Source: an uncultured bacterium
GTDB lineage: Bacteria > Verrucomicrobiota > Kiritimatiellia > RFP12 > UBA1067
Direction of reading: 5' to 3'
Length of the DNA: 57,977 nt
Assembly (NCBI GenBank): GCA_903935195.1
Contig: CAIZQW010000151.1
Coordinates: 1 to 57,977, forward strand
Position numbers and translations under genes: made by a program. Of this stretch, positions 1 to 57,977 are shown piece after piece. Each line of letters begins with the position of its first letter. The first letter of the stretch is position 1. The notes under the pieces were generated by a model. That model had not been told where the DNA came from. It saw only the letters and a list, made by a program, of their open reading frames with translations, and did not search any database.

Positions 1-35
1 ACGGACTCGTTCGACTGCACCGACGCCATGTCACC

Positions 36-193
36 GCGGGCGTTTACGGGGAATCGAGTCCGGTGGGATGACGGGATCGTGTCATGACGAAGGACGGGCG
101 AGGGAGGCTATATTTTCATCTGCCGACCTCGCCTCGGACGCAGTCAGGGCGCGGTACCGGCATCCTGTTCCGGACTCCCCGTAAACGCCCGCA
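36..193. repeat. REP/MITE-like element: 17-bp inverted repeat (36-52 / 176-192); 151-193 recurs at 24784-24826
   Basis: GCGGGCGTTTACGGGGA (36-52) is the reverse complement of TCCCCGTAAACGCCCGC (176-192); the 43-mer at 151-193 matches 24784-24826 at 42/43 positions. Confidence 0.75.
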
Positions 194-243
194 TGAAATA
201 TCATACAGTTATCAGGAAGCAACTCGTTCCTGCAACTTTGAAA

Positions 244-672
244 CTATATGCCGGTTGAGCCAAAGCCACCTGTGCCACGGGCTGTGTCGGTGAGGTCAGT
301 GACCTCTTCAACCGTAACATGGAGGACTGGCGCGATGACCATCTGCGCGATCCGCATGCCCGGCACGATTTCAACGGGCTCGTTTCCCAGATTGATCAGA
401 ATGACGCCCAGTTCACCGCGATATCCTTCGTCAATCGTTCCCGGTGTATTGGGAAGCGAGATGCCATACTTCAAGGCCAGGCCACTGCGCGGACGTATCT
501 GCGCCTCCGTCCCTTTTGGGAGCTCCATGATGAGCCCGGTGGGGACGAGTGCACGTGCGCCAGGGTGCAAAGTCAACATGGCGCAGGAGCAGACGTCCAT
601 TCCCGCATCGCCTGGATGGGCGTAGGTGGGGATGGTCGCGTCGGGATGAACCTTTTTGAATTTGACAATCAT
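244..672 (-). CDS. dut: dUTP diphosphatase (trimeric dUTPase)
   Basis: Motifs AGMD, RPRSGLA, GTIDEGYRGE, IAQMV and RGTGGFGSTG. Confidence 0.97.
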   Translation of the reverse strand: MIVKFKKVHPDATIPTYAHPGDAGMDVCSCAMLTLHPGARALVPTGLIMELPKGTEAQIRPRSGLALKYGISLPNTPGTIDEGYRGELGVILINLGNEPVEIVPGMRIAQMVIAPVLHVTVEEVTDLTDTARGTGGFGSTGI

Positions 673-679
673 GTTGGGC

Positions 680-3151
680 CTAGCTGATGGTCACAGGGTC
701 AATGTGCCAGATTTCCTTAGCATACTCCATGATCGTCCGATCTGAGGAGAACTTGCCCGAACGCGCCACATTCATGAGTGCCTTTGCATCCCATTTATAC
801 GGTTGACGGTAGAGCTTGTCAATCTTGTCTTGGGCCTCGATATAACTCCGCAAGTCCGCTAAGAGCATGTAATGGTCATTGAAGTCTAGCAGGTTTCGGA
901 TGATCGGATCAAAGATGCCGGGATTCATCAGTGAGAAGACATTTCTGCGAATCATGCTGATTGCGCGTTTGATCTCAGGGTCATTCTCGTAGATTTCTCG
1001 GGAGTTATAGGTCGGTCGCAATTGAGCAACCTCATCCGTCCGTAATCCAAAGATGAAGATGTTATCCTCGCCAACTTCTTCAAAGATTTCTACATTGGCA
1101 CCGTCCATGGTTCCAATGGTGAGGGCGCCATTGAGCATGAGCTTCATATTACCCGTGCCCGACGCCTCAGTCCCTGCCAACGAGATCTGTTCGCTGATAT
1201 TTGCCGCAGGGATAATGCGTTCCGCGAGTGAGACTCGGTAATCAGGGAGGAAGACCACTTTCAGTCGGTCCTTGACCCGTGGGCTCGAATTGACGACCTC
1301 AGCCACACCATGAATCAGGCGGATGATGAGTTTTGCCATCCAGTAACCCGGTGCAGCCTTGGCTGCGAAGATAAAGGTTCTCGGATGAACGTCTTCATTC
1401 GGATTGCTAATCATGCGATTATAAAGAATGATGATGTAGAGCACGAGCAAGAGTTGGCGCTTGTATTCGTGTAGACGTTTCACTTGCACATCAAAGATCG
1501 AGTCAGGGGAGACGTGTATCCCTAACTGGTTAAAGATGTAGTTTGAGAGATTATCCTTGTTAGCCTGTTTGATCTTGCGGAACTGGGAGAGGAAACTCCG
1601 GTCGGTCGTGAACTTTTCAAGACCGCGCAGGGCCTCCAGATCCTTGATCCATTTTGGGCCAAGCGCTTCGGTACACAAGGCAGCCAGCTTCGGATTGGCC
1701 TTGAGCAACCAACGACGCTGGGTGATGCCGTTTGTTTTATTGCTGAAATGTGATGGATACATCTCATAAAAATCTTTGAAGAGGCTCTTCTTCAGGATCT
1801 CCGTGTGCAACGCAGCCACGCCATTGACCGCGCTGGACCCAATAATAGCAAGATTAGCCATGCGCACTTTGCGACCACCATGCTCTTCAATAATACTCAT
1901 GCGGGTCAGGCGCTCCATATCATCTGGATAGAGGGAGGCGACTTGTCGCAGGAAGCGGGAATTGATCTCGTAAATGATCTGCATGTGACGAGGCAGGAGG
2001 CGCTCCATCAAGGAGACACTCCAAGTCTCAAGCGCCTCTGGCAGGATCGTGTGGTTCGTGTACCCCGTCGAGGTCCGGGTGATGTTCCAAGCCGTCTCCC
2101 AGTCAAGCCCTTCATGATCCACGAGCAGACGCATTAGCTCTGGGATGATAAGCGCGGGATGGGTCTCATTCAAATGGATAAAGGCTTTCGCCGGCAACGT
2201 TGTCCAATCCGTGTTGGTCAAACGGAAACGGCGCAGAATGTCCTGAAGCGAACAGGAGACGAAGAAGTACTGTTGGCGTAAGCGTAGCTCCTTGCCGGCC
2301 AGCACATTGTCGTTGGGATAGAGCACCTTGGTCAGGTTCTCTGCCAACACCTTGTGCTGCACAGCGTCAACATACGAGCCCTTGTTAAACTCATCGAGAC
2401 GAAACTCGTCGTCCGCCTTGGCTGACCAGAGACGGAGGGTATTCACGGAGTTGCTGTAGCCGACCACAGGTAAGTCGTAAGGAACGCCGAGGACACGCTC
2501 GGTCTCCACCCATGTCCATTCAGCGCAATGCCCTGATGTTGAGCACTCGACACGCCCACCAAAATGAACGGTCTGTGTGTTTTCAGGGCGTGCAATTTCC
2601 CACGGATAACCATCTTTTAGCCAATGATCAGGTTCCTCCATCTGCTGGCCATCAACAATCTTCTGACGGAAGATGCCATAGTCGTAGCGGATGCCATAGC
2701 CCATGCCTGGCAGTTCTAGCGTGGAGAGCGAATCTAGAAAGCAAGCGGCTAAACGTCCAAGACCACCATTCCCAAGGCCGGCGTCCACCTCGAAATCACG
2801 AAGTGTGTTCCAATCAATGTCATCCTCTTCCAAGGCCTCACGACAAATAGGATCCATCTTCAAGTTGATGACGTTGTTGCCGAGGAGTCGTCCGATTAAA
2901 AATTCAAGGGAGAGATAATAGACGCGTTTGACATTGTCGTTTCGATACTTTGCCTGCGTCTCAATCCACCGTTCAACGATACGATCGCGGACACAGAGCG
3001 CAAACGCGGTGTAACGGTCACGTTCGGTGGCATTGTCCTCCGCCTTGGCGAGGGTATACCGAAGATGTCTCTCAAAATCTTGTTTCAGGGATTCAACACT
3101 GATTTCAACGCGTCTTCCCCGTGTCCGGCGCTTTAGTTCTTGCTTTTCCAT
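680..3151 (-). CDS. glgP: Glycogen/starch/alpha-glucan phosphorylase
   Basis: GLGNGGLGRLAACFLDS, TNGITQRRW, QVKRLHEYKRQ and PLP-site EASGTGNMK; 823 aa. Confidence 0.97.
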   Translation of the reverse strand: MEKQELKRRTRGRRVEISVESLKQDFERHLRYTLAKAEDNATERDRYTAFALCVRDRIVERWIETQAKYRNDNVKRVYYLSLEFLIGRLLGNNVINLKMDPICREALEEDDIDWNTLRDFEVDAGLGNGGLGRLAACFLDSLSTLELPGMGYGIRYDYGIFRQKIVDGQQMEEPDHWLKDGYPWEIARPENTQTVHFGGRVECSTSGHCAEWTWVETERVLGVPYDLPVVGYSNSVNTLRLWSAKADDEFRLDEFNKGSYVDAVQHKVLAENLTKVLYPNDNVLAGKELRLRQQYFFVSCSLQDILRRFRLTNTDWTTLPAKAFIHLNETHPALIIPELMRLLVDHEGLDWETAWNITRTSTGYTNHTILPEALETWSVSLMERLLPRHMQIIYEINSRFLRQVASLYPDDMERLTRMSIIEEHGGRKVRMANLAIIGSSAVNGVAALHTEILKKSLFKDFYEMYPSHFSNKTNGITQRRWLLKANPKLAALCTEALGPKWIKDLEALRGLEKFTTDRSFLSQFRKIKQANKDNLSNYIFNQLGIHVSPDSIFDVQVKRLHEYKRQLLLVLYIIILYNRMISNPNEDVHPRTFIFAAKAAPGYWMAKLIIRLIHGVAEVVNSSPRVKDRLKVVFLPDYRVSLAERIIPAANISEQISLAGTEASGTGNMKLMLNGALTIGTMDGANVEIFEEVGEDNIFIFGLRTDEVAQLRPTYNSREIYENDPEIKRAISMIRRNVFSLMNPGIFDPIIRNLLDFNDHYMLLADLRSYIEAQDKIDKLYRQPYKWDAKALMNVARSGKFSSDRTIMEYAKEIWHIDPVTIS

Positions 3152-3267
3152 ACATTCCTTTCACTCACATCACTCGTGTCTGCCCCTGCTTCCTTTCGGG
3201 ACCGATCAAAAATTTTGGATATTATACTAAATCAGGGGTGTATCCGTCACGTGTAAACACAAACTAT

Positions 3268-4287
3268 CTACTCTGCGTATCCCTTCGGATTCCGGGATTG
3301 CCAGCGCCACGTGTCTTCGCACATGGTCTTGAGGTCGCGTGTGGCAACCCAGCCCAGTTCATTCTTGGCCTTGGCCGGATCCGCCCAGCATTCCGCGATA
3401 TCGCCGGAACGCCTCGGGTGAATCGAGTAGGGGACCTTGCGACCAGAGGCGGCTTCAAAGGCTTTGACCACGTCAAGGACGCTATAACCCTTGCCGGTGC
3501 CCAGGTTGTAGACAGCTAAGCCAGGATGTGAGGCCAGCTTGTCCAGCGCCTTCAAGTGGCCGAGTGCCAGGTCGACAACATGGATATAGTCCCGAACCCC
3601 GGTGCCGTCCGGCGTAGGATAGTCATTTCCATAGACGTTGAGGCAGGCGTGTCGGCCGACAGCGACTTGCGCGACAAAGGGAAGGAGGTTGTTGGGAATG
3701 CCCGCTGGATCCTCACCGATCTGTCCGCTGGGATGTGCGCCGATTGGGTTGAAATAACGCAACAGAATGATGTTCCAGAGGGGCTTCGATTTTTGGAGAT
3801 CACGGAAGATCTGCTCCATCATCAACTTGGTCCACCCATACGGATTTGTGGCGCCCGGGGTCGGGAAATCCTCGCGGATCGGTACGCAGCTGGGGTCGCC
3901 ATAGACCGTCGCAGAGGAGCTGAAAACGATGTTGTGGCAGTGATTAGCCTCCATCACCTCGCAGAGCTGAAGGGTGCCGATAATGTTATTCTCGTAATAT
4001 TTGAGCGGAAGCCGGGTTGATTCGCCGACCGCTTTCAACGCGGCAAAGTGGATGACCGCATCAATCGGCCCCTCTTTTTTAAAGACCGCATCTAATGCAG
4101 CACGGTCACGAATGTCGACGTTGTAAAAGGCGAGCGTCTTGCTGGCAAGCGCCATCACACGCTTTAAGCTCGTTTCAGAGCTGTTACACAGGTTGTCTAC
4201 AACCACAACCTGATGCCCTGCAAGCAGTAGCTCCAAGCACGTATGACTCCCAATATATCCAGCTCCACCCGTGACAAGTACTTTCAT
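3268..4287 (-). CDS. galE: UDP-glucose 4-epimerase
   Basis: TGGAGYIGSH, HFAALKAVGES, FSSSATVYG, YGWTK, LRYFNPIGAH, RDYIHV. Confidence 0.97.
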   Translation of the reverse strand: MKVLVTGGAGYIGSHTCLELLLAGHQVVVVDNLCNSSETSLKRVMALASKTLAFYNVDIRDRAALDAVFKKEGPIDAVIHFAALKAVGESTRLPLKYYENNIIGTLQLCEVMEANHCHNIVFSSSATVYGDPSCVPIREDFPTPGATNPYGWTKLMMEQIFRDLQKSKPLWNIILLRYFNPIGAHPSGQIGEDPAGIPNNLLPFVAQVAVGRHACLNVYGNDYPTPDGTGVRDYIHVVDLALGHLKALDKLASHPGLAVYNLGTGKGYSVLDVVKAFEAASGRKVPYSIHPRRSGDIAECWADPAKAKNELGWVATRDLKTMCEDTWRWQSRNPKGYAE

Positions 4288-4366
4288 CTGTTTTCCTTTA
4301 AAAATTGAAACTTTATTCTCTCAAAACGTGGGGCTTTTTGCAAGCATCGCAATGGATTAGTTGAAA

Positions 4367-4404
4367 GCAAGTATAGCTAATGGCATGTGTGGCAGGTATG
4401 GCTA
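4367..4404 (+). repeat. Degenerate GCATGTATGGCTGATG-family repeat
   Basis: gcaagtatagctaatggcatgtgtggcaggtatggcta resembles the arrays at 19907 and 26840. Confidence 0.6.
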
Positions 4405-4418
4405 TAAATTCTGACTTC

Positions 4419-7223
4419 TCACACCAGCTTCTTCAAAAAGTGTCCGGTATGCGAGGCTGCGCAAGCGGCGATTTCTTTGGGAGTGCCAGCTGCGACGAGC
4501 GTGCCGCCTTCGTCACCTCCGCCAGGACCGAGATCAATGATGTAGTCCGCGCACTTGATGACATCCAAGTTATGCTCGATCACAACTACCGTATTCCCTG
4601 AAGCGCGCAGCCGAAGCAGAAGCTCCAGCAGTTTGTGCACATCCGCGAAATGAAGTCCGGTCGTCGGTTCATCCAGCAAGTAGAGCGTCTTGCCCGTGGC
4701 GCGCTTAGAGAGCTCTGTCGCCAGCTTGATCCGCTGCGCCTCGCCGCCCGAGAGCGTGGTCGATGACTGACCGAGATGGATATACCCCAGGCCCACCTCG
4801 GAGAGCGTCTTGAGTTTGTTGGCCACCAAGGGAACCGGTGCAAAGAACTCAAGAGCGTCTTCCACGGTTAAGTCCAAAATCTCCGCAATGTTCTTGTCGC
4901 GGTAACGGACCTCCAGTGTTTCTTTGTTGTAACGCTGTCCACCGCACTGTTCACACGTCACATAGACATCCGGCAAAAAGTGCATTTCCAAGCAACGCAT
5001 GCCGTCGCCTTGACAGACCTCACAGCGTCCGCCTTTAACATTGAAGCTGAACCGTCCCGGACCATACCCGCGTACCTTCGCAGCCGTCGTCGCGGCAAAG
5101 AGTTCGCGAATCGCCGTAAAGGCGCCCGTATAGGTCACGGGGTTGCTACGAGGAGTCCGGCCGATCGGACTCTGATCAATCTCGATAACCTTGTCGAGCT
5201 GTTCCAGCCCCGTGATCTTCTTGAAGGCGCCGGGCTTCTCCTTGGATCCGTAAAAGTGCCGAAAAAGTTGACGTTTAAGAATATCGCTGATCAGTGTGGA
5301 TTTTCCTGAGCCTGACACACCAGTCACGCAGGTGAAGCAGCCGAGGGGAATCTCCACATTAATGTTTTGAAGATTGTTTTCCGCTGCACCGACGATCTTA
5401 AGGCGCGCCTTTCCGGGTTTGACGGGGTTCGCTGGAATTTCAATACGCTTGCGTCCGGAGAGGTAGGCCGCGGTCTCCGAGACTTTGGATTTCATCAAGC
5501 CCTTAAAATCCCCTTGATAGACCACTTCGCCGCCATGGCGCCCAGCGCCGGGCCCGAGATCAATGATGTAGTCAGCCGTGCGGATCATCTCTTCGTCATG
5601 TTCGACAATGACAACCGTGTTGCCGCGTTTCTGCAATTGGTGCAGCATCTCGATGAGGCGCTCATTGTCGCGGGGATGGAGTCCGATCGTCGGCTCATCC
5701 ATGACATAGAGCACGCCCACGAGCCCCGAGCCAATCTGGGTAGCCAAGCGGATACGCTGCATCTCACCGCCCGAAAGCGTTGCGCTTTCACGGGAGAGCG
5801 AGAGGTAGTCCAATCCGACATCCGAGAGGAATTTCAGTCGCTTCCGGATCTCTTTTAAAACTTCTTCAACCTGATGCATCTCCTGGGACGTGAGTGTGAG
5901 ATTTTCAAAAAAGGCGAAACTCAGGCGCACGGTCATGTTCATGACCTCCACGATGGACTTGCCGCCCACCGTACAGGCGCAGGACTCCGGCCGCAACCGC
6001 GCACCATGGCACGCGGGACAAACCAGACGGCTCATGAAAGGTGCCAGTTTTTCGCGCATCTCGTCCGACTCTGCCTCACCATGACGGCGCTTGAGATTGG
6101 CTAAAATGCCTTCAAAAGGCTTATCTTCGTTACGCCAATCCAAGACTAACGGTACATCACTTCCATACAGCAAGAGGTGACGATGCTTCTCCGGCAATTT
6201 CTCGTAGGGCGTATCGAGGTTGATCTTGAACTGCTTGGCCAGCGCCTCCAGCAGGTATTTGTAATAGATGATGGCATGGTGTCCCACGCAGCGCCACGCC
6301 TTGATGGCTTCGCGCGTTGGGAGCGTTTTGTCCGGGATTACAAGGTCTTCATCGAAGATCCATTGCGCGCCAAGACCCGAGCAAGTCGGACAGGCCCCAT
6401 ACGGACTGTTGAACGAGAAGGCGCGCGGCTTGAGCTCCTCAAAACTGATGGAACAATCAGCACAGGCATTCTTCTCCGAGTAGAGTGTCTCCACCTCCTT
6501 GCCATCCTTCCCGATGGTCAGGAGCCGAAGCGTTCCCTCTCCCTGTTTGAGGGCCAGCTCAACCGAATCCGTCAGACGCCTGCGGATACCCTCGCCAGCC
6601 ATAAGTCGATCAACCACGGCTTCAATGGAATGCGCTTTGTTCTTATCAAGCTGAGGGATCTCCTCGATTGGGAGCATCTTGCCATCCACGCGCATCCGGA
6701 CAAACCCTTGACGCTTGATGCTGTCAAAAATCTCCTCGTGGCGTCCCTTCTTGCCGCGCACCAGGGGAGCGAGAAGGACAATCTTGGTTCCAGCCTCCAG
6801 CGTGAGAATCTTTTCGACAATCTCTTCCGCGCTCTGCTTTTGGACTGGTTTGCCGCAACACGGACAGTGAGCCTTGCCGATGTTGCCATAGAGTAGACGC
6901 AGATAATCGTGAATTTCGGTCACCGTGGCAACGATCGAACGCGGATTGCCACCTGACGTCCGTTGCTCAATGGCAATAGCAGGGGAGAGTCCCTCGATGT
7001 GTTCCACCTCCGGCTTCTGCATCTGATCTAAAAATTGACGGGCATAAGCCGAGAGGCTTTCAACATAACGGCGCTGTCCCTCGGCATAGAGCGTGTCAAA
7101 GGCAAGCGAAGACTTCCCTGAGCCGCTGAGCCCAGTGACAACCGTGAGAGAATCACGCGGAATGCGCACGTTGACATTCTTCAAATTATGCTGCCGCGCA
7201 CCTGTAATAATAATATCGGACAT
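4419..7223 (-). CDS. uvrA: Excinuclease ABC subunit A
   Basis: GARQHNLKN, two Walker A motifs ([18 protein letters not shown]), [13 protein letters not shown], two LSGGE signatures, zinc-finger CxxC pairs. Confidence 0.98.
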
Positions 7224-7290
7224 CTTCTTCCTTTTTGTCGTATCAGTTTATCAAAAGGGGGCCAAAGGCGCAAAGCGAAACATCTGTGAA

Positions 7291-7447
7291 CAGTTGGCAG
7301 TAGCAGTAGGCAGTTGGCAGTGATGGAGCGATATGAGAGACCTGAGAGGAAGTTGGCAGTCTGCAGTTGCTTGCGTACCCTGCGTCTTACCCTAATGTGA
7401 AGCTCAGCAGTAACTACTGCCTACTGCTCCTGCCAACTGCCGACTAC
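7291..7447. repeat. Inverted arrays of CAGTTGG/CAGTAGG heptamers (MITE/REPIN-like)
   Basis: Left arm cagttggcagtagcagtaggcagttggcag (7291-7320); right arm actgcctactgctcctgccaactg (7416-7439) is its reverse complement at 23/24. Confidence 0.8.
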
Positions 7448-7535
7448 AAACTTCTCTTTCTTCTTTCCTCATAAGAGGGGGCATGGTATAGTTTTGCTTT
7501 ATTTTTGAAGCTGTCGTCAAAGAGGGAATAACATC

Positions 7536-8642
7536 ATGGATAAAGTTTTCATTGCGCCGCGTCGCTATGTTCAGGGGCCGGGTGTATTGGGCCGTTCTGG
7601 AGATTTAATTTCTAAAATTGGCAAACGTGTCATGATTCTTTGGGATGCGCCTGTGCGTGGCATTGTCGGAGCCCCATTACTCGCTGATCTGAAGAAGGTC
7701 GGACTTCCGGTTGAGGATGTCTTGTTTGCGGGTGACTCGACAAAGGCTGAGGCGAAGCGCGTGGCAGACCTGCTGAAGTCCTCGGGCTGTGACGTCATTA
7801 TGGGCGTGGGTGGCGGCAAGACGCTCGATACTGCCAAGGCTGCTGCGGCACAGGCAGGCACCAAGATGATTTCCGTACCCACCGTCGCATCAAATGACTC
7901 GCCGACGAGTTCCTATACCGTGTGGTATGACGAACAGGGCAACTGCCTCGGCTTTGAAAGCTGGTTTGTGAATCCGGATCTGGTCTTGGTGGATACAGCC
8001 GTGATCGCTTGTGCGCCAGTCAAATCATTTGTCGCGGGTATGGGCGATGCACTGGCCACTTGGCTTGAAGCGGAGGCGACCCATAAAGTGCGTGGATCCA
8101 ATCTGGCAGGTGGCACCGCCACCATGGCAGCCCTAGCCATTGCACGTCTCTGCTACGATATACTTCTCGAGCATGGTGTGAATGCCAAGCGCGCTGTTGA
8201 AAAGAAAATTGTGACTCCTGCGGTCGAGAAGGTTGTGGAAGCCAATGTTCTGCTCTCCGGCTTAGGCTTTGAAAGTTGTGGTTGCGCCACGGCGCACATG
8301 GTGGCGAATTGCCTGCCCTCCTTCCCGGAGTGCCACGGCTTGATGCACGGACACGAGGTCGGCTTTGGTCTCATTACCCAGCTCTGCCTGGATGAGGACA
8401 TGCCTGTTGAACAAGCAAACCAGATTGTTGATTTTGAAATCGCCATCGGCTTGCCCGTCACCTTTGAGGACCTCGGCTTAAAGGGCGTTGAACGTGAACG
8501 TCTGATGAAAATAGGCAAGATTTGCGCAAGCCCAGGTTCCCTCTGTGCAAACCATCCGTTTAAGGTTACGTCAGACTCGATCGTCAATGCAATGATTGCA
8601 GCGGATGCTCTCGGAAACGCAAGAAAGGCGTTGATTAAATAA
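7536..8642 (+). CDS. gldA: Glycerol dehydrogenase (family III metal-dependent polyol dehydrogenase)
   Basis: PRRYVQG, GGGKTLDTAK, PTVASNDSPTS, GMGDALATWLEA, EANVLLSGLGFES, HGHEVGFG. Confidence 0.88.
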   Translation: MDKVFIAPRRYVQGPGVLGRSGDLISKIGKRVMILWDAPVRGIVGAPLLADLKKVGLPVEDVLFAGDSTKAEAKRVADLLKSSGCDVIMGVGGGKTLDTAKAAAAQAGTKMISVPTVASNDSPTSSYTVWYDEQGNCLGFESWFVNPDLVLVDTAVIACAPVKSFVAGMGDALATWLEAEATHKVRGSNLAGGTATMAALAIARLCYDILLEHGVNAKRAVEKKIVTPAVEKVVEANVLLSGLGFESCGCATAHMVANCLPSFPECHGLMHGHEVGFGLITQLCLDEDMPVEQANQIVDFEIAIGLPVTFEDLGLKGVERERLMKIGKICASPGSLCANHPFKVTSDSIVNAMIAADALGNARKALIK

Positions 8643-8668
8643 TTGCCTTATTGCGTTATTGCCTTATT
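8641..8668 (-). repeat. CAATAA(G/C)G octamer array
   Basis: Reverse complement reads aataagg caataacg caataagg caatt; same family at 15587, 18281 and 23549. Confidence 0.75.
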
Positions 8669-8696
8669 TATGAAAAGTGCTTTGGAGAACGTGAAC

Positions 8697-10232
8697 ATGC
8701 GAGCAAAAATGTGGGGGATGCTGAAGGCGAATCCAACATGTGATGTGTTGATTCTCGGCGGGGGTGTCAATGGCGCGGGACTCATGCGCGAGCTGGCCCT
8801 GCAAGACGTTAAATGCTTACTCGTGGACAAAGATGACCTTGCGGCTGGCGCCAGTTCAAAGTCCTCGCGCATGATACATGGTGGACTGCGGTATCTGGAA
8901 AACGCCGAGTTCCGTCTGGTCAGCGAATCCGTCTATGAACGCAACCGCCTGCTGAAATATGCGCCGCACTATGTGAAGCCCCTCCGGACGACGATTCCGA
9001 TTACCGCGTGGTTTGCCGGGATGATTAAGGCTCCACTGATCTTCTTCGGCTTTAATGTCAAGGTTGGCGGACGCGGGGCCTTCATTGTGAAGATGGGGTT
9101 GACCTTCTATGATATTCTGACCTGCCGTCTGCGCCAGACACCATGGAACTTCTTCATGGGGAAGAAAAAGTCGTTGCAGGAGATCCCCGGATTGCGTGAC
9201 GACATTGTTTGCACCGCGACCTATTGGGATGCCTGGATCACGCAGCCCGAACGACTTTGTGTTGAGATGGCGCTGGAAGGATGCTCAGTGCAGAAGGATT
9301 CCCTCGCACTGAACTATGTGACAGCCGAAAAGAATGGCGCTGACACGGTTTTGTTACGTGACAAGATCACAGGCGAGTCATTGACCTTAAAACCTAAGAT
9401 TGTCGTGAATGCGACAGGTGCGTGGGTGGATTTCGCTAACAAACCACTGGGCATCGAGAGCAAGCTTATGGGCGGCACAAAGGGATCGCATCTGGTAATT
9501 GACAACAAGGAACTCTTTAACGCCTTGGGTGATCGAATGATCTACTATGAACATACGGATGGTCGTATCTGCATCACCTTCCAGTTCATGGACAAGGTGA
9601 TCATGGGATCGACCGACATTCGCATCAAAGATCCTGATGAGGCTGCCTGTGACGACGCGGAGATTGATTATATGCTGACGACCCTCAAGGGCGTCTTCCC
9701 GACGATCAATATTCCGAAGTCGGACATTGTTCATATTTTCTGCGGTGTCCGTCCGTTAATGGCGTCGCAGGAAGGCTATACCAGCAAGGTCTCCCGTTCA
9801 CACTTCCTCGCGGAGCACAAACCGGATGCCACACGCGCCTTCCCTGTTTACAGCATGGTAGGGGGTAAGCTGACAACCTTCCGCGCCTTTGCAGAGATGA
9901 CCGCAGATCGTCTGATGCCACTGCTGGGCGTCACACGCCAAGTGTCGACAACCGACCGTTACTATCCGAAACCAGAAACATTTACAGGCGAGACGCTCAA
10001 GACGCTTCCGGACTTGACGGTCGCAGAGGTTCGCGCCTTGACCCAAAACGAGCTTGTGGTGCACCTTTCCGACTTTGTCCGCCGCCGGAGCGTGATTACG
10101 CTGCTTGGTCATCTCACCGAGGCAAGCGCACACGAACTGGCCGACATCATGGCGCCGATATTGGGTTGGGATGATTCACACAAACGCGAAGAAATCGCCA
10201 TGTCCCTAGCGGAAGCCCACGGACGGAAGTAA
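8697..10232 (+). CDS. FAD-dependent glycerol-3-phosphate dehydrogenase/oxidase family protein (GlpD/EryB-like)
   Basis: GGGVNGAG, GASSKSSRMIHGGLRYLE, NATGAW, KGSH, GVRPL, GGKLTTFR; start set to ATG 8697 behind GGAG. Confidence 0.85.
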   Translation: MRAKMWGMLKANPTCDVLILGGGVNGAGLMRELALQDVKCLLVDKDDLAAGASSKSSRMIHGGLRYLENAEFRLVSESVYERNRLLKYAPHYVKPLRTTIPITAWFAGMIKAPLIFFGFNVKVGGRGAFIVKMGLTFYDILTCRLRQTPWNFFMGKKKSLQEIPGLRDDIVCTATYWDAWITQPERLCVEMALEGCSVQKDSLALNYVTAEKNGADTVLLRDKITGESLTLKPKIVVNATGAWVDFANKPLGIESKLMGGTKGSHLVIDNKELFNALGDRMIYYEHTDGRICITFQFMDKVIMGSTDIRIKDPDEAACDDAEIDYMLTTLKGVFPTINIPKSDIVHIFCGVRPLMASQEGYTSKVSRSHFLAEHKPDATRAFPVYSMVGGKLTTFRAFAEMTADRLMPLLGVTRQVSTTDRYYPKPETFTGETLKTLPDLTVAEVRALTQNELVVHLSDFVRRRSVITLLGHLTEASAHELADIMAPILGWDDSHKREEIAMSLAEAHGRK

Positions 10233-10597
10233 GTTGAGCCCTTGGGGCTTCTCTAAATCCATTTAGTTTTTTCAGACGATAATTTAATTCGTTAGATCGT
10301 CTTGAGTGCCCATCTTGCGGTCCGGACCGGCCGAAGAAATACGAATCTTTTTCCCGGTTTTTAAATAACTATAAGGCATCCCCAATACGGGGTTAGGACT
10401 GCAGCAGTGCTGAGAAAAATGACGAGTGTCGTTTTGACGAACTGATGGGCATATAATACATCATGTACGAGATCAACCTATCCTAGCATTATCAACAGCA
10501 AGAACGCCGGAATAAATGCGACTGTTGTCAGCGAATGGGAACTCTGTTTTAGGTTCGTTCATTTGCATTTTTCAGGCATCGATACCAACATTCGGCA

Positions 10598-10635
10598 AAT
10601 TGTTGCGCGTTTAGATGGACAATACAAGCTGAATT
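10598..10635. repeat. 38-bp direct repeat, copy 1 (copy 2 at 14282-14319)
   Basis: aattgttgcgcgtttagatggacaatacaagctgaatt vs aattgttgcgcgttttgatggacaaagcaaggcgaatt, 33/38 identical. Confidence 0.8.
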
Positions 10636-10719
10636 CGCGCAATTCAGTTCAAGGTAAAAGCGACAGGGGGACAGACTATTTGCATTGCATAATAAGGGGA
10701 CAGACAATCTAAATTATAA

Positions 10720-10740
10720 ATGTCGCTTTGAAAGCGACAT
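10720..10740. promoter_or_regulatory. Perfect 10-bp inverted repeat upstream of the transposase (operator or hairpin)
   Basis: ATGTCGCTTT-G-AAAGCGACAT. Confidence 0.5.
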
Positions 10741-10824
10741 CCAGCCCTTTCCAATTTGTTAATGTATTGTCGTTCTTACAACAAAGGGACAGACAATTTG
10801 TCTGAAATTGGAAAGGAGCAAGGT

Positions 10825-11847
10825 ATGAGAAAGTCACGGATTAAGGCGGATAATGGGATCGGATACTATCATGTCACAAGCAGAATTGTGGACAGGAGTT
10901 TCAAGTTGGACGAGAGGGAACGAGAGATATTTCGACATATCCTGCGTAAGGCGGCGAACTTCTCGGGTGTGAACATCCTCACCTATGCAATTCTCTCCAA
11001 TCATTTCCACATCCTTCTTGAAGTACCAGAACAACCTATGCTTGACGATGCGGAGCTTCTGCGGCGTATAAAGATACTCTATGGATGTGCCACTGCAAAC
11101 CTGTATAAGGAACGGTGGGATGGTTGGCGCAGAGGCGGTCTTGATATTCTTGCAGATCGTGAGCAGGAACAGTTCCGCAGGCGTATGGGTGATGTAAGCC
11201 CCTTCATGAAACTTCTTAAGCAGCGCTACTCGATCTGTTATAACCAGCGACATAAGCGCACAGGGACGCTCTGGGAGGGGCGCTATGTCAGTATTCTGGT
11301 AGAGGGTGACAGCCGTGCACTTTCTGCCATCGCGGCCTATATAGACCTCAATCCCGTACGCGCCGGGATCGTAAAGGATCCCGCAGAATACCGGTGGTGC
11401 GGTTACGGCGAGGCATGCGGCGGCTCCGATGTTGCTAAGCAAGGCCTCCTTGGCCTCCAGTGCTTCAGTCCGCAAACGCAAGATCGGACCTGGCCTACTA
11501 CTGCTGCTGCCTATCGTAACTACCTCTATACCCAGGGAGAGGAACAGCGCGATGAAACTGGCAAGCTATTGCGCCTCGGATTTTCGTCGGCAGAGGCTCA
11601 GGAGGTAATCGACCAGGGCGGAAGGATGGCGTTACCTGATCTTCTGCGTTGCCGTGTCCGTTACTTCCGGGACGGCCTGGCATTTGGCAGCAAGGCATTC
11701 GTAGAGGCGGTCTTTGACAAGAACCGGGGCCATTTCGGCGCGAAACGCAAGACAGGAGCGCGGAGAATGCGGTTCTGCCGGACCGATGGGTTCTGTACCG
11801 CACGAGACTTGCGGGTCGCGCCTGTCAGCGTCTCTCTTCAAGTTTAG
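10825..11847 (+). CDS. REP-associated tyrosine transposase (RAYT)/IS200-like Y1 HUH nuclease, long form (340 aa)
   Basis: YYHVTSR, HUH motif SNHFHILL, GTLWEGRY, YIDLNPVRAG, YRWCGY; AAGGAG RBS before ATG 10825. Confidence 0.9.
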   Translation: MRKSRIKADNGIGYYHVTSRIVDRSFKLDEREREIFRHILRKAANFSGVNILTYAILSNHFHILLEVPEQPMLDDAELLRRIKILYGCATANLYKERWDGWRRGGLDILADREQEQFRRRMGDVSPFMKLLKQRYSICYNQRHKRTGTLWEGRYVSILVEGDSRALSAIAAYIDLNPVRAGIVKDPAEYRWCGYGEACGGSDVAKQGLLGLQCFSPQTQDRTWPTTAAAYRNYLYTQGEEQRDETGKLLRLGFSSAEAQEVIDQGGRMALPDLLRCRVRYFRDGLAFGSKAFVEAVFDKNRGHFGAKRKTGARRMRFCRTDGFCTARDLRVAPVSVSLQV

Positions 11848-12164
11848 CTTATCTATCACAATCATCATTTAAACGAAAAAGCCGTAGATGGTAACTCCGT
11901 CTTCGGACGTTGACGTTATCTAAAAAATCATAATAACTAACGCATAACGTCATCATTTTAACAATTACGGATGTTTGGTCTATCAGGTTAACTAATATTC
12001 AGTTCCTTTGTATGGGATTAAAGTAGATAAAAGTCGTTTCCGATGCTCATGCTAATAGTCTGTCCCCTTATCGCCCCTCTTATCGCTCTAATTGTCTGTC
12101 CCTGTGTTGCTTTTGTTGGCGATGATTGATTGTCTGTCCCCTTGGCTTCCTCAAATTTCAAAAC

Positions 12165-14219
12165 TCATGGGGTTGTGATAGTTAGTGAAAGGTTAATCGG
12201 TTTTTCAGAGGTTAGTTTGATCCAAACAATGAGATCAGTCCCTTCCAGTGTACGGCGATGCCCGTAACGGAAAGATCGACCACGTGCGACCGCAGTACCA
12301 TCGATTGTCAGCATAGCATTCTGATCACCCCATCCTTGGATGACCAAGGCTGGATTGACGATTGGCGAGTCTGTGCTTCCACTGAGTTCGAAATCGAGAC
12401 TGCCCGTGGATTGTGCGCGCTTGAGGAAATAGGCCCGCTGATCTTGATTATACCCGTCACTCCTAAAAGCGGTCCCCGTTAATTTAAGGGCCGCCGGCTT
12501 GATCCAAGCTTTGGCGAGCGCGAGCAGATCTACCGCTGGCTTATCAGTCATACCATACAGAAAGCCTCCCGAGGGTTGCGTCACCCAGCTGAGTGAAGAG
12601 TGAGCGGCTTGGTCAGTCGCCATCGCGTAACGACCATCGCTCGAAATGCGTGTAACCGGCCAATGGTTCCACCAGGGGAAATGCGAGAATTCTTTGCGGA
12701 TCTCACAATTAAATGTACGGATCGTGGACCCGGGTTTAACAATGATTAACGGTCGGAATTTTGATTTCAAATTAACCACTTGAATAATGGGTGCTTCGAG
12801 ATCCAGCTTGGGATAGCCCTTTTCCCAGGAGTATGTTTTTGTTTCGCCCTTGAGGTTCGCCAGACTGAGTGCTTCAAGTTCACAATTATCTTCGGGACGT
12901 GTCCCGGGTTCGTTTAAAAAGATGGTCTCCTGATCCGTGCGGTGAGCAGGTTCAGGCCACCAACCGATCACATCGCGCGTACAGACGCCATCTGGATAGA
13001 TATAGTAAAACTCATCGCCATACTGTCCTTTGCCCGCGACCTCGTCGTAGTTGACGAACCGATATGCTGCGTCGACCAGCGCATAGCGCCAATGAATAAC
13101 CACGCGCGCATCGCTGTTTTCCACAATGCGTACATGCGAGAAACGGCATTGCACATCTGACATGTGCTCACTGCAACCGACAGCTCCCTGACCGCCGCGC
13201 TTACGTAACTCCTCTGGCCAGACGCCAGTTTCCAGACTTTGATCCGCCATCCACTTTCCGTTTTCGGAAACCCAGCAGGGCGAGAAACGCGTTCCACGCC
13301 AAAAGACCATTTGCACGGGCAATTCGTCGAACTTAACCACGATGTCTTCTTCCCCAGCGACCTGCCATAATGCATCCCACTGCTCGTAAAACGTGAGCTT
13401 AGAGGGATAGGCCCCAAACCGTTTGACTCCTTGGGCTACGTTTGGAAAGCGCCGGGCCGGTATCTCGGGCGCAGCGACAGGCTTATCCGCTTCCCAAGAG
13501 GCCTTGATTTCTGTTTCTGTCAGCGTGCGATCATAAATTTTAACCTCATCTAAAAGACCATCCAGCGCCCACCAGGAGGGAAACTGCGCCCATTCCCGAA
13601 CCAGATGTGAGGGGACCATTTTAGCGTGATTGCGTCCGATGTAGAGGTCGATTTCTTTGGCCGCACTGAACCTTTTTTCTACAGGGAAGAATCCAGCGGG
13701 CTGACCGTCGAGAAATAATCGAACCCCCGAAGCAGGTTCATAAACCGCAGCTACATGATGCCATGCCTTAAGACGGAGCGTGTTCGTGGAGAGGCACGTC
13801 ATCCAGTGGAAATCAGCTGCCAGTTGTAGGCCGAACCGACCAGTGCTGTCGATTCCGAAAGAGTATCCGCGTGTCTCACCATCTCGCTGAGCAACGATCG
13901 GTGTCCAATTCCATGAATATGCCGCGAGGGCGACCCACCCTTGCACTGTAAATCCCTTGTTCAAGTTTGGAGCCTTCACAGACTCACATCGGACGAGTGT
14001 TGTGAACCCATCGAAACGTAGGCACTCACCGCGCACCCCGCTAGGCATGAACTTATAGTTTCCCTCAATGGTGTTTGTCACGCCACGCGCTGAATTCAGG
14101 GCAGTTCGATTATCGAACGCCCACCAGGCAACAGGACCTTCGAGGGCATAGCTCGGGGTTCCACTCGTTAAAGAAAAGAAAATAGCCGCTACGCCTACCT
14201 TGACATATTTAATCATCAT
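12165..14219 (-). CDS. Secreted LamG/concanavalin-A-like domain protein with uncharacterised C-terminal domain
   Basis: Signal peptide; LamG motifs WWAFD, FTVQGWV, WHHVAAVY, LFLDG, GLLDEVKIYDRTLT. Confidence 0.75.
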   Translation of the reverse strand: MMIKYVKVGVAAIFFSLTSGTPSYALEGPVAWWAFDNRTALNSARGVTNTIEGNYKFMPSGVRGECLRFDGFTTLVRCESVKAPNLNKGFTVQGWVALAAYSWNWTPIVAQRDGETRGYSFGIDSTGRFGLQLAADFHWMTCLSTNTLRLKAWHHVAAVYEPASGVRLFLDGQPAGFFPVEKRFSAAKEIDLYIGRNHAKMVPSHLVREWAQFPSWWALDGLLDEVKIYDRTLTETEIKASWEADKPVAAPEIPARRFPNVAQGVKRFGAYPSKLTFYEQWDALWQVAGEEDIVVKFDELPVQMVFWRGTRFSPCWVSENGKWMADQSLETGVWPEELRKRGGQGAVGCSEHMSDVQCRFSHVRIVENSDARVVIHWRYALVDAAYRFVNYDEVAGKGQYGDEFYYIYPDGVCTRDVIGWWPEPAHRTDQETIFLNEPGTRPEDNCELEALSLANLKGETKTYSWEKGYPKLDLEAPIIQVVNLKSKFRPLIIVKPGSTIRTFNCEIRKEFSHFPWWNHWPVTRISSDGRYAMATDQAAHSSLSWVTQPSGGFLYGMTDKPAVDLLALAKAWIKPAALKLTGTAFRSDGYNQDQRAYFLKRAQSTGSLDFELSGSTDSPIVNPALVIQGWGDQNAMLTIDGTAVARGRSFRYGHRRTLEGTDLIVWIKLTSEKPINLSLTITTP

Positions 14220-14281
14220 AACATATCACCTTTTAATAGAACTCAGTTGTCTTTTGTTACCAATCAAGCATAAGATTGACG

Positions 14282-14319
14282 AATTGTTGCGCGTTTTGAT
14301 GGACAAAGCAAGGCGAATT
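14282..14319. repeat. 38-bp direct repeat, copy 2 (about 60 bp upstream of the LamG gene start)
   Basis: 33/38 identity with 10598-10635. Confidence 0.8.
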
Positions 14320-14445
14320 TTTTTATTGAATAGGAAAAAGTGGGGTTGAGTTCTTCTGTTTCCGCTTACTTTGGACGTGCCTTTATGGCGAGGACATGAT
14401 ACTCTTCTGCATACTTTTGAAGGTTTAATTTGTAGAGGAGATTTT

Positions 14446-15516
14446 ATGGCTGAGATGACATCTGCGGAGCGGGTGATGACGGTGTTGCGCCGGGGGGAGC
14501 CGGATCGTATCCCTCACTTTGAGTGGATCGTGGATAAGCGCGTGCGCCATGCCTTGTGCCCAGGCGCCGGACTTGAAGAGTTCACGGTGCGCATGGGATT
14601 GGATGCGATGCTCTGTGACCCTGATTTTAAATCGACTCAAGTCGCACCGAACCGTTTCAAAAATGAGTGGGGAATCGTGGTCGAAAAGGGTACGGAACAG
14701 CATTCGACTGTTGTCGAGTCGGTGATCCAGACCATGGAAAATATGCTGAAGTATGAGGCGCCGGACGCCTATGCGCCGTATCGCTTCGAAAGCTTAAAGA
14801 AACTCGTCGCACGCTACAAAGGCAAGTATGCCATCGGCGTTCACCTGAATGATGTGCTCTCGATTCCGCGAAACCTTATGGGCTTCCAGGAGTTGATGAT
14901 GGCCTTCTGTCTCGAACCGGAGCTGGTCCAGGCGCTGGTCGACATGTCGGTTGAACTCAATATTAAACTGGCCCAGGAAGCTGCGCGCTGTGGCGCGGAC
15001 TTCATCTTTACCGGTGATGATTACTCCTCGGGCCAGGCTCCCTTCATGTCGCCGGACACCTTCCGCGAATTGCTGTATCCCGGATTAAAAAAGGTCATCA
15101 AGGGTTTTCATGATGCCGGCTTGCCCATGATCAAGCATACCGACGGCAATGTGATGCCGCTCCTGGATATGCTGCTGGATGCAGGCATTGACTGTCTGGA
15201 TCCGATTGATCCGTTAGGCAACATGGACATGGCGGAGATGAAGCGTGACTACAGCCACCGCATTGCGCTGAAGGGCAATGTGAACTGCGCCACCACATTG
15301 GTCACCGGAACCGTCCAGGAGGTTGTGCAAGAGACCCTCGATGTGATCCGCGCCGGTGCGCAAGGCGGTGGACTGATCCTCTCGTCGAGTAACAGCATTC
15401 ACTCCTCGGTTAATCCCTTGAACTATTTGGCCATGGTTAACACAATCAAGGCGTATGGCACGTATCCGATTAAACTCAATTTTGATGCTAGCGGCGCGGT
15501 CGAAGCGTTTGGGTGA
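14446..15516 (+). CDS. Uroporphyrinogen decarboxylase/methylcobamide methyltransferase (URO-D/CIMS-like) family protein
   Basis: MTSAERV...EPDRIP, EWG, GDDY, MSPDTFRE, HTDGNV, GNVNC, GGLILSSSNSI; GAGGAG RBS before ATG 14446. Confidence 0.82.
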   Translation: MAEMTSAERVMTVLRRGEPDRIPHFEWIVDKRVRHALCPGAGLEEFTVRMGLDAMLCDPDFKSTQVAPNRFKNEWGIVVEKGTEQHSTVVESVIQTMENMLKYEAPDAYAPYRFESLKKLVARYKGKYAIGVHLNDVLSIPRNLMGFQELMMAFCLEPELVQALVDMSVELNIKLAQEAARCGADFIFTGDDYSSGQAPFMSPDTFRELLYPGLKKVIKGFHDAGLPMIKHTDGNVMPLLDMLLDAGIDCLDPIDPLGNMDMAEMKRDYSHRIALKGNVNCATTLVTGTVQEVVQETLDVIRAGAQGGGLILSSSNSIHSSVNPLNYLAMVNTIKAYGTYPIKLNFDASGAVEAFG

Positions 15517-15586
15517 GTTGAATTCAGAATGCGCGAATGCACTAACAAACTTTTCTCTTTCCTCTTTTCTCATTTATCTTTCTCCT

Positions 15587-15624
15587 CAATAACGCAATAA
15601 GGCAATAACGCAATAACGCAATTC
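15587..15624 (+). repeat. CAATAA(G/C)G octamer x4 plus CAATTC
   Basis: caataacg caataagg caataacg caataacg caattc, preceded by a pyrimidine tract. Confidence 0.8.
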
Positions 15625-15638
15625 TTACGGAGCACACT

Positions 15639-17165
15639 ATGAGAGGACTGCTGGGTATCGATGTGGGTTCGACCAATCTGAAGGCCGTGCTCTTTGATTT
15701 GCACGGACGGCTGATTGCCAAACGCGAGACACCGACCATTTGCGAGCATCCTGATGCAGCGCATCCGGAGTGGGCGGTGTGGCAACCCCACCAGATATGG
15801 TCAGGTATCGCCGCTTGCGTCAAGGGAGTTCTAGCCCAGGCCCCGGGCTGTGAGATCGCCGGGGTGAGTGTGACAGGCATGGGCATGGACGGCGTGCCGA
15901 TTGACAAAGAGGGGAATGCGCTCTATCCGTTTATCAGCTGGCATTGTCCGCGTACCGAACCACAACATGCGTGGTGGACAAAGACGATCGGTCCGGACGA
16001 ACAGTTCGCGCGCGGTGGCAATCAGCTGTGGGTCTTTAACACGGCTTTGCGTCTGCTCTGGATGCGTGAAAACGAACCTGCGATTTTAGACAAGACCTGG
16101 AAGTGGTTGCTGATCGAAGACTATGTCAACTACATGCTCTGCGGCGAAGTGGCAACCGACTTCACCATGGCTTCCTCCACGCTCCTCTTTGATCAGCGGA
16201 CCCATACCTGGAATGATGATTTTATTAAACGCGCGAACATTGATAAAGGATTGCTCTGCGACCCGCGCCAGGCTGGAACGGTGCTTGGCACGGTTCATGC
16301 CAAAGCCGCAGCCATAACAGGACTAAAGGTCGGAACACCTGTGGTGCTGGGCGGACACGACTTTTGCTGCGGCTGTCTGCCGACCGGCGCCTTTGATCCT
16401 GGTGTGCTGCTGGACGTGATGGGTACATGGGAGATGGTGGTAACTGCGATCAACGAGCCTGTGTTGACACCGCAGGTGCAACGCATGGGTGTATTGGTGG
16501 ATTCCCATGTCGCGCGCAACCGCTACACTGCGATGGGCGCGACGGTCGCCGCGGACATGGCCGAGTGGTTTAAACGCGAGATTGGCACAGGAACCGCAGC
16601 CGAAGATACAAAAGCCGCGTGGGACACCTTGATCCAGTTGGGCAGTCAGTCCCCGGTGGGTAGCAATGGCGTCCTCTTCCTGCCGCACATGTCAGGCAGT
16701 TACTGCCCAGTGCTGGATCCAGGCTCCGCAGGTGCCTTTGTCGGTATGCGCGCGATTACGAGCAGGGGTGACCTCTTCCGTTCGATGATTGAGGGGTTGA
16801 ACTACCAGTTCCTTGAGATTGTGCGCGCGTTTGAAGATTCCATGGGGATTTGGTGCGACCGGATTGTCGCGATTGGCGGGCCGACGAAAAATAAACTGTG
16901 GATGCAAATTAAGGCCGATGTGGCAGGGGTAGTCGTGGAGGTCCCGGAGATCGAAGAGTCCGTGCCGCTCGGAGCCGCTATCCTGGCAGGCCTCGGCACC
17001 GGAATCTATGGCAGCGAGAAAGAGGCCTTTGATCAGGTTTACAGGCCCGGGGTGAAGTATGAGCCAAACCAGGCAAATGTGGCTGCCTACCGCGAACTGT
17101 ATGACCGGTACCGTACCCTTTATCCCGCATTGAAGCACCTTGCGCCCAAAGTCGCAAAGAACTGA
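15639..17165 (+). CDS. FGGY-family carbohydrate kinase (xylulo/fuculokinase-like)
   Basis: GIDVGSTNLKA, GGHD, GTWE, FLPHMSG, IEGL, GAAILAG. Confidence 0.88.
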   Translation: MRGLLGIDVGSTNLKAVLFDLHGRLIAKRETPTICEHPDAAHPEWAVWQPHQIWSGIAACVKGVLAQAPGCEIAGVSVTGMGMDGVPIDKEGNALYPFISWHCPRTEPQHAWWTKTIGPDEQFARGGNQLWVFNTALRLLWMRENEPAILDKTWKWLLIEDYVNYMLCGEVATDFTMASSTLLFDQRTHTWNDDFIKRANIDKGLLCDPRQAGTVLGTVHAKAAAITGLKVGTPVVLGGHDFCCGCLPTGAFDPGVLLDVMGTWEMVVTAINEPVLTPQVQRMGVLVDSHVARNRYTAMGATVAADMAEWFKREIGTGTAAEDTKAAWDTLIQLGSQSPVGSNGVLFLPHMSGSYCPVLDPGSAGAFVGMRAITSRGDLFRSMIEGLNYQFLEIVRAFEDSMGIWCDRIVAIGGPTKNKLWMQIKADVAGVVVEVPEIEESVPLGAAILAGLGTGIYGSEKEAFDQVYRPGVKYEPNQANVAAYRELYDRYRTLYPALKHLAPKVAKN

Positions 17166-17199
17166 GTGCAAAAAAAACGAACTATTTTGATTTTCGGGC

Positions 17200-17228
17200 T
17201 TGCTTGTCAGGCAGTGGTTTGTTAAATT
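17200..17228 (+). promoter_or_regulatory. Putative sigma70 promoter of rpsL-rpsG
   Basis: TTGCTT-17 nt-TAAATT with an extended -10 TG. Confidence 0.55.
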
Positions 17229-17269
17229 TAACGCCTATTTATTTCCAATTTGAAAGGGAAGATTAGTAG

Positions 17270-17650
17270 ATGCCGACGATTAACCAATTAGTTCGCAAGG
17301 GCCGTACCCCGTTGCGCAAGAAGAGCAAATCGCCCGCGCTGAAGGCTTGTCCGCAGCGTCGTGGTGTGTGTTTGGTCGTAAAGACACAGACACCTAAGAA
17401 GCCGAACTCCGCGTTGCGTAAGGTTGCGCGTGTACGTTTGACAACGGGTTACGAAGTAACAGCCTATATTCCGGGCGAAGGTCACAATCTGCAGGAACAC
17501 AGCGTGGTGCTGGTGCGCGGCGGACGTGTAAAAGACTTGCCGGGTGTCCGTTACCATATTGTTCGTGGCTGCCTGGATAGCTTGGGCGTTGCAGGACGTA
17601 ATCGCAGTCGTTCAAAGTATGGCGTCAAAAGACCAAAGAAGACTACCTAA
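17270..17650 (+). CDS. rpsL: 30S ribosomal protein S12
   Basis: [35 protein letters not shown]. Confidence 0.99.
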
Positions 17651-17664
17651 AGAAAGAGTGAATT

Positions 17665-18138
17665 ATGGCAAGACGGCGTAGAGCAGTAAAACGGGTCGCT
17701 TCAGCTGACCCAAAGTTTAACAGTGAATTGGTTGCCCGCGTGATTCGTGCGTTGATGAAGAGCGGTAAGAAGACAACCGCAGAGCGCATTGTTTACGGTG
17801 CTATCGAAGAGATTCGCGCTAAGGTCGAAGGTAAGGATCCTCTGGAAGTCATGGATGCAGCAATTGCAAACATGAAGCCGAAAGTGGAAGTCAAGTCCCG
17901 CCGCGTGGGTGGAACGACGTATCCGGTTCCCGTGGAAATCCGTCCTGGCCGTCAGCTCTCGCTGGCCCTGCGCTGGATGTCCATGTATGCCAGCGGTCGC
18001 CGTGGCACACCGATGCCCAAGGCAATCGCGATGGAGCTCGTGGAAGCTTATAACAACCAAGGCAACGTGCTGAAGAAGCGCGATGACGTGCATAAGATGG
18101 CCCAGGCAAACAAGGCCTTCGCACATTACGCTTGGTAG
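17665..18138 (+). CDS. rpsG: 30S ribosomal protein S7
   Basis: MKSGKK, EVKSRRVGG, HKMAQANKAFAHYAW; follows rpsL. Confidence 0.98.
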   Translation: MARRRRAVKRVASADPKFNSELVARVIRALMKSGKKTTAERIVYGAIEEIRAKVEGKDPLEVMDAAIANMKPKVEVKSRRVGGTTYPVPVEIRPGRQLSLALRWMSMYASGRRGTPMPKAIAMELVEAYNNQGNVLKKRDDVHKMAQANKAFAHYAW

Positions 18139-18166
18139 TTTAAAGACCGCGGAATAGCTACAAAAC

Positions 18167-18198
18167 AAAGACGGGCACTCGCCCGTCTTTTTTGTTTT
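18167..18198 (+). terminator. Rho-independent terminator after rpsG
   Basis: AAAGACGGGC-actc-GCCCGTCTTT followed by TTTGTTTT. Confidence 0.85.
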
Positions 18199-18280
18199 AA
18201 CCAATTGGACTTGGAACTTGCAGCACGAGCTTCTGAATTCCTCATTTTTCTTCTTTCCTCGTGACTCTTTTCTCTCTCAC

Positions 18281-18318
18281 CAATAAGGCAATAACGCAAT
18301 AAGGCAATAAGGCAATTC
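18281..18318 (+). repeat. CAATAA(G/C)G octamer x4 plus CAATTC
   Basis: caataagg caataacg caataagg caataagg caattc after a pyrimidine tract. Confidence 0.8.
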
Positions 18319-18397
18319 TCTCACCGCCCTTTTGCAATTGCAGCCCCAAGCCCTATCGTGTTACCATTCTGCCAATTGCTAAGTGAAAAGGGGAGAT

Positions 18398-19906
18398 ATG
18401 CGAAAATTCATCGTTCTGTCGCTGCTGGCGGCGACCACACTCGTTGCGCAGGAAAAGAAGACAAACCTCGTTTTTATCCTGGCGGATGATTTGGGTTGGT
18501 CAGATGTCTCGCCGAATGGCCACACGACCTTCTACAAGACGCCCAATCTGGAACGCCTGGCCAAACGCGGCATGCTCTTCTCCCAAGCCTACGCCGCAAG
18601 CCCACTCTGTTCCCCGACCCGTTCCTCCATCCTGACCGGACTCAGCCCCGCGCGCACTGGCATCACAGCGCCTGTCTGCCATGAGCCGCGGGAGATCCTC
18701 GAATGCACCCAGCCCCCTAAGGGTGGTGCGCCAGGGAAGAAGACGCTCCCTCCTGTTGTCCCCACCCGCCTGAAGACCACCTATCCCTCCCTGGCTAAAG
18801 CGTTGAAGGAAGCAGGCTATGCCACCGGACACTTTGGCAAGTGGCACCTGGGCAAAGATCCCTACTCCCCGTTGCAGCACGGCTTTGATGTGGACACTCC
18901 CCATTGGCCCGGACCCGGCCCTGCGGGCAGTTATGTCGCCCCTTGGAAGTTTGACAACTTTGATCCGGATCCGGGCGAACCCAATCAGCATCTCGAGGAT
19001 CGCATGGCCAAGGAGGCGGTCAAATGGCTGGAGAAGAACAAGGACAAGCCCTTCTTCATGAACTACTGGATGTTCAGCGTCCATGCGCCCTTTGACGCGA
19101 AGAAGACGCTGATTGAAAAGTATCAGAAGACGGTTGATAAGAGCGACCTGCAACGTTGTCCCACCTATGCCGCCATGATCGAAAGCATGGACGATGCCGT
19201 CGGTACCCTGCTGGATACGCTGGACCGCTTGGATCTCTCTAAGAACACCTTGGTGATCTTTACCTCGGATAATGGCGGAAATATGTATAACCAGGTTGCC
19301 GGCGAAGTGCCGACCAGCAACCGTCCCTTGCGCGGCGGTAAGGCGACGCTGTTCGAGGGTGGCGTTCGCGTCCCCTGCATTGTTGCGTGGCCGGGGGTTG
19401 TCCAAGCTCATTCAACGAGTGATGCCCGTCTCCAGAGCGAGGATTATTTCCCGACCCTGATTGAGGCTCTTGGCTTGCAGAAGGCGCCCGGACAGCTCTT
19501 TGATGGCGTCAGCGTGCTTCCCGCATGGAAGGGCGATCCGACCTTTACGCATCCCCCGACCTTTACCTACTTCCCGCATGATCCAGGCGTACCGGACTGG
19601 ATGCCGCCTGCAGTCGCTGTCCATGACGGGGAGTGGAAATTGATCCGCATCTTTTATCACGGCGAAAACAACCAGCATCGCTATCAGCTCTATAACCTAA
19701 AGCAGGACATCAGCGAAACAACAAATCTCGCCGCACAGGAGTCTGCGCGCGTGAAGGAACTGGATGCCAAGATCGAAGCCTTCCTCACGGAGACGAAAGC
19801 TGTCCTGCCCAAACTCAACCCGAACTTCGATCCCTCGAAATATGATCCGAAAGAAGAGGGTGTTGCTAAAGAGAAGGCTTCCACCGCCAAGCCCAAGAAA
19901 AGATAA
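18398..19906 (+). CDS. Secreted formylglycine-dependent (Cys-type) sulfatase
   Basis: Signal peptide; [39 protein letters not shown]. Confidence 0.95.
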
Positions 19907-19970
19907 GCATGTATGGCTGATGGCAGGTATGGCTGAGTGGCATGTATGGCTGATGGCATGTATGGCTGAT
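19907..19970 (+). repeat. Four tandem 16/17-mers GCA(T/G)GTATGGCTGA(G)TG
   Basis: Begins directly after the sulfatase TAA; no unique spacers. Confidence 0.85.
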
Positions 19971-19990
19971 AGGTGATTGGACGCCAAAAC

Positions 19991-20024
19991 AAAAAACCCC
20001 TGCAAACATAAGTTTACAAGGGTT
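19991..20024 (-). terminator. Terminator-like hairpin downstream of tRNA-His
   Basis: Minus strand: AACCCTTGTAAAC-ttat-GTTTGCAGGGG-TTTTTT. Confidence 0.6.
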
Positions 20025-20030
20025 AGAAGA

Positions 20031-20107
20031 TGGGGCGAATGACGGGGCTCGAACCCGCGACCATCAGAACCACAATCTGACGCTCTACCAACTGAGCTAC
20101 AATCGCC
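20031..20107 (-). tRNA. tRNA-His (GUG)
   Basis: Minus strand GGCGATTGTAGCTCAGTTGGTAGAGCGTCAGATTGTGGTTCTGATGGTCGCGGGTTCGAGCCCCGTCATTCGCCCCA: D arm, GTG anticodon, TTCGA T loop, G-1:C73 pair, encoded CCA. Confidence 0.96.
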
Positions 20108-20237
20108 ATAAAAAAGTGTTAATTAGTTTACTGATTTGACCTCAGAAACGCAAGTACACATTTGAAAATCTTTTTTGGGAATTGCGTTTTGCTCTGTTTT
20201 CTGACAAACTTCCCCAGATTAACAAACGGAAATATCT

Positions 20238-22055
20238 ATGGCTGAAACAGAATCGTATTTAGAACGCTTCCCCTCTGATGCTCCCATCCGCATGACCGTC
20301 CGGTGTATCGTGACCGGCATGATCCTCGGAGGGGTCTTTGCGCTCTGCAATATTTACATCGGACTCAAAGTCGGCTGGGGCATGGGTGTCTCCGTGACCG
20401 CTGTCTTGATGGCCTTCGGTTTCTGGAAGATCGTGAATTTTATTTTCCGTGGCAAGGAATTCACGATTTATGAAAACAATATGAACCTCACGGTGGCCTC
20501 CGCTGCCGGATGCATCTCCTCAGCTGGCCTTGTCGCACCTATCCCTGCCTTGACCATGTTGACTGGACAGACGCTCACATGGGGACCCTTGGCCCTCTGG
20601 CTCTTCTCGGTGTGCATGATTGGCATCCTGGTCGCTGTGGGGCTCCGCAAGCAGATGATCGAAGTCGACAAGCTGCCCTTCCCTGGGGGCTCGGCGACGG
20701 GGAAGACGCTTGCGGAGATCTATGCCACGGGAAATCAGGCCGCGTCACGACTCTGGATGCTGATGGGCATGGGCGTGGCTGCAGCCGTCGTGAAGCTCAT
20801 CGAACACTTCTATGCGCTGAAACGCCTAGCCATGCCATGGACATTACCTACCCATCCTGAAGGGGCGTTAGCCAAAAGTGGCGTATCGGGTCTGACAGGG
20901 GCCAACTTGGGCTTTAGTTTTGAGCCGACGTTGATGATGTACGGTGTTGGCATGCTGGTCGGACCGCGCGTCGGGACCTCTCTTTTTCTCGGCTCAGTTG
21001 TCGCGTGGTTATGGCTCGCGCCGATGGCCCTCAATAATGGGTGGACCCCTCCTGGGAAAATGGGCAGTGAGCAACTCTGGTATGTAGCAGGACTCAAGTG
21101 GCTGCTCTGGCCTGGCGTCTCACTCATGGTCTTTTCGGCGCTGACCTCCTTTGTTTTCTCGTGGCGCTCGGTTTGGGCTGCTTTCTCGATTGGAAAAGGT
21201 GCGGCGGATGGTTCGGTGAAGGATGATGTGATTATGCCCCGACGCTTTTTCATGCTTGCGCTTCTGGCTGCGACGATCCTCTCTGTCACCCTTCAGGTGC
21301 TCTTCTTCAATATTGCGGCATGGGTCGCAACCCTAGGTGTCTTGATGACCTTCGGACTGGCCTTGGTGGCCACGCGTGTTTCAGGTGAGACGAATATTAC
21401 GCCGGTGGGTGCGATGGGTAAGGTGACCCAACTCGTCTTCGCCGTGCTCGCGCCAGCCCAGCCAGCGGCCAATTTGATGTCAGCCTGTGTGACGGGCGGT
21501 GCCGCGAGTCAATGCGCGGAAATGATGCATGACCTTAAAACAGGTACCTTGATCGGTACGCCTCCACGCCTACTGGTGATTGCCCAGACCTTTGGCGCGC
21601 TTTCGGGTTCGCTGATCGGAGCAGCCGGTTATCTGATTCTCATCAAAAATCCGGCGACGGAATTACTGACGGAAGAATGGCCTGCTCCCAGTGTGGCGGC
21701 ATGGAAGGCTGTCGCTGAACTCTTTATGACAGGTATAAAGGCTTTGCCCCCTGGGGCTATTGCCGGCATGTGGATTGGCGGAATCGTTGGCGTTACACTG
21801 GCTGTAGCCGAGAAGGTGCTCCCTAAAAAGTACCGTGCGTGGGTTCCCAGTCCGACAAGTGTAGGGCTCGGCTTTGTTATTCCAGCCTTCAACGGTATCT
21901 CCATCTTTATCGGCGCCATGCTTGCGACTGTTTTGGAAAAGGTCGTTCCCTCCTGGTCTGCCCGCTTCTTGATCATCTGTTCATCCGGTATCATCGCTGG
22001 CGAGAGCCTCTCCGGTGTCGCCCTCGCGATTGTTCGAATCGTTACAGGAGGCTAG
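20238..22055 (+). CDS. OPT/YSL-family oligopeptide or metal-chelate transporter
   Basis: NIYIGLKVGW, ENNM, LPFPGG, GET..TPVG, DLKTG, SGIIAGES; many transmembrane segments. Confidence 0.88.
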   Translation: MAETESYLERFPSDAPIRMTVRCIVTGMILGGVFALCNIYIGLKVGWGMGVSVTAVLMAFGFWKIVNFIFRGKEFTIYENNMNLTVASAAGCISSAGLVAPIPALTMLTGQTLTWGPLALWLFSVCMIGILVAVGLRKQMIEVDKLPFPGGSATGKTLAEIYATGNQAASRLWMLMGMGVAAAVVKLIEHFYALKRLAMPWTLPTHPEGALAKSGVSGLTGANLGFSFEPTLMMYGVGMLVGPRVGTSLFLGSVVAWLWLAPMALNNGWTPPGKMGSEQLWYVAGLKWLLWPGVSLMVFSALTSFVFSWRSVWAAFSIGKGAADGSVKDDVIMPRRFFMLALLAATILSVTLQVLFFNIAAWVATLGVLMTFGLALVATRVSGETNITPVGAMGKVTQLVFAVLAPAQPAANLMSACVTGGAASQCAEMMHDLKTGTLIGTPPRLLVIAQTFGALSGSLIGAAGYLILIKNPATELLTEEWPAPSVAAWKAVAELFMTGIKALPPGAIAGMWIGGIVGVTLAVAEKVLPKKYRAWVPSPTSVGLGFVIPAFNGISIFIGAMLATVLEKVVPSWSARFLIICSSGIIAGESLSGVALAIVRIVTGG

Positions 22056-22237
22056 TCGGAGATCAGCCTCCTTCGCCAAGGCTACGGCGGCCAGGGAAGT
22101 CGGAGATCAGAAGTCGGAGATCAGAATTCAGAATTGTCCCTTACGTCCCTCATGTCACTCTCGTCCCTTACGTCCCTTAACAACTCTCCCCAACAAGGCA
22201 ATCTCAACTTTAGAACTCTCGAACTTTAGAACTTCTC
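22055..22237. repeat. Mosaic spacer: GTCGGAGATCAG x3, REP-like hairpin, GTCCCTTAC-type nonamer x5, AACTTTAG-type octamer x4
   Basis: Read directly at 22055, 22099 and 22113; 22066-22091; 22136-22180; 22206-22237. Confidence 0.85.
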
Positions 22238-22239
22238 CA

Positions 22240-23493
22240 ATGTACTACGCCGACTTCCATATACACTCGAAATACTCGCGGGCGACAAGTCCGCAGTGCA
22301 TGCCTGAGGGCTTGGCGCAATGGGCACAGCTCAAAGGCATCTCTGTGTGCGCAACCGGCGATTGCACCCATCCGGGCTGGATGGCCGAGCTGAAGGAGAG
22401 CCTGATCGAGTCCTCGGATGCGGACGGACTCTACCAGCTCACCCCTGAAGCGCAAGCTCGGGCAGATCAAGGCGTGCCCAACTCCTGCCGCGCAAAGGTC
22501 CGCTTTATTGTCACCGGCGAGATCAGCAGCATCTACAAGCGCGACGGACGTGTCCGGAAGGTCCACAACATTATCCTCCTTCCCTCGCTGGAGGCTGCGG
22601 AGTGTCTAAACCACACGCTCGGCCAGATCGGCAACATCGTCTCCGACGGACGTCCCATCCTTGGACTCGATCCGCGCCGCCTCCTGGAGATTCTGCTGGA
22701 GACCGATCCGCGCGCCACCCTCATCCCGGCACATATCTGGACGCCCTGGTTCTCGATGCTCGGTGCCAAGTCGGGCTTTGATTCGGTTGAAGAGTGTTTC
22801 GGTGAACTCACCCCGCATATCTTCGCCATTGAAACCGGACTCTCCTCGGATGTCCCCATGAACCGCCGTATCCGCTGTCTTGACTCCTTGACGCTGATCT
22901 CCAATTCCGATCTCCACTCGCCCTCAAACCTCGGACGCAATGCCAACGTCTTCCATGGACAACCCGGCTACACCGCCATGCTGGAAGCGATGCGCACGCG
23001 TGATCCGAAAGGGTGGGGGGGCACCATTGATCTCTTCCCTGAAGAGGGCAAGTACCATCTCGATGGCCATCGCGCCTGCGGGGTCTGCATGGAGCCTGAG
23101 GAGAGCATGGCCGTCAACAACCTCTGTCCTGTCTGCGGCAAGGAACTGACCATCGGTGTACTCCATCGCGTGGTCGAACTGGAGAAGCGCCAGCCGCTCG
23201 CCGAAAAATCGCGCTTGACCTCGGACGACTCCTACCGTTACATTATTCCTTTACCGGAGTTGATTGCCCAGACCCTAGGAGTCGCTGATACGTCTAAGAA
23301 GGTTCAAGCTGCCTATCAGAAGATCCTCAATGACCATGGCAATGAACTGTCGATTCTGCTCGCGAAGCCCGAGTCCGAGCTCGACGCATTAGGCGCAGTC
23401 GGCGCCTGCATCCGCGCCGTGCGTGCCGGCTGCGTCCTTCGCAAAGGCGGCTACGACGGTGAGTATGGTGTGATTAAAGCAAGTGTAGAATGA
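22240..23493 (+). CDS. Endonuclease Q-family protein (PHP domain plus zinc ribbon)
   Basis: ADFHIHSKYSRATS, TGDCTHP, KVHNII, DGRPILG, PAHIWTPW, ETGLSSD, SNSDLHS, GKYHLDGHRAC..C, CPVCG, GGYDGEYG. Confidence 0.85.
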   Translation: MYYADFHIHSKYSRATSPQCMPEGLAQWAQLKGISVCATGDCTHPGWMAELKESLIESSDADGLYQLTPEAQARADQGVPNSCRAKVRFIVTGEISSIYKRDGRVRKVHNIILLPSLEAAECLNHTLGQIGNIVSDGRPILGLDPRRLLEILLETDPRATLIPAHIWTPWFSMLGAKSGFDSVEECFGELTPHIFAIETGLSSDVPMNRRIRCLDSLTLISNSDLHSPSNLGRNANVFHGQPGYTAMLEAMRTRDPKGWGGTIDLFPEEGKYHLDGHRACGVCMEPEESMAVNNLCPVCGKELTIGVLHRVVELEKRQPLAEKSRLTSDDSYRYIIPLPELIAQTLGVADTSKKVQAAYQKILNDHGNELSILLAKPESELDALGAVGACIRAVRAGCVLRKGGYDGEYGVIKASVE

Positions 23494-23570
23494 GCGAATT
23501 CGAAAATGCGCGAATGGGTGAATGCACTAACCTAGCGGAGCGAAGCACTAATAACGCAATAAGGCAATTC
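23494..23570 (+). repeat. GAATGCGC and CAATAA(G/C)G composite spacer, similar to 15517-15624
   Basis: gaattc..aatgcgcgaatg..cactaac and aataacgcaataaggcaattc are shared with the 15520-15624 spacer. Confidence 0.7.
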
Positions 23571-23572
23571 GT

Positions 23573-24535
23573 ATGACACACCTAAAAACAGTACTCAGCT
23601 CGTTACTTCTCGCCACCCTCCTCACCCTTCCGACCTTTGCTCAATTCGGGGGCATGACCACAGGTGGTGGGGCTGACGTAGTCATCCATGCGCCTCCTCC
23701 TGTGAAAGTTGGCAAGGAGCTGCGGCTCAATGCCTTCAGGATGGAGATCCAGCCTCCGGCCTTCTACTTGAACATGGGCACGCAGTATCGGTTCGGTCCG
23801 TATCCCATGGTGACGGGCACGGCCATTAGCAATCAGATGTTAAACTTTATCTTCCATCTCAGCGCAGAGAAGGATCTCTTCAAGTTACAGGACAAAAAAG
23901 GCGCGATGATGGGTCCTTTCAGTAACAGCAATCGAACAACCTTTGCCATCGGCAACACGCAAATGCAGTTTCTCCATGCCACGCCGACGATCACCATCAC
24001 ACTTAAGCACCCGGATCGCATCGGCCAGATGCCGACCATCGGCATCGCGCCGCTGACCCAACAGTCCGTTCAGGCGCTCTATGACTTGCGCGCCAAGGTC
24101 GCTGGCATTGTCAACCGCGTGAATGTCGACAAGGCAGACCGGGAGGTGATAGGGGTCCCGACCATTCATAACCCTTATACCGGAAACACCTCCAAGCCGA
24201 TCCTTGTGGTTTCCGCTCGCGATAAGCAGAATGCCGACCGCAGCGGCGAGATCAGCTCCATCGCCTTCCTGGAAAAATTTTACGGACAATACTGCACAGT
24301 TCGGGCGCAAGCTATGTCCGGTCAGCAGACCTATCAGCTCGGTGTCCAAGTGCCCGGGGATTATCTGCTCCTAGTCCTGCAAAAGGTCAAACCGCCCGCA
24401 AACGCAGCCAAGGGCAGCGCTTCACCCACCGCCATCTGGTGGACAACCTTCACCTTTGACGGCCGCTCCTCCTTCACCGGCACTCTCGCCCCCGAAAACG
24501 CCACCTTCTGGAAAAATGCCTTTCTTTTCGAGTAA
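23573..24535 (+). CDS. Hypothetical exported protein
   Basis: 320-aa ORF with an N-terminal signal peptide (LLLATLLTLPTFA); no motif recognised. Confidence 0.7.
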   Translation: MTHLKTVLSSLLLATLLTLPTFAQFGGMTTGGGADVVIHAPPPVKVGKELRLNAFRMEIQPPAFYLNMGTQYRFGPYPMVTGTAISNQMLNFIFHLSAEKDLFKLQDKKGAMMGPFSNSNRTTFAIGNTQMQFLHATPTITITLKHPDRIGQMPTIGIAPLTQQSVQALYDLRAKVAGIVNRVNVDKADREVIGVPTIHNPYTGNTSKPILVVSARDKQNADRSGEISSIAFLEKFYGQYCTVRAQAMSGQQTYQLGVQVPGDYLLLVLQKVKPPANAAKGSASPTAIWWTTFTFDGRSSFTGTLAPENATFWKNAFLFE

Positions 24536-24543
24536 ATACTTTA

Positions 24544-24770
24544 CCGCAAAAACCGCTACTAGAAGTGCGGCTAACGCATCCGCCTCACGCTGAATACAGC
24601 ACGGCGGAATGGTTAGCCGCCCAGAGAATACTCTCTTCAATAATCAGCAAAAAACAAGTTTTTTGCTGATGGAGAAATGGAGCTAATCCGCGCAAATGTC
24701 CGCTCCGCCGTCCGTGTATTCACGGGTGAGGCGGGCGTGACATTTGCGCTCTTATTTGCGGTTTTTGCGG
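24544..24770. repeat. 227-bp branched palindromic element
   Basis: 13-bp terminal inverted repeat CCGCAAAAACCGC/GCGGTTTTTGCGG, central TCAGCAAAAAAC-aa-GTTTTTTGCTGA hairpin, two related internal hairpins in opposite orientation. Confidence 0.8.
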
Positions 24771-24783
24771 AAACATCTTAAAA

Positions 24784-24826
24784 GCGGTACCGGCATCCTG
24801 TTCCGGACGCCCCGTAAACGCCCGCA
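24784..24826 (+). repeat. Second copy of the 43-bp element at 151-193
   Basis: 42/43 identity. Confidence 0.8.
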
Positions 24827-24888
24827 GTAGAATCAGACACCGGCCAACCGTTACACCCTACAGCCTAAACCCCTTCTCCTAAAAAACA

Positions 24889-24917
24889 TTGCAGGATGGG
24901 GGTGTATTTGTTATCTT
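24889..24917 (+). promoter_or_regulatory. Putative sigma70 promoter of htpG
   Basis: TTGCAG-17 nt-TATCTT with an extended -10 TG. Confidence 0.4.
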
Positions 24918-24952
24918 TTGCGGCCGTCATTGGTTCAATAAGGAGAAGATGT

Positions 24953-26833
24953 ATGTCGAAGAAAAATCATGTGTTCAAAGCTGAAATCCAGCAAGTCCTG
25001 GATCTCGTGATCCACTCCCTCTATTCCAAGAAAGAGATCTTTCTGCGTGAACTCATCTCCAATGCATCGGATGCCATTGACCGCGCCCAATACCTCGGGT
25101 TGACGGACAAGTCGGTTACGGCCGATGCGCCCCAGTGGAAGATTGATATCATTGCGGATAAAGACAACAAGACGCTCATGATCTGCGATAACGGCATGGG
25201 CATGAGCGAAGAAGAGATGGACAAGAATCTCGGTGTGATCGCCAGTTCCGGCACCAAGGCCTTCACCGAGGCGCTCAAGCAGAAGCAGGAGGTCAATGTC
25301 CCTGAACTGATCGGCCAGTTCGGTGTCGGCTTCTATTCCGCCTTCATGGTCGCAGAGGAAGTCACCGTCATCTCGCTCAAGCGTGGCGAGGGACAAAAGG
25401 CCGTGCGTTGGACCAGCACTGGCAATGGCACCTACTCCCTTGAGGATGCAGCCCGCGACAAGCCCGGCACGACCATCGCCCTGAAACTGCGCGAAGGCAT
25501 GGACGAGTTCTTCGACACCTGGCGCATCCGTGAACTCGTAAAGAAGTATTCCAACTTTATCGCATACCCCATCCGCTTTGGCGAGAAGGGCGAAGCACCC
25601 AAGGATGACGCGGAAGCGCTCAACACCATGAAGGCGCTCTGGAAGCGCAGCAAGAGCGATGTCAAGCAAGAGGAGTATGACGAGTTCTACACCCACATCT
25701 CCCATGACCATCAGGCACCGTTGAAGGTCGTCCCGATCGCAGCCGAGGGACAAATTGAGTTCAAGGCGCTCCTCTTCATCCCGAAGTCCGCAGGTATGGA
25801 TCTCTTCATGCCGAACAATAAGCACGGCCTCAGCCTCTATGTCCGCAATGTCTTCATCGGCGCGGACTTCGACCTGCTCCTTCCCGAGTACCTGCGCTTT
25901 GTGAAGGGCGTGGTGGACTCCAGTGACCTGCCGCTCAATGTCTCGCGCGAGATGCTGCAGGATGATGCCGTGATCCGCAAGATCAAGAGCAACATCACCG
26001 GCAAGATCCTCTCCACCCTCGCAGAGATGCAGAAGGATGCGCCTGCGGATTACAACACCTTCTTCACCGGCTTCGGACGGATCCTGAAAGAAGGCCTCCA
26101 CTTCGATTACGAGAACACCGACAAGCTCAAAGGGCTTGTCCTCTTCCACTCCGCCAAGCGTGAGAACAATGGCTTTATCTCTCTCAAGGAGTATGTGGCC
26201 GCCATGCCGGAAGCGCAGAAGGAGATCTACTATTTGATCTCCGATGACCTGCAGACCGCCAAGCAGTCCCCGCATATCGAAGTCGTATCGCAATATGGCT
26301 ATGACATCCTCTTCCTCACGGATCCTGTGGACGCCTACATCATTGACCGCCTGTCGGACTATGAGGGCAAGAAGCTGGTGCCGTTGGACAAGGGACATCT
26401 CGAACTCGGTAGCGACGAAGAGAAGTCCGTGGCCAAGCGCAAGCTAGAAGATGCCGCAACCGAGTTCAAGGCCTTGACCGAGGTTCTCAAGGAACAGCTC
26501 AAGGAGGAGATCAGCGAGGTCCGTTTCTCGCCCCGCCTGACCGATTCAGCCTGCTGCCTCGTCGCGCCCGAGCATGCGATGAATGCCAGCATGGAGCGTA
26601 TGATGCGCGCCATGAACCAGGAGGTTCCCAAGCAACTGCGTATTCTCGAACTGAATCCCAGCCATGAGCTCATCAAAAAGATGAACACCATGGTGGCAGC
26701 CAATGGTGCGGATCCCGTGCTCAAGGACTACGCCGACCTGCTCTTGGGGCAAGCGCTTCTTGGCGAAGGCAATCCGCCGAAGGATCCCCAGCGCTTCACT
26801 CGCCTCGTCACGAATTTGATGACAAGAGGATAG
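24953..26833 (+). CDS. htpG: Molecular chaperone HtpG (Hsp90)
   Basis: YSKKEIFLRELISNASDA, DNGMGM, IGQFGVGFYSAFMVA, GVVDSSDLPLNVSRE; AAGGAG RBS before ATG 24953. Confidence 0.97.
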   Translation: MSKKNHVFKAEIQQVLDLVIHSLYSKKEIFLRELISNASDAIDRAQYLGLTDKSVTADAPQWKIDIIADKDNKTLMICDNGMGMSEEEMDKNLGVIASSGTKAFTEALKQKQEVNVPELIGQFGVGFYSAFMVAEEVTVISLKRGEGQKAVRWTSTGNGTYSLEDAARDKPGTTIALKLREGMDEFFDTWRIRELVKKYSNFIAYPIRFGEKGEAPKDDAEALNTMKALWKRSKSDVKQEEYDEFYTHISHDHQAPLKVVPIAAEGQIEFKALLFIPKSAGMDLFMPNNKHGLSLYVRNVFIGADFDLLLPEYLRFVKGVVDSSDLPLNVSREMLQDDAVIRKIKSNITGKILSTLAEMQKDAPADYNTFFTGFGRILKEGLHFDYENTDKLKGLVLFHSAKRENNGFISLKEYVAAMPEAQKEIYYLISDDLQTAKQSPHIEVVSQYGYDILFLTDPVDAYIIDRLSDYEGKKLVPLDKGHLELGSDEEKSVAKRKLEDAATEFKALTEVLKEQLKEEISEVRFSPRLTDSACCLVAPEHAMNASMERMMRAMNQEVPKQLRILELNPSHELIKKMNTMVAANGADPVLKDYADLLLGQALLGEGNPPKDPQRFTRLVTNLMTRG

Positions 26834-26839
26834 CAAATG

Positions 26840-26940
26840 GCAGGTATAGCTGATGGCATGTATAGCAGATAGCATGTATAGCGGAGTAGCTGCGGGCATT
26901 CGCGTTTCACGTCCCTTAGCCATACATGCCATACATGCTA
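26840..26940. repeat. GCATGTATAGCTGATG-family array with an inverted arm, between convergent htpG and ugd
   Basis: Three units at 26840-26888; inverted agccatacatgccatacatgcta at 26918-26940. Confidence 0.75.
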
Positions 26941-26965
26941 TTCGCTATCCCGCAAAAGAACCGGC

Positions 26966-28348
26966 TCAATGTCCCGCAGTTTCGGTGCTGTCCGAGCTCG
27001 GTTTCCCGATGCCACGAAACTGAAAACCTATTTGTTTCAGTTTTACAGCATCAAGACAATTACGGGCGTCAAAGCAAAATGCGGGTTTCCGCATCACCTT
27101 AAAGATTCGTTCGTAATCAAGCGTCTTGAAGAGATCCCATTCCGTCAGTACGACAATCGCGTCAGCGTCCTTGGCTGCCTCATAGGGGTCGGCGGTGAAG
27201 ACGATATTCCCCGGGTACCCTTTTAAATCTTCTTGCGCATGGGTCAATGCTTTCGGGTCTGTAATCGCCAGTTGCGCATGTTCTTCCAGCAACATATGGC
27301 AAATCGCAATGGCGGGCGATTCACGCGTGTCCCCGGTATTGGCCTTAAAGGCAAATCCGAAGATCGCAATCTTCTTGTTGGCTACTGTATTGAACATCGT
27401 CTTCAGGATGTTGCTCAGCAGGCGTTCCTGTTGGTAGTCATTGATCAAAACCACCTGACGCCAATAGTCAGCCACTTTCTGAAGTCCATACGACTCGCAC
27501 ATATAAACCAGATTAAGAATATCCTTCTTAAAACAAGAACCACCAAAACCAGGTCCCGACTTCAGAAAGGCGGGGCCGATGCGTTTATCCAAGCCCATGG
27601 CCATCGCGACTTCATCGATATCAGCGCCTGTTTCTTCGCATAAGGCTGAAAACGCATTGATGGAGCTGATCCGTTGCGCCAACATGGCATTAGCAGCCAG
27701 CTTTGTAAGTTCGCTGGACCAGACATTGGTGGTCAGTATTTTTTCGCGCGGAACCCAAGCTGCATAGATGTCAGCAATACGTTCGACAGCCTTGAGTCCT
27801 TCAGGTGTTTGGTGACCGCCAATCAGCACGCGATCCGGTTGTTCCAAATCACGAATGGCACTGCCTTCGGCCAGAAACTCGGGATTGGAGATCACATCAA
27901 AATGATATTCCTTATGTTCGCTCAAAATGCGTTCCATAGCCGTGGCGGTACGCACGGGAAGCGTGCACTTCTCGACGACAATCTTATCCCCGTTTGCAGC
28001 GGCAGCTATGTTCCGTGCTGTGGCCTCCCAGTACTGCAGATCTGACGCGTAGCCTGCACCGCGTCCAAAGGTCTTTGTCGGCGTGTTGACCCCGACAAAA
28101 ATAATATCGCAAGCCTTTATTGCCTCAACGCTGTTCGTGCTGAAAAAAAGGTTTTTGCCACGATATTTTTTAACTAGCTCATCAAGGCCAGGCTCGTAAA
28201 TAGGCAAGTGGTCTGAATTCCAGGCATCAATCCGTTTTTGATTGATGTCGACAACCATGATGGTGCGATCAGGGCAGTATTTCGCGATGACGGCCATGGT
28301 GGGCCCGCCAATATAACCAGCTCCAATACAACAAATGTTTTTATTCAT
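26966..28348 (-). CDS. ugd: UDP-glucose 6-dehydrogenase
   Basis: [47 protein letters not shown]; start set to MNKNICC. Confidence 0.95.
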
Positions 28349-28365
28349 AGTTTCCTTTCGAGATG

Positions 28366-29340
28366 TTACATGCGTTGAGAAAAGTAGGCAATGGTTTTGG
28401 ATAGTCCCTCTTGAAGGGGGACACGAGGGTGCCACTGGAGAAGCTCTGCTGCAAGCCTAATGTCAGGCTTGCGACGACGCGGATCGTCTTTCGGTAACGG
28501 AAGATAGACGCATCTGCTCACACAGCCGGGAATAAGCTTCATAATCTCTTCGGCTAATTGGAGGATGGTATATTCATCCGGGTTGCCAACATTGATGACG
28601 GGGATGCGCATACCCCGTTTTTCGAAAAAGGCCTGGACCGTTTCTGAAGGCAACCCCATGAACATGACCATCGCGTCCACCAAGTCATCGACATACTGGA
28701 AACTGCGCGTCTGATCGCCTTCGCCATATAGGGTGATGTCCCTGCCGCGAAGTGCCTGCAGGATAAAGTTACTAATCACGCGTCCGTCTTGCTGATGCAT
28801 ATAAGGGCCATACGTGTTGAAAATACGAATCATCCGAACATCAATGCCATATTCACGCGCATAATCGGCACACAGGGTTTCGGACGCACGTTTTCCTTCA
28901 TCATAGCAACTGCGAATCCCAATCGGGTTGACATGCCCCCAATAGCTTTCCGGTTGAGGATGGATTTCAGGGTCACCATAGATCTCCGATGTAGAGGTAT
29001 GAAAGACGCGCGCTTTTGTTTTTAGCGCAAGTTCAAGGACATTCATGGTGCCAAGAAAAGAGGTCTTCAGTGTCTCAACGGGATTACGCTGGTAATGAAT
29101 CGGAGATGCCGGACACGCTAGATTGTAGATTTCGTCAAACTGTCCCCAGAAGGGTTGCGTGACATCATGAAGGACAAAACTAAAACGATGGTTGTCTTGA
29201 AGATCATAAATGTTCGACCGCGTACCTGTGAAAAGATTATCCAACACCGTCACTTCGTCACCTCGTGCGATGAGCCGACGTGCCAGATGGGAACCGATGA
29301 ACCCTGCGCCACCCGTGATTAAGATTTTTTTCACTAGCAT
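28366..29340 (-). CDS. UDP-glucuronate decarboxylase (UDP-xylose synthase)
   Basis: [52 protein letters not shown]. Confidence 0.92.
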
Positions 29341-29541
29341 CTCGTAGGTTGTGATAATGTTCAGTTTTCCAGACCGTCGAACCTCGTACCAATAGGCTCA
29401 TGAAAATAAAAAGTCAAGCCAACGAGGGTCAAAATGGATAACACGCAAGAAAACTAATAGCGACAGTATACGCCACAGTCAGCCAGATTGTCCAGTGGAT
29501 TTCCAGTAATTGCAAGGCGCATAATTTAAAAAATGGAAGCA

Positions 29542-29650
29542 GCAGTTGGCAGCCTTCTTCGCCAAGGCTACGGCGGCTAAAGTAGCAGTTGGCAGTTGCC
29601 AATGCAGGAGCGACATGAGGGACGGGAGTGACAAAAGGGACATGAGGGAT
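29542..29650. repeat. Mosaic: CAGTTGG heptamers interrupted by a REP-like hairpin, followed by ATGAGGGAC-type nonamers
   Basis: gccttcttcgccaaggctacggcggc at 29552-29577 (25/26 to 22066-22091); the nonamers are the reverse complement of the 22136 family. Confidence 0.8.
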
Positions 29651-29720
29651 CGAGAAAGTTCTTGAAACTTGTGAGGTGCTAAAAGGAAATGAACGCGCAA
29701 CAATTCAAACCATTGAACGA

Positions 29721-30086
29721 ATGAAAGCAAAAGCTAGCATAAATGCCAATGAGCACCCATTAGTCCTCTTCACCTCAAAGGATGGGGCGGTGACGGTTCC
29801 TGCAACATTGGAAAGAGAAACAGTCTGGTTGTCACAAGGCCAGATGTACGCGCTTTTTGGCAAAGAGCGTTCAGTCATCACCAAACACATCCGGAATGCG
29901 ATCAATGAAGGTGAAATTGCCGAGGATCAAGTATGTGCAAATTTTGCACATACTGCATCTGACGGCAAAATATATTAGGTTGTCTTCTACAACCTCGACG
30001 TCATAATCTCCGAATCCAACCCAGTTGAACGCGAATTGATGGTCAACCTCGTCATGACCTTTCTGATCGAGGACAAAGGGTCATAA
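29721..30086 (+). pseudogene. RhuM-family (RhuM-Fic-like) pseudogene with a nonsense codon and probable internal deletion
   Basis: ETVWLSQGQMYALFG, VITKHIRN, ANFAHTASDGKIY-TAG(29976-29978)-VVFYNLDVIIS, then directly ESNPVERELMVNLVMTFL in the same frame. Confidence 0.8.
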
Positions 30087-30107
30087 GCAACCCCTCGACC
30101 GCTTTGG

Positions 30108-30193
30108 AGTAGGTTGTAGGGGTTTAGACTGTAGGCGTTTAGGTTGCCTCCTTCGTCAGTTGGCTTCCACTTTCGCGAATACGGCTACGGAGG
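30108..30193. repeat. TGTAGG/TTTAGG octamer-like array plus expanded REP-like hairpin
   Basis: gtaggttgtaggggtttagactgtaggcgtttagg (inverse-like copy near 24852-24871); CCTCC-TTCG...GGCTAC-GGAGG at 30147-30193. Confidence 0.65.
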
Positions 30194-30281
30194 ACGAGGA
30201 CGTGACGGTGCGCAGGCGAAATCGGTGTGGCCAAGGATTCACAGGGAGTCCCCGTCGGCCGTGGCTGGCATATCATGGGAA

Positions 30282-33200
30282 CTAGGATTTATTGAGAGTC
30301 TTCTTTGTGAACAGGGTATAGCAGAGTGGTAGAATAGTGATGGTCAGGATGCCAGCCATGATGACCCCTCCGACGGAGGCAATGCCGATGCCTGCGCGAT
30401 TTTCGGCGCCGAGTCCAGTGTCAATAGCGAGGGGAAGCATACCGAGCCCAGAGGCCAAGACAACCATCAGCACAGGACGGAACTGATCCACCAGCGCGGC
30501 GAACATGGCGTCGCGACGGGCCATACCTTCTTGAATCAAGTGTCCCATCTTGTCTACAATCAGGATAGCTGCGTTCACGACAATGCCAATCAGCATGAGG
30601 ATGCCGAGAAGGACCAGAATACTGAAGTTGCTCCCCGTGACAAAGAGGCTGATGAGAACGCCCATTAAGCCCATGGGTAACGTGATCAGGACGAGCAGGG
30701 GACGACTCCATGACTCCAAGATGGCACAGAGGGTGAGTAGGGTCAGGAAGGCTGCCAGCAGGATGGCCTCTCCAAAATCTGCATTCGTCTCTGCCATCTG
30801 CTTCTCATCGCCACCGGCCTCTAGTTTGTAACCTGCTGGAACGAGATTTTTCTGTCGAACCTGTTGACGCAGTTGCTCGCCGACCTCGCTCACGGTTGAG
30901 CCTTTTGTGACATCGCCCAGAATCTTCGCGCCGCGCATCTTGTTGTAGCGGTAGATCTGAATTGTCGTATAGGAATCTACAATGTCAGCGACTGTCTCAA
31001 GGGGGATCGGCCTCCCGGGAGTTCCTGGTAGAAGAAATTGTGCGATTTGCGGTTTTCCCTCACGCTCGGCAAGCTTGACTCGAATCTTGTAGGTACGGTC
31101 ACCTTTTCGATAGTCGGCTACCTGTAAGCCATCAATGTTCGCCCGCATCAGGCTTGCCAGAGAAGCAGGGGGTATCTTTAAGTCTGCGAGGACGGCACGT
31201 TTAGGTAAAATTCGGATTTCCGGCTTGGGGTCACGGACAGTGGACTCCACGGTCTCCACGATCGGGAGGCTTTGTGCCGCTTCTGCAATAGCAGTGGAGG
31301 CGGTGGAGATTGTCTTTAACTCGTCTCCCGTTAAAATATATTCAATGCCATACGAGCGGTTGCCCATGGCATCCGAAACGCCGGCGCTGATACGACAGTC
31401 GGTCTCAGAGGCGAGGAGTTTTCGGATCTCCTGAGCACGGTCAAAGATGTCCCAGGAACGTTGGAACTTCGGTACACAGAAGAGTTCAATCTGTCCAAGG
31501 TAGACGCCAGTGTTGGCTTGTCCTGCTGTTGCGAGTGCGGATCCGACGGTCACTAGGATATGTTCGTTCCCTGGCAACTCTGAAATCCGCTTGGCTATAC
31601 CTTCGATGCGCTTGACAGAGGCGTCGAGATCGTAATAGGGCGGTAGTTCGACGCGGATCGTCATGCGGCCCTGGTCTTCGACTTCAATGAAGTTAAAGCC
31701 GATACGCCCTCCGCAGAACTTCATGGTGAGAAAGAACGCACCAATGAAGCCAAGGACAATCAGCAGGTTGATGGTCCGACTTGCTGCAAGGTGTCGCAAG
31801 AGATTGGTGAGCAAGATGCCTACATTCTGAAGCCAGCGGTCATGTGCTTTTGCAATGCGGAGGAAGATTGTCTGCTTGCGCTTACTGGCGGGTTCGAGCA
31901 AGAGGGCTGAAAGGATCGGTGTTAGTGTAAAACTGATCAGGATGGAGACTGCGTTGACGATCAGCGTGGTGATGGCGAAGGGAGCCAGGAAGCGACCGGC
32001 CAGGCTCGTCATCATGGCAATCGGGAACATCACGACAACATTCGTGCCCGCTGAAGCCAACACGGCGACGGTCATCTCCGAGGTGCCAATACGGGCGGCC
32101 TCCCAGTGGTCATCCATGGTCTCAAATTTCGAGAAGATGTTTTCAAGCACGACGATGGAATTGGAGACCAAGACGCCTGTTGAGAGTCCGATGGCCATCA
32201 ACGTCACGACATTGAGTGATTGTCCTGTAATATACATGAAGAAGAGGCTGATCACCATGGTGATCGGCATGGTGATGCCGACGATGATCGTGGTTCGGAT
32301 ATTAAAAAGGAAGAGGAAGAGGATTGTGGCGCAGAGGATAATGGCACTGAAAATACTGGTGAAGGTCGAGTCCACGACCGCTTGAATCGTAGCAGCATCA
32401 TCCGAGACCCACTGGAGTTCCATGCCAGAGGGAAGCGTAGCGAGAACCTCGTCAAAGCGCCGCCGGGTTTCATTGACAACGGCTACAGTATTTCCTTCAG
32501 CCTTTTTGATCACCTTGATGATGATCCCTTTCTTTCCATCGAGGGAGGCGCGTTCACGGACCTCTTTTGAGGCTTGTCGGATCGTGGCAAGGTCGCCCAG
32601 TTTCAACCGACGGCCTTCCGTAGTCGCGACTTCGATATTGGCAATGTCGGGAATGGACTGGTACTCCGCATCAAAACGAACCGAGAGTTCACCGCCGTCC
32701 TCCCGAATATTGCCGGAGGGCAGATTCAAGACACCGGCTTGGAGGGCTGAGCAAATTTCTAGGCTGGTCAAGCCTGCGGCCGCAAGCTTCTCACGGTGAA
32801 GTTCGATCCAGACTTCCCGTTCGTTACCACCGATCACCTTTACTGAGCCGACACCTGGCACGGTTGCAAAGCGGTCAGAAAGTTGATTGTCTGCATATTC
32901 ATACAGATCATCCAAGGGAGCGCTACCCGTCAGGAAGAGGTTTACAATGGGTATCGCGTTGATGTTCACCTTCTGGATGACGGGGCGGTCCGCATCTTTG
33001 GGAAGGTCCGCTAAAACGCCATCCAGCTTCTCGCGGATGTCCTGCGCTGCGACATCAATATCCACCGACAGATTAAATTCCAGTTGGACCTGACTGATGT
33101 TTTCCATGCTGGACGATTCAATCGTCTTCAGACCATCAATGCCGGAGATCGCGTCCTCAATGCGCTTGGTAATATCCTTCTCAATATCTTCTGGCGAGGC

Positions 33201-33359
33201 GCCGACCCACGTGGTAAGAATGACCGCGTAGGGGATGTCCACCGCTGGCATCTGTTCTAGTGGAATCTTGCGATAGGAATTTAATCCCAAGGCAATCAGT
33301 GCGATGAGCAGGCACGTAATGGCAATGGGACGTTTTGTTGAGGCAGTTGCTAAAAACAT
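30282..33359 (-). CDS. RND efflux permease (AcrB/AcrD/AcrF family)
   Basis: KRPI, GASPEDIEK.IT..IED, NSIVVLENI, GIVVNAAIL, FRPVLM; two sets of TM helices; GGAG before ATG 33359. Confidence 0.93.
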   Translation of the reverse strand: MFLATASTKRPIAITCLLIALIALGLNSYRKIPLEQMPAVDIPYAVILTTWVGASPEDIEKDITKRIEDAISGIDGLKTIESSSMENISQVQLEFNLSVDIDVAAQDIREKLDGVLADLPKDADRPVIQKVNINAIPIVNLFLTGSAPLDDLYEYADNQLSDRFATVPGVGSVKVIGGNEREVWIELHREKLAAAGLTSLEICSALQAGVLNLPSGNIREDGGELSVRFDAEYQSIPDIANIEVATTEGRRLKLGDLATIRQASKEVRERASLDGKKGIIIKVIKKAEGNTVAVVNETRRRFDEVLATLPSGMELQWVSDDAATIQAVVDSTFTSIFSAIILCATILFLFLFNIRTTIIVGITMPITMVISLFFMYITGQSLNVVTLMAIGLSTGVLVSNSIVVLENIFSKFETMDDHWEAARIGTSEMTVAVLASAGTNVVVMFPIAMMTSLAGRFLAPFAITTLIVNAVSILISFTLTPILSALLLEPASKRKQTIFLRIAKAHDRWLQNVGILLTNLLRHLAASRTINLLIVLGFIGAFFLTMKFCGGRIGFNFIEVEDQGRMTIRVELPPYYDLDASVKRIEGIAKRISELPGNEHILVTVGSALATAGQANTGVYLGQIELFCVPKFQRSWDIFDRAQEIRKLLASETDCRISAGVSDAMGNRSYGIEYILTGDELKTISTASTAIAEAAQSLPIVETVESTVRDPKPEIRILPKRAVLADLKIPPASLASLMRANIDGLQVADYRKGDRTYKIRVKLAEREGKPQIAQFLLPGTPGRPIPLETVADIVDSYTTIQIYRYNKMRGAKILGDVTKGSTVSEVGEQLRQQVRQKNLVPAGYKLEAGGDEKQMAETNADFGEAILLAAFLTLLTLCAILESWSRPLLVLITLPMGLMGVLISLFVTGSNFSILVLLGILMLIGIVVNAAILIVDKMGHLIQEGMARRDAMFAALVDQFRPVLMVVLASGLGMLPLAIDTGLGAENRAGIGIASVGGVIMAGILTITILPLCYTLFTKKTLNKS

Positions 33360-33390
33360 GGGTACTCCAGATAAAGGGGGTGACAACTAA

Positions 33391-34539
33391 CTATTTTAGA
33401 ATTGTGACGGCTAACCCTTCGCGCAGTTGCGATTGTCCCTCGGTGACAACGGTTTCGTTCTCCTCAAGACCTGCGACAATGGCGGTCCAACCATCATGGC
33501 TCAATCCTGTTTTCACCTTCTTCAATGTGACTTTTCCCTCTTTTGCGACGAAGAGTGCGGGAGAATCATTTCGAATCAACAGCGCGGTGGAAGGTACGGC
33601 AAGCGACCGACGTTTTTCAAAGACAACGGTTATTTCCGCCATGGTGCCTGCGATAGCTTCCGGGGCGTCCACCTTGCCTTTAATCTCGAAGGTGCGCAGG
33701 GTTGTGTCGATAACAGGGCTGCGATAGGTCACGCGAAAGGTTCCCGCCTCCTTTCCTGCAATCTTAAGCTGGGCCTCTGTTGCCCCCGGAACAACATCTC
33801 TATAATAGGCGGCTGGCAAAAACGCGACGGCCTCAAGTGACGACGGGTTTTCAATGCGAAGGATCACTTCTCCGATAGGAACCTGTTCGCCTGGCTCTTT
33901 GCGACGGAGGGTGACAATGCCGGAGAGAGGGGCAACGCTTTTAGTGTCATTCAGATTTTTTCGGCTGATCTCCAGGGTTGCGGTCGCCTGTCGGACCTGG
34001 CTCTCCGCGAGACCGACTTGCGCCTTTGAAACAGCGAGACCGACCTTGGCCTGTTCATGTTGAAGTTGATGAAGTTCAAATTCGTTATCAGTCACTCGCC
34101 CGTCCTTGTGGAGACGCTGAAAGCGTTCAAAATCACGTGCGACCTTTGTGGCCTCGGCCTCGGCTTTTCCCTGCGAGGCTTTTGCGACCTCCAGTGATGC
34201 TTGAGTCACCGCGCGTTGTTGTTCCGCGGAGGTTAATTCATTTTGGAGAGAGAGCGAGTCTAACTGAAAAAGAACACTCGTGTTGGCCTCCACGCGATCT
34301 CCTTCATCTACGTAGATTGCGTCGATATTTCCCGCAAGGCGCGAGGCGACGTTCGCAATCTGTTTGGCTTCAATATTGCCTTGAACCGTGAGCCGACGTT
34401 CAAAGGTACGGGGGAGGGCAGTGACGGTGCGTACAACAATTGACGTTTCTGTTTTCCGCGATGTCTTTGAATCTTCATTTTTGTTGCTGCAACCACCCCA
34501 GGTAGTCACGAGCAGTGCGAGGAGAATGTTTTTTTTCAT
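33391..34539 (-). CDS. RND periplasmic adaptor (membrane fusion protein), lipoprotein
   Basis: Lipobox WGGC, VDEGDRV, coiled hairpin, APLSG, TRTF-like TLRTF, VVTEG. Confidence 0.9.
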   Translation of the reverse strand: MKKNILLALLVTTWGGCSNKNEDSKTSRKTETSIVVRTVTALPRTFERRLTVQGNIEAKQIANVASRLAGNIDAIYVDEGDRVEANTSVLFQLDSLSLQNELTSAEQQRAVTQASLEVAKASQGKAEAEATKVARDFERFQRLHKDGRVTDNEFELHQLQHEQAKVGLAVSKAQVGLAESQVRQATATLEISRKNLNDTKSVAPLSGIVTLRRKEPGEQVPIGEVILRIENPSSLEAVAFLPAAYYRDVVPGATEAQLKIAGKEAGTFRVTYRSPVIDTTLRTFEIKGKVDAPEAIAGTMAEITVVFEKRRSLAVPSTALLIRNDSPALFVAKEGKVTLKKVKTGLSHDGWTAIVAGLEENETVVTEGQSQLREGLAVTILK

Positions 34540-34552
34540 AGGTAGTTCTTTC

Positions 34553-35947
34553 TTACTTGGTTAGTTCAGATTGTCCAGGGAGTTTAGTAATACCCATGGC
34601 GAGTTCAAGAGAGGAGAGGGCCATGCGTTCTAAATAGGTCGTCTGGATATACTGGATATGCGCGGTATCCATGGCTGCCAGTGCATCGAGCGCTTCGCTC
34701 TGAGGCAGGAGACCTTCTTTTGTCTTAGCGTCATAGGCTGTGAATTTCTCGCGTGCAACCTGATACGCTTGCTCTGCAACACGCCGGTTTTCGACAATAT
34801 CGTGAAAGGCGCCATCTGCAGTGAGAACACGGACGATGACGGAGAGGAAGGTAGCTTCGCGTTCGCGTTGGCTTTTGGTTCGTTCGGTTTTAGCGACCTG
34901 GAGATTGTTGTAATGTGCAAAGCCATTGAAGACCGTCCATGCCGCTGAAAATCCCGCCATCCACATCGAACTCGAAGAGGCGAGCTCTGGAAGCGTGGCG
35001 GCAAAGCTGGAGAGATCAACCCAGCGCAACTCCCCAAAGACGGCAAGGGTTGGAACAAACTTTGCAAAGGCTTGCCGTACTTGGTTCTCCCGTGCAACGA
35101 TCAGGCGATCTGCCAGTGAAAGCTCTGGATGGTTCATCAAGGCTGTGAGGACCATATCCTCGAGAGGTTCATCATGCTTTTGAATCGGGGTTAGCTGCGG
35201 GTCAAGCTGGAGCGGGGCAAGAGGGGAGAGCCCCATGGTTTGAAGAAAGGTCGCACGCAGGAGACCAGCCTGTCTTTTTGCATGACTGAGTTCTGCTGCG
35301 CGTGCTTCGGCGAGAAGCCGCGCTTGGTTGCGTTCCCATGTTGCTACAAAGCCCTCAGCGGCGAGACCTTCAATCCGATTCGTCAATGCCTGGGCTGCAA
35401 CGAGCTGAGATTCGAGTGCCTGGATCATGTCGAGCTGAAGACGAAGCTGGTAATATTGTACAGTCGTCTGAAGAATAATGTTTTGGCGTGTGTAGTTGGC
35501 GGCAAGCTCGGCGGAGGCATACCCATCGCAGGTGGCCCCATACAGGAACCATGTTGCGGGGGCGAAGACAGGCATGGTCACAGTTGCAACTGCCATTTGG
35601 AAATCCATATTCTTCGAACTGGGGATCATGTCAAACGTGTTGTAACCATACGATGCGGCAACTTGCGGTAGGAAGGCGGAAAAGGCGACGTTTTTATTGA
35701 GTTTTGCAAGGTGCGTGTCAAGATCAGCCAGCCGGATGGTATAGTTGTTGGTCAAGGCGATACGCAGGCAATTCTCTAAGGTGAGTGGCGCCGTTAATAG
35801 CCGCGCTTGCGCTTCCTGTAACTGCGCGCTAAATACCTGCGTCTGCTCTTTTCGTTCCTTGACAGGATCAAGGGTTGAGCACCCGTAAAAAAGTGCGGAG
35901 AAAAGAAAGAGAGTCAAAAGATTAAGGTGAAGGGGAATAGCTTTCAT
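34553..35947 (-). CDS. TolC-family outer membrane factor
   Basis: Lipobox FYGC, LTLENCLRIALTNN, FLPQV, ALMNHPEL; operon context. Confidence 0.85.
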   Translation of the reverse strand: MKAIPLHLNLLTLFLFSALFYGCSTLDPVKERKEQTQVFSAQLQEAQARLLTAPLTLENCLRIALTNNYTIRLADLDTHLAKLNKNVAFSAFLPQVAASYGYNTFDMIPSSKNMDFQMAVATVTMPVFAPATWFLYGATCDGYASAELAANYTRQNIILQTTVQYYQLRLQLDMIQALESQLVAAQALTNRIEGLAAEGFVATWERNQARLLAEARAAELSHAKRQAGLLRATFLQTMGLSPLAPLQLDPQLTPIQKHDEPLEDMVLTALMNHPELSLADRLIVARENQVRQAFAKFVPTLAVFGELRWVDLSSFAATLPELASSSSMWMAGFSAAWTVFNGFAHYNNLQVAKTERTKSQREREATFLSVIVRVLTADGAFHDIVENRRVAEQAYQVAREKFTAYDAKTKEGLLPQSEALDALAAMDTAHIQYIQTTYLERMALSSLELAMGITKLPGQSELTK

Positions 35948-35948
35948 T

Positions 35949-36407
35949 TCAGAAATCCCGATTTAGTTGTGTCATCTGCTCTGCCATTTTTTCTGCGAGC
36001 GTTTTCAATTGTGTCCGTTCTTTCTCTGAAAAATTGTTGAAAGCCTGTATTTCAAAGAGGAGAAGTTTATCAAGTAAGGTTTTTGCAAGAGCTTGTCCTT
36101 TTGACGAGAGGACGATGATCTTCTTTCTGCGGTCCTCGGGATGGGGTGTGCGTGTGGCCAGGCCTTGTCGCTCTAAAGCATCCAGAACGAATGTCATGCT
36201 TTGTCGCGGGATATAGATGGCGTCAGCCAGTCTTGCTGGCTCGGCATCCTCAGGATGGACATAGAGATGAATCGTCGCGCCAGCCACGCTAAAGGGAAGC
36301 CCAGATTGATTCAAGTGGCCCACCATAGCGCTGTAGATCGTTCGCCAGACAGGGAGCATGCTCGTTGCCGGTAATGTCACCCCGTTACTCGTTTTAGCGT
36401 CAGTCAT
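35949..36407 (-). CDS. MarR-family transcriptional regulator
   Basis: Winged helix with LERQGL..R..HPEDRR...LSSKG; first gene of the efflux operon. Confidence 0.9.
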   Translation of the reverse strand: MTDAKTSNGVTLPATSMLPVWRTIYSAMVGHLNQSGLPFSVAGATIHLYVHPEDAEPARLADAIYIPRQSMTFVLDALERQGLATRTPHPEDRRKKIIVLSSKGQALAKTLLDKLLLFEIQAFNNFSEKERTQLKTLAEKMAEQMTQLNRDF

Positions 36408-36432
36408 AAAATCTCCATTTATATTGATTAAG

Positions 36433-36452
36433 ATAATACCATATCGGACTAT
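36433..36452. promoter_or_regulatory. Putative MarR operator overlapping the marR promoter
   Basis: Imperfect palindrome ATAATACCATATCGGACTAT (14/20 self-complementary) within minus-strand TTGCCT-16 nt-TATTAT. Confidence 0.45.
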
Positions 36453-36579
36453 TTAGGCAAGGAGCAATTTTTCTGAGGTTCCTTTTGAGCGTTTACTTTT
36501 TACCAGATGTATGGTACTTTTTAAGCTGTTTTCTTGTTAAGGGTCTAACGATTTACTCAACAAACAAAAAGGAGATCAA

Positions 36580-37296
36580 ATGAAAAGAGAAATTATGTCA
36601 GGTGCACTTATGGGTGCCTTTGCTTTAGCACTGATGACAGGATGTGTCACTTCAACATGTAAAGTGTGTCCATTTTCGAAGGCCGCAGACACGAAGTCAA
36701 TCTACTATAAAGACGGCAAGTTTGACGCAGCCAAGGGGAAACAGGCCTACTTTGCCATGATGAAGCGTTTCAATGTGCCCGTCTATGAAGCTTTAGTCAA
36801 AGATGAGGGATACTTCTGGGTCCTTGATTTTAACAAAGGTGATTTTGATTCCTACGGCATGGGTGGCGTCTTTTGGTCCAACACGAAAATGCCAGGAAAT
36901 TATGGCTATCTTGGCCATGAAATCTATTTGTTGCCGAATCAAAGCATTCCCGAACATCGTCATCTGGTGACCAAGGATGATAAGGGCGCTACGATCCCTG
37001 CAAAAGAGGAATCTTGGATGGTTCGTAATGGCTATGTTTACGGTTTCAGTGAAGTCGGGGAGCCCAATCTGGACAAGTACCCAGAGGCAAAGGCTCTCCT
37101 GTCACGCGTGCAGATTCCTTATCTCAAGAGCTTGCATGTGGAGAAGTGGGTGGCTGATGGACGCACGCATGTGATGCCAAAGACGGAGACCTGGCACTTC
37201 ATGATGGCAGGGCCGGAAGGCGCTATCATCTCCGAATTTGCAACGTATCATGATATGGCAGGTCTTCGGTTCAGCGTTCCTGGCGCGAAACCATAA
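36580..37296 (+). CDS. D-lyxose/D-mannose isomerase-like cupin with a lipoprotein signal
   Basis: LLPNQSIPEHRH, KEESW, WHF, IISEFAT resemble the D-lyxose ketol-isomerase cupin motifs; N-terminal LMTG-C lipobox. Confidence 0.65.
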   Translation: MKREIMSGALMGAFALALMTGCVTSTCKVCPFSKAADTKSIYYKDGKFDAAKGKQAYFAMMKRFNVPVYEALVKDEGYFWVLDFNKGDFDSYGMGGVFWSNTKMPGNYGYLGHEIYLLPNQSIPEHRHLVTKDDKGATIPAKEESWMVRNGYVYGFSEVGEPNLDKYPEAKALLSRVQIPYLKSLHVEKWVADGRTHVMPKTETWHFMMAGPEGAIISEFATYHDMAGLRFSVPGAKP

Positions 37297-37333
37297 GTGA
37301 ATGATCTATTTTTAACAAGAGAGGTATAAGACA

Positions 37334-37645
37334 ATGAAATTACTGCATATTGGGTATCCAGTTTTTGAAAAGATGGAAGGCATGATGTATGCCGATTCGT
37401 TAAAGGTGTGGTTCACGGATCCGAGCACGAACCCCTACAACATTGAGTTCGTCTATTTTGAACCAGACTGCCCCATGGCAGCCGCGATCCAAGATACCGT
37501 GCATATCGCCTTCCAGGTTGATAACATCGAGGAAGCGGTGAAGGGTAAGAGTATCCTGTGGCCGATCTGCGAACCGGGACCTGGTATGAAAATTGCCTTT
37601 GTCTATGATCAAGGGACTCCAATTGAATTTGTGCAACTCGGCTAA
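37334..37645 (+). CDS. Small VOC/glyoxalase-like protein
   Basis: LHIG, IEFV, HIAFQVDNIEEA, IEFVQ; GAGG RBS. Confidence 0.7.
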   Translation: MKLLHIGYPVFEKMEGMMYADSLKVWFTDPSTNPYNIEFVYFEPDCPMAAAIQDTVHIAFQVDNIEEAVKGKSILWPICEPGPGMKIAFVYDQGTPIEFVQLG

Positions 37646-37663
37646 TAAGAAAGGTTAAATCGT

Positions 37664-38665
37664 ATGGCTATGAAAAAGTTTTTGAATGATCCGGCAAATA
37701 TCACCAAGGAACTACTGGAGGGAATGACGGCGTGTTATTCGAACAAGGTCAAGTTGGTGAACGAAAAGATTGTGGTCCGTGCAGCGCCGAAATGCGAGTG
37801 CAAGGTGGCGATCGTCTCCCTAGGCGGTACCGGTCATGAACCGGCGATCAGCGGGTTCGTGGGCGAAGGCATGTTAGATGCGAGTGTCGCCGGCGATATC
37901 TTTGCCGCGCCCGGTGCTCCGAAGGTCCTGGAAGCCCTCCGTCTCTTCAAACGTGAAGCAGGTATCATTCTCGTAACCTTGAACCATGCGGGCGACCGTA
38001 TGAGCGCAAACAAGGCCCTTCGTGATGCACAGAAGGAAGGCATCAAGGTCATGGAGATCGTGACGCAAGAAGATATCAGTGCAGGCATTGATATTGATCC
38101 GGAGGAGAAGCGTGGACTCGGAGGTTGCATCCCACTCTTTAAGGTGATCGGTGCCGCTGCAGAGCAGGGCAAAAATATCGATGAGATTTATGAGATCGGC
38201 CAGCGCTTTAACAAGCAGATGGCAACCTTGGCTGTGGCCATGACAGGCTGCACCCATCCTCAAAACGGCGGTGTGATTGCTGTTCTGCCCGAAGATGAAA
38301 TGGAAATCGGCATGGGACAGCACGGCGAAGCCGGTGGCGGACGCAGCAAGATCCTGACGGCTGATGAGACTGCCGCGAAGATGATCGCTCCACTGATGAA
38401 GGCGACTGGCGTGAAGGCAGGCGACGCCGCAATGCTGATCGTCAATGGCGTTGGCGCGACCACCCTCATGGAGATGTTTGTCGTCTACCGTAAGGCTGCG
38501 GCCCTTCTCGCTGAGAAAGGCGTGAAAACGGTTCCTGGCATTTGCGACGAACTGCTGACCGTCCAGGAGATGGCTGGCTTCCAGATGATTCTCTGCAAGC
38601 TGGACCCCGATCATGTCGAGCTCATGAAGGCGACAGCGAACAGCCCGTACTGGACCGTGAATTGA
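37664..38665 (+). CDS. dhaK: Dihydroxyacetone kinase-family substrate-binding subunit
   Basis: MKKFLND, GGTGHEPA, GDIFAAP, NHAGD, EIGMGQHGEAG. Confidence 0.88.
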   Translation: MAMKKFLNDPANITKELLEGMTACYSNKVKLVNEKIVVRAAPKCECKVAIVSLGGTGHEPAISGFVGEGMLDASVAGDIFAAPGAPKVLEALRLFKREAGIILVTLNHAGDRMSANKALRDAQKEGIKVMEIVTQEDISAGIDIDPEEKRGLGGCIPLFKVIGAAAEQGKNIDEIYEIGQRFNKQMATLAVAMTGCTHPQNGGVIAVLPEDEMEIGMGQHGEAGGGRSKILTADETAAKMIAPLMKATGVKAGDAAMLIVNGVGATTLMEMFVVYRKAAALLAEKGVKTVPGICDELLTVQEMAGFQMILCKLDPDHVELMKATANSPYWTVN

Positions 38666-38666
38666 G

Positions 38667-38756
38667 TGGAATAATGGAATGATGGAATAATGGAATAGCA
38701 GGCGTGAGAAAATTTCTTCACCCAACATTCCACTATTCCGCTATTCCAACATTCCA
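38667..38756. repeat. Inverted octamer arrays (TGGAATAA-type x4 / CTATTCCA-type x4) around a small hairpin
   Basis: tggaataa tggaatga tggaataa tggaatag ... acattcca ctattccg ctattcca acattcca. Confidence 0.85.
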
Positions 38757-38774
38757 ATGTATTTAAGGTAACTT

Positions 38775-39389
38775 ATGCTGACATTACAGAAGTTTAAAGA
38801 GATGATGACGGCTGCGGGTGCCGAGATCCGTAAGAGCGAAAAACATTTTTCGGAATTGGATGCCGCGTCGGGTGGTGATGGTGATCATGGTACGGCGATT
38901 GTCACAGCCTTTAATGCGATGGATAAGGTGACCGAGGCGATGTGCTTCAAGCGTTACCTGAAGGCCTTAACTGATACCCTGCAGAATGAGGCTTGCGGTT
39001 CAACCAGCACTCTGTACGGCTCTTGGTTGCAAGGCATGAGCGATGCAGCACCAGAAAAGGTCACGGAACTCGATGCTGCTGGTGTTGCCGCCCTCTTTAA
39101 AGGTGGCTTGGAGGAGATTGGTTTTACCACAAAAGCGCGGGTAGGGGATAAAACCCTGATGGATGCCCTGATCCCTGCAACAGAGGCGCTTTGCGCCGCA
39201 GCAGGCAGTGGTGTTCCCGCGATGTTCAAGGCTGGGGCAGAAGCCGCACTCAAGGGTTCCGAAGCGACGCGCGCGATGCGTGCGAAGTTTGGTCGTGCGA
39301 AAAACTTAGGCGAACGTTCAATCGGGCCTGTTGACGCAGGCTCCGCCTCCATGGCCACAATTTTCGCCGCTTTTTCAAAAGCATTCTAA
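38775..39389 (+). CDS. dhaL: Dihydroxyacetone kinase-family ADP-binding subunit (DAK2 domain)
   Basis: LDAASGGDGDHG, GDKTLMDALIP, GRAKNLGERS, DAGS. Confidence 0.88.
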   Translation: MLTLQKFKEMMTAAGAEIRKSEKHFSELDAASGGDGDHGTAIVTAFNAMDKVTEAMCFKRYLKALTDTLQNEACGSTSTLYGSWLQGMSDAAPEKVTELDAAGVAALFKGGLEEIGFTTKARVGDKTLMDALIPATEALCAAAGSGVPAMFKAGAEAALKGSEATRAMRAKFGRAKNLGERSIGPVDAGSASMATIFAAFSKAF

Positions 39390-39409
39390 TTAGGAAAGGA
39401 TAGACGATT

Positions 39410-40282
39410 ATGGCAGACTTAGATGATATTCGCGATGGTAAGGAGTATGGACTTGGTATTGAACAGAAGAACGAGAAGTATTTCCTTAAAGGCTCGGCCA
39501 ACCTGAACTGGGGCATGAAGGACCGTTTGAGCCGTATCTTCAATCCGAAGACTGGCAACAGCGTGATGCTGGCGTTCGACCATGGCTTTTTAATGGGGCC
39601 AACCTCTGGTTTGGAACGTATTGACCTGACGATCACCCCGCTCATGAAATATGCGGATTGCTTGATGTGCGCGCGCGGGGTTCTGACGGCGTTGGTTCCC
39701 ACGACGCTCCGTAAGCCCGTCTGCTTGCGTTCGGATGCCGGATCAACGATCTTGACCGAGATGAACCACAATGTGGTCATGGATGTCAAGAATGCCGTTG
39801 CCCTGAATGCCTCTGCGATGGCAGTCATGGTCGGTATCGGTGATCCGACGTGCGAAGCTGAAACCGTGGCGAATTTGTATCGCACGGTGGATGCGGCCCA
39901 GCCGTATGGTATTCCTGTCATGGGCGTGACCGCGGTCGGCAAGGACATGGTGCGCGATGCCCGTTATTTCGGACTCGCTGCGCGGGTCTGCGCGGAAAAT
40001 GGAGCCAATATTGTCAAAACTTACTACACCGAGGGCTTTGAGAAGGTTGTGGCGTGCTGCCCGGTGCCTATCGTGATTGCAGGTGGCAAGAAGCTTCCTG
40101 AGCTGGAAGCCCTGGAATTGGCCTATAAAGCCATCCAGAGCGGTGCGGCAGGCGTGGACATGGGACGCAACGTCTTCCAGTCCGATGCCCCTGCAGCCAT
40201 CATCCAAGCGATTGGCGCAGTTGTCCATAAGGGCATGAAGCCAGCTGAGGCACTTCAGATGTTTAACGATCTGAAGAAGTAG
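39410..40282 (+). CDS. lsrF: LsrF-like 3-hydroxy-5-phosphonooxypentane-2,4-dione thiolase (DhnA-type aldolase fold)
   Basis: MADLDDIRDGK, WGMKDRLSRIF, MLAFDHG..MGPT.GLERID, VKTYY, VIAGGKK, GVDMGRN.FQS. Confidence 0.9.
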   Translation: MADLDDIRDGKEYGLGIEQKNEKYFLKGSANLNWGMKDRLSRIFNPKTGNSVMLAFDHGFLMGPTSGLERIDLTITPLMKYADCLMCARGVLTALVPTTLRKPVCLRSDAGSTILTEMNHNVVMDVKNAVALNASAMAVMVGIGDPTCEAETVANLYRTVDAAQPYGIPVMGVTAVGKDMVRDARYFGLAARVCAENGANIVKTYYTEGFEKVVACCPVPIVIAGGKKLPELEALELAYKAIQSGAAGVDMGRNVFQSDAPAAIIQAIGAVVHKGMKPAEALQMFNDLKK

Positions 40283-40335
40283 GCAGTTGCAGTTGGCAGC
40301 CGGCTTCGCTGGAGCTACGCCGCGCCAGGGTAGCA
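40283..40335. repeat. CAGTTGG heptamers plus variant REP-like hairpin
   Basis: gcagttgcagttggcagc CGGC-TTCGCTGGAGCTAC-GCCG cgccagggtag. Confidence 0.7.
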
Positions 40336-40339
40336 AATA

Positions 40340-40376
40340 AAAAAGGCTGGGTTTCATTACGAAACCCAGCCTTTTT
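40340..40376. terminator. Bidirectional rho-independent terminator
   Basis: AAAAAGGCTGGGTTTC-attac-GAAACCCAGCCTTTTT between convergent genes. Confidence 0.9.
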
Positions 40377-40397
40377 CTTTTCGATACGTGTGTCAGA

Positions 40398-41060
40398 CTA
40401 CAGGTCTTTACCGTAGATTTCGATCTCCGTGTAGTGGTTCATCTCGTTGGAGGTGTTGCCACGGCTGGTGAAACGGACATAACGGCCCTTGACACTGCCG
40501 ATGGCAAAGGGACGTCCTTCATTTGTCTCAATGTACTCCTTGTCCTTGCCCTTGCCAAGCTTGGAAGAGTTATCATGATCATTGTTGAAGACGGTTTGCA
40601 CGCCGTCAATGAAGTCAGGGTCATTTGAGATCTGGCAGACGACATCGCGATAGACGCGAGCTTCGCCGTGGAAGTGCCAGACGCAGGCTGCATCGACCTG
40701 TTTCTCTTTACCGAGATCAATCTGTACCCATTGGGTGTTTGGCCCCAGCTCCACATACGTGGTGGCGTCATGATCCTTATCACCGTCAGTGACGAAGCCA
40801 AGCTCGCCAATGATGGGTTCAGAATCACTGGAGGTGACCTTGCAGCCCTTCGAGATCACTTTTGTTCCTGTTGGGACCTGAATCGGGTCGCGGGGTTTAC
40901 CATTCCGAGCCTCTTCGAGGTTTTCCGTCTTGATGTCTTTTGGGGTTCCTGTAAAGCAAGGCTTGGGAAGCGCGACTTTAAGGGTTTCCTTCTCCTGTGC
41001 TACAGCAGCAATGACCACGCTCGTGGCAAGTGCTACCATTGTCAGTGTTTTGAGGTTCAT
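40398..41060 (-). CDS. Secreted discoidin (F5/8 type C, galactose-binding-like) domain protein
   Basis: Signal peptide; VTDGD, QWVQIDLG, GRYVR, YTEIEIYG. Confidence 0.75.
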   Translation of the reverse strand: MNLKTLTMVALATSVVIAAVAQEKETLKVALPKPCFTGTPKDIKTENLEEARNGKPRDPIQVPTGTKVISKGCKVTSSDSEPIIGELGFVTDGDKDHDATTYVELGPNTQWVQIDLGKEKQVDAACVWHFHGEARVYRDVVCQISNDPDFIDGVQTVFNNDHDNSSKLGKGKDKEYIETNEGRPFAIGSVKGRYVRFTSRGNTSNEMNHYTEIEIYGKDL

Positions 41061-41184
41061 GGTGTCTCTCCTTGTCTGCTTCTTGCGAAGCGTATTGGTT
41101 AGTTAAAATTGTTGGGTAATTATCACACAAGTCCGTGTTGTTTGTCCAGTCAGAATCTATGAATGAAGCGCAGTTATGCAATCA

Positions 41185-42126
41185 CTATTGACGTTCTAAA
41201 AAGTGATACGCTTTTACAGGGGAAATCACCTTGTCCATCCAAAGAGGCTGGTCCCTTGCAAGGAGTGCACCACACCTGGGCAGTTGGTCGCACGTTGCTT
41301 TTATTTCACGCCAGGTCATTGCGAGAAACGATGTTGACAACGCATCTGCCACAGCTGCTGTGGGTGCACAGGACCATGCCCCTGCATGTCGCGATGCTGC
41401 CATTCCTTTTCGAACATCCACAATGTGCAGGCCATTGACATCAAAACCTGAACCGCTGATCGCTGCGTCCTCCAGTCGCACACTGTCCAGTCCAGTACGC
41501 ACCTTCCAATCTCCACCGACGCCGACTGGCCACCCTTTTTGGCCATCTCCCATCGATCCACGTGCTAGAACACTACTCGTTCCGCCATGCATCAAGAAAT
41601 TCGTGAATTCCCACTCACCTAACAGCATATCACATGCCAAGTCTAAAGCGTACCCTTTGCCAATGGCGCCGAAGTCGAGTTCAAGAGGGGTATTGGCTCC
41701 GTTACGATCCGGAGCGACAGCCACGAGATAGTTTTCGGTATCGATGATCAGGCGGTTCATCCCACAGGTGGCAAAGGCTGCATCGAGTTCCGATTGTGTC
41801 AGTCCCTTCCAGCGGTGATTCACCTGCCGCAGCTTGTCCATGACTGTTCCAACCGTGACATCAAAGACGCCTTGGGTCGCTTGGCAGATCTTGGTTGAGA
41901 TCAAGAGGAGCTCCATCATCTCTGGATCTACACGGAAGGTCTCACCTGGTTTCAGATGACTGATGAGAGCCACCTCGCTGACATCAAGAAACCGGCTGAG
42001 GAGATTCTCCAGCCGGTCAATCCGTTCAAATATTTTATGTGCTGCACTGGCTGCAAGTCTCTCCTCTTCGCCGACGATCATCAGCGCGAAGAGGGTAGAC
42101 ATCGCCTTGTGTTCATAGGTGAACAT
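41185..42126 (-). CDS. apbE: FAD:protein FMN transferase (ApbE family), no obvious signal peptide
   Basis: AMSTLF, LSRF..SEV, GVFDVT, LDFGAIGKGYALD, HIVD, ADALST; ATG overlaps the upstream stop (TAATG). Confidence 0.85.
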   Translation of the reverse strand: MFTYEHKAMSTLFALMIVGEEERLAASAAHKIFERIDRLENLLSRFLDVSEVALISHLKPGETFRVDPEMMELLLISTKICQATQGVFDVTVGTVMDKLRQVNHRWKGLTQSELDAAFATCGMNRLIIDTENYLVAVAPDRNGANTPLELDFGAIGKGYALDLACDMLLGEWEFTNFLMHGGTSSVLARGSMGDGQKGWPVGVGGDWKVRTGLDSVRLEDAAISGSGFDVNGLHIVDVRKGMAASRHAGAWSCAPTAAVADALSTSFLAMTWREIKATCDQLPRCGALLARDQPLWMDKVISPVKAYHFLERQ

Positions 42127-44945
42127 TATTCCTTGCGTCCACCAGTGATCAGCATCCACGTGGCGATTGCCAAGAAGGAGAAGGTCACGCAACGATGCAT
42201 CTTGAGCATGATCCACTGCCAGTCAGTACCAAACCACGTCATCATCGGAGCAACTGCGGTGAAGACCACCAAGATGCCGACGATGAGCATGATCATCCAA
42301 ATGGTGTTTCGCTTAGGATTGGTGATCCGCTTGGAACCACGGAACCAGATCAGGGCAAGTAGGCAGGTGGCGAAGAGACCACCGGCCACCATGTGGAAGA
42401 TCAGGACATAACCTGTCATGAGATGCAAGAACCAACCCAGCAAGCCGGAAAGGGCCAAATAGGCGCTTGCCAATATAATGCCCCAAACTGCGCTCGTTTC
42501 AGCTAAAGCCAGGAGGTCTTGGAACTTGGTGTGGCGAGCCCTATAGACTTCTTCACGCTTGAGTAACGCAGGGATGGCAACAGAGATAAAGGCGATAGCC
42601 ACCATGACGACAAAGGCAAAGACCACCCAGAGGAAGATCTTGAAGAGGGGCCTCATCAGGAAGGTCGAACCAAAAAGCTTGTTGTAACTGCTGGAGAGTC
42701 CCATGTAGGCGATCTGGGGCTTGACCAGCTTCTTCGTCGTCAGCAACGGTCCGGTCGATTCGACATTGGCAAAGAAGAACGTGGAGCTCACGGTATGGCA
42801 GTCCGCGCACTTGGCAGGCTTGGCACCACGCGCCATGCGTGCACCCCTGACATCGTGTCCAAAGGACCAGGAGACGGCTTGAGCAGCCTTCTCCTCTTTT
42901 GACTCAAGGGTTCCGTTGGCAGTGAGGGACCACACCTGTCCATGAGCAACATAGACAGTGTCCGCTTTCCCAGCCGCTTTGAGTGTTTTTAACCCTGTCG
43001 CAACCATCTCTTCTGTGATGGAATACTCTGTTCCTGCAAGGATGGTTGCATTTTTGATGACATAGTCAGAGAGGACTGGCTTGAAGGCGCCCTCTTTGTA
43101 CCAGCCAATGGCGATCTGTTCTTTGGGTAATGAGGCTTGTGCGGTGATGACACCATCGCCTTCGCCACCCCGGTAATAAATCTTGCCTTTTAAGATAACT
43201 GCGCCATACCCGTTGCCAATGGCCAAGGGAGAAGCATCCAATGTCTGAAGCAGATTTTTGAGGAACGTCTTCTTCGCTGTCAATTCCTCCTCGACTGCTT
43301 TTCCTGCAGCTGTTTTGACTTTCTGTACTGCCTCTTCTTGTAGGTTCGTGCTACTTGCTTTGTAGGCTTTTTCAGCTACGAGTCCAGCAGCTTCTTTCAG
43401 TTGGGCGAGGTCGGCATCGGGATCAAAATCAGCGACAGCACGGACAAAGGTTCCCTCTGACTTGTACCAGAATCCATCCGCAACCGAAGCCTTGCCGTCG
43501 GGTATCGCAACCGCATCAATGTTTTTCTTGTAGGCTTGTCCATTCGTGACAAAGACCGGGATGCCAGGAATGTTCGGATCCGTGGCTAATGCTTCCAGAA
43601 CAGCGCCAACCTGTTCGCGAACCGTAAGGTCTTGTTTGGCGATCTCCATCACCTTCTCAGGGGTGAGGGGTGTGAGTTTATCACCATTCCGCGTGGCCCA
43701 ATACGAAGGCCAGACCATGCGACGGGGTTCAATCTTGCCCTCTGAATTGCGGACAAAGACTGGTTCCATGATGAAAGGTTGCGGCGTGACCCAGCGGGCG
43801 CGGCCATAGATGCCCATGCGATTTGCACGCGAGGTGCGGACTTGAGCCAATTCACCCTTATCAGTGACGCCGGAGTGGCAGGTGGTGCAGCTGAGTTTGT
43901 CAAAGTGTGTGACAGGAATGCCGACGTGCTTGGGCATGGGCGCACCAAAGCGTCCGGTTTCAGCTCCCTTGCCGCCGAGATGGCATCCAGCGCAGCTTGC
44001 GGTTGCGCGGGTCTTGTCCATCTTACCCGTATTATCACCCAGGTAACCACGGGCTATTCCATGGTCAAGACCATTCGCATGGCAATCTGTACAGGTCATG
44101 CCCGCGCGCAAATGGACATCTCCATCAATGTCTTTGCTGTGCATCCCGACCTGCGTTGTCGAGTGACAGTTCAGGCAGTTCTCATTGCGTGGCTTGCCCA
44201 GTTCCAGGACGGTACGATTCTTAACATCAAATTTGCTCTTGTCGTAGACGACATGAGGGGGTACGGCATAGATGGAATCATCCTTATTGAGTCCCCGCAT
44301 AACACCCCAGTAATCCCCAACGCGTTCGCCCATGCCACGCACGTCACCCAGACCGAGTGCGCCTGTGGCAGCCCAGCGGAAGTTTTGACGCGTGACGAGA
44401 CGTGCCCATTCGCTGTGATCATACGCTTTGTCCGTGCTATGGCAGGCAAAACAGTTGATCTCCATAGTACCAGAGACTTCCCAGCGCGCATGGGGACCGC
44501 CCTCAGCATAGAGATCAACGGGATCAGCGACATCGCCACCTGGCATATTGCGACCAAAGGTGTGGGTCCACTGCCAATTCGACATACCGATGTCAGAGGG
44601 CTTGTAGAGTCCGGGCCAATCGCGCAAGCCCATGGGGATCTGTGAGCCGCTGACCGGGTCAATCAGGAACCAGGGTTGCGCAGGACGTCCGCACGGTGCA
44701 TTCGTCTTGGACATGTTGAAATGCCATCCCCCTGCGATCGTGTCATAATCGTGGCACTGACCGCACGTCTGACGTGTGCTCACGGGCAATACGTTCTGCG
44801 CATCAGGGACGATGAGATCACCAAACTCATCATTGAGGGTCAGGCGGTGTACAGGGAGTACACGCCCGCCATCGTAGTGGGATTCGACGGAGGCAACAGC
44901 CGAGCCTGCTGCAAGGGCAAGTGTAATAAATAGTAAGTTTCGCAT
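42126..44945 (-). CDS. Multiheme c-type cytochrome (7 CxxCH) with C-terminal His-containing transmembrane domain
   Basis: Signal peptide MRNLLFITLALAAGSAVA; CGQCH, CFACH, CLNCH, CTDCH, CAGCH, CTTCH, CADCH; about 4-5 C-terminal hydrophobic helices with FLHL, IFHM and KMHR. Confidence 0.85.
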   Translation of the reverse strand: MRNLLFITLALAAGSAVASVESHYDGGRVLPVHRLTLNDEFGDLIVPDAQNVLPVSTRQTCGQCHDYDTIAGGWHFNMSKTNAPCGRPAQPWFLIDPVSGSQIPMGLRDWPGLYKPSDIGMSNWQWTHTFGRNMPGGDVADPVDLYAEGGPHARWEVSGTMEINCFACHSTDKAYDHSEWARLVTRQNFRWAATGALGLGDVRGMGERVGDYWGVMRGLNKDDSIYAVPPHVVYDKSKFDVKNRTVLELGKPRNENCLNCHSTTQVGMHSKDIDGDVHLRAGMTCTDCHANGLDHGIARGYLGDNTGKMDKTRATASCAGCHLGGKGAETGRFGAPMPKHVGIPVTHFDKLSCTTCHSGVTDKGELAQVRTSRANRMGIYGRARWVTPQPFIMEPVFVRNSEGKIEPRRMVWPSYWATRNGDKLTPLTPEKVMEIAKQDLTVREQVGAVLEALATDPNIPGIPVFVTNGQAYKKNIDAVAIPDGKASVADGFWYKSEGTFVRAVADFDPDADLAQLKEAAGLVAEKAYKASSTNLQEEAVQKVKTAAGKAVEEELTAKKTFLKNLLQTLDASPLAIGNGYGAVILKGKIYYRGGEGDGVITAQASLPKEQIAIGWYKEGAFKPVLSDYVIKNATILAGTEYSITEEMVATGLKTLKAAGKADTVYVAHGQVWSLTANGTLESKEEKAAQAVSWSFGHDVRGARMARGAKPAKCADCHTVSSTFFFANVESTGPLLTTKKLVKPQIAYMGLSSSYNKLFGSTFLMRPLFKIFLWVVFAFVVMVAIAFISVAIPALLKREEVYRARHTKFQDLLALAETSAVWGIILASAYLALSGLLGWFLHLMTGYVLIFHMVAGGLFATCLLALIWFRGSKRITNPKRNTIWMIMLIVGILVVFTAVAPMMTWFGTDWQWIMLKMHRCVTFSFLAIATWMLITGGRKE

Positions 44946-44961
44946 AGTGAATATCCTGTTA

Positions 44962-44994
44962 GTCAGACATGTCAGACAGGTCGGACCTGTCTGA
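44962..44994. repeat. GTCAGACAT-type nonamer array forming a palindrome
   Basis: gtcagacat gtcagacag gtcggacct gtctga; TCAGACAGGTC-g-GACCTGTCTGA. Confidence 0.7.
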
Positions 44995-45014
44995 ACTATT
45001 GGGCTCCTCAATTC

Positions 45015-46370
45015 TTACACGTGAAAATCTTCTGGCTTGAAATAGATGGTCTTGCGCTGTGCAACCGAATCATTTGCCGCCAAAACAGCCACAGCTGATT
45101 CGTAGGCCAGCAGGGCAGGGCAGTTCAATGCTTCCGGTTTATTCTTACGCACGGCAAAGAAGAAGTTTTCAAGGTGAGGCATGTGAGCCGGCTTGAGCAG
45201 GTCCACAGGCAATGGCCACCCATCCGCTTGCGCCGAGACACGCGCATCAATCGCAACCTTGGTTGTGACTTCACGCGCAACGGTCTTCTTCGGCTGAACA
45301 ACGAGACCCTTCTGAGCATAGAGCGCCCAGGCATTTTCATCAGGGGCGCCTGCGCGGATTTCGCGCTGGACGGTGTTACCGCGTGCAGAGATCTCCGAGA
45401 TGGTCAGGGAGCCATTTTCACCCATGAACTGCTCATAGAAGCCGCCACGGCTGGAGGTCGTGAGCACCTGATAATAGGCGCGGTTAATCTTGCCCTCTTT
45501 TGTCTTAAATTCATACATGGCCATGACATTGTCGTTCATCTGGCGGTCATAGTAATCGTTACCGCCAATGGCCGTGACAGAGATCGGTTGGCAATCCCAG
45601 ACCCAGAAGAAGAGGTCAATCTGGTGCGAGCCAAGATCCACCATGGGTCCGCCGCCGTACTTGGAGAACCAACGCCAATTGAGGAACTGCTCCATGTTCT
45701 CGTAGCCATACTTCTGCAAGGTTTCAAGGGCAATCGGTTTCTTGACCGTCAGGAACGGTGCAACGGAACGATTCCATTGAGCATAGGCGTGCGTGACGCG
45801 TCCGAGCATGTTTTCCTTGCGGATCACATTGTTGAAAGCGTGCATGTAACGCGGATTCGAACGGCGCTGATGGCCGATCTGAAGAATTTTACCGGTCTCG
45901 CGTTGGCAGAGCACCATCTCTTTGGCCTTGGCAAGCTGATTGGACATCTCTTTTTCGCAATAGACATGCTTGCCAGCGCGTAGGCAGGCGCAGGTGTGTT
46001 CTGCATGCATCCAGTCGGGTGTCGCAATGATCACGGCATCAAAATTCTTGCCCTCTTTGTCCAGCATCTCACGGTAATCTTCATAGGTGGTGACCTCATG
46101 GCCGAGGGAGCGCATACGCCCTTTAGCCAATTGACGGCGAAGCAACCACACGTCGCAGACTGCTGTGAAGCGGACGCCTGGAATCTTCATGGCGGCATCG
46201 CAGAGGATTTCACCTTCAGCACCGTACCCGATCACAGCGACCTTGATGTCATCATCTTTAGGGCCGATGGTCATGCCGTTTTGCTGACTCAGAATGTTGA
46301 AGGTTGGCAGGAAGGTCGCTGCTGCTGCGCTTCCCTTGAGGAATGTTCTGCGGTTAAATGTTGTGTTCAT
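45015..46370 (-). CDS. Tat-exported Gfo/Idh/MocA NAD(P)-dependent oxidoreductase
   Basis: NRRTFLK twin-arginine signal; VIGYGAEG, IATPDWMH, HVYCEKEM, QIGHQRRS, GGPMVDLGSHQID. Confidence 0.92.
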   Translation of the reverse strand: MNTTFNRRTFLKGSAAAATFLPTFNILSQQNGMTIGPKDDDIKVAVIGYGAEGEILCDAAMKIPGVRFTAVCDVWLLRRQLAKGRMRSLGHEVTTYEDYREMLDKEGKNFDAVIIATPDWMHAEHTCACLRAGKHVYCEKEMSNQLAKAKEMVLCQRETGKILQIGHQRRSNPRYMHAFNNVIRKENMLGRVTHAYAQWNRSVAPFLTVKKPIALETLQKYGYENMEQFLNWRWFSKYGGGPMVDLGSHQIDLFFWVWDCQPISVTAIGGNDYYDRQMNDNVMAMYEFKTKEGKINRAYYQVLTTSSRGGFYEQFMGENGSLTISEISARGNTVQREIRAGAPDENAWALYAQKGLVVQPKKTVAREVTTKVAIDARVSAQADGWPLPVDLLKPAHMPHLENFFFAVRKNKPEALNCPALLAYESAVAVLAANDSVAQRKTIYFKPEDFHV

Positions 46371-46432
46371 GGTTTTTTCTCCTAGCGGACAACCTCAGAG
46401 GCCATCCAGACAGTGTGTTAGTTCCTTTGTTC

Positions 46433-48058
46433 TTACATCCGGGTGTAACGTGGACCGTCTCCGCCTTGCGGGAAGTTCCACTCGATATTGAGATAGGGGT
46501 CCTTGACTTGACAGGTCTTGCAATGCAAACAGTTCGAGAAGTCAATGTGAACATGTCCCTCTTCCACCCTATAAACCTCGGCCGGGCAGAAACGTTGGCA
46601 GGGGGCTCCATACTTGAGGAGGCACTCCCGGCATGTGGCACGATCCTTAATCTTTAAGTGGCACGGCTGATCTTCATCATGAATCGTGCCAGACATGAAG
46701 ACGTCGGTCAAACGGTCAGGTGAAGTAGGGGTCGCAGGGAGTGATTGAGGAGGAGGAAGCTTGCCGCCCTTGAGGGGGTGTAGCTCCTCATGATCAGGCG
46801 ACATTTTTACCATCCAGAAGGGCAGGAGCCCCTTCAATGCCCAAGCCAGTCCAGCACTCATGACGCCTAAACCAAGGAATGTGGAGAAGGGTGCACGAAC
46901 ATTTTTCACGCGCCTCAGTTGTTTCCACCCGGAGGTCGCTTTTAGACGCTTGGTATAAGGCTTGAGGGCCTCGTAAGAAAAATCATTGGCATTCCAGCAG
47001 GCAGCTAGGGTCTGGGCTGCAGCGACGCCGGACTGCATACTGATGTGTACACCTTTGATACGAAGTGTGTCCACGAGTCCCGCTCCGTCCCCAACGATCA
47101 GTGCACCGTCTGCAACGACTTCCGGCACGGAGTAGTATCCACCTTCAGGGATCACTTTGGCGCCGTATGCGACCGACTTGCCGCCAGCGATGTGCTGGGC
47201 GACCGACGGGTGCCTCTTGAAGAGTCGGAAGAGGGTATGCGGATCCTTCTCTGGTTGCGTGTAGTCCAAGGCGTAGGCGTAACAGATCATCACCTGGGTC
47301 GCTGAGACGTGATAAACGAAGCCACCGCCGTACGTTGACCAGTCTGCCGGATATCCGAAGGTGTGGTCAATCTCGCCAGCCCGTTCTTCGTTGGCTGGCA
47401 CTTCAATAACTTCCTTGATGCCGAGTGCGTAGGATTGATCGCCGCGCAGGCTGTAGAGACCCTTGCTTTTAATCAGTTTCTCAGTCAGGATGCCGCAACC
47501 CCCTTCGCCCAGAACCACGGTCTTGGCGTAAATGGCTTCGCCTGGCAGGTGGTTCTCTTTGGGTTTACCGTCACGGTCAACACCCTTCGCGCCCGTGCGC
47601 GCCCCGATGATGCGACCCTTGGCGTCCTCAATCAGTTCCGTCACTGCAAAGCTGGTAAAGATCTGGGCTCCCTCTTTTTCACAGAGCTGAGCAAAGTATT
47701 GTGTGAGCTTGGTCAGGGAGCCCACTGGGAAACCATGAGCTTGCATCATCGGCGGAACCCAGGGAATCTTCATCGCAATCTTCTTGTTAAAGAGCATGTG
47801 GAACGATTCCTTGGTCACACGCGCTTCAATGGGCATCTTCGCGATTTCCTCGGGTGTCAGCAAACCTTCAAAACCTTCGGGGTCAATCACTGCGCCAGAG
47901 AGAATATGGTTGCCGATGCTGCGGCTCTTTTCAACAATGGTCACACGAGGCAACTTCTTTCCTTGAGCCTTCAGTGTGCGTAAGAGAGATAGGGCTGTTG
48001 AGAGCGACGCGATGCCCGCTCCAATGCACAGAATGTCAGTCTCTAATTTTTTGGCCAT
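46433..48058 (-). CDS. ETF:quinone oxidoreductase (FixC+FixX-like fusion)
   Basis: IGAGIA, HILSGAV, GIKE, HTFGYP, YGAKVIPEGG, GDGAG, KGVH; C-terminal CQRFCPAEVY...NCLHCKTCQVKDP...WNFPQGGDGPRY. Confidence 0.92.
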   Translation of the reverse strand: MAKKLETDILCIGAGIASLSTALSLLRTLKAQGKKLPRVTIVEKSRSIGNHILSGAVIDPEGFEGLLTPEEIAKMPIEARVTKESFHMLFNKKIAMKIPWVPPMMQAHGFPVGSLTKLTQYFAQLCEKEGAQIFTSFAVTELIEDAKGRIIGARTGAKGVDRDGKPKENHLPGEAIYAKTVVLGEGGCGILTEKLIKSKGLYSLRGDQSYALGIKEVIEVPANEERAGEIDHTFGYPADWSTYGGGFVYHVSATQVMICYAYALDYTQPEKDPHTLFRLFKRHPSVAQHIAGGKSVAYGAKVIPEGGYYSVPEVVADGALIVGDGAGLVDTLRIKGVHISMQSGVAAAQTLAACWNANDFSYEALKPYTKRLKATSGWKQLRRVKNVRAPFSTFLGLGVMSAGLAWALKGLLPFWMVKMSPDHEELHPLKGGKLPPPQSLPATPTSPDRLTDVFMSGTIHDEDQPCHLKIKDRATCRECLLKYGAPCQRFCPAEVYRVEEGHVHIDFSNCLHCKTCQVKDPYLNIEWNFPQGGDGPRYTRM

Positions 48059-48080
48059 AGTGTAAATTCCTTAAGGGTGG

Positions 48081-49277
48081 CTAGCTTTTGGATTCCAGTG
48101 CATCAATCAGAAGCGGAACGATTTCAAACAAGTCACCGACGATGCCCAGGTCCGCCACGCCAAAGATGGGCGCGTTTGGATCGGAGTTGATGGCGATAAT
48201 CGTGTCAGAAGCACGCATGCCCTCCAGATGTTGAATCGCACCAGAGATGCCAATCGCGATATAGATCTTCGGGCAGACGGTCTTTCCTGTCTGTCCAACC
48301 TGTCGGGCGGCGGTTGTCCAGCCCGCATCAACGCAGGCGCGTGAGACACCGACCACACCGCCGATGAGCTTGGCCAGTGTTGAGAGCATCTCCATGTTCT
48401 CAGCCTTCTTAAGACCGCGTCCACCTGCGATGATGATTTCCGCCTCGGCGATGTTGAGAGTTGAGGTGCTATGCTCGGCTTTGATAATTTTGGTCCGTGC
48501 TGTCATGAGCTTCAGCGCTTCAATGAGCGTCTCACCTGTACGTTTGGCATCCGGAGCCGCCATCTTAAAGACCTTGGGACGGACCGTCGCCATTTGCGGG
48601 CGATGGTTGGGCGTCATGATCGTGGCCATGATGTTGCCACCGAAGGCCGGACGCGTCTGGTGGAGGAGGTAAGTCTCCTTGTCAATCGAGAGGGCCGTGC
48701 AATCTGCTGTCAAACCGGTATGTGCGCGAACGGCTACCTTGGCAATAAAGGCGCGTCCAATCGCCGTTGCGCCCGCAAGGATCACCTCGGGTTTGTACTT
48801 GGCAATCAATTGGTGGAGTGCATCAGAGTAGACATCTGCTTCATACGCGGCGAGTTCCGGCTGATCAACAATATAAACGCGGTCAGCACCCGCAGCAATG
48901 AGATGTGAGGCAGAGTCTTTGATGTTGTGTCCGAGAACCACGGCCGCCAAATCACAGCCGCGCTCTTTTGCCAGACGGCGACCGGTTGCCAAGAGTTCGT
49001 ACGCGACCTCTTGGACTTTTCCGTCATGCTGCTCGGCAAAGACCCAGATATCCTTAAACGCTGCGAGACCTGTTGGATTTGAATCTGTCTTTTCAGGTGC
49101 GCTTGAGATCGCCTTGAAGGGGCAGACCTTGACGCAGGCGTTACAGGCACGACACTCTTCTGGTTTAAGAACAGCGAGCTTGCCCTGCATCTCCAGTGCG
49201 TCGAAGGGACAGGCTGTGATACATTTCTTGCAGCCCTTGCACAGGACGGGGTCAATAATGATTGGTGCATCACTCAT
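48081..49277 (-). CDS. etfA: Electron transfer flavoprotein alpha subunit with N-terminal 2x[4Fe-4S] ferredoxin domain
   Basis: CKGCKKCITACP and CRACNACVKVCP; TGLTADCT, RPAFGGN, QVGQTGK, GISGAIQH. Confidence 0.95.
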   Translation of the reverse strand: MSDAPIIIDPVLCKGCKKCITACPFDALEMQGKLAVLKPEECRACNACVKVCPFKAISSAPEKTDSNPTGLAAFKDIWVFAEQHDGKVQEVAYELLATGRRLAKERGCDLAAVVLGHNIKDSASHLIAAGADRVYIVDQPELAAYEADVYSDALHQLIAKYKPEVILAGATAIGRAFIAKVAVRAHTGLTADCTALSIDKETYLLHQTRPAFGGNIMATIMTPNHRPQMATVRPKVFKMAAPDAKRTGETLIEALKLMTARTKIIKAEHSTSTLNIAEAEIIIAGGRGLKKAENMEMLSTLAKLIGGVVGVSRACVDAGWTTAARQVGQTGKTVCPKIYIAIGISGAIQHLEGMRASDTIIAINSDPNAPIFGVADLGIVGDLFEIVPLLIDALESKS

Positions 49278-49280
49278 GAA

Positions 49281-50072
49281 TTAGGCAACCCCCTTGTCTT
49301 GCAATAGTTTAATAATCGCCTCGACAGCAACTTTGGGCTCCTCGCGGCCATCCATGCGCATCCCGCCTGTCTTCACAGGGGGAGCAAAAATCTTGACAAC
49401 CTTTGTCGGGGACCCATTGAGTCCGCATAAGGCAGGTTCGGCATTGACATCGTTGGCGCCCCATTTAGGGATGTCTGCCTTTTTGGCGATCATCCAGCCA
49501 CCTAAGCTTGCAAACCGTGGCGTAGAAGCTTCCTTGACGACCGTCATGACGGCGGGCAACTTTCCTTCAATGACATCCGTGCCCTCATCCATGTGCGTCT
49601 CGACAATAAAGGTGTCACCCTTGATTTCAAGGGCTTTCACGTAGGTGATGAGGGTATAGTTCAAAAATTCGGATACGCCAGGTCCAACTTGGGCGGTGTC
49701 CCCGTCAATGGCCTGTTTGCCGAAAAAGACGAGGTCAGGGTTGGGGTTGATTTTTTTGATCGCTTGTGCAATGGCGTAAGAGGTTGCCCAGGTGTCAGCA
49801 CCTGCAAAGGCACGGTCTGTCAGCAACACGCCGTCATCAGCGCCTCGTGCCATGGCTTCGCGCAGGACGATATCGGCTTGTGGGGGACCCATCGTGATGA
49901 CCGTCACGCGAGCGCCATGCTTATCCTTTAATTTGAGAGCCTCTTCCAATGCGTATTCATCATACGGATTGATGATGCTTTCAACGCCCTCGCGTATCAA
50001 TGTATTCGTCTCCGGATTGATACGAACATTGGTCGTGTCCGGAACTTGCTTTACGCAAACGATAACATGCAT
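49281..50072 (-). CDS. etfB: Electron transfer flavoprotein beta subunit
   Basis: CVKQVPDT, NPYDEYALE, DRAFAGADTWATS, GKQAIDGDTAQVGP, GSPTKV. Confidence 0.96.
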   Translation of the reverse strand: MHVIVCVKQVPDTTNVRINPETNTLIREGVESIINPYDEYALEEALKLKDKHGARVTVITMGPPQADIVLREAMARGADDGVLLTDRAFAGADTWATSYAIAQAIKKINPNPDLVFFGKQAIDGDTAQVGPGVSEFLNYTLITYVKALEIKGDTFIVETHMDEGTDVIEGKLPAVMTVVKEASTPRFASLGGWMIAKKADIPKWGANDVNAEPALCGLNGSPTKVVKIFAPPVKTGGMRMDGREEPKVAVEAIIKLLQDKGVA

Positions 50073-50288
50073 AGAATCCCCGAATTATTTAATGAGCACG
50101 TGTTGAAACTGGAAAACAAAAAACGAAGGTGGAATTAAACCAAAAAATCGAACGTTTGTCATGTATTTGTTTATAAAAGATCAAGATTTTTTTACCTCTA
50201 TTAAAGGCCTCCTTTTTTCTTGGGTTTTTTTAGTCTTGCGTAAGGGGGGCAGCTTCTATAAGCTAGTTGACAAATTCGGAGGTATTAT

Positions 50289-51863
50289 ATGGTTGATAAC
50301 AGGAAATTCTACTCGGCATCAGGCACAACAGAGGGGCAGACGCGACAGGCACCCTCTCTTGGCTCTTTGGGCATGCTGGCACTTTTGCCCTTTGTGTTTC
50401 TCTTTCTTGTGGTCGGCGGATCGCTCTGGTGGTGGTATGGGTGGCGGATTGAGCCGGAAAACGGAAAATTTGCTGTTCTAATGAAGAAAACAGGCAAAAA
50501 TCTGCCTGCGGATCAGATCATCGCACCCTCCTTGGATTACAAGGGCGTTCAGCTGGATGTCTTGCCGGAAGGACGTTTCTTCTATAATCCGTACGTGTGG
50601 GACTGGAAGATCGAAAAGACGATTGATATTCCCGCAGGCAAGTTTGGTGTCCTAGTCCGGAAGTTTGGCAAGAATCTCTCCGGCGGAGAGATCATCGCCA
50701 AAGATAACACCTACAAAGGCATCGTGCGAGAGGTGTTAGGCACGGGCAAACATCGTGTTAATCCTTATGCGTATGAAATCAAGCTTTTCAATGATATCAA
50801 GATCGCACCTGGACATGTCGGTGTGGTGACGGCGTTGTGTGGTAATGATATTCTAAATAATGATGCCAAAGGATCGAATATTTCAAAAAAATTCCTGGTC
50901 GCGCCTGGCGAAAAAGGTGTGCAGCCCGATGTTTTGAAAGAAGGAACGCATCGTCTGAATCCGTACCTTAATGCGGTCTCTATTGTGAATATTCAGAGTC
51001 AGCGGTTTGAGCTGAGCGGGGCAGATGCCATTTCGTTTTTGACGCTGGATGGCTTCCCGATCACGGTGGAGGGCACCTTGGAGTTCAATTTGAATGTTAC
51101 GAAGGTGGCTCAGCTCACCCACGAGGTCGGCGATATGGATGATATCATGCAAAAACTCATCCTTCCTAGCGCACGTGGATTCTCCCGGTTGGAGGGGAGC
51201 AAGAAGAACGCGACAGACTTCATTGTCGGCCAATCTCGCCAAGTCTTCCAGAACAACCTCGAATCCTATCTGCAGTCGGTTTGCTCACCATGGGGTATCT
51301 CCATCAACTCGGTTTTGGTGCGTGATATTATCGTTCCTCAGCAAATCGCCTCGGTGATTAGAGATCGTGAACTGGCAGCCCAAGAGGGAAAAATGCTTGA
51401 ACAGCAAACTTTTCAAGCCATATCCCAAGGGGAGCTGGGAAAACAGAAGGCCCTTGCAGAACAGAACCGTATGACCGTTTCAGCGGAAACAGAGAAGATC
51501 CGTCAGACCATTTCGGCACAGCAGAAACAAATGGAGAAGACCATTGCCGCGCAGACAGAGCTCGAAGTTGCTAAGATCGCTCTACAGACGGCGAAGGCAG
51601 ATGCTGAGTCGCTCCTGAAGATTGCCGAAGCAGAGCGTAAGGTGGTGGAAGCTCAGAATAAAGCCACGGCGGATGTGCTTCGTCAGCAGGTCACGGTCTA
51701 TAAGAGTGAGGCGGATTATATTCGTGCAAAACTCTATGAAAAGACGGCGCCGCGTGTCGAGAGTGTTTTGACAACAGACAATGGCGGCGGCCTCTTCGGT
51801 CTGCCACTCCAGTCAACGCAAGAGATGAAGGGCGAAGCGATGAAGAAAGAGGTGACACCATGA
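50289..51863 (+). CDS. Large SPFH/band-7 domain membrane protein (subunit 1)
   Basis: N-terminal TM; three VLxxGxxxxNPY repeats; TLDGF.I.VEG SPFH core; C-terminal AE-rich coiled coil. Confidence 0.8.
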   Translation: MVDNRKFYSASGTTEGQTRQAPSLGSLGMLALLPFVFLFLVVGGSLWWWYGWRIEPENGKFAVLMKKTGKNLPADQIIAPSLDYKGVQLDVLPEGRFFYNPYVWDWKIEKTIDIPAGKFGVLVRKFGKNLSGGEIIAKDNTYKGIVREVLGTGKHRVNPYAYEIKLFNDIKIAPGHVGVVTALCGNDILNNDAKGSNISKKFLVAPGEKGVQPDVLKEGTHRLNPYLNAVSIVNIQSQRFELSGADAISFLTLDGFPITVEGTLEFNLNVTKVAQLTHEVGDMDDIMQKLILPSARGFSRLEGSKKNATDFIVGQSRQVFQNNLESYLQSVCSPWGISINSVLVRDIIVPQQIASVIRDRELAAQEGKMLEQQTFQAISQGELGKQKALAEQNRMTVSAETEKIRQTISAQQKQMEKTIAAQTELEVAKIALQTAKADAESLLKIAEAERKVVEAQNKATADVLRQQVTVYKSEADYIRAKLYEKTAPRVESVLTTDNGGGLFGLPLQSTQEMKGEAMKKEVTP

Positions 51864-53653
51864 AGAATTTAATCGGTGCGGTGACAGCGTTATGCTTGGC
51901 GATGGCGGCGATGTTTTGTGCATTTCTCTGGTTTTTCTGCCGTATACAGGTAGAGCCTGGATATATGGCGATTGTGACGGCTAAGGTCGGCAAGACCTTG
52001 CCTCCAAACGAGATTCTTGCCGCTCCTGGTGAAAAGGGGGTCCAGCGCGATCCTCTTCCGGAAGGGCGCCATTTCTTCAATCCTATCAATTACGCATGGG
52101 TAACCGTACCCGTTGTATCCATTCCTGTTGGTAAGGTGGGTATCGTGACCTCAAAGGTCGGCAAGGAATTGGAACGTGGCGAGATTCTCGCTACGGATGA
52201 TAAAGGGAAAGGTATCTGGAAGGATGTTCTGGGGCCAGGGACCTATCGCCTGAATCCGCAGGGGTATGACGTTACGCTGTTAGATGCTATTAATATCCCG
52301 ATTGGGTATGTGGGCGTTGTCACCTCTCAGACAGGAAAGCCCGTGCCCCTCGGACAATTTGCAGGAGCTGGACAGCAGGGCGTTATGGAGCAGGTCCTTC
52401 ATCCTGGACTCTATTACATCAACCCCCGCGCCTATCAGGTGGACATTTTAGAGATCGGGATGAACCAAGTATCAATCCTCGGGCGCTCTGGAAGTGTGGT
52501 GATCACCAAAAGCCAGATCGGTTCAGAGAGTGGCAAGGAGTTGGTGGCTTTGCAGATGAATGCGGTGCGTGCACAACAGCAGAAGCGCAGTGAATATCTG
52601 GAGAAAAACAAAGATAGTGGTTTTGTCCAAAACCAAGCCATGCAACAAGTCGATGAACAGAGTCAAGGCGAGGAGTCAAAACAAAGGTCTTCCTTGTTGG
52701 GAAATCGTGGGCGACAATCGCAACAAATAAAGCAGACACGTCAGGCAACTCCTCAGCAAGGAGATCCCTTGGGGCACCAACAGGGGCAACAGGCGGTCAT
52801 TCCCGAATCTGCAGCCTTTGGCATCACACGTTTTGTGGAGTTCCCCTCGAGTGATGGCTTTCAGATCCTCTTGGATATGACTGTGGAGTTTGAATTGCTT
52901 CCCGAGAATATTTCACGGATCTATATGCTTTATGGTGATCTGCCCGCAGTTGTGGAAAAGATTCTCTTACCTCAGATTCTTTCTATCTCCCGGATCAAAG
53001 GGTCCAGCTATAAAGCGCGTGACTTTATTGACGGCGAAGGGCGCCAAAAGTTCCAGAATGAGCTGACAACGGAGTTGATCCGAGTCCTCAAGGAAAAACA
53101 TATCCTCGTTCATAATGCGATCATCCGCCATGTTGAAATGCCGAATGACATTCTGGCCCCCATCCAATCTGCAAGTGTGGCCGTGGAACAGGATAAGACC
53201 AATACGGCGCGCCAGGATACTGCTCGCAAACAGGCTAAACTTAATACGCAGACCGCGATGGTCGAGCAGATGAAAAAGCAAGTTGAACAGGAGACGGAAA
53301 AGTTGATCGCGACGACCGTTGCAGAAACCAAGAACAAGGTGGCTTCGATCAATGCTAATGCAACCCTCGCTGCTGCTGAGTTGAACTTGCAGAAAGCCTC
53401 TGTCCAGGCTCAGATCGCGCAGGTGCAGGGCGAAGCAAAGGTGCAGTCTAACTTTGTTGTCGCGAATGAGCGGGCGTTAGGCGAGAAGATGAGGGTCTCG
53501 GTCTTTAAAAACGCCTCGTCTCTGGCAGATTTGACCTTTGTGGATAACCTGAATCCAGGGTTGTCGATCAAGATCCTTCACGCTGGACCTGGCACGCTCT
53601 GGACGGATATGAAGGGGTTGACGCCGACCGTACCCGTCACGGGCGGTAGATAA
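51860..53653 (+). CDS. Large SPFH/band-7 domain membrane protein (subunit 2)
   Basis: ATGA overlap with the previous gene; TM; three LxxGxxxxNP repeats; SSDGFQI core; Q-rich insert; coiled coil. Confidence 0.8.
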   Translation: MKNLIGAVTALCLAMAAMFCAFLWFFCRIQVEPGYMAIVTAKVGKTLPPNEILAAPGEKGVQRDPLPEGRHFFNPINYAWVTVPVVSIPVGKVGIVTSKVGKELERGEILATDDKGKGIWKDVLGPGTYRLNPQGYDVTLLDAINIPIGYVGVVTSQTGKPVPLGQFAGAGQQGVMEQVLHPGLYYINPRAYQVDILEIGMNQVSILGRSGSVVITKSQIGSESGKELVALQMNAVRAQQQKRSEYLEKNKDSGFVQNQAMQQVDEQSQGEESKQRSSLLGNRGRQSQQIKQTRQATPQQGDPLGHQQGQQAVIPESAAFGITRFVEFPSSDGFQILLDMTVEFELLPENISRIYMLYGDLPAVVEKILLPQILSISRIKGSSYKARDFIDGEGRQKFQNELTTELIRVLKEKHILVHNAIIRHVEMPNDILAPIQSASVAVEQDKTNTARQDTARKQAKLNTQTAMVEQMKKQVEQETEKLIATTVAETKNKVASINANATLAAAELNLQKASVQAQIAQVQGEAKVQSNFVVANERALGEKMRVSVFKNASSLADLTFVDNLNPGLSIKILHAGPGTLWTDMKGLTPTVPVTGGR

Positions 53654-53681
53654 GCAGAAGAATTGCGCGAAGCGAATACGC

Positions 53682-54767
53682 TTATTCCGCTTCGCTCCAA
53701 CGAGCGTTATTATCTTTGGCGCTGATGACTCTTGAAATGAATTGTTTTTGCCCAATAGGTGTTAATCGTTTAGCGATACCCGGTGTGCAGAGCAGTGTTA
53801 GCTTTTCGGGGTTGTCAGGTATCCAGATGGCTTCACACCCTGGATAATGCTTCAGAAAGGCAACGCCTGCTTCAGGCCCAAGGACAAAGAGGGTCGTCGA
53901 AAGGGCGTCTGCTAACATCGCTGACGGTGCCACAACGGTGACGCCTGCCATTCCTGTCACCGGACGTCCCGTGCGTACATCCATGATATGCCCGTATCGT
54001 TTATTCGCGATCTCTACAAACCGCTCGTAATTCCCGGATGTTGCGACCGCTTCGCCGTTCGTCATCAGAAACTGGGCTGTGCAACTTCCGTCGACAAAAG
54101 GATTTCGAATGCCCGTGCGCCAGCCTCCACGTCCAGGCGAGGCCTCTCCTATCGCACGGAGATTGCCCCCGAGGTCGATCAGCGCGTTGGTAGTCCCGAC
54201 CTGCGTCAGCGTGTTGTACGCGAGATCAACGGCGTATCCCTTGGCAATAGCCCCGAGATCAAGTTTCATGCCGGGGTGTGGCAGGTAGAGTCTCACGGGT
54301 GTTGATGTGGGATAAAATTGAATGCGATGCCAGTCAGCCAGTTTCCGAGCTTCTTGGAGGGCCTCTTCGGATGAAAGCGCTGATGGTGCACGTTCCTGGG
54401 TAAACCCCCAGAAGGACATGAGTGAGCCGGCAAGGGGATTAAAGGCCCCGTCGCTCGCTTCGGCTATTTGAAGCGCTGCAGCCACCAGTGTTGCAACTTC
54501 TGGAGAGAGAGGCGTCAATTCGTTTTTGCCAGCAGCTTGATTGAGGCGTGAGAGCTCGCTGGTCTCTTGCCAGGTTGAAAAAAGTGTGTTGACCCGTTCA
54601 AAGAGGGGCTGTATGAGTTCCCGTCCCTTTTTTGCCTCCTCCATAGATTGTGCTTGGATGGCGGCAACCGTTCCCATCGTGAACCATTGGGATCGCGCAA
54701 CCGCTGGTCCTGAGCCACAGCCTGTCGCAGTAAGGAGGAGCGCCGCCACGGCTAGCGTTCGGGTCAT
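53682..54767 (-). CDS. apbE: FAD:protein FMN transferase (ApbE), lipoprotein
   Basis: Lipobox ATGC; TMGT, DLGAIAKGYAVD, DLGGN, ATSGNYER, HIMD, ADALST. Confidence 0.93.
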   Translation of the reverse strand: MTRTLAVAALLLTATGCGSGPAVARSQWFTMGTVAAIQAQSMEEAKKGRELIQPLFERVNTLFSTWQETSELSRLNQAAGKNELTPLSPEVATLVAAALQIAEASDGAFNPLAGSLMSFWGFTQERAPSALSSEEALQEARKLADWHRIQFYPTSTPVRLYLPHPGMKLDLGAIAKGYAVDLAYNTLTQVGTTNALIDLGGNLRAIGEASPGRGGWRTGIRNPFVDGSCTAQFLMTNGEAVATSGNYERFVEIANKRYGHIMDVRTGRPVTGMAGVTVVAPSAMLADALSTTLFVLGPEAGVAFLKHYPGCEAIWIPDNPEKLTLLCTPGIAKRLTPIGQKQFISRVISAKDNNARWSEAE

Positions 54768-54847
54768 TGGTCGTACCTTCTCATGGGGGCTATATTGTCT
54801 CACGCTATTCCAGTATTTAGTCATTCTGGTAAAAGGATGCAGGCATA

Positions 54848-56173
54848 CTATTTCTTCGCGTCAATGCGAAGGCGATGCGTCACAGGGACGAGGGCTGAGG
54901 CGATAGCCTGTGCGAGGGGCTCACGTATCGCCTCTGTACGTTTCACAGCTGCTTCCATATCCTTTTTGCCTTCTACGCCGTGAAATATTTTTTTGACTTG
55001 CTCGGTTTCATAGGTCTGTTTCTTGAGCACGGCAGTGTCAATAGTCGCGAAGGCTTTTGAGAAGGGATTGATTTGGAAATCCTCTGCCAGATTGATGCCT
55101 TTACCCAGTTCGGTTGCCGTGTACGTCCGGGACTCGCTGCCCCAGGTCACAACATAGTGTGCAGCCGTGGCGCCCCTCACCACCAGTCGCAAGCGATTGA
55201 GCTCTTGGTTGAAGGGGACGAGACTCATTCCGGAACGAATACTGGCATCATTGGTCAGTGACCCGGAGGCGCAGAAGGGATAGCGAGAACTGGTCACCAC
55301 CACTTCGTTAGAGACAAAGGAGTCCACCACATGTCCCTTTGTGGCCGTGGCTTTGCCGTTTATCAGGTCCACAGTGATCGTACCTAGATTGCCATCCAGT
55401 CCCAAGGCCTTGAGAAAAGCATACGCCATCACCAGTTGTCCTGCCCACTCCGGATGGACGCCGTCAGCGCCTGCGAGGTGATAGGTTGGTCCGTATTTTT
55501 GCTTTGCGGCATGGGCAGCGGTGAACATCGGCCAGAAGATGTCGGCGAACCGCACCTCTTCCTTGGTTGCGATTTCGATGTCGATATTGCGTAAAGCGCA
55601 AAGGTGGAGGTTGTGTTCTTCCAATGTGCCTGAAGCGCTCTTTACCCAGGAAGCCACCTTGCCGACGCATCCCGGGGACCCGACCACTACGCGCGCACCC
55701 GCCTCCTTAAAACGTTTCACGACGCTGGTGGTGCGCTCACGATACCAGTTTGCATTGGCCTCGTCATACGGTCGGTACTTATAATCATTCATCCCATAGC
55801 AGGTGGTGGCGATTGTCGGTTTGAAACGTAGGCAATCATTTTCCATGCGGTTGAGAAACCCTTCTGCAGTCTCGCCGCTCCAGCCATATTGGCGAACCGT
55901 GACGTTCAAGTCAGGTACACAGGCGGTCAGGTACGTTTCGATGATTCGGCTGTACCTCTTCTGTTCTGTGATGGAGTCCCCGCAGATCGCTAGCCGGTCC
56001 CCTGTTTTGATGAAGAGACCCCCGGGCGCAGGCGCCTTGAGCGGTTGATACTTTGCAAATACTGAATCAGCAGGTTTTGCTTCATACTCGGCGGAATGGA
56101 GCGTAAAGGAGAGTGAGAGGAGTGCAAAAACACTCACGTAACACGTTTGGCGAATTCGGGTTGATAGCGTCAT
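54848..56173 (-). CDS. Secreted SGNH/GDSL-family hydrolase (esterase)
   Basis: Signal peptide; GDSITE, GWSG, YGMND, DGVHP. Confidence 0.9.
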   Translation of the reverse strand: MTLSTRIRQTCYVSVFALLSLSFTLHSAEYEAKPADSVFAKYQPLKAPAPGGLFIKTGDRLAICGDSITEQKRYSRIIETYLTACVPDLNVTVRQYGWSGETAEGFLNRMENDCLRFKPTIATTCYGMNDYKYRPYDEANANWYRERTTSVVKRFKEAGARVVVGSPGCVGKVASWVKSASGTLEEHNLHLCALRNIDIEIATKEEVRFADIFWPMFTAAHAAKQKYGPTYHLAGADGVHPEWAGQLVMAYAFLKALGLDGNLGTITVDLINGKATATKGHVVDSFVSNEVVVTSSRYPFCASGSLTNDASIRSGMSLVPFNQELNRLRLVVRGATAAHYVVTWGSESRTYTATELGKGINLAEDFQINPFSKAFATIDTAVLKKQTYETEQVKKIFHGVEGKKDMEAAVKRTEAIREPLAQAIASALVPVTHRLRIDAKK

Positions 56174-56316
56174 AGAGTTTTCCCCATTATTTGTCTAGCT
56201 TCAGGTATATCGGATGTTACCTGATACCGTAAATTAGTTTTGTCAAAATACCATATTTGCGGCTCTAAAAGAAAGCCCATAAATATACGCCTGCTTCCCA
56301 TGGGCGCATCCCAGAT

Positions 56317-56415
56317 CCCCCCGGCCTTGCGCCGGGGGTGAAGAAAGTTTAGAAGGAGTTATTTTTTACCTCCTTCAGCGTTTGCCTCCACCGACGCAAG
56401 GTCGGTGGGCGGCAA
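56317..56415. other. Cluster of three hairpins in a divergent intergenic region (structured element of unknown type)
   Basis: CCCCCGGC-cttgc-GCCGGGGG; GAAGGAG..CTCCTTC; TTGCC-TCCACCGAC-gcaag-GTCGGTGG-GC-GGCAA. Confidence 0.55.
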
Positions 56416-56522
56416 GAATATACTTAAGATCAGGAACTCCAGCATGTTGATCGCGCAATTTTTGAATTGAGGCTAGCGCTTCAAACCAGTATGCTACTCA
56501 CCAGCTAAGGAGAGGCTCTACC

Positions 56523-57245
56523 ATGGAACATGAAGAGGGTGTCGTTGAAGCGTATGCAAAAGTTCAAGCCGTGATCGCGGAAGCCTGCGCAAAGGCAGGC
56601 CGGAGTGTTGATGAGATTGAGGTGATTGGCGTGACCAAGACACACGGACCTGATGTAGTTCGCGAAGCCTGGGATGCTGGACTCCGACTCTTTGGTGAAA
56701 ACAAGGTCCAGGAGGCTGCCGCCAAGATCCCTGAAAGTGTCAGTCAAGCAGAGTGGCATCTCATTGGACATCTTCAGCGCAACAAAGTGCGGCCTGCGCT
56801 CGAACTCTTCTCGGTCATTCACTCGGTTGATTCCCTGCGTCTTGCTGAACAGATTGAACGTGTCGCAGAAGAAACGGGCCACCGTCCGCAGATTTTGCTG
56901 GAGATCAATGTAGCAGGGGAGTCGAGCAAGGATGGGATGCGTCCGGAAGCGGCACCCGAAGTCATTGAATACATCCTGGGATGCCGGAATTTAACCTGGA
57001 CAGGACTCATGACCATGGCGCCATTCTGCCCTGACCCGGAGCAGACACGCCCAGTGTTTGCCAAGCTGCGTAACCTGCGCGACACATGGGAAAAGGAATA
57101 TGGCGTTGGCTTACCCCGTCTCTCCATGGGCATGAGCAACGACTATCGCGTCGCTGTCGAAGAGGGTGCCACGTGGCTTCGCCTCGGTACCGTCCTTTTT
57201 GGTCATCGCCCCAAATGGCGTCCGGTCGCAGAGGAGAGTTTTTGA
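56523..57245 (+). CDS. yggS: YggS/PROSC pyridoxal phosphate homeostasis protein
   Basis: GVTKT, FGENKVQE, WHLIGHLQRNK, HSVDS, GLMTM, LSMGMSNDY, RLGTVLFG. Confidence 0.95.
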   Translation: MEHEEGVVEAYAKVQAVIAEACAKAGRSVDEIEVIGVTKTHGPDVVREAWDAGLRLFGENKVQEAAAKIPESVSQAEWHLIGHLQRNKVRPALELFSVIHSVDSLRLAEQIERVAEETGHRPQILLEINVAGESSKDGMRPEAAPEVIEYILGCRNLTWTGLMTMAPFCPDPEQTRPVFAKLRNLRDTWEKEYGVGLPRLSMGMSNDYRVAVEEGATWLRLGTVLFGHRPKWRPVAEESF

Positions 57246-57371
57246 CAGGATTTACAGGATTGACAATTTTACCGCAAAGAACGCAGAGAACGCATAGAAA
57301 AGAGTTGTACATCTGATTGCGAAACAAAGAATTTAGAAGTTGATCTTTGAGATCTCTGCGGTCTTTGCGGT
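57242..57371. repeat. TT(G/T)ACAGGA nonamers followed by an inverted nonamer element (ACCGCAAAG/AACGCAGAG)
   Basis: accgcaaagaacgcagag (57271-57288) pairs with ctctgcggtctttgcggt (57354-57371) at 17/18. Confidence 0.8.
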
Positions 57372-57399
57372 TAAATAAAATCAAGTTATAGGTAGAGAT

Positions 57400-57977
57400 A
57401 TGATCATTTTAAATCGGGAATGTTGGGGGCTTCTGCTAATCGGTTGCGTGGCTGCTGGTGCGTTGGCAGCGGATCAGCCGCAGTGGGGGGAACGCTATTC
57501 GCGAAACATGGTGTCGCAGGAGAAGGGGTTGCCAGACCACGTTGATCTTGTTAAGGGTGTGAATGTCAAATGGATCGCGGAAAATGGCACGGAGACGTAT
57601 TCAACACCCGTGATCGCAGGCGGCAAAGTTTATATCGGTACGAACAATAAAAAACCGCGCAATGAAAAGCATATTGGCGACCGCGGTGTCCTCATGTGTT
57701 TTGATGAGCAGACCGGAACGTTTCTCTGGCAATGGGTGGTCCCTAAGATCACCACCAGTGTCTATTGGGACTGGACAGGGGCAGGTGTCTGTTCGTCCGT
57801 GACCGTTGAGAGTAATCTCGTTTATGGGGTCAGCAGTCGTGGTGAGGTGGTGTGTCTGGACCCCGAAGGCATGGCCAATGGCAATCAGGGACCCTATACA
57901 GATGAAGCTCGGCATAGTACACCCGAAGGGATGTCGGTCGTTGAGGTCGGACCAAAAGATGCGGATATCCTCTGGCT
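57400..57977 (+). CDS. PQQ-binding-like beta-propeller repeat protein, secreted (runs off the window end; absent from the ORF track)
   Basis: Manual translation MIILNRECWGLLLIGCVAAGALAADQPQWG..RNM..NVKWIA..YSTPVIAGGKVYIG..LMCFDEQTG.FLWQ with no stop before the window end. Confidence 0.85.
   Translation, partial: MIILNRECWGLLLIGCVAAGALAADQPQWGERYSRNMVSQEKGLPDHVDLVKGVNVKWIAENGTETYSTPVIAGGKVYIGTNNKKPRNEKHIGDRGVLMCFDEQTGTFLWQWVVPKITTSVYWDWTGAGVCSSVTVESNLVYGVSSRGEVVCLDPEGMANGNQGPYTDEARHSTPEGMSVVEVGPKDADILW

Follow-up and report, generated by a model that had tools for sequence, protein, structure and literature searches.

Several described systems resemble parts of the locus reported here. In EtfABCX/FixABCX (T. 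maritima, structure 7koe) a bifurcating-type EtfAB stands beside a membrane-associated flavoprotein quinone reductase, and the lactate dehydrogenase/Etf complex that contains LctC works by confurcation. Periplasmic dehydrogenase:quinone oxidoreductases of the formate dehydrogenase-N (FdnGHI) and hydrogenase-1 (HyaABC) type have a catalytic subunit exported by Tat, a subunit that acts as electron wire, and a quinone-reducing cytochrome b with four helices and a PF01292-type fold. Geobacter CbcL, which I liken to the present cytochrome by description and not by sequence, is an inner-membrane protein in which a multihaem c-type domain (nine c-haems) is fused to a di-haem cytochrome b of the HydC/FdnI type; it exchanges electrons with the quinone pool and serves as a quinol oxidase for extracellular electron transfer. 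Zymomonas GFOR, which is Tat-exported, and the glycoside 3-dehydrogenases (DgpA and the BT_2158 family) share the Gfo/Idh/MocA fold and have a bound cofactor that is recycled by a second substrate. Neither GFOR nor these glycoside 3-dehydrogenases are known to have a cytochrome partner, and CbcL is not known to have a dehydrogenase, ApbE or CBM partner. Signal-less cytosolic members of the ApbE flavin transferases are already known, as the accessible part of one review attests (PMC12052999).

The locus belongs to a lake bacterium and lies within a stretch of 57,977 nucleotides (the window). I give roughly even odds (about 0.5) to the reading that its seven-gene row holds two quinone-linked electron-transfer units, co-directional and joined in one lineage.

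Gene order and transcription signals

Direct reading of the sequence recovered all seven ORFs in a row on the minus strand, as an earlier note on this DNA had placed them. The gaps of 3, 22, 62 and 69 bp that it reported are reproduced when the cytochrome gene is taken as 42126-44945 (the listed ORF extends to 45011, and homologs begin at its M23), and the cytochrome stop does overlap the apbE start in TAATG. The strong terminator said to close the run was likewise confirmed: it is a two-way intrinsic hairpin at 40340..40376, with a 16-pair stem and T runs on both strands, common to two convergent genes, and nothing comparable was found between the seven genes. The 124-bp gap 5' of the last gene, which encodes a discoidin-type protein, contains a minus-strand promoter-like site (41119..41148; 10/12 hexamer matches, extended TG). 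Among the RNA-library contigs listed, depth is 70-113 over the discoidin gene vs about 2-10 over upstream genes, which together with the site gives a weak hint of a separate promoter.

Metatranscriptome contigs of at least 99% identity span the ETF-QO/gfo junction in two studies, and RNA-library contigs also span the gfo/cytochrome and apbE/discoidin junctions. Such contigs may include DNA, and a contig covering two genes does not prove a single transcript; the two units are probably co-expressed.

The Etf and ETF-QO genes

The row begins with etfB (49281..50072; PF01012, 160.9 bits), the small subunit of a bifurcating-type Etf, and etfA (48081..49277; PF01012 165 bits, PF00766 117.4 bits), which bears an N-terminal 2x[4Fe-4S] ferredoxin domain (Pfam Fer4 families on residues 6-66). 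The top solved relatives of EtfB all come from bifurcating complexes (CarD 258, 5ol2_B 257, 4kpu_B 241 and 7koe_A 238 bits), whereas human ETF-beta scores only 109 bits. Among solved structures Fd-EtfA is closest to CarE (6fah_A, 403 bits), in an alignment that spans residues 12-395 and takes in the ferredoxin domain; 7koe_B scores 292 bits, LctC 281 bits and human ETF-alpha 150 bits. The bifurcating type proposed in the earlier note thus stands, but the FixCX-type partners that it cited for such systems do not match the quinone reductase here. The third gene (46433..48058; PF05187 108.5 bits, PF21162 93 bits, DAO) encodes an ETF:quinone oxidoreductase of the canonical fused type, PF21162 being a quinone-binding family. 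Pig ETF-QO (2gmh) matches the entire protein and scores 338 bits, whereas T. maritima FixC reaches 100 bits and FixX 61 bits, and a FixCX identity was rejected. Unlike EtfABCX/FixABCX, the locus has as quinone reductase a single 541-residue protein of the mitochondrial ETF-QO type, and its EtfA, like CarE and LctC, bears an additional ferredoxin domain. ETF-QO is present in one copy, and no true acyl-CoA dehydrogenase was found in the genome (92% complete), in keeping with the earlier remark that none lies nearby to account for the Etf.

The core module

The Gfo/Idh/MocA dehydrogenase (45015..46370; PF01408 67.7 bits, PF22725, PF02894) is the predicted catalytic subunit of the remaining four genes. 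Its TAT_signal match of 22.1 bits is slightly below the cut-off of 22.7, but the RRTFLK motif was seen directly, and the twin arginine is present in 48 of 57 orthologs. GxGxxG, the EKE lysine and D-x3-H are conserved. The best solved relatives by sequence are DgpA (7xr9, 72 bits) and GFOR (about 46 bits), with matches limited to the Rossmann half, and the best NCBIfam row, BT_2158_fam, reaches 83 bits against a cut-off of 750.

The cytochrome, described earlier as a seven-haem membrane protein, does have seven CXXCH motifs and a membrane part; a 320-residue non-haem domain and a probable b-type part had been overlooked. Residues 1-390 (43776..44945; PF14522 41.6 bits) comprise a Sec signal and six c-haem sites, at C61, C165, C257, C285, C318 and C353. 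These are invariant in 72 sequences, as are H33, H75, H278, H295, H340 and H347; over the entire protein seven CXXCH motifs and seven further histidines are invariant. Residues 386-705 (42831..43790) are predicted with confidence by AF2 (pLDDT 91, pTM 0.84) as a periplasmic domain in which two alpha/beta repeats flank a variable helical hairpin, and for this domain a Pfam search to E 10 gave no match and a structural search no clear relative. In residues 706-939 (42129..42830) the seventh c-haem site (C713-H717) is followed by five membrane helices, modelled at 752-933, of which the last four form a cytochrome-b-like bundle.

This membrane part occurs either fused to the cytochrome or as a separate gene (17 loci), and is homologous to a separate membrane protein of about 225 residues in distant loci (hhalign 99.3%, E 2e-20). 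PF01292 is listed for 12 of 13 separate proteins, above cut-off in one, while the membrane domain of the window cytochrome has no Pfam match of its own. Its best structural rows are FdnI (1kqg_C; Z 10.0, rmsd 4.3, 136 residues aligned) and CybB (Z 9.7), a Z of 10 being below the decisive level for helical bundles; in Foldseek, HyaC and FdnI are the only weak rows that have a high probability. The five-helix part is probably a b-type cytochrome, and its two invariant histidines (851 and 917), where FdnI-type di-haem proteins have four, suggest a single b-haem. The module further differs from FdnGHI and HyaABC in its catalytic subunit, which is NAD(P)-type Gfo/Idh/MocA and not a molybdo- or NiFe enzyme, in its wire, a heptahaem cytochrome c in place of an Fe-S protein, and in the ApbE-type and CBM32-type genes that accompany it.

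The ApbE-family protein (41185..42126; PF02424 123.5 bits) resembles ApbE flavin transferases (the cytosolic enzyme of Klebsiella pneumoniae among them) in its Pfam domain, its intact hallmark motifs and its conserved His, but has an 8-residue deletion after the SG motif. Inspection of 42 orthologs by eye showed neither a signal nor a lipobox in any. The canonical flavinylation motif, D-x-x-[ST]-G-A-[ST], does not occur in 77 Gfo, 73 cytochrome, 41 discoidin, 17 membrane or 48 ApbE proteins. Where the earlier note cites the flavinylation of redox proteins by ApbE, the ApbE of this module thus has neither an export signal nor a recognisable target. What sets this ApbE apart from known flavin transferases also includes its fusions, to Tat-Gfo in 3 proteins and to a PMT_2/GT-C membrane protein in 10. 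In one ApbE-[RR signal]-Gfo fusion (P0129) the Gfo part matches the window Gfo from the RR motif right through to the C-terminus, and among 37 metagenome loci without a cytochrome match, 16 pair Tat-Gfo relatives with an adjacent signal-less ApbE. A topology of 11 helices for the membrane protein would put the ApbE part of the PMT_2-ApbE fusions on the periplasmic side, in conflict with a cytoplasmic site for the module ApbE.

The last gene (40398..41060; PF00754 29.6 bits, cut-off 28.2; PF22633 29.7 bits) encodes a secreted CBM32/discoidin-type protein whose best solved relative is the CBM32 of AlyQ (E 0.0017). Of 41 orthologs, 40 begin with a signal-like segment, and the protein keeps 70-82% identity at loci whose cytochromes are down to about 60%. 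Fusions elsewhere link the discoidin unit with a xylose-isomerase-like barrel and with a 3-keto-disaccharide hydrolase.

A neighbourhood search with the cytochrome found a Tat-Gfo gene directly upstream in all 71 related loci with enough flank, apbE downstream in 54/56 (within 2.5 kb in 48/56) and the discoidin gene downstream in 46/52. The Gfo/cytochrome/ApbE unit of the earlier note is therefore real, but the discoidin gene, left there at the margin, belongs to it: the conserved unit is gfo, seven-haem cytochrome, apbE and discoidin. Loci labelled with several phyla carry this widespread, putatively periplasmic dehydrogenase module, for which a literature search found no description. Distant loci have as neighbours a xylose-isomerase-like barrel, a second Gfo, a 3-keto-disaccharide hydrolase and ThuA, in a catabolic context that further includes TonB-dependent receptors and GH20.

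Distribution of the Etf link

Of the 59 loci with sufficient flank, 19 have ETF-QO upstream; at the 30 loci whose cytochrome is less than 46% identical it is never there. Among informative loci the link is present in 22/31, all within one Kiritimatiellia clade of 34 (support 100), its deepest branch included; it was lost at least three times within that clade and is absent from all more distant loci. Where present it is tight, the ETF-QO and gfo matches ending 23-71 bp apart in 20 of 21 loci. A class sample of 301 genomes contains 30 with the cytochrome, 13 of which have no ETF-QO match; ETF-QO adjoins the module in 4/16 class genomes having both, and the module is missing from about 53 of the 69 genomes in which the ETF-QO match is strong. 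In genus g3 the sole module-type gfo abuts etfBA-ETF-QO in 3/3 genomes, with cytochrome-apbE elsewhere. The earlier proposal that Etf is joined to the module thus holds in part: the join is confined to one Kiritimatiellia family. The link is narrower than the core module but more than an accident, because it is old and kept in its clade, because the g3 gfo has stayed with etf and because RNA-library contigs bridge the two.

Discussion

In the reading that I favour, the Tat-exported, NAD(P)-type Gfo would oxidise a sugar or glycoside, with neighbours elsewhere suggesting keto-sugar chemistry. Electrons would pass to seven bis-His c-haems of the dedicated membrane-anchored cytochrome, with haem 7 beside the membrane. 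The four-helix part that resembles FdnI and CybB, holding one b-haem close to the periplasmic face, would then deliver them to menaquinone. The module's ApbE-family protein, which lacks a signal, may mature the Gfo enzyme, and the CBM32-like protein may bind glycan. EtfB, Fd-EtfA and ETF-QO would form a cytoplasmic, EtfABCX-like unit linking NADH, ferredoxin and menaquinone. Joined once in one Kiritimatiellia family and mostly still joined, the two units would be coupled through the menaquinone pool, without touching each other; cytochrome bd would be one outlet of that pool. Counting against this, an NAD(P)H hydride donor needs a converter such as flavin to feed one-electron haems, yet the module proteins have no flavinylation motif. 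The genome does contain CydA and a CcsA-type gene. It is a further point against the reading that MqnA was not found in the genome (92% complete) and that a MenA-like match, at 71 bits, falls short of its cut-off of 102, which leaves menaquinone synthesis there uncertain. The module is carried by the family of Pontiella, which makes MK-6 to MK-9 according to the accessible part of one account (PMC7356697).

The Etf/ETF-QO unit might instead run in reverse of EtfABCX, by confurcation, so that menaquinol from the periplasmic module and reduced ferredoxin together reduce NAD+. Sugar could then be oxidised outside the cytoplasm without a terminal acceptor, NADH leaving as H2 or fermentation products. 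I think this unlikely, although the gene content seems that of a fermenter (large subunits of two [FeFe]-hydrogenases, one Rnf/Nqr D subunit, no true acyl-CoA dehydrogenase found as partner for the Etf), Fd-EtfA resembles LctC of a confurcating complex, and the g3 gfo keeps to etf even where the cytochrome has moved off. One preprint (bioRxiv 10.1101/2020.04.01.018762) describes lake Kiritimatiellaeota as obligately fermentative and equipped with cyd, Rnf and group A hydrogenases. By my own estimate the reverse reaction could proceed, though at physiological ratios only (the abstract of PMC10734219 gives the potentials of NADH, ferredoxin and menaquinone). However, the reverse reaction is uphill at standard potentials, cytochrome bd offers an ordinary quinol outlet, and the carriers without an ETF-QO match show that the module does not need it.

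It is also doubtful that the adjacency has no functional meaning, an independent housekeeping Etf/ETF-QO having been placed beside the module in an ancestor and kept by descent. ETF-QO is indeed widespread in the class without the module, often solitary; the link is missing outside one clade and several times lost within it, and an SPFH pair and a second ApbE are likewise conserved next to the module only in the closest relatives. Yet the link holds down to 46% cytochrome identity, the gaps are tight, gfo stayed with etf after rearrangement in g3, and RNA-library contigs bridge the ETF-QO/gfo gap. I would put little weight on a module that is not catabolic at all, either a reductase fed by quinol or an apparatus for modifying or maturing envelope glycans or glycoproteins, in which Gfo would oxidise sugar on a periplasmic acceptor and share its target with GT-C enzymes, GT2 enzymes and ApbE. 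Behind the discoidin gene 20 distant loci have a PMT_2/GT-C gene, with a GT2 gene in 3, ApbE is fused to the GT-C protein, and a GT-C homolog is retained elsewhere in the genome; in the window's clade, however, the GT-C gene is unlinked, among housekeeping genes, and the module's neighbours and fusions are the catabolic keto-sugar enzymes, TonB-dependent receptors and GH20. As for a reductase, electron transfer from menaquinol to bound NAD(P)+ would be strongly uphill (potentials as above, PMC10734219).

The export signal also bears on earlier surveys of ApbE: the accessible part of one describes a signal peptide as required within the cluster (bioRxiv 10.1101/2021.01.07.425746), and such surveys may have missed the signal-less ApbE of this module.

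The gene row and the recurrence of the core module

The window (57,977 bases, G+C about 53%) holds seven consecutive ORFs at 40398-50072, all on the minus strand, and their positions and Pfam matches agree with the place and identities proposed in the earlier note: EtfB, EtfA bearing a two-cluster ferredoxin domain at its N-terminus, an ETF:quinone oxidoreductase (ETF-QO) that includes quinone-binding and 4Fe-4S domains, a Gfo/Idh/MocA oxidoreductase preceded by a twin-arginine leader, a multihaem cytochrome, ApbE, and an F5/8-type-C (discoidin) protein with a Sec-type leader. None of the seven proteins scores above the cut-off of any NCBIfam model. The most likely start of the cytochrome is 44945, in line with its homologs of 905-940 residues, and with this start the intergenic gaps come to the expected 3, 22, 62 and 69 bp. 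The overlap of the cytochrome stop and the apbE start, TAATG, was read directly, and the terminator said to close the row is a two-way 16-pair hairpin at 40340-40376. Beyond it, the one signal that stands out is a promoter-like site within the 124 bp between apbE and the discoidin gene.

A profile of 15 cytochrome homologs was searched against a collection of species-representative genomes and found relatives in at least 526 stretches, of which the best 80 were examined for synteny. Because long antisense frames in these G+C-rich loci disturbed ORF calling, synteny was counted by tblastn with the window's proteins. A close Gfo homolog lies upstream, 3-421 bp from the cytochrome match, in all 71 loci with at least 1.5 kb of upstream sequence; apbE is downstream in 54 of the 56 loci with at least 2.5 kb on that side (within 2.5 kb in 48), and the discoidin gene in 46 of 52. 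The discoidin protein is the best conserved member, at 70-82% identity where the cytochrome has about 60%. The earlier proposal that Gfo, cytochrome, ApbE and Etf genes keep company across genomes is thus borne out for the first three, with Etf joined to them in one clade only.

The loci carry the labels Kiritimatiellia, Pontiellaceae (two isolates, L054 and L056), Aminicenantes/Acidobacteriota, Victivallales, Phycisphaerae and Planctomycetaceae, and homologs of the cytochrome are named Kiritimatiellae or Kiritimatiellia. Public records file near relatives of one Kiritimatiellia lineage under Akkermansia, Lentisphaeraceae, Bdellovibrionota or Eubacteriales; the loci L002, L005, L008, L022, L064 and others are mislabelled in this way, and the taxon labels of these MAGs are unreliable. 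Distant lineages add a PMT_2/GT-C membrane protein gene 3' of the discoidin gene (20 loci) and, upstream, genes for a HEAT-repeat protein, a second Gfo, a xylose-isomerase-like barrel, a 3-keto-disaccharide hydrolase and ThuA. Such neighbours suggest keto-sugar chemistry on glycans. I found no description of the module in open-access text, and the accessible parts of ApbE reviews, of the Pontiella description (PMC7356697) and of a lake-metagenome preprint do not mention it.

The seven-haem cytochrome and its membrane part

Seven CXXCH motifs and seven further histidines are invariant in an alignment of 72 cytochromes, enough for seven bis-His haems. The AlphaFold model (pLDDT 79, pTM 0.75) places a haem region at residues 30-390, a confident non-haem domain at 390-700, haem site 7 at 713-717, some 35 residues ahead of the membrane, and five membrane helices at 752-933. 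The central non-haem domain, which reaches pLDDT 91 when modelled alone, has no Pfam match at E up to 10, and neither its model nor that of the full cytochrome has a Foldseek match at E 0.001 or better; the best VIA row (Z 6.6, 52 residues) covers a helical hairpin only. ESM Atlas scores, which are leads only, are 0.78 and 0.76 for the membrane part (the second from a PF01292 cluster) and 0.81 or less for the central domain. Judged from the models, a clear structural relative of the central domain was not found, and I do not claim a new fold.

A split form of the cytochrome is informative about the membrane part. In 17 distant loci, a cytochrome of about 780 residues is followed by a separate four-helix protein of about 225 residues, encoded between cytochrome and apbE and homologous to the C-terminal part of the window's cytochrome (hhalign 99.3%, E 2e-20). 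The window's own membrane domain has no PF01292 match at E up to 10, while PF01292 is listed for 12 of 13 split-form membrane proteins, one of them above the cut-off (33.9 bits against 30.1). This family comprises the cytochrome b of formate dehydrogenase-N and hydrogenase-1. The top structural row is FdnI (1kqg_C, Z 10.0, rmsd 4.3, 136 residues) and the next CybB (5oc0_A, Z 9.7, rmsd 3.4, 126 residues), both below the Z of about 13 under which helical bundles are not decisively matched. FdnI uses four histidine ligands for two b-haems, whereas the membrane part has only two invariant histidines in split and fused forms alike, placed by the model in the periplasmic halves of their helices, and a third histidine is conserved in at least 90% of fused forms. 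On account of the homology to a PF01292-listing protein, the structural rows and the two invariant histidines, I read the membrane part as a b-type domain with one putative haem near c-haem 7. It is likely to be the contact with quinone, at a presumed site.

The cytochrome of genus g5 in a 301-genome sample of the class (genomes G181 and G197; locus L097, 8686-10578) is shortened to about 630 residues and is missing the central non-haem domain; neither gfo nor apbE lies alongside.

The Gfo dehydrogenase and the discoidin protein

The Gfo protein matches PF01408, PF22725 and PF02894 and has a Rossmann GxGxxG, an EKP-type lysine and an Asp-x3-His catalytic pair; G48, G50, G53, E139, K140, D245 and H249 are invariant in 36 orthologs. 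Its twin-arginine motif, RRTFLK, falls just short in Pfam TAT_signal (22.1 bits against a cut-off of 22.7), and 48 of 57 orthologs have RRxF[LIVMF], two starts being mis-called, so that the assignment as a Tat-type Gfo/Idh/MocA enzyme stands. Against the glycoside 3-dehydrogenase BT_2158 family (NF058561) it scores 83.3 bits, with a cut-off of 750, over the N-terminal half only. Seven Pontiellaceae-type Gfo proteins (L044, L045, L052, L054, L057, L058 and L067) have N-R-[NT]-x-F in place of the twin arginine, which would be an unusual single-arginine leader if they still use Tat.

The discoidin protein scores 29.6 bits with PF00754 (cut-off 28.2) and 29.7 bits with PF22633 (cut-off 27.8), and resembles CBM32 modules (AlyQ CBM32, E 0.0017). 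Its complete unit, invariant N-terminal peptide included, recurs in 303 longer proteins, as tandem repeats or fused to a xylose-isomerase-like barrel or a 3-keto-disaccharide hydrolase. I therefore read it, from these sequence relationships, as a probable accessory for glycan binding and not a redox carrier. The idea that it is a flavinylated carrier, raised by an invariant G-T-P in the N-terminal peptide, now seems unlikely to me, because the unit with its peptide is found in tandem repeats and appended to keto-sugar enzymes and because the G-T-P motif is non-canonical. A complex prediction of Gfo with the discoidin protein (scores 0.03 and 0.00) is uninformative either way. Large Planctomycetota/Phycisphaerae proteins (P0141, P0143, P0164 and others) carry tandem arrays of the unit with an LPKPxFxGTPK-type peptide, and it is also found fused to formylglycine-generating-enzyme, deacetylase and amidase domains.

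ApbE and its likely substrate

The module ApbE (PF02424, 123.5 bits) keeps AMxT, KGxAxD, SGSG, His and DALST in 41 orthologs; compared with five canonical copies it lacks eight residues after the SG motif and retains the catalytic His. In the window and all 41 orthologs the protein begins about ten residues before the conserved domain, and by eye none of the 42 has an export signal, hydrophobic leader or lipobox. Cytosolic ApbEs are known, according to PMC12052999, which also gives the canonical flavinylation motif as D-x-x-[ST]-G-A-[ST]. Across the 80 loci and the window, this strict motif occurs in none of 77 Gfo proteins, 73 cytochromes and 41 discoidin proteins; it is likewise missing from 17 membrane proteins, 48 ApbE and 20 GT-C proteins, and from the Etf proteins. 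Large flavinylation surveys, going by the methods of bioRxiv 10.1101/2021.01.07.425746, retained only clusters with a predicted signal peptide, and so may have missed a module whose ApbE is signal-less.

Twenty longer proteins contain relatives of the module ApbE: ten PMT/PMT_2-ApbE, three ApbE-Gfo, six ApbE-Nramp and one partial. An ApbE-Gfo fusion consists of a signal-less ApbE followed by an internal twin-arginine motif and an Ala-rich stretch, and the Gfo part of one of them (P0129) aligns with the window's Gfo from the twin-arginine motif to the C-terminus (29% identity, E 7e-46). Among metagenome contigs retrieved with one ApbE-Gfo fusion and counted if at least 5.5 kb long, 16 of 37 loci have a signal-less ApbE adjoining, or fused in frame to, a Tat-Gfo relative. 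None of these loci has a match to the cytochrome, discoidin, membrane-protein or GT-C genes, and the neighbours are TonB-dependent receptors, GH20 and a GntR regulator. The ApbE-Gfo pair, being fused or adjacent where the cytochrome is missing, therefore extends beyond the cytochrome module, and the Gfo enzyme is the most likely target of ApbE, to judge by gene arrangement. In the ApbE-Gfo fusions, ApbE comes to lie cytoplasmically with respect to the Tat signal. Fusions to GT-C would place it in the periplasm if the GT-C protein has 11 helices; crude hydropathy gives 7 to 10 helices per PMT_2-ApbE protein, and the family average fits 11 by the positive-inside rule. The ApbE-Nramp fusions, with a metal transporter, are P0133-P0137 and P0139.

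A second ApbE is encoded 3.6 kb upstream of etfB at 53682-54824 (minus strand); it is canonical (276.6 bits) and has a lipobox, L-x-G-C being present in it and its four orthologs (5/5). Its targets are probably Rnf/Nqr subunits. An SPFH/Band-7 gene pair (50289-53653, plus strand) lies between it and etfB, and the same arrangement is seen in four other loci (L002, L018, L022 and L023).

The Etf genes and their link to the module

Both Etf subunits score far higher with bifurcating than with non-bifurcating Etfs, so the bifurcating type ascribed to them is upheld. This type is marked by a second FAD in EtfB and by reduction of ferredoxin with NADH. With CarDE, the C. difficile and A. fermentans Etfs, T. 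maritima EtfABCX and LctBC as the bifurcating relatives, EtfA gives, ranked by score and not in the order of these names, 403, 300, 292, 281 and 280 bits (human and bacterial ETF at most 150) and EtfB from 258 down to 186 bits (non-bifurcating at most 109). EtfA has its ferredoxin domain in common with CarE and LctC, and a DGDTAQVGP-like stretch in EtfB presumably fits the bifurcating type. FixCX-type partners were not found beside EtfAB: EtfABCX and FixABCX have a separate FixC flavoprotein and FixX ferredoxin, whereas the window has one fused ETF-QO of 541 residues that matches pig ETF-QO over its full length (338 bits) and aligns weakly with FixC (100 bits) and FixX (61 bits). The fused protein may work like EtfABCX all the same. 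The window's genome, 92% complete, contains no convincing acyl-CoA dehydrogenase (the sole match has 25.7 bits over 60 profile positions), and for this reason an EtfABCX-like link of NADH, ferredoxin and menaquinone would be the simplest role. Potentials for such a link are set out in PMC10734219.

Among the best 80 of the at least 526 stretches, 59 loci have at least 3.3 kb upstream, and in 19 of these ETF-QO precedes gfo. All 19 have a cytochrome identity of at least 46%, and the link is found in 0 of 30 more distant loci. A FastTree tree was built from 40 cytochromes, comprising the full-length rows of at least 46% identity, the window and six chosen outgroups, with other distant rows excluded. 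Here the Etf-linked state occupies 22 of the 31 informative rows of one 34-row clade (support 100), its deepest branch included, with unlinked rows nested inside; one gain and at least three losses would be the most economical account. In 20 of 21 linked loci, 23-71 bp separate the match ends of ETF-QO and gfo. Of 301 genomes sampled evenly across the class, 30 have the cytochrome, about 69 a strong ETF-QO match and 16 both, of which 4 have them adjacent; ETF-QO is often solitary, and 13 of the 30 cytochrome carriers, eight from one genus, have no ETF-QO match. Among the loci compared, the gene link between Etf and the module is confined to one clade.

Genus g3 of the sample has a single module-type gfo that directly abuts etfB-etfA-ETF-QO (3/3 genomes), while cytochrome and apbE lie on another contig without gfo in both genomes examined. 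A GtrA-like membrane protein and an aldose 1-epimerase are encoded 5' of etfB-etfA-ETF-QO-gfo in one of its loci (L086, G095:C24, 4016-5793), which gives the Etf genes another sugar link.

Metatranscriptome contigs from three studies match the gene row at 99% identity or more. They cross the junctions of ETF-QO with gfo (45872-46744 and 46306-46559, two studies), gfo with cytochrome (44846-45644) and apbE with the discoidin gene (40629-41586 and 40949-41413); contigs of this kind cannot prove one transcript, and their low-depth parts may be DNA carry-over. I attach no meaning to parts of the row left uncovered in single runs. Depth is 70-113 over the discoidin gene and about 2-10 over upstream genes among the contigs listed, with one at 18 (the 3' half of apbE), which argues that at least the discoidin signal is RNA and fits a promoter-like site before that gene.

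Proposed function and alternatives

The reading I favour, at about even odds, is a periplasmic dehydrogenase:quinone oxidoreductase, joined in one Kiritimatiellia family to an EtfABCX-like unit. Its build would be similar to that of the formate dehydrogenase-N class, except that the head would be an NAD(P)-type sugar dehydrogenase; the Etf unit and the periplasmic module would share the menaquinone pool and probably also regulation. This mechanism is weakest where a hydride carrier must deliver to one-electron haems. A flavin at this point is suggested by the association of ApbE with Gfo, yet no target motif was found.

That the adjacency of Etf and module is inherited and meaningless is unlikely; the often solitary ETF-QO speaks for this possibility and the close spacing in linked loci against it. 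It is similarly doubtful that the Etf unit runs in the direction of confurcation, with quinol and reduced ferredoxin yielding NADH. A bolder proposal, which I consider rather improbable, combines confurcation with the hint of a flavin. The signal-less ApbE would modify folded Gfo before or during Tat export, transferring FMN, or another group derived from FAD, to a non-canonical position; the product, an NAD(P)-plus-flavin dehydrogenase of a kind not known so far, would then pass single electrons to the haems, and in this Kiritimatiellia family Etf/ETF-QO confurcation with reduced ferredoxin would pull menaquinol back to NADH, so that a strict fermenter could oxidise glycans outside the cytoplasm without a terminal electron acceptor. 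An envelope-modifying or reductive role is very improbable; neighbours that point to keto-sugar chemistry speak against it.

Exported Gfo/Idh/MocA enzymes are very numerous in glycan degraders of the Verrucomicrobiota, Planctomycetota and Acidobacteriota, and it remains a puzzle how the NAD(P)H that they bind tightly is re-oxidised in a compartment lacking free NAD. To this a dedicated cytochrome c/b partner, recurring in at least 526 stretches of the species-representative genomes, would offer one answer, and the Gfo-cytochrome module would extend the respiratory dehydrogenases by a new class. The ApbE-Gfo fusions suggest an unrecognised maturation step and perhaps a new class of ApbE substrate. 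If the Etf link is functional, periplasmic sugar oxidation would be tied to flavin-based bifurcation or confurcation in presumed plain fermenters, organisms that dominate anoxic lake water. The core module is testable because cultured Pontiellaceae carry it.

Genome content and neighbouring genes

Lake-water metagenomes contain DNA near-identical to the window. Its genome encodes CydA, a CcsA-type cytochrome c assembly protein, two [FeFe]-hydrogenase large subunits and one Rnf/Nqr D subunit; bioRxiv 10.1101/2020.04.01.018762 portrays lake Kiritimatiellaeota as fermenters that degrade polysaccharides and have cyd, Rnf and group A hydrogenases. MqnA was not found in the 92% complete genome, which does not show that the gene is absent, and the score of a MenA-like protein, 71 bits, is below the cut-off of 102.

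Convergent with the discoidin gene, and conserved in the closest relatives, are genes for dihydroxyacetone kinase (Dak1, Dak2) and a DeoC/LacD-type aldolase (37664-40282, plus strand). An Fe-alcohol dehydrogenase, a glycerol-3-phosphate-dehydrogenase-like DAO protein and an FGGY kinase are encoded elsewhere in the window (including 7536-10232 and 15639-17165), and together these genes might handle triose products of sugar cleavage. An ORF at 10756-11847 (plus strand) has an IS200-like Y1 transposase domain.
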